From contig JBHLRP010000033.1 of NCBI GenBank assembly GCA_048882485.1, positions 1 through 14,663 on the forward strand: a stretch of 14,663 nt of DNA. Direction: 5' to 3'. Origin of the DNA: Candidatus Thorarchaeota archaeon. Lineage in GTDB: Archaea > Asgardarchaeota > Thorarchaeia > Thorarchaeales > Thorarchaeaceae. The notes below the pieces were generated by a model, which was not told the origin of the DNA, did not search any database, and worked only from the letters and a program-made list of their open reading frames with translations. Of this stretch, positions 1 to 14,663 are shown piece after piece; within the stretch, counting starts at the first letter, position 1, and each line of letters begins with the position of its first letter. The translations under genes were made by a program, and so were the position numbers.

Positions 1-3
1 GCA

Positions 4-1566
4 ATGGGCGAGGAACAAAAACTCCTATTCGTGCGTGAAAGCTCCGGCCTAGTAAAGGAAGTAGGTACGGGCTTTGCCCTGCTTCTTCCGATTGCACTAA
101 CTCTTGGACCTTGGTTCCACTTCTTTGGTCCTCAGGTCTCAACATGGTATGCAGGTGCACATCTAGTACCGATGTACGCCATCGGTTCAGCGATCGTCTT
201 CTTTGAGGCTATCTCACTGATGTGTCTTATGCTTGCCATGCCAAGATCTGGTGCCTCTTACCACTTTACTGGTAGAGGTCTCAGTCCAATCTTTGGTGTA
301 ATGGAAGGCTGGCGGTCCGTAATAACCAATCCTGTCTTCAGAGGCACTGGAAGCTTCTTCGCGGTTCAGATCTTCGCAGGCGGTCTAGCGGTTATTGGCA
401 ACGCCACAAACAACACTGGTTTGGTCAGTGCAGCAGTTGCTCTTGGATCAGACCCGATTCTGCTGTTTGTTGCAGCGGCAATAATGATCTTCATAGGATT
501 CATCTTCAGCTATCTCAGCGTGAAATGGCTTGGATGGTTTACGATAATCCTAGGGCTCATCAACATCATCGCGTTGTTGGTGGCAGATCTAGTCATACTA
601 TCCACTCCCATCACTCAGAGTGTATGGGACAATGTGTTTGGATCAGGCAGTTGGGCATCAACTGTTGGCGCATTTAACCCTACGACACCTGTCAACTATG
701 TCGACTTTAGCTGGGCGGCTGTCGGTCCTGCATTGATTCTAACCGTCGGCGGAATGTGGCCTTACCTCATCATGCCAGTGGCTGGTGAGGTGGCACAACC
801 AAGCAGAAACATCCCCTTAAGCAATGTAGGTGGATGGGCAGGTATCGCATTCTTCTTCCTGCTCTCAGCCTTTGCGGTTGAGTCAAGCATGGGAACGAAT
901 CTATACGGTATCAATGCCAATTCTTTCAGCGTCGGTATGTTCCCGGGATTCGGCAATTATGCTGCAATCATCTTGGCGGATAATCCGCTAGCGTGGTTCG
1001 TGATATTATGTCCGGTCTATGCTAGCGTTTTAGATTCCCCAAGCAATGCATTGTGGGTAACCAGGCCGATGCACTCCATGGCTATGGACAGATTCTGTCC
1101 TGAGGCATTCGCGAGTGTCCATCCAAAGTACCATGTGCCTCACATCACACTGTACTTCTGGTTGATCCTATCACTAGGAACCGTTGCCATCGCAACCATC
1201 CTAGTAGTCACTACTGGGACAGCTCTCAGCGCTCTGATAGGCGTAGCATTCACCTACGTGTTTATCAGATGGCAGATGGCGTTAGCTGCGGTATCATTAC
1301 CGTACTATCGACCGACACTATGGGAGCGGAGCGGAGCATGGAAGTTCCTGGGCATTCCACTAATTGCTATTGGTGGTCTGGTTTCAGGAGGCGCATTCTT
1401 CTACGCGCTTATCGCGTATACGCCTGATCCCACTGTTGCCTACGAGGTCTGGTTCACAGTAGTCGTGTACCTCATTGGTCAATTGGCCTACATGTACTAC
1501 GGCTCTAAGAACAAGGCTAAGGGCATCGAGATGTCTGCAATCTTTGGGCAGCTTCCGCCAGAGTAG
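4..1566 (+). CDS. APC-superfamily amino acid/amine permease (archaeal type)
   Basis: 520 aa with about 12 hydrophobic segments. N-terminal FVRESSGLVKE, internal AGEVAQP, TRPMHSMAMDRFCPEAFASVHPKYHVP (APC R..f.ma.D...P..f..v.pk...P motif) and C-terminal IFGQLPPE. Confidence 0.9.
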   Translation: MGEEQKLLFVRESSGLVKEVGTGFALLLPIALTLGPWFHFFGPQVSTWYAGAHLVPMYAIGSAIVFFEAISLMCLMLAMPRSGASYHFTGRGLSPIFGVMEGWRSVITNPVFRGTGSFFAVQIFAGGLAVIGNATNNTGLVSAAVALGSDPILLFVAAAIMIFIGFIFSYLSVKWLGWFTIILGLINIIALLVADLVILSTPITQSVWDNVFGSGSWASTVGAFNPTTPVNYVDFSWAAVGPALILTVGGMWPYLIMPVAGEVAQPSRNIPLSNVGGWAGIAFFFLLSAFAVESSMGTNLYGINANSFSVGMFPGFGNYAAIILADNPLAWFVILCPVYASVLDSPSNALWVTRPMHSMAMDRFCPEAFASVHPKYHVPHITLYFWLILSLGTVAIATILVVTTGTALSALIGVAFTYVFIRWQMALAAVSLPYYRPTLWERSGAWKFLGIPLIAIGGLVSGGAFFYALIAYTPDPTVAYEVWFTVVVYLIGQLAYMYYGSKNKAKGIEMSAIFGQLPPE

Positions 1567-1580
1567 ATCGCATATTAATG

Positions 1581-1617
1581 GAAGAGAGCAGCAAGCTCTC
1601 TTCTCCCCTTTCTTTTT
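1581..1617 (+). terminator. Stem-loop plus pyrimidine/T tract after the permease
   Basis: Perfect 9-bp stem GAAGAGAGC (1581-1589) / GCTCTCTTC (1595-1603) with a 5-nt loop, followed by TCCCCTTTCTTTTT. It begins 15 nt after the stop codon. Confidence 0.75.
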
Positions 1618-1657
1618 GGCAGCAATCCATCGAGGCTAATATCTGAAATATCTGGAA

Positions 1658-2638
1658 TTACCTCATCATATAGAAACCTGTGCCCTCTTTATCTTCATGT
1701 GGTTCCCAAGGCTCATCCTCAACGAAATCGTAGATAGGCGGAAATCGGTTTCTGCTCGCTTTACTTGCGAATGCTTCAAGCTTATCCCAGGTATTGTGGA
1801 ACCGTGATGGAAACGACCTAGGTCTAATCAATAGAACCTCCTCAACATCATCTGAAGAGTTATAGAAATCAAGTGCTTTCTGCGCATCTTCTGCAATTCT
1901 CCGTCGCTCTTCATTTTCGAGCACCTGTTGCTGATATGTATAAGAGTCCTCATACCACTGATATTTAATTGAGAACTCGTGGTTATCGTTGAAGATGCTA
2001 CTAATCAGTCTCCAAGGCCAGAATGTGGACATTTGAGCTAGTTGTGAACCCGCTCCATAGAGATCGATTGCCATTCCTTCCTTACAGAACACATAATCTG
2101 GACCCCTCTCACGAAATTTCTTGTTCGGCTTTGCTTGCCGCCCTCTCTTTGACCAATCATACCATTGAGCTCTATGTTTGCTTAGTATCTCACACTGCTT
2201 CGTTATGTACCTGACCGCTGCAGCAGTTCCATGATGCGCCAAGCCGGAAAGGCTTGGACGACCAAGACGTGCCTCTAGTAGTTCTCGTACAGTTGATACA
2301 TCCTCAAGAGGAATTGTGACCCAAATCGGAAATACCGCTTTCCCAAAGGGCATTGAAAACAGAAACACCATTCCAGCAGGTCCGATTGGTTCATAACCAT
2401 CAGGAAGTTCTTCGTGGAGCGGCCAGGTCTTCTCATCCTTGCAATGTTGAACCTCGCAAACTTCGAAGGAAACAACATCATTCCAATTCGCATCATATTG
2501 TGCTTGATACTCTTTCCTCCTCTTCTCTCTAGGGAGAATGAATCTTCCAAACTCTGTATTGATCTGCAGCTCTTGCTTCTCATTGAAGGGATCGATTCCT
2601 AAATACTCGAGATCTGGAAGTCTTTCTTTTTTCTTCAT
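1658..2638 (-). CDS. Hypothetical soluble protein, possibly with two PH-like domains
   Basis: 326-aa ORF filling the gap between neighbours, with an AGGGG element about 11 nt upstream of the ATG. No family confidently recognised. Confidence 0.75.
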   Translation of the reverse strand: MKKKERLPDLEYLGIDPFNEKQELQINTEFGRFILPREKRRKEYQAQYDANWNDVVSFEVCEVQHCKDEKTWPLHEELPDGYEPIGPAGMVFLFSMPFGKAVFPIWVTIPLEDVSTVRELLEARLGRPSLSGLAHHGTAAAVRYITKQCEILSKHRAQWYDWSKRGRQAKPNKKFRERGPDYVFCKEGMAIDLYGAGSQLAQMSTFWPWRLISSIFNDNHEFSIKYQWYEDSYTYQQQVLENEERRRIAEDAQKALDFYNSSDDVEEVLLIRPRSFPSRFHNTWDKLEAFASKASRNRFPPIYDFVEDEPWEPHEDKEGTGFYMMR

Positions 2639-2798
2639 TCACTTCATGTCCCCTTTTATCGAGAGTCTTTGGGCGACCTTCCGCTTGCCATATAGATTTC
2701 TTGCTAGTTCATTCTTAAACAAGCCGGTTCTTGCCGCTAATAAATCGTAAACATTAATTAGCTGGTATCAAGAGCTCTCACCAAGAGGACTTAACAAG

Positions 2799-3506
2799 AT
2801 GAGTAACCGAGTGAAGCGAGATAAGGAGACGAAACGCGCTCCAACGATCTCTCTTGATGGATTTAAATTCAATCCTGTAAATCTAGATCTGAGATTCAGC
2901 AAGAATCTATTGACTGTGTTGGATGGCTATCGCATCCAGAGAACCTACGATTTAGGATTTATTGACAAGAAAATCGGTGAAGGCGAGTTGCCTAGGAGTT
3001 TTGTCCAACAATGGGGAACCATGAGGAAGGCTCTAACCAAGCTCGCTGCTATTGGCCCGAAGGTTCCAGGTGTCGAGTCTTCATTGAATCGCAGGCAGAC
3101 TATGTCATTTTTTGGAATGGCCTCTCTCACCATTGCAGTTCCAATTCTCTTATTCACATATGTGTTCCAGCTCAATTGGCTAGCTCCAATCGGCCTTCCC
3201 CTTGCAGTAATCGCAGTTGGAATGATGTTTATTAGTTGGCTCACTTCAGCTTGGTATAATAGAAAGGTTGCATGGTTGATTCATGATTACGTGGAAGCCA
3301 ATCAAGCATTGGTATCCAATGAAAGGCGGCATTTCAAGAAATGGGTTCAAATCCTCATTCAGCACATTGCGAGTACAATGAGAAAGACAAATGAAGACCC
3401 CGACAAGAATCTAATCAAATTCTTCAATGATGATTACACGGGAATTGAGGTCCAGAAAAAGCCTGGTGGCTTAAGAAAGCACTACGTGATGAAGATTCTA
3501 TTGTAA
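2799..3506 (+). CDS. Hypothetical membrane protein (two central TM helices)
   Basis: 235 aa with a GAGGA RBS at 2785-2789. Hydrophobic hairpin FFGMASLTIAVPILLFTYVF / WLAPIGLPLAVIAVGMMFISWL sits between basic soluble domains. Confidence 0.8.
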   Translation: MSNRVKRDKETKRAPTISLDGFKFNPVNLDLRFSKNLLTVLDGYRIQRTYDLGFIDKKIGEGELPRSFVQQWGTMRKALTKLAAIGPKVPGVESSLNRRQTMSFFGMASLTIAVPILLFTYVFQLNWLAPIGLPLAVIAVGMMFISWLTSAWYNRKVAWLIHDYVEANQALVSNERRHFKKWVQILIQHIASTMRKTNEDPDKNLIKFFNDDYTGIEVQKKPGGLRKHYVMKILL

Positions 3507-3554
3507 AGAATGGGATAGTCCGACACTTTTCGAGTCAAGCCACTCGTTTGCACA

Positions 3555-4670
3555 CTAAACCAGTTTCTCCATTGGCGTGTAGTCAAGGTCAAATCCAAAA
3601 TGCCGAGGTCCTAAAGCCTCAAGCCCCTCTGCAGTTCGGAATACTTGCTCGGCTTTCATACCGATAACACTGACTTTGTCGCCCGCTTTGATGTCTGTGT
3701 TTGTAATTGGTTCGCCAGACTTCGCATCGATTATCTCAATGATATCCGGACTCATAACCCAAGGTTTGTCATCAAGCCATGTGACATGATTTTCATTCTT
3801 GAACCAGACTCGAAGCTCAGACTCGGGCTTAATACCACTTCCCTTGATTTTAGTTTCACCCCACATGTAGCCTGCCCGGTTCTCCCATGTCTTATCCACG
3901 ACCTCTCCCCGGAAGAGAATCCAGCCTCCTACATTTTCAACAATCTTGTCTGCAGGATCATCCCCTGTGTCACGACTCTCTCTAATCATCTTGCCAACTT
4001 CATAGCTTTTGGTCAGTGTTCCTGGGATAATTGCATCATGGAAATCCGAGCCTTTCAATGGAAAAGCAACATTTCCCAATCTTCCCCAGGCGGCTTCACT
4101 GAGTGCTTTTGAGATGCGCTCACCCATCTCATAATTGATGACATGTTCTACGATGCTCCTGTTGCCAAACCAATCGATGAGAGCCATGGGCGCCATCGAG
4201 AACCCCTTGATGCAAACGGTGTTTTGGCAAATCTCCGGAACAGCTCTTGCTGAATAATCCCCGTCAACGCACGGAATGCCGTGTTTCACAGCTGAATCTA
4301 TTGGTGCTGGTGTATTCACTCCTCCAAGCTCAAAGGGAGCCACAGCCGCGAACTTCACTCCCATATGGTCCTCTAACGCTTTGAGACCCGCAGCTAGTTC
4401 TTGCTCATAGTATTCCCAAGGAAATCGAGTTCTCGAAGCTTCAATTTCTGGAGTGGGAGGTGCGATAGTCCCGGAGTAGTAGGAACAAGCAACCCAGTCA
4501 TCATTCTTCACATGTTTCACGTCAACAATCTCTATTGTCTTCCCAGCATCCATGTGAGGATAGAGCATATCTAGTCCAAGCTGCTTTGAGCCTCCTCCGC
4601 CAGTACCAAAGAATGTGCATCCTGTTGTGAGGTCGTCCACATCGGTCCTCGTTTTTAATACTAAAGTCAT
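3555..4670 (-). CDS. DUF917-family protein (thiohydantoin desulfurase/desulfhydrase family), paralogue 1
   Basis: 371 aa carrying the family motifs GCTFFGTGGGG, PFELGGVNT, VDGDYSARAVPE, FKNEN and SPDII. Confidence 0.9.
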   Translation of the reverse strand: MTLVLKTRTDVDDLTTGCTFFGTGGGGSKQLGLDMLYPHMDAGKTIEIVDVKHVKNDDWVACSYYSGTIAPPTPEIEASRTRFPWEYYEQELAAGLKALEDHMGVKFAAVAPFELGGVNTPAPIDSAVKHGIPCVDGDYSARAVPEICQNTVCIKGFSMAPMALIDWFGNRSIVEHVINYEMGERISKALSEAAWGRLGNVAFPLKGSDFHDAIIPGTLTKSYEVGKMIRESRDTGDDPADKIVENVGGWILFRGEVVDKTWENRAGYMWGETKIKGSGIKPESELRVWFKNENHVTWLDDKPWVMSPDIIEIIDAKSGEPITNTDIKAGDKVSVIGMKAEQVFRTAEGLEALGPRHFGFDLDYTPMEKLV

Positions 4671-4718
4671 CTATTCCGAATCCCCATTAAAGTGACTTAA
4701 ACAAGGATTATGCTTGGC

Positions 4719-4730
4719 TCTATATATTTC
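4719..4730 (-). promoter_or_regulatory. Putative TATA box for DUF917 paralogue 1
   Basis: Minus strand reads GAAATATATAGA about 50 nt upstream of the ATG at 4670, downstream of the putative terminator of the phosphoesterase gene. Confidence 0.45.
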
Positions 4731-4739
4731 CAATGGACT

Positions 4740-4777
4740 AAAAACAAGGTTGGAAGGAAAGCGCAAGTGCACCTTCC
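4740..4777 (-). terminator. Putative terminator after the metallophosphoesterase
   Basis: Inverted repeat GGAAGG (4752-4757) / CCTTCC (4772-4777) with an inner GCG/TGC pairing, followed on the minus strand by AACCTTGTTTTT. Confidence 0.55.
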
Positions 4778-4792
4778 TCTCCGACATCAGAG

Positions 4793-5734
4793 CTAGAGTT
4801 CTACTCGGCCCGCTTGGACATTTCCATCTTCGATGGTGATGAGGAATCCTTTCAGAATGCCCTCTCTGTACTCTGAGCCTGGGTTAACGCAGAGCGTTCG
4901 CCCAATCTTTCTGTATCCTACACTTTCATGTATATGACCATGCATGCCCAATAATGGCTGATATTTCTCAATCACTGCTCGGACTGACTTGCTACCAACA
5001 GGCGTCATAATCTCATGTGCACCTGCCTTTGCTACGCGATGGTCCTCAGTCAACTGAGGTGCTACATCGAGTCCTGAGTTGAATGGAGGGTCATGAAAGT
5101 TGCAGAGTACGTTTGAGTAATCATCTGTTTCAAGGCGTGCAAATTCTGCTTCCAGCTTATCCAGCAGCTCCTCATCAGGACATTCTCTGTGAGTGTTCCA
5201 CGGTGTGGAGTTTACCCATTCCAGACTTATCATGGGATATCCATGAATATCAACAACTCTCTGTAGAGGATATATGATTCTCTCGTCATTCTTTATTATC
5301 TCATCAATAACATAGTCGTCATCATTTCCTGGATTCACAACGACCATTACGTCTTCAGGTATGCGTTCATTTGCCATATCCATCCATTCCTGAATTCTCT
5401 CCACCATTAGCCTTTCGAAGAGCTTGGTGATCTCTCCAGGTGTTTCCTGAAGATGCGCCAACTCATCCGGTGTAAGTATTGCTGGATAGAACCCCTCGTC
5501 CCTAGTGAACTTGATGAATCTGTCAAGATCCTTTTGCTTCTTGAAGGTCTTCTTTTGGCCTCGAGGGTTGGCATACCATCGGTCTTCTTTCTCTTGTATA
5601 ATCGGCATGATGGCTTTCCCGGTTAGGTCGCCGGACATCATCGCTACGTCTGCTTTGAACGCCTTTGGTGCCCGACACATTTTCTCCCAGGTCTGTTGGC
5701 TGCCGTGCGGGTCACAGGCTTGGAATATCCTCAT
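4793..5734 (-). CDS. Calcineurin-like metallophosphoesterase (Icc/COG2129-related) with a GNDD variant motif
   Basis: 313 aa. Motifs in canonical order: DPHGS (DxH), SGDLTG, PGNDD, FHDPP, HGHIHE, NPGS. GAGGT RBS at 5745-5741. Confidence 0.9.
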   Translation of the reverse strand: MRIFQACDPHGSQQTWEKMCRAPKAFKADVAMMSGDLTGKAIMPIIQEKEDRWYANPRGQKKTFKKQKDLDRFIKFTRDEGFYPAILTPDELAHLQETPGEITKLFERLMVERIQEWMDMANERIPEDVMVVVNPGNDDDYVIDEIIKNDERIIYPLQRVVDIHGYPMISLEWVNSTPWNTHRECPDEELLDKLEAEFARLETDDYSNVLCNFHDPPFNSGLDVAPQLTEDHRVAKAGAHEIMTPVGSKSVRAVIEKYQPLLGMHGHIHESVGYRKIGRTLCVNPGSEYREGILKGFLITIEDGNVQAGRVEL

Positions 5735-5960
5735 CAGATTACCTCGTGTTTGCTTCTGCGTTGTGAACTCTTCAGAGTCCCAGACACATCAGATTGTCGA
5801 TGTGACAGTTTAGCCTTGTTTAAAGTTTAATGGTGCAACACATTTTGCAGCTTAAGGAGATTTAGAAAAAAACGGAGTCTGTGCCATGTCACAAGATATT
5901 AATGCCATATGAAACATCGCAGGTGCAATAAGACCTTGAATTCTAGAGGAGTACAGAGAT
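5735..5960. promoter_or_regulatory. Divergent promoter region
   Basis: 226-bp gap between head-to-head genes. TATA-like TTTAAA (5819-5824, minus) and TATTAA (about 5897-5902, plus), plus several short dyads. Confidence 0.55.
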
Positions 5961-6761
5961 TTGAATGGGAAATATGGTCCGATTCTTGAAGACTTCATGG
6001 AGGAAGCAATGCGGATTGAGAAAGCAGCAGCTGAAATGGATATTCCACTACGACTAATTGGCTGTCTTGCATTCAGGTTGAAAAGTCCGGAGTATACAGA
6101 CCTCCATATCAAGATGGGAAGAGAAGTCACGGATATTGACTTCATAAGCTACTACAAACATCAGAAGAAACTACGAAATCTGTTCAGAGATGAACTAGGG
6201 TACCATTGGGTTCCTCCTGGATTTGCTCGTGCTAGCACTTTGAGAGACCTCTTCATCGATGTTGAACGTGAACGCAAGGTAGATGTCTTCTACGATCACC
6301 TTGAATTCTGTCATAATATTGATTTCAAGAAGAAGAACCGACTAGAAGTGGATAAGCCCACAATTCCGTTGGCGGAACTATTCCTCGAGAAGACACAGAT
6401 TGTCGAGATCAATGCAAAGGACTTGAAGGACCTTATCATTACCTTCCTTGCCCACGATGTAAGTACTGAGGATGATGACACACAGGTCAATGGCACGTAC
6501 ATAGCTAAGATGCTATCAGACGACTGGGGATTTTACTATACTGTGACAGAGAATCTCAAGAAATTCTTCGACTTCGTACCTACTGTTCCGGAAATCACTG
6601 AGGAACAAAAGGAGATAGTGTTATCGAGAGCCAAGAAGCTTCATCAGATGATTGAGGATGAACCGAAATCAAGGTCTTGGAAGCGTCGAGCAAAGGTTGG
6701 TCCTAAGCAACGCTGGTATAAAGTGGTTCATTCAATGGAAGGCACTCGCAACGCTGACTAG
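5961..6761 (+). CDS. Uncharacterised nucleotidyltransferase-fold protein (Pol-beta superfamily)
   Basis: 266 aa, TTG start 9 nt after GAGGAG (5946-5951). LIGCLAF (G34) ... TDIDF (D58/D60), third carboxylate in KVDVF (D108), and helical KDLKD (153-157). Family assignment is from motif recognition only. Confidence 0.7.
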   Translation: MNGKYGPILEDFMEEAMRIEKAAAEMDIPLRLIGCLAFRLKSPEYTDLHIKMGREVTDIDFISYYKHQKKLRNLFRDELGYHWVPPGFARASTLRDLFIDVERERKVDVFYDHLEFCHNIDFKKKNRLEVDKPTIPLAELFLEKTQIVEINAKDLKDLIITFLAHDVSTEDDDTQVNGTYIAKMLSDDWGFYYTVTENLKKFFDFVPTVPEITEEQKEIVLSRAKKLHQMIEDEPKSRSWKRRAKVGPKQRWYKVVHSMEGTRNAD

Positions 6762-6803
6762 CTTCGGCGCCTTCCATAGAGGCAATAATTGGAGAGAGAT
6801 ACA

Positions 6804-7922
6804 ATGAAACTAACAAAGCAGAATTCCTATGACATGCTGACGGGCGTGGGAATACTAGGGACTGGAGGCGGAGGTGATCCCGTAACTTTTGGGAAGCCAA
6901 TGGTCGATTGGGACCACGACCGAGGGCGTGTCTACGAGGTCACACCTCCATCTGAGATCAAAGATGATGCATTCATTGTCTGTGGCGGTTACATGGGAAG
7001 CGTAAAGGCATTCACCTCTATAGGGGACATGCTTGAGGCTTGGGAAACCAGATATGAGCTCCATGAAGCAATGAAAATGTCTGAGAAAATCGCCGGCAAG
7101 AAGGTCAACCACCTTGTACCATTTGAGCTGGGCGGGACGAATACTACTGTCATGTTGTCACTAGCAGCTAGAGCAGGGATAACCACAGTAGATGGGGATG
7201 GACTCGGCCGCTCTGCTCCAGAGAGCCAGATGATTTCGTTTGTTGGATATGGAATTGAGCTATGCCCTATGCCACTTGTTACGAAGAATGGGAGCATAGT
7301 AGTTGTTGAGAAGTCCACTTCACCAGCTCTTGCTGATGAGATTGGCAGATTCGCAGTGGTTCAGGATGGTGGAGCTGGTGCTAACAACCATTACCATCAG
7401 ACTGGCGCACAGTTGAAGAAATCCGTGATTCCAGACAGCATTTCGAAATCAATTGAGCTTGGTGAAGCTGTACGTGATGCGAATGAGAACAAAAAGGATC
7501 CAATTGATGCTTTCTTAGATACTATGGGCGGCCAGAAACTCATCAAGGGCAAGATTGAGGAAGTGAAAGGTGAGGATAGGGCAGGCCATTGGCATGTAGT
7601 CGTGAGAATCAAGCCGGAGAACTTGAAGAGCAAATTCGAAGTTGTCGTGAAGAATGAGTACATGATGGCCATGAGCGATGGAAAGCCTGTAGTAATGTTT
7701 CCTGATCTTATTTGCATGCATTATCCTGACACCGGTCATGGAGTCATGAGTGCCAACCTCGAAGAAGGGATGGAAGTAGTTGTGACAGCATCTCCAGCGC
7801 ATGAAAGGTTGAGATATGCTGGGAGTACAGAGATTGGTCGAAAGGCATTCCATCCTGAGCGTTATGGTCATCCTGAACTTGAGTACAAACCGATGGAAGA
7901 AATCATCGTAAACCTCCGATAG
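6804..7922 (+). CDS. DUF917-family protein, paralogue 2
   Basis: Motifs GVGILGTGGGGDP, PFELGGTNT, VDGDGLGRSAPE, VKNEY and FPDLI. The ATG at 6804 is preferred over TTG 6789 because GGAGA (6791-6795) is correctly spaced and the N-terminus then aligns with paralogue 1. Confidence 0.9.
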   Translation: MKLTKQNSYDMLTGVGILGTGGGGDPVTFGKPMVDWDHDRGRVYEVTPPSEIKDDAFIVCGGYMGSVKAFTSIGDMLEAWETRYELHEAMKMSEKIAGKKVNHLVPFELGGTNTTVMLSLAARAGITTVDGDGLGRSAPESQMISFVGYGIELCPMPLVTKNGSIVVVEKSTSPALADEIGRFAVVQDGGAGANNHYHQTGAQLKKSVIPDSISKSIELGEAVRDANENKKDPIDAFLDTMGGQKLIKGKIEEVKGEDRAGHWHVVVRIKPENLKSKFEVVVKNEYMMAMSDGKPVVMFPDLICMHYPDTGHGVMSANLEEGMEVVVTASPAHERLRYAGSTEIGRKAFHPERYGHPELEYKPMEEIIVNLR

Positions 7923-7970
7923 ATAATTTGAAAGGCGACCGACTTTTTCGGTTCTTACTGGTGTTGCATC

Positions 7971-8738
7971 ATGAAACGGATTGCTCTAATCGGTGCTACC
8001 GGGATAGATTGGTGGGTGGATGAGAAGAAGCGAGATTTCGTGAGGTTACATACTCCTGTGGGTTATGAAATAGTAAACTATACTCCAAAATACGGTACAC
8101 ACAGTGTTGAATCGCATGTTGATGAAGCATACAATGCACCATTCATTTTGGAGCAAATAGTGAAAGCGGAGAAGGACGGCTGTGATGCAATTGTCATCGA
8201 TTGTGCTTGTGACCCCGTTCTTGATGCAGCTAGAGAAGTCTGTAGGGTACCTGTTGTTGCTCCACGAAACTCAGCCCTTCACGTCGCACTTACTCTAGGG
8301 ACAAAATTCAGCATAATTACAGTTCAAGGCCAATCGCTTCTGAGATGCATGCAAGAGGGCGTTCGGAAAGAGGGTCTCGAGTCATTCTGCGCAAGTGTTC
8401 GGCATCTAACAATGCCAGTTCTAGACATTCCGAAGAATCCAAAAGATACACAGGAAGAACTCCTACAGATGTGCAAGACGGCTATAGAAGAGGATGGGGC
8501 AGATGTCATTGTCCTCGGATGTACGGCACTTTCTCATGAGGTTGATCTCGAGCCTATCATGAAGGAACTTGGCGTTCCTATCTTGGACCCATGGGTGATA
8601 GCAATTCGAATGGCTCATACGCTGGCTGAAACTGGATTGACCCATAGCAAGATTGCCTATCCAAATCCTCCACGGAAGGGCATCACAGAAATCCCTGCGA
8701 TCGAGGGTGTCTTTGATGACGTCCTAAAGTCTGATTGA
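7971..8738 (+). CDS. Asp/Glu/hydantoin racemase family protein (hydantoin/allantoin racemase-like)
   Basis: 255 aa with both catalytic Cys motifs, DAIVIDCACDPVLDAARE and ADVIVLGCTAL. C-terminal GLTHSKIAYPNPP is typical of hydantoin racemases. Confidence 0.9.
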   Translation: MKRIALIGATGIDWWVDEKKRDFVRLHTPVGYEIVNYTPKYGTHSVESHVDEAYNAPFILEQIVKAEKDGCDAIVIDCACDPVLDAAREVCRVPVVAPRNSALHVALTLGTKFSIITVQGQSLLRCMQEGVRKEGLESFCASVRHLTMPVLDIPKNPKDTQEELLQMCKTAIEEDGADVIVLGCTALSHEVDLEPIMKELGVPILDPWVIAIRMAHTLAETGLTHSKIAYPNPPRKGITEIPAIEGVFDDVLKSD

Positions 8739-8753
8739 GGAATATACATTTCA

Positions 8754-9995
8754 CTAGGCCTTGCTTCTTCTTAGTAGGACCATCATCATCAGCAAGATTA
8801 CCACTGCCAGAAGTGCATACATGAGATACGGGAATGTGAGACCGAAGCCCGTCACCCAGCCTCCAACGATTGGACCGAGGAAGAGTCCCACACCACCCAT
8901 ACTCTCGACTAGTCCAGCATGAGCTCCTTTCTCCAAATCCGTTGCTGAAACAACCAGATACAATGCTCCCAGATAGTTGAATCCCACCCCCAATCCGGAA
9001 AGCACCATTGCAATCGCAAACACCCAGATGTCTATGAATGAGAACAAAAGGAAGCCTGAAATCGCAGACAGAATTGCTCCAAGAAGTATGACTGTCTTCA
9101 TGTAGTCTCCAGGCATTCTGGCGATTGCAATGAATCCAGCAGTTCGAACAATGTTCCATATCAGAAGCAGGTTTCCGAAATCTTCTGTAGCAAAAGGATA
9201 TCCTAGGAGAACGAGATTCTCAATGTAGGACGGGAATAGGGCCAGAATCACAGTCGATACTACACCCCATAGCATCACAGAGAGATATGCTGCAATGAAT
9301 ATGGGTGACGCTTTGCTTGCCTTTTGCTCTCGAGTCGTGATTTGAGTCGCCGTATTCATGTTCTCAGGTGTTTCTGGCTTTCTCTTGTACGCTTGAAGGA
9401 ATAATGCGATAATTGCCAATGAGAATATCTCAATTGCTAGGATTACATAGATGCTCGATAGGTCTCCGTAGATACCAGCTAGATACGCAATAATCATCGG
9501 TGGGAGGATCATTGACGCACTCCATGCTGTTGAGAAATTGCCAAGAGTCGCTACCTGTGATTCTGGTTCAAGCTCCGCAACCATTCCTTCAATGGTTGGA
9601 GCGATGAATCCAAAGACTAAGCCCTCCACTGTTCGTATCGCTATCAAATGAATAGTTTGAATGAATGGAAAAAGATAGAGAATAATGACCCCGATATAGG
9701 CTGCTGTGGAAACTAAAAGCGTCTTCTTTCTGCCAACCCTATCTGAAAGACGACCACCAATTGCAGGTGAAAACATATACACGAATCCAAACACACCGAA
9801 AGCGATTCCTGACTCTAATGGGGTTCCTCCAAGTCGAAATACATACCAAGATGCAAAGATCTCAGTCGTTCCTAATACGAACACAACGAGAAACGTCGTA
9901 ATGTACCCCACAACTCGATTCTTCTTTCGAATTTCAGGGGTTAAATCCGGTTCTCCATCTACATCTAGGCAGAAGGGTTCACATGGTTCGTGCAT
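8754..9995 (-). CDS. MFS transporter
   Basis: 413 aa with about 12 TM segments. Motif A GGRLSDRVGRKK, IRTVEGLVFG and GLFLGPIVGG. GGTGAG lies just upstream of the ATG. Confidence 0.92.
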   Translation of the reverse strand: MHEPCEPFCLDVDGEPDLTPEIRKKNRVVGYITTFLVVFVLGTTEIFASWYVFRLGGTPLESGIAFGVFGFVYMFSPAIGGRLSDRVGRKKTLLVSTAAYIGVIILYLFPFIQTIHLIAIRTVEGLVFGFIAPTIEGMVAELEPESQVATLGNFSTAWSASMILPPMIIAYLAGIYGDLSSIYVILAIEIFSLAIIALFLQAYKRKPETPENMNTATQITTREQKASKASPIFIAAYLSVMLWGVVSTVILALFPSYIENLVLLGYPFATEDFGNLLLIWNIVRTAGFIAIARMPGDYMKTVILLGAILSAISGFLLFSFIDIWVFAIAMVLSGLGVGFNYLGALYLVVSATDLEKGAHAGLVESMGGVGLFLGPIVGGWVTGFGLTFPYLMYALLAVVILLMMMVLLRRSKA

Positions 9996-10016
9996 ATTCT
10001 CACCGCATGCATCTGG

Positions 10017-11030
10017 CTACTTGAGATGTGGAGCAATCTCTTTGCCAATCAGCTTCGCTGTTTCAATTGGATTGGTACCTGGAACTGGAAATGCCACAGG
10101 AGTATTTGCTCCGGCATCGATCATATCTTGTATCTGCTTGATACATGATTCAACATCTCCTACAACGCAAAGCTCTTGCAGCATCTTGTCAGTAATCAAT
10201 TCTCCAAGCCTAGCATCGTCGCCTTTCTCTGCAGCCTCTCTAAACGCCATTGTATCTTCAGGTCGAACTCCTGCATGTTCCATCAGAGGGCCTCCTGCCT
10301 GAGAATGAGGCAAGTATAGCTTTGAAAACTCTCTAACCGTGTTGTATGCCTTATCCAAGTCATCATCAACCACGACTGGAAGATATCCTACCATCTCGAA
10401 ACCATCCAGGGATTTCCCTACTTCATTAGCACCCGCTTCAACCCTTTCCCAAGCGAATTTCGTATAGTTTGGAGTGCAGAAGATAGACATTATAGCCCCG
10501 TCCCCAATCTCTCCTGCAAGCTTCATTCCCTGCTTTCCTTCGAAGGCAAGATAGATTGGAACTCTTTTTCTAACAGGTTCGAAGATCAACTGGACAGCCT
10601 TGGTTTCGAAGTATTTCCCCCTGTGAGTAATACTCTCTCCAGTCATTATCTTCCTTATGACCTCGATACTCTCTTTGGTTCTCGAGATTGGTTTCTTATC
10701 CCAGAGTCCCATTTGATCCATCCAGAATGGTACGCCTGATCCTAGACCAAAGACAGCACGTTTGCTGCACATCTCATCTATCGTGGCGAATTCCATGGCT
10801 ATAAGCGCTGGGTGCCGAGAGTATGGATTGACAACACCTAGTCCAATTCGTATCTTCTCGGTTGCCATAGACCCTGCAGCCATGTATGGAATCCCGCCTC
10901 TGAAGAAGTAGTCCTCAGCGAACCAGACTGATCCTAATCCCGCAGCTTCTGTCGCTTTCGCCAGTTCAACACCTTCTTTCACTGGGAAAACACCTGTCAT
11001 AGCCATTCCAAATTCCTTGTAACCTTTCAT
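10017..11030 (-). CDS. LLM-class (Mer-like, probably F420-dependent) oxidoreductase
   Basis: 337 aa. SVWFAEDY, ATEKIRIGLGVVNPYSRHPALIA, RAVFGLGSG and VPIYLA...LAGEIGDG. GGTGAG RBS at 11041-11036. The cofactor assignment is inferred. Confidence 0.88.
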   Translation of the reverse strand: MKGYKEFGMAMTGVFPVKEGVELAKATEAAGLGSVWFAEDYFFRGGIPYMAAGSMATEKIRIGLGVVNPYSRHPALIAMEFATIDEMCSKRAVFGLGSGVPFWMDQMGLWDKKPISRTKESIEVIRKIMTGESITHRGKYFETKAVQLIFEPVRKRVPIYLAFEGKQGMKLAGEIGDGAIMSIFCTPNYTKFAWERVEAGANEVGKSLDGFEMVGYLPVVVDDDLDKAYNTVREFSKLYLPHSQAGGPLMEHAGVRPEDTMAFREAAEKGDDARLGELITDKMLQELCVVGDVESCIKQIQDMIDAGANTPVAFPVPGTNPIETAKLIGKEIAPHLK

Positions 11031-11050
11031 GACATCTCACCATTTCTTTC

Positions 11051-11082
11051 AAAACAAGAGAGAAGGGGGAAGAAATCCCCCT
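11051..11082 (-). terminator. Intra-operon hairpin plus pyrimidine tract after AOR
   Basis: Minus strand AGGGGGA-TTTCT-TCCCCCT (11082-11064) starts 3 nt after the AOR stop and is followed by TCTCTCTTGTTTT. Confidence 0.6.
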
Positions 11083-11085
11083 ATT

Positions 11086-13005
11086 CTAGGGCAACTTGCC
11101 GATGCTCTCTAGATAGTCTGCTACATCCTTGAGACCAAGCTTCTCGTAGGTCTCTCTCTTGGGCCAACTTGTCTTGGGATCCCATTCGTGAAGTGCATAG
11201 TACCTATCGAGCATGCCATCCAACTCCTCCTGGGAGTTCATCTCGCCCTTGAGTGGACCACTAGCGGCTCCCTCATTCATTAACCTCCAGGGCAGATTGT
11301 CATGCTCCCTGGTGGCTCCACGTGTCACATTGAACGCCTTCTCAAGTGTCACAACTCTGCGGCCAGTGCACATCATCTCATCCTCAGTCAAGGAGATGCC
11401 TGTCGCTGCTTCATACAGTCGCGCCATGTTATCGGGATTGACTCCAAAAGCGGCTGTAGAGGTGAATACACAGAATCCCAAAGCTTCCGTTATCTCATAG
11501 CAGTCTTCATGCCAGCGTACAATCTCGGCGCGAAAATCAGTGAAGTGAGGTGACGCCCACTTCTTGTCACCTGTCACCTTCTCGATGACTTCGACCGCCT
11601 CAGGGCTAGCTCCGAATTCTGCAAAGGTTTCAGTCATGAGATGGTCATTTCCTCGGGGGTTGACTGCAAAGGCTAATGCATATGCTTTCGCAGACCTTGT
11701 TTCGACATTAGACTGCTCAAGACCCTTGGAGTTCATGATAGCCCATTTATAGGAGTCGTGGCCAACCTTCTTTGTTGCTATCTTGAGACCATCTCCAAGG
11801 AGGGTCCCCAGCTTGCCTTTTCGTAAGGCCAATGCCTCAACCGTCTTTAGAGTTTCATCAAGCTTGCCCCAGTCAAGCTCAAGCCCATCTGTGTCTTCTT
11901 TCGTAAGAACTCCCCGCAGGTAGCTCTCAATAGCCCACTGGGAAACAGTGCCTGCTGTAATAGTGTCCAATCCCAGACGGTTGCACATCTCGTTGAGCAG
12001 AAGGACACCTTCAGTGTCAATGATTCCTGGACCGTTGCCAAGTGCTCCAAAGGTTTCGTATTCTGGGCCTCCACTTGCTATACCTGCATTAGGCCCTTCT
12101 TCAATGGTGGAGTATCGGTGGCAGCCAATTGTGCAGCCAAAGCATGCAACCCGTCTTTTAAGATACCCTTTCTCAACCAAAGCTTGGCCAGTTATTGGGT
12201 GGACATTTTCAGTATACCCAGTTTGCCAGTTCTTTCCAGGGAACGCATGTAACTCATTGACTGCCGCAATGGACCCTGCGGTGCCAAAGTCATGAAGTCC
12301 TATAGAACCACTGTCCTTACGGAGATTCTCCCTCATCTCTTCAGCGACATCGGCAAACTTCTTTGGATCCTTTACCCTCACCGGTTTGGTGCCCCTAACA
12401 GCAATAGCTTTGAGATTCTTCTTGCCCATGACAGCAGCTCCACCACCCCTCCCTGCAGCGTGGTATAGGGAGCACTGAATTGACGCGGCTCTAACAAGTT
12501 TCTCTCCAGCGGGGCCAATATAGAGTCCCTTAGAATCGTTACCATGCCACTTCTTCAACAGAGTGTCGGTCTCTATAATGTCCTTACCCCAGAGGTCCTT
12601 GGCATCCCTGATTTCTACGTCGTCATCATTGATCCAGATATAGGACGGCTTTTGAGCAACACCATGAACCACAAGGTGATCATAGCCTGCAAACTTCAAC
12701 TCAGCACCCCAATGGCCTCCTGTATTGCTCTTCAGATAGAGTCCGGTGGTGCAGCCCACGGTAGTGACTGAGGTCCTCCCTGATGCAGGGGCGGTGGTGC
12801 CAGTCACAGCTCCTGGCGCATAAATGATGATATTCCTGGGGTCGTCCCATGTGATATCTGGGTCCTTGCAATAATCCCAGAGGATTCTGGCGTTGATTCC
12901 TCTGGAACCAACGTAAAGGCGTTTCCACTCCTCTGGAATGTCATCTTTCCAAATCTTTCCGCTTGATAGGTCGATGTGTAGTATCCTTCCTTGATGTCCA
13001 TTCAT
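11086..13005 (-). CDS. aor: Tungsten-containing aldehyde:ferredoxin oxidoreductase (AOR/WOR family), catalytic subunit
   Basis: 639 aa. SNTGGHWGAELKFAGYD, IGPAGE, GRGGGAAVMGKKNLKAI, Fe-S ligands CFGCTIGC plus EALGFC, and GPEYET, NRLGLDTI, NPRG, MLDRYY. Confidence 0.95.
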   Translation of the reverse strand: MNGHQGRILHIDLSSGKIWKDDIPEEWKRLYVGSRGINARILWDYCKDPDITWDDPRNIIIYAPGAVTGTTAPASGRTSVTTVGCTTGLYLKSNTGGHWGAELKFAGYDHLVVHGVAQKPSYIWINDDDVEIRDAKDLWGKDIIETDTLLKKWHGNDSKGLYIGPAGEKLVRAASIQCSLYHAAGRGGGAAVMGKKNLKAIAVRGTKPVRVKDPKKFADVAEEMRENLRKDSGSIGLHDFGTAGSIAAVNELHAFPGKNWQTGYTENVHPITGQALVEKGYLKRRVACFGCTIGCHRYSTIEEGPNAGIASGGPEYETFGALGNGPGIIDTEGVLLLNEMCNRLGLDTITAGTVSQWAIESYLRGVLTKEDTDGLELDWGKLDETLKTVEALALRKGKLGTLLGDGLKIATKKVGHDSYKWAIMNSKGLEQSNVETRSAKAYALAFAVNPRGNDHLMTETFAEFGASPEAVEVIEKVTGDKKWASPHFTDFRAEIVRWHEDCYEITEALGFCVFTSTAAFGVNPDNMARLYEAATGISLTEDEMMCTGRRVVTLEKAFNVTRGATREHDNLPWRLMNEGAASGPLKGEMNSQEELDGMLDRYYALHEWDPKTSWPKRETYEKLGLKDVADYLESIGKLP

Positions 13006-13006
13006 G

Positions 13007-13498
13007 CTATGCAGCCTCCTTTTTCAATTCACGATACATGGCCATTCTAGCCGACCGTAGCTTCTTCTTCTGTTTCAACAAGTCATCTGTGGCGCCCACC
13101 CACTGAATTGCACCGGGTACACAGTGCTTTGCACAATATGGATCGCCTCCACAAAGGTCACAGATTATCGCCTTATTGTCCTCTGGGTGCAGTCGAATTC
13201 CATGGTAAGGACAGGCTTCTACACATTTAGCCTGGCCTGTGCATTTGCTATTGTCAACAGTGATGATTCCTGTTTTATCATCTCTTGATAATGCCTTTTC
13301 AGGACATGAATCAATACATGGATGTGCATCGCATTGTTCACACAAGAACTGAATGCCTAGCGCGATGTCCTCTTTCTTGTAGACTTTCACTCTCCCTCTA
13401 TATGGGTCGAATAGGTCTTCCTTCGTCAAAGAACAAGCTAGAGAACACTGCTTGCAGCCAGTACATTTGTCCATATCGACTAATAATAAATTGGCCAT
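13007..13498 (-). CDS. Multi-cluster Fe-S electron-transfer subunit (DmsB/HydN/CooF-like), partner of the AOR
   Basis: 163 aa with four Cys groups: CTGCKQCSLAC, CEQCDAHPCIDSCP, CTGQAKCVEACP and CDLCGGDPYCAKHC. Its stop is 1 nt from the AOR start, and a GGAGG RBS lies within its 3' end. Confidence 0.93.
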   Translation of the reverse strand: MANLLLVDMDKCTGCKQCSLACSLTKEDLFDPYRGRVKVYKKEDIALGIQFLCEQCDAHPCIDSCPEKALSRDDKTGIITVDNSKCTGQAKCVEACPYHGIRLHPEDNKAIICDLCGGDPYCAKHCVPGAIQWVGATDDLLKQKKKLRSARMAMYRELKKEAA

Positions 13499-13701
13499 TT
13501 TCCATCAGCGTCCATTTCGAATGTTAAATTGGTCCTATCACATTGAATCCAACATTTTAATGCTGTCCTTCTCGTCCTGTTATACGATGCATATCGGTGG
13601 GCTTTAACAAATGATGAAATCTTAAGCTTGCATTATGGTAATGAATTCGAAAGACACATCTTGCAGATTGTTTCTATCAATGATACGCCTGAGGTTCAGA
13701 G

Positions 13702-14663
13702 ATGGTCAATCGACGAATTATGCAGAAGACAATCCGCCAATTAGCTCAGCTCAAGAATGCCTCGGATACTGTTACAGATATCGAGATTCTACGACTAGTC
13801 TTCGTTCGCATACTCGAGGAAATCCATAGGGAATTCGAAAAGCCACCAAGATCTCTCGACTATAGACATCTCGCTCTATTTGCTGATTCGCGTTCCAGCT
13901 GGAACCCAGAATATGACGACAACATCCTAGATTTCAACTTGGAACCCAAGAATGACGAATCACTGCTCGACACCAGAGTTTTGATACTGGGTAACGTGTT
14001 TGAGGCATTCAAAAGCCAGAAAAGCAGAAAGAACCGGGGAGTCTACTACACGCCATATAGTCTTGCAAGAACCATAAGCAGTCTCTCCATTGATGCTTTC
14101 AAATCGCAAAACCGCATTTCGAAGGTTTCCGAATTACTCGGTCTCAAGATACTGGACAATGCGTGTGGATGTGGGATATTCCTTTTTGCTATGCTCGAAG
14201 AGATTCTGAGAAGAATCTCAGTAGGAGCAGAGAAGATTCTATTGGAAGGCATTGATGTAGAAACCACCAAAATCGATTCTATAGCGTCATATCTGCTAGG
14301 CAATTCACTCTTTGGGCATGATGTTGATGAAGATGCGATAGCAATTGCCGAGGCTCAGCTTTGGCTAGCTCTATACTCTATCAACAGCACCATTCCTTCA
14401 TTGATTCGCATACCAAACCTCAGAGTTACAGATACTCTTGTTTCAAAAGTACTCGATGAGAAATACGACATTGTGATAGGAAATCCACCATATATGCGAC
14501 TCACATCCGGGAAGATTGAGTTTAAGAAGACTATCAAAGCACGATATGATACCACACGAGAATACAACACACACGCTCTCTTTGTTCAGGCATCATTATC
14601 TCAACTGAAGCAGGACGGAATCCTTGGCTATTTGATTCACAAGAATCTTCTTACACTCGACAC
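13702..14663 (+). CDS. N6-adenine DNA methyltransferase (gamma class, Eco57I/M.TaqI-like), 3'-truncated by the window
   Basis: Translated by hand: frame +1 is open from ATG 13702 (GAGGT RBS at 13691-13695) to the window end. It starts MVNRRIMQK and contains ILGNVFE, RKNRGVYYTP (motif X), ILDNACGCGIFL (motif I, 14149-14184), LFGHDVD, YDIVIGNPPY (NPPY at 14482-14493) and LKQDGILGYL. Confidence 0.93.
   Translation, partial: MVNRRIMQKTIRQLAQLKNASDTVTDIEILRLVFVRILEEIHREFEKPPRSLDYRHLALFADSRSSWNPEYDDNILDFNLEPKNDESLLDTRVLILGNVFEAFKSQKSRKNRGVYYTPYSLARTISSLSIDAFKSQNRISKVSELLGLKILDNACGCGIFLFAMLEEILRRISVGAEKILLEGIDVETTKIDSIASYLLGNSLFGHDVDEDAIAIAEAQLWLALYSINSTIPSLIRIPNLRVTDTLVSKVLDEKYDIVIGNPPYMRLTSGKIEFKKTIKARYDTTREYNTHALFVQASLSQLKQDGILGYLIHKNLLTLD

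Follow-up and report, generated by a model that had tools for sequence, protein, structure and literature searches.

Does the cluster of DUF917, racemase and oxidoreductase genes on this contig of Candidatus Thorarchaeota archaeon (Asgard) encode a single breakdown pathway, and for what class of compound? The window is the whole stretch of DNA analysed, 14,663 nucleotides in length. In an initial annotation, positions 3555-13498 were read as a candidate route for the catabolism of a sulfur-containing heterocycle or modified amino acid. Every gene named there was found exactly where it had been placed, and the end at 13498 stands. The start has to be moved, however, as the conserved unit begins at position 4 and takes in a permease, hyp326 and hyp235.

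Gene content of the block

Open reading frame positions and synteny define a block of 12 genes, 4-13498, with the following features.

4-1566, + strand: APC-superfamily permease, 521 aa (PF00324, 71.8 bits), probable importer of the block
1658-2638, - strand: hyp326, soluble, function not assigned, no Pfam match, present only in the block
2799-3506, + strand: hyp235, small membrane protein whose centre forms a hydrophobic hairpin of two helices, about residues 101-153 (hydropathy scan)
3555-4670, - strand: DUF917A (S-Me-THD-like), 371 aa (PF06032, 137.7 bits; PF20906, 185.1 bits)
4793-5734, - strand: metallophosphoesterase (MPE), 313 aa, identified by motifs, heading the MPE>DUF917A arm
5735-5960: divergent intergenic region, 226 nt separating the MPE and NTase starts
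5961-6761, + strand: Pol-beta-fold nucleotidyltransferase (NTase), 266 aa, of an unnamed family, identified by fold model and motifs
6789-7922, + strand: DUF917B, 377 aa (PF06032, 123.5 bits; PF20906, 134.6 bits)
7971-8738, + strand: Asp/Glu/hydantoin-family racemase, 255 aa (PF01177, Asp_Glu_race, 136 bits)
8739-8753: convergent racemase/MFS gap, confirmed as 15 nt by direct reading
8754-9995, - strand: MFS transporter, 413 aa (PF07690, MFS_1, 108 bits), closing the Fe-S>AOR>LLM>MFS arm
10017-11030, - strand: Mer-like luciferase-like oxidoreductase (LLM), probably F420-dependent (PF00296, Bac_luciferase, 205 bits)
11086-13005, - strand: tungsten/molybdenum AOR-family oxidoreductase (AOR), 639 aa (AFOR_N and AFOR_C)
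13007-13498, - strand: poly-[4Fe-4S] electron-transfer subunit of the AOR (Fe-S), 163 aa (Fer4)

The earlier domain calls agree with the Pfam matches to both DUF917s, Asp_Glu_race, MFS_1, Bac_luciferase, AFOR_N plus AFOR_C and Fer4. Restriction-type genes flank the island, Mrr upstream and an Eco57I-type methylase downstream. The wider region carries other catabolic modules (MttB, a glycyl-radical enzyme, GlcD/F), as well as a ThiS-like gene and ATC_hydrolase-family genes.

The block can be divided into three modules. The first consists of the NTase, the phosphoesterase and the APC permease, together with the two-TM protein, and also occurs in bacteria-like contigs. The second is a widespread DUF917 pair with the racemase, and the third a lineage-specific arm of LLM, AOR and Fe-S genes with the MFS gene. 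The favoured, tentative reading is that together these modules form a single accessory island, self-contained and catabolic, that belongs to a Thorarchaeota family.

Conservation and linkage of the modules

The island formed by this block is accessory. Seven relatives, which belong to at least five genera, keep the complete set of 12 genes in synteny (41-98% identity), as does locus L029, showing a genuine unit whose conservation extends beyond one genus; the permease is syntenic in all relatives compared. Roughly two thirds of one Thorarchaeota family carry the island, with a patchy distribution inside genera. Orthologues of its AOR were found in 57 of the 85 family genomes, in one of four genomes of the sister family f15 and in none of the 310 other Asgard genomes searched. 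The corresponding figures for DUF917B are 53 of 85 and three of four, and in f15 the DUF917B-type gene is located away from the AOR. Among 90 high-quality Asgard genomes the two orthologues occur together in the same 17 and are both missing from 73, a joint pattern that a single deletion or insertion could explain because the genes are physically adjacent. The set-2 NTase occurs in 28 of 40 genomes and the set-1 NTase in only 6, so the island does not require the neighbouring MttB module.

The AOR/Fe-S/LLM arm adjoins NTase, phosphoesterase or DUF917 genes in three further gene orders. In G378 (contig C11) and G041 the order is Fe-S>AOR>LLM>MPE>DUF917A, all co-directional; the MFS gene of G378 remains next to the racemase gene. 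At L046 the order is DUF917B-NTase-MPE-permease ... AOR (58%)-FeS-LLM-...-racemase, where the LLM and racemase are just 30-32% identical to those of the island, no nearer than paralogues. In G047 the AOR (62%) directly adjoins the NTase, and LLM-like, FeS-like and DUF917A-like genes are also present. Separation of the AOR operon from the DUF917 block in relatives had been proposed as evidence against a common pathway. Instead, their linkage survives rearrangement, and their presence and absence coincide. Adjacency of the two in three other gene orders therefore supports a functional linkage, although most of this evidence is drawn from one family and two or three lineages related to it, and related genomes do not count as independent cases. 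Since the block stays intact despite shuffled gene order, its probable role is a single, uncharacterised route by which an imported compound, either nitrogen-ring or amino-acid-derived, is broken down.

Alternatively, three independently useful modules might lie side by side without forming a single pathway, the AOR arm serving general aldehyde oxidation; inheritance or transfer as a single accessory segment would account for their adjacency. Each of the first two modules is indeed found alone: NTase-MPE-permease on bacteria-like contigs of 59-69% GC (L050-L052), and DUF917 with racemase but without an AOR (L022, L024, L025). Among other contigs labelled as Asgard, homologues of DUF917B (51-55% identity) are widespread, and in two of these contigs the gene directly follows an EamA transporter gene; such genes functioning with an EamA transporter only, and the position of the f15 gene away from the AOR, speak against a single route. 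The restriction-type flanks and the patchiness within genera are as expected for mobile accessory DNA, and the region is rich in further catabolic modules. However, the AOR clade of the island was never seen apart from NTase, MPE or DUF917 genes in four gene orders, and in G378 its arm runs co-directionally beside MPE>DUF917A. Furthermore, the Fe-S, AOR, LLM and MFS genes are separated by gaps of 1-55 nt, 12 of 12 genes are kept after rearrangement, and general duties are open to at least four other AOR genes of the genome. Independent modules are thus considered unlikely.

Proposed route and its alternatives

The NTase has no Pfam match; its family comprises 2595 representatives of 50%-identity clusters at E<=1e-3. 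Its model (pLDDT 90) matches the structures of ANT(2'') (Z 11.8), MenT1 (Z 11.6) and LnuA (Z 10.1), and the invariant residues G34, D58xD60 and D108 are retained. The MPE falls below the Pfam cut-off (21 bits versus 27). Nevertheless, it has the motifs CDPHG, SGDLTG, PGNDD and HGHIHE (DxH / GD / GNDD / GHxH) and scores 0.98 against metallophosphoesterase clusters in the atlas (229 of 256 features). Fold and motifs therefore bear out the two earlier calls. The nucleotidylation or phosphodiester step proposed with them is plausible, because the NTase fold is nearest to small-molecule O-nucleotidyltransferases and the enzyme is paired with a metallophosphoesterase. The head-to-head pair recurs at L027 and L028; a search of the divergent intergenic regions found no shared operator motif. 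Paralogous or orthologous permeases accompany the pair at L046, L028/G041 and, among bacteria-like contigs, L050 and L052. On bacteria-like contigs, family members lie among arginine/polyamine catabolic genes. A hyp235 paralogue with the same hairpin adjoins a second permease/MPE/NTase set on contig C32, and weak hyp235 homologues lie next to the permease at L046 and L028. The syntenic hyp326 (48-77% identity) gives a model with a pLDDT of only 65 and weak tandem-PH-like matches to BBS5 and Rtt106 (TM about 0.22). An atlas hint that it is a rolling-circle Rep is distrusted, given the low feature count.

DUF917A and DUF917B are 30% identical and retain every family-invariant motif; both are diverged and apparently active enzymes. 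DUF917A has orthologues of 44-49% identity in Desulfurococcaceae, Thermoplasmatales and Firmicutes. At L022, L024 and L025 its relatives accompany NCS1 permeases, CDO-like nitroreductases and peptidases, and the module of DUF917A-type enzyme, second DUF917 and racemase recurs in other archaea and Firmicutes with an NCS1 permease, a nitroreductase plus DUF6092 and M20/M29 peptidases. Such company suggests cyclic amides or ureides generally, not C-S chemistry. Association of DUF917 and hydantoin racemase with non-CDPS cyclodipeptide-oxidase-like clusters has been described (10.1101/2023.09.25.559410). The best solved relatives of the racemase are a putative hydantoin racemase (3qvj) and allantoin racemase (5lfd), with cysteines aligned in both conserved blocks (DCACDP versus ACFGDP, VLGC versus VLGC).

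The LLM scores 215 and 201 bits against the Mer models, under their cut-offs of 276 and 349; its best solved relatives are Mer enzymes, and the true Mer of the genome is on contig C3. These matches place it in the F420 class, in agreement with the F420-linked redox step proposed earlier. CofD was not found in the 90.5%-complete genome, while CofE is present three times. The AOR matches P. furiosus AOR (1aor) with 361 bits. Its orthologues within the family are 79-96% identical and the other AORs of the genome at most 36%, by which it belongs to a clade specific to the island. The Fe-S gene stops 1 nt from the AOR start, and its product is closest, among solved structures, to the small subunits of two-subunit AORs (9mqx_E, WOR5 6x1o_B, AorA 8c0z_C).

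From these identities we infer a catabolic direction, an order of steps, a substrate class and cofactors. Module 1 would most likely import an amino-acid-derived or organocation-type compound. The NTase may then tag it with NMP, to be removed by the MPE, an option suggested because the nearest folds are those of ANT(2'') and LnuA, O-nucleotidyltransferases that act on antibiotics; or the two may control uptake as a writer/eraser pair. In module 2 the two-cysteine hydantoin/allantoin-type racemase would most likely racemise a stereocentre beside a ring carbonyl, and the DUF917s hydrolyse a cyclic amide or ureide (hydantoin-, imidazolone- or diketopiperazine-like). The Mer-like LLM and two-subunit AOR of module 3 would oxidise the alcohol or aldehyde product to the acid, passing electrons to F420 and ferredoxin. 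The MFS carrier would take a product or second substrate. Import through it, one form of the step suggested earlier, is doubtful, because a conserved APC permease heads the block and the MFS protein matches nothing but DHA1-type efflux families, and these weakly. None of the island genes encodes a substrate-specific enzyme that would reveal the compound, and the window has no peptidase, carbamoylase or aminotransferase to complete a hydantoin or diketopiperazine route.

It is improbable that the genes form a biosynthetic or tailoring/detoxification cluster, in which the NTase would modify a small molecule in the manner of ANT(2'') and LnuA, the DUF917s and racemase would shape a cyclic scaffold, AOR and LLM would work reductively (acid to aldehyde to alcohol) and the MFS protein would export. 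AORs are reversible enzymes, and the nearest NTase folds and best MFS matches would suit such a cluster. Secondary-metabolite roles have also been suggested for DUF917/racemase clusters (10.1101/2023.09.25.559410). However, the island lacks a scaffold-building enzyme (NRPS, CDPS, PKS, ATP-grasp), is headed by a conserved importer-type permease and adjoins catabolic modules, and family members on bacteria-like contigs keep catabolic company.

Nothing links the block to sulfur compounds. The annotated specificity, with the DUF917s as C-S hydrolases (thiohydantoin or S-methyl-thiohydantoin desulfurase-like) degrading for example an ergothioneine-derived heterocycle, is highly improbable: NCBIfam and Pfam name no family members other than the two desulfurases, and within NCBIfam both proteins match these best, but the scores are 41-72 bits where the two equivalog models have curated cut-offs of 440-450, and therefore neither is a desulfurase equivalog. 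As had been noted, the window has no ergothionase, urocanase or hydantoinase. The search of the remaining genome suggested at the time gave one Hut-like HAL and urocanase pair (C4) and one HyuA/HyuB pair among housekeeping genes (C2), both unlinked. The only short Hydantoinase_A gene of the genome is located on C36, among ATP-grasp and kinase genes, and no hydantoinase-type ATPase adjoins the two DUF917s of the island. A non-pyrrolysine MttB system next door in some genomes could demethylate a betaine, but most island-carrying genomes are without the MttB set. The ThiS-like and ATC_hydrolase-family genes of the neighbourhood might also suggest sulfur chemistry, but ThiS/MoaD-like proteins could equally serve tungstopterin synthesis for the AOR, and close DUF917A relatives occur in contexts suggestive of N-heterocycles and peptides.

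Comparison with known systems

The island DUF917s share the two-domain fold family of the thiohydantoin and S-methyl thiohydantoin desulfurases (NF058529, NF058532; Pfam S-Me-THD_N/C) and the motifs GxGGGG, ExGGxN and DxDxxxRxxPE. In contrast to desulfurase systems, the island has two diverged paralogues, not one enzyme, and no linked ergothionase, thiourocanate hydratase or hydantoinase. With the non-CDPS CDO-like clusters (L022, L024, L025) it shares a DUF917A-type enzyme (44-49%), a second DUF917, an Asp/Glu/hydantoin racemase and a transporter. It lacks their nitroreductase/DUF6092 pair, NCS1 permease and M20/M29 peptidase, and has instead the APC permease, the NTase/MPE pair and the LLM/AOR/Fe-S arm.

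The NTase shares the Pol-beta core (G...DxD...D) and a helical C-terminal domain with ANT(2'')-Ia, LnuA and MenT/AbiEii-type toxins (Z 10-12), but is only 12-17% identical to them and belongs to no Pfam family. It is always accompanied by a metallophosphoesterase and usually by an APC permease, not set in an antitoxin or resistance context. The AOR arm has the same catalytic and poly-ferredoxin subunits as the two-subunit tungsten AORs (P. furiosus WOR5, 6x1o; Aromatoleum AorAB(C), 8c0z; 9mqx), with the small-subunit gene immediately upstream. However, the island AOR lacks the FAD subunit, forms a separate clade, with no AOR from beyond the island lineages exceeding 40% identity, and is set among DUF917, NTase and MPE genes.

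Arrangement and distribution of the island

Thirteen long open reading frames fill the window. It occupies bases 1 to 14,663 at the start of contig C33, which belongs to a MAG of 3.96 Mb that is 90.5% complete.

Open reading frames of the window, with position, strand and basis of the assignment
4-1566, + strand, APC permease (Pfam search)
1658-2638, - strand, hyp326 (no match in the Pfam search)
2799-3506, + strand, hyp235 (no match in the Pfam search; central two-helix hydrophobic hairpin)
3555-4670, - strand, DUF917A (S-Me-THD_N and S-Me-THD_C)
4793-5734, - strand, phosphoesterase, MPE (weak Metallophos match)
5961-6761, + strand, 266-aa protein, NTase (no Pfam match)
6789-7922, + strand, DUF917B (S-Me-THD_N and S-Me-THD_C)
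7971-8738, + strand, racemase (Asp/Glu/hydantoin family)
8754-9995, - strand, MFS (Pfam search)
10017-11030, - strand, LLM (luciferase-like)
11086-13005, - strand, AOR (AFOR_N and AFOR_C)
13007-13498, - strand, Fe-S protein (Fer4 domains)
13702-14661, + strand, Eco57I/MmeI-type methylase (outside the island, downstream)

Gene spacing divides the island into three arms. The first consists of MPE followed by DUF917A. The second runs from NTase through DUF917B to the racemase, its genes 27 and 48 nt apart, and the third from the Fe-S protein through AOR and LLM to MFS, at spacings of 1, 55 and 21 nt. The racemase and MFS genes converge, separated by 15 nt (8739-8753), in agreement with the initial annotation, whose account of the genes and of this gap is correct as written. 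A shared operator or repeat was sought in the promoter regions, where repeats were found at chance level only.

Synteny of the 12 genes, permease through Fe-S protein, extends to seven relatives belonging to at least five genera, at identities from 41% (hyp235) to 98%, and also to a 916-kb contig from a more distantly related Thorarchaeote (locus L029). The genes placed by the initial annotation in a block at 3555-13498 do form a conserved set, but its left border has to be moved, since the conserved unit begins upstream of it, at the permease. Close homologues of the window proteins are mostly labelled Candidatus Thorarchaeota (Asgard). Proteins from one GTDB family carry the NCBI labels Thorarchaeota, Promethearchaeota and Odinarchaeota, and the name-based taxonomy of the hits is therefore unreliable.

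Among 400 Asgard genomes sampled, an AOR orthologue is present in 57 of 85 genomes of the same family, in one of the four of its sister family f15 and in none of the other families. The corresponding counts for DUF917B are 53 of 85, three of four and none. In the 90 genomes with completeness of 90% or more and contamination of 5% or less, AOR and DUF917B occur together in the same 17, while 73 have neither. Presence of AOR is patchy within genera (for example 2/5, 1/3 and 4/7), and the island is bracketed by restriction-type genes, Mrr-type upstream of the permease (loci L042, L043 and L029) and Eco57I-type downstream. The block thus behaves as an accessory island.

A paralogous set lies at 327-11481 of contig C32 of the same genome, abutting the start of the window. 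It comprises a permease, a two-TM protein (hyp232'), an MPE (50% identity) and an NTase (46%), followed by a corrinoid protein, a pyrrolysine-free MttB, an ATC_hydrolase-family protein, GlcD/GlcF-like genes, ThiS and Mrr, a layout that is contiguous in another genome (L042, G005:C2:146000-159700). The MttB scores 439 bits, below the 525-bit cut-off for TMA methyltransferase, and the set is a probable quaternary-amine or methylated-compound module. Such a second set is found in 6 of 40 near-complete family genomes and the island set in 28 of the 40, showing that the island is independent of it. A single pathway requiring the MttB/corrinoid module was rejected, as the module is missing from most island-bearing genomes. 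Some relatives carry, a few kilobases from the island, a glycyl-radical enzyme gene accompanied by genes for an aminotransferase, a PfkB kinase and a KDPG-type aldolase (L043:6904-11512 in G020; L028:13020-18271), another uncharacterised catabolic module in its neighbourhood.

Linkage through rearranged gene orders

The joint presence or absence of the genes is by itself weak evidence of joint function, because they are adjacent and the genomes are kin. Stronger evidence of linkage is provided by three other, rearranged gene orders.

In genomes G378 (contig C11) and G041 the order, with > and < giving orientation, is ThiS< Fe-S> AOR> LLM> MPE> DUF917A> hyp235< hyp326> permease< ... NTase> DUF917B> racemase> MFS<. 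Here the AOR arm has parted from MFS and lies directly upstream of, and co-directional with, MPE and DUF917A. The order is contiguous in G378, and in G041/G383 it spans two contigs that meet in a split MPE gene. G041 does not represent an independent lineage, being equal to G383 and of the same GTDB family, and its rearrangement is therefore within-family evidence.

The second order occurs in a 245-kb metagenome contig from a more distant lineage (L046), where a 17-kb stretch holds homologues of DUF917B (54%), NTase (44-49%), MPE (47-49%), the permease (32%), AOR (58%), the Fe-S protein (43%), LLM (30%) and an Asp/Glu racemase (32%). It also contains hyp235-like, GlcD/GlcF-like, GcvH, pyridine-nucleotide disulfide oxidoreductase and aminotransferase genes. 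The third comes from family f15, in which an AOR orthologue (62%, genome G047) adjoins an NTase homologue and has LLM-like, Fe-S-like and DUF917A-like (41%) genes no more than 6 kb away; the DUF917B-type gene of this family lies elsewhere than AOR. No partner recurs more tightly with the island AOR clade than the NTase/MPE pair. The initial annotation would have failed had AOR operon and DUF917 block been found apart in relatives. This is not the case, and the linkage of the island genes is solid.

Identity of the island proteins

Both DUF917 proteins match PF06032 and PF20906 above the gathering score (124-185 bits against a cut-off of 27), while sharing 30% identity with each other. The motifs GxGGGG, ExGGxN, DxDxxxRxxPE, NE and PD are invariant across 11 diverse family members. 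Since both proteins keep all of these, including G22-G27, E114, G116-G117, D136, D138, R142, P145-E146 and N292-E293, both are probably active. One relative alone has a solved structure, 2o3i, which is uncharacterised. Against NF058529 and NF058532, the curated equivalog models for thiohydantoin and S-methyl thiohydantoin desulfurase (cut-offs 440 and 450 bits), DUF917A scores 53.4 and 41.4 bits and DUF917B 54.9 and 71.7 bits; that characterised DUF917 proteins are desulfurases is a statement taken from NCBIfam and Pfam names only. The racemase matches PF01177 with 136 bits, and its nearest relatives of solved structure are 3qvj, a putative hydantoin racemase, and the allantoin racemase 5lfd. 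In both conserved blocks, DCACDP and VLGC, its cysteine aligns with that of 3qvj, and these cysteines are taken here to be the catalytic pair of hydantoin racemases.

The window contains no ergothionase, thiourocanate or other urocanase-like hydratase, or hydantoinase, as the initial annotation had noted. Elsewhere in the genome there are one HAL and urocanase pair on contig C4, one HyuA/HyuB pair on C2 among housekeeping genes (GluRS, GNAT and ThiI) and a short Hydantoinase_A gene on C36 with ATP-grasp and kinase genes, all unlinked to the island.

The AOR matches AFOR_N and AFOR_C with 237 and 352 bits and is nearer to the Pyrococcus furiosus AOR (1aor, 361 bits) than to FOR (275 bits). It has both AFOR domains and an adjoining poly-[4Fe-4S] subunit, as expected for the two-subunit type, and the Fe-S protein is most similar to the small subunits of two-subunit AORs (9mqx_E, WOR5 6x1o_B and AorAB 8c0z_C). 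Other AOR genes of the genome are at most 36% identical to it, and the LLM/AOR/Fe-S arm is specific to island-bearing lineages. LLM is Mer-like, falling under the Mer cut-offs (200.9 against 348.7 bits and 215.3 against 276 bits, with TIGR03555 and PRK02271 tested), and the true Mer of the genome is encoded on contig C3 (443 bits). The top NCBIfam and PDB matches of LLM are all F420 enzymes. Three CofE genes were found in the 90.5%-complete genome and CofD was not. The MFS gene has no tblastn match to the MFS gene beside the Desulfurococcaceae racemase and was rejected as its orthologue.

In several relatives AOR is split into two open reading frames, or a single in-frame TGA interrupts DUF917B or AOR (L029:15207-17133; DUF917B in G376:C140, G386:C94 and G394:C100; AOR in G358:C3). 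These may be assembly errors, pseudogenes or recoding.

The 266-aa NTase has no Pfam or NCBIfam match. In an alignment of 19 homologues G34, D58-x-D60 and D108 are invariant, so that the catalytic signature G[SGA]...DxD...D is present alongside the fold. In a Foldseek search with its AlphaFold model (pLDDT 90), all of the 50 matches listed are nucleotidyltransferase-fold entries or their complexes, at E values of about 1e-3. An all-against-representatives structural search gave Z scores of 11.8 for ANT(2'')-Ia, 11.6 for MenT1 and 10.1 for both LnuA and JHP933. Judged by this predicted fold, the protein belongs to an unnamed family of Pol-beta-fold nucleotidyltransferases. Clustered at 50% identity, this family numbers 2,595 representatives at E<=1e-3, or 797 at E<=1e-30, some of its members being labelled Anaerolineae.

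MPE scores 21.4 and 17.9 bits with Pfam, under cut-offs of 27-28. Its translation nevertheless shows the metallophosphoesterase motifs CDPHG (DPH), SGDLTG (GD), PGNDD (GNDD), H and HGHIHE (GHIH), and its atlas score to metallophosphoesterase clusters is 0.98, with 229 of 256 features common. A defence system was discarded as a reading of NTase and MPE: PADLOC gave no match for NTase and, for MPE, 31.6 bits to a candidate family only.

On three further contigs NTase (32-47%) lies beside or near an MPE orthologue (35-39%; L050:2545-9783, L051:9001-14496 and L052:8822-12400). These contigs have 59-69% GC and, judging from their sigma-70 or TetR/DeoR-type regulator genes, are probably bacterial. 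Two of the three loci include an APC permease, and genes in the vicinity include those for arginase, a glutamine-synthetase-like protein, OTCase and deacetylase. NTase, MPE and the APC permease therefore look like a conserved module of their own. A third NTase paralogue (G041, contig C238) lies beside a ZIP transporter, without MPE.

Hyp326 is restricted to the island. Its model (pLDDT 65) gives weak tandem PH-domain matches (BBS5, Rtt106 and Pob3/SSRP1), too weak for a tandem-PH-like function to be accepted. A rolling-circle Rep, hinted at by the atlas with a low feature count (142/256), was also dismissed, the fold search giving other matches. The prospect of a PH-like fold in a metabolic cluster from Asgard archaea makes a better model of hyp326 worthwhile.

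A catabolic reading and its alternatives

From the identities, folds, motifs and linkage found here a five-step catabolic mechanism can be drawn, in which the substrate class, the order of steps, the direction and the cofactors are proposals. A compound would enter via the APC permease. NTase and MPE may tag and untag it as an NMP phosphodiester, or regulate its uptake. The racemase would equilibrate a stereocentre next to a ring carbonyl, and the two DUF917 proteins would perform hydrolytic chemistry on the ring or an exocyclic group of a cyclic amide or ureide. LLM and AOR would then oxidise an alcohol or aldehyde product, reducing F420 and ferredoxin, while MFS may move a product. Taken as a whole, this is the most likely reading, and a tentative one.

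The main rival, a mosaic of independent modules that were inherited together, is unlikely. Its modules do also occur separately, as NTase-MPE-permease, as DUF917 with racemase but without AOR, and as DUF917B with EamA; the rearranged orders keep the AOR operon and the DUF917 block together. A biosynthetic or tailoring cluster seems decidedly improbable. The sulfur-specific version advanced by the initial annotation, in which the DUF917 proteins would be C-S hydrolases degrading a sulfur heterocycle, has very little chance of being correct: family naming suggests it, with nothing positive beyond, and the scores are 41-72 bits against desulfurase cut-offs of 440-450.

The catabolic mechanism can be extended, as a rather improbable conjecture, to an undescribed transport-coupled system of both domains, made up of NTase, MPE and the APC permease (with the two-TM protein), that would feed a DUF917/racemase/AOR route in Thorarchaeota. 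For Asgard archaea this would be a new kind of N-heterocycle fermentation, yielding reduced ferredoxin and F420. The compound might be trapped or activated as an NMP-phosphodiester and then released, or the permease might be switched by reversible nucleotidylation.

Asgard archaea are mostly uncultured, and their substrate range is inferred from genomes. The island is a delimited, repeatedly retained set that links the barely characterised DUF917 to energy-relevant redox enzymes (AOR and LLM, the latter probably of F420 type). It also exposes an unnamed NTase family of about 2,600 sequence clusters, whose members accompany a phosphoesterase and a permease in both archaea and bacteria. Its substrate, if found, would add a carbon or nitrogen source to models of sediment Asgard metabolism and give the DUF917 and NTase families a second biochemical anchor beyond ergothioneine catabolism.

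DUF917B-type genes (51-55%) are widespread in other Asgard-labelled contigs. In the two examined (L055:9069-11137 and L056:9068-11137) the gene begins about 20 nt after an EamA transporter, with no other island gene in either contig, forming a minimal transporter and DUF917 unit. The relatives of DUF917A at 44-49% identity, from Desulfurococcaceae, Thermoplasmatales and Firmicutes, adjoin one or two further DUF917 genes, an Asp/Glu/hydantoin racemase and an NCS1 permease. They also lie beside a cyclodipeptide-oxidase-like nitroreductase and DUF6092 pair and M20 or M29/NicX peptidases, and never beside an AOR. A study of cyclodipeptide oxidase reported an enrichment of DUF917 and hydantoin racemases in such clusters and proposed substrates resembling hydantoins (10.1101/2023.09.25.559410). 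A search of the genome for the pair with PF19585 gave no match, as did its control search. Neither the island gene set nor the NTase-MPE-permease unit is described in the literature searched, the primary ergothioneine-catabolism papers being outside that search. In the window, Pfam finds no nitroreductase and DUF6092 pair. The island is most aptly described as a putative DUF917/racemase catabolic cluster whose partner genes are without precedent.
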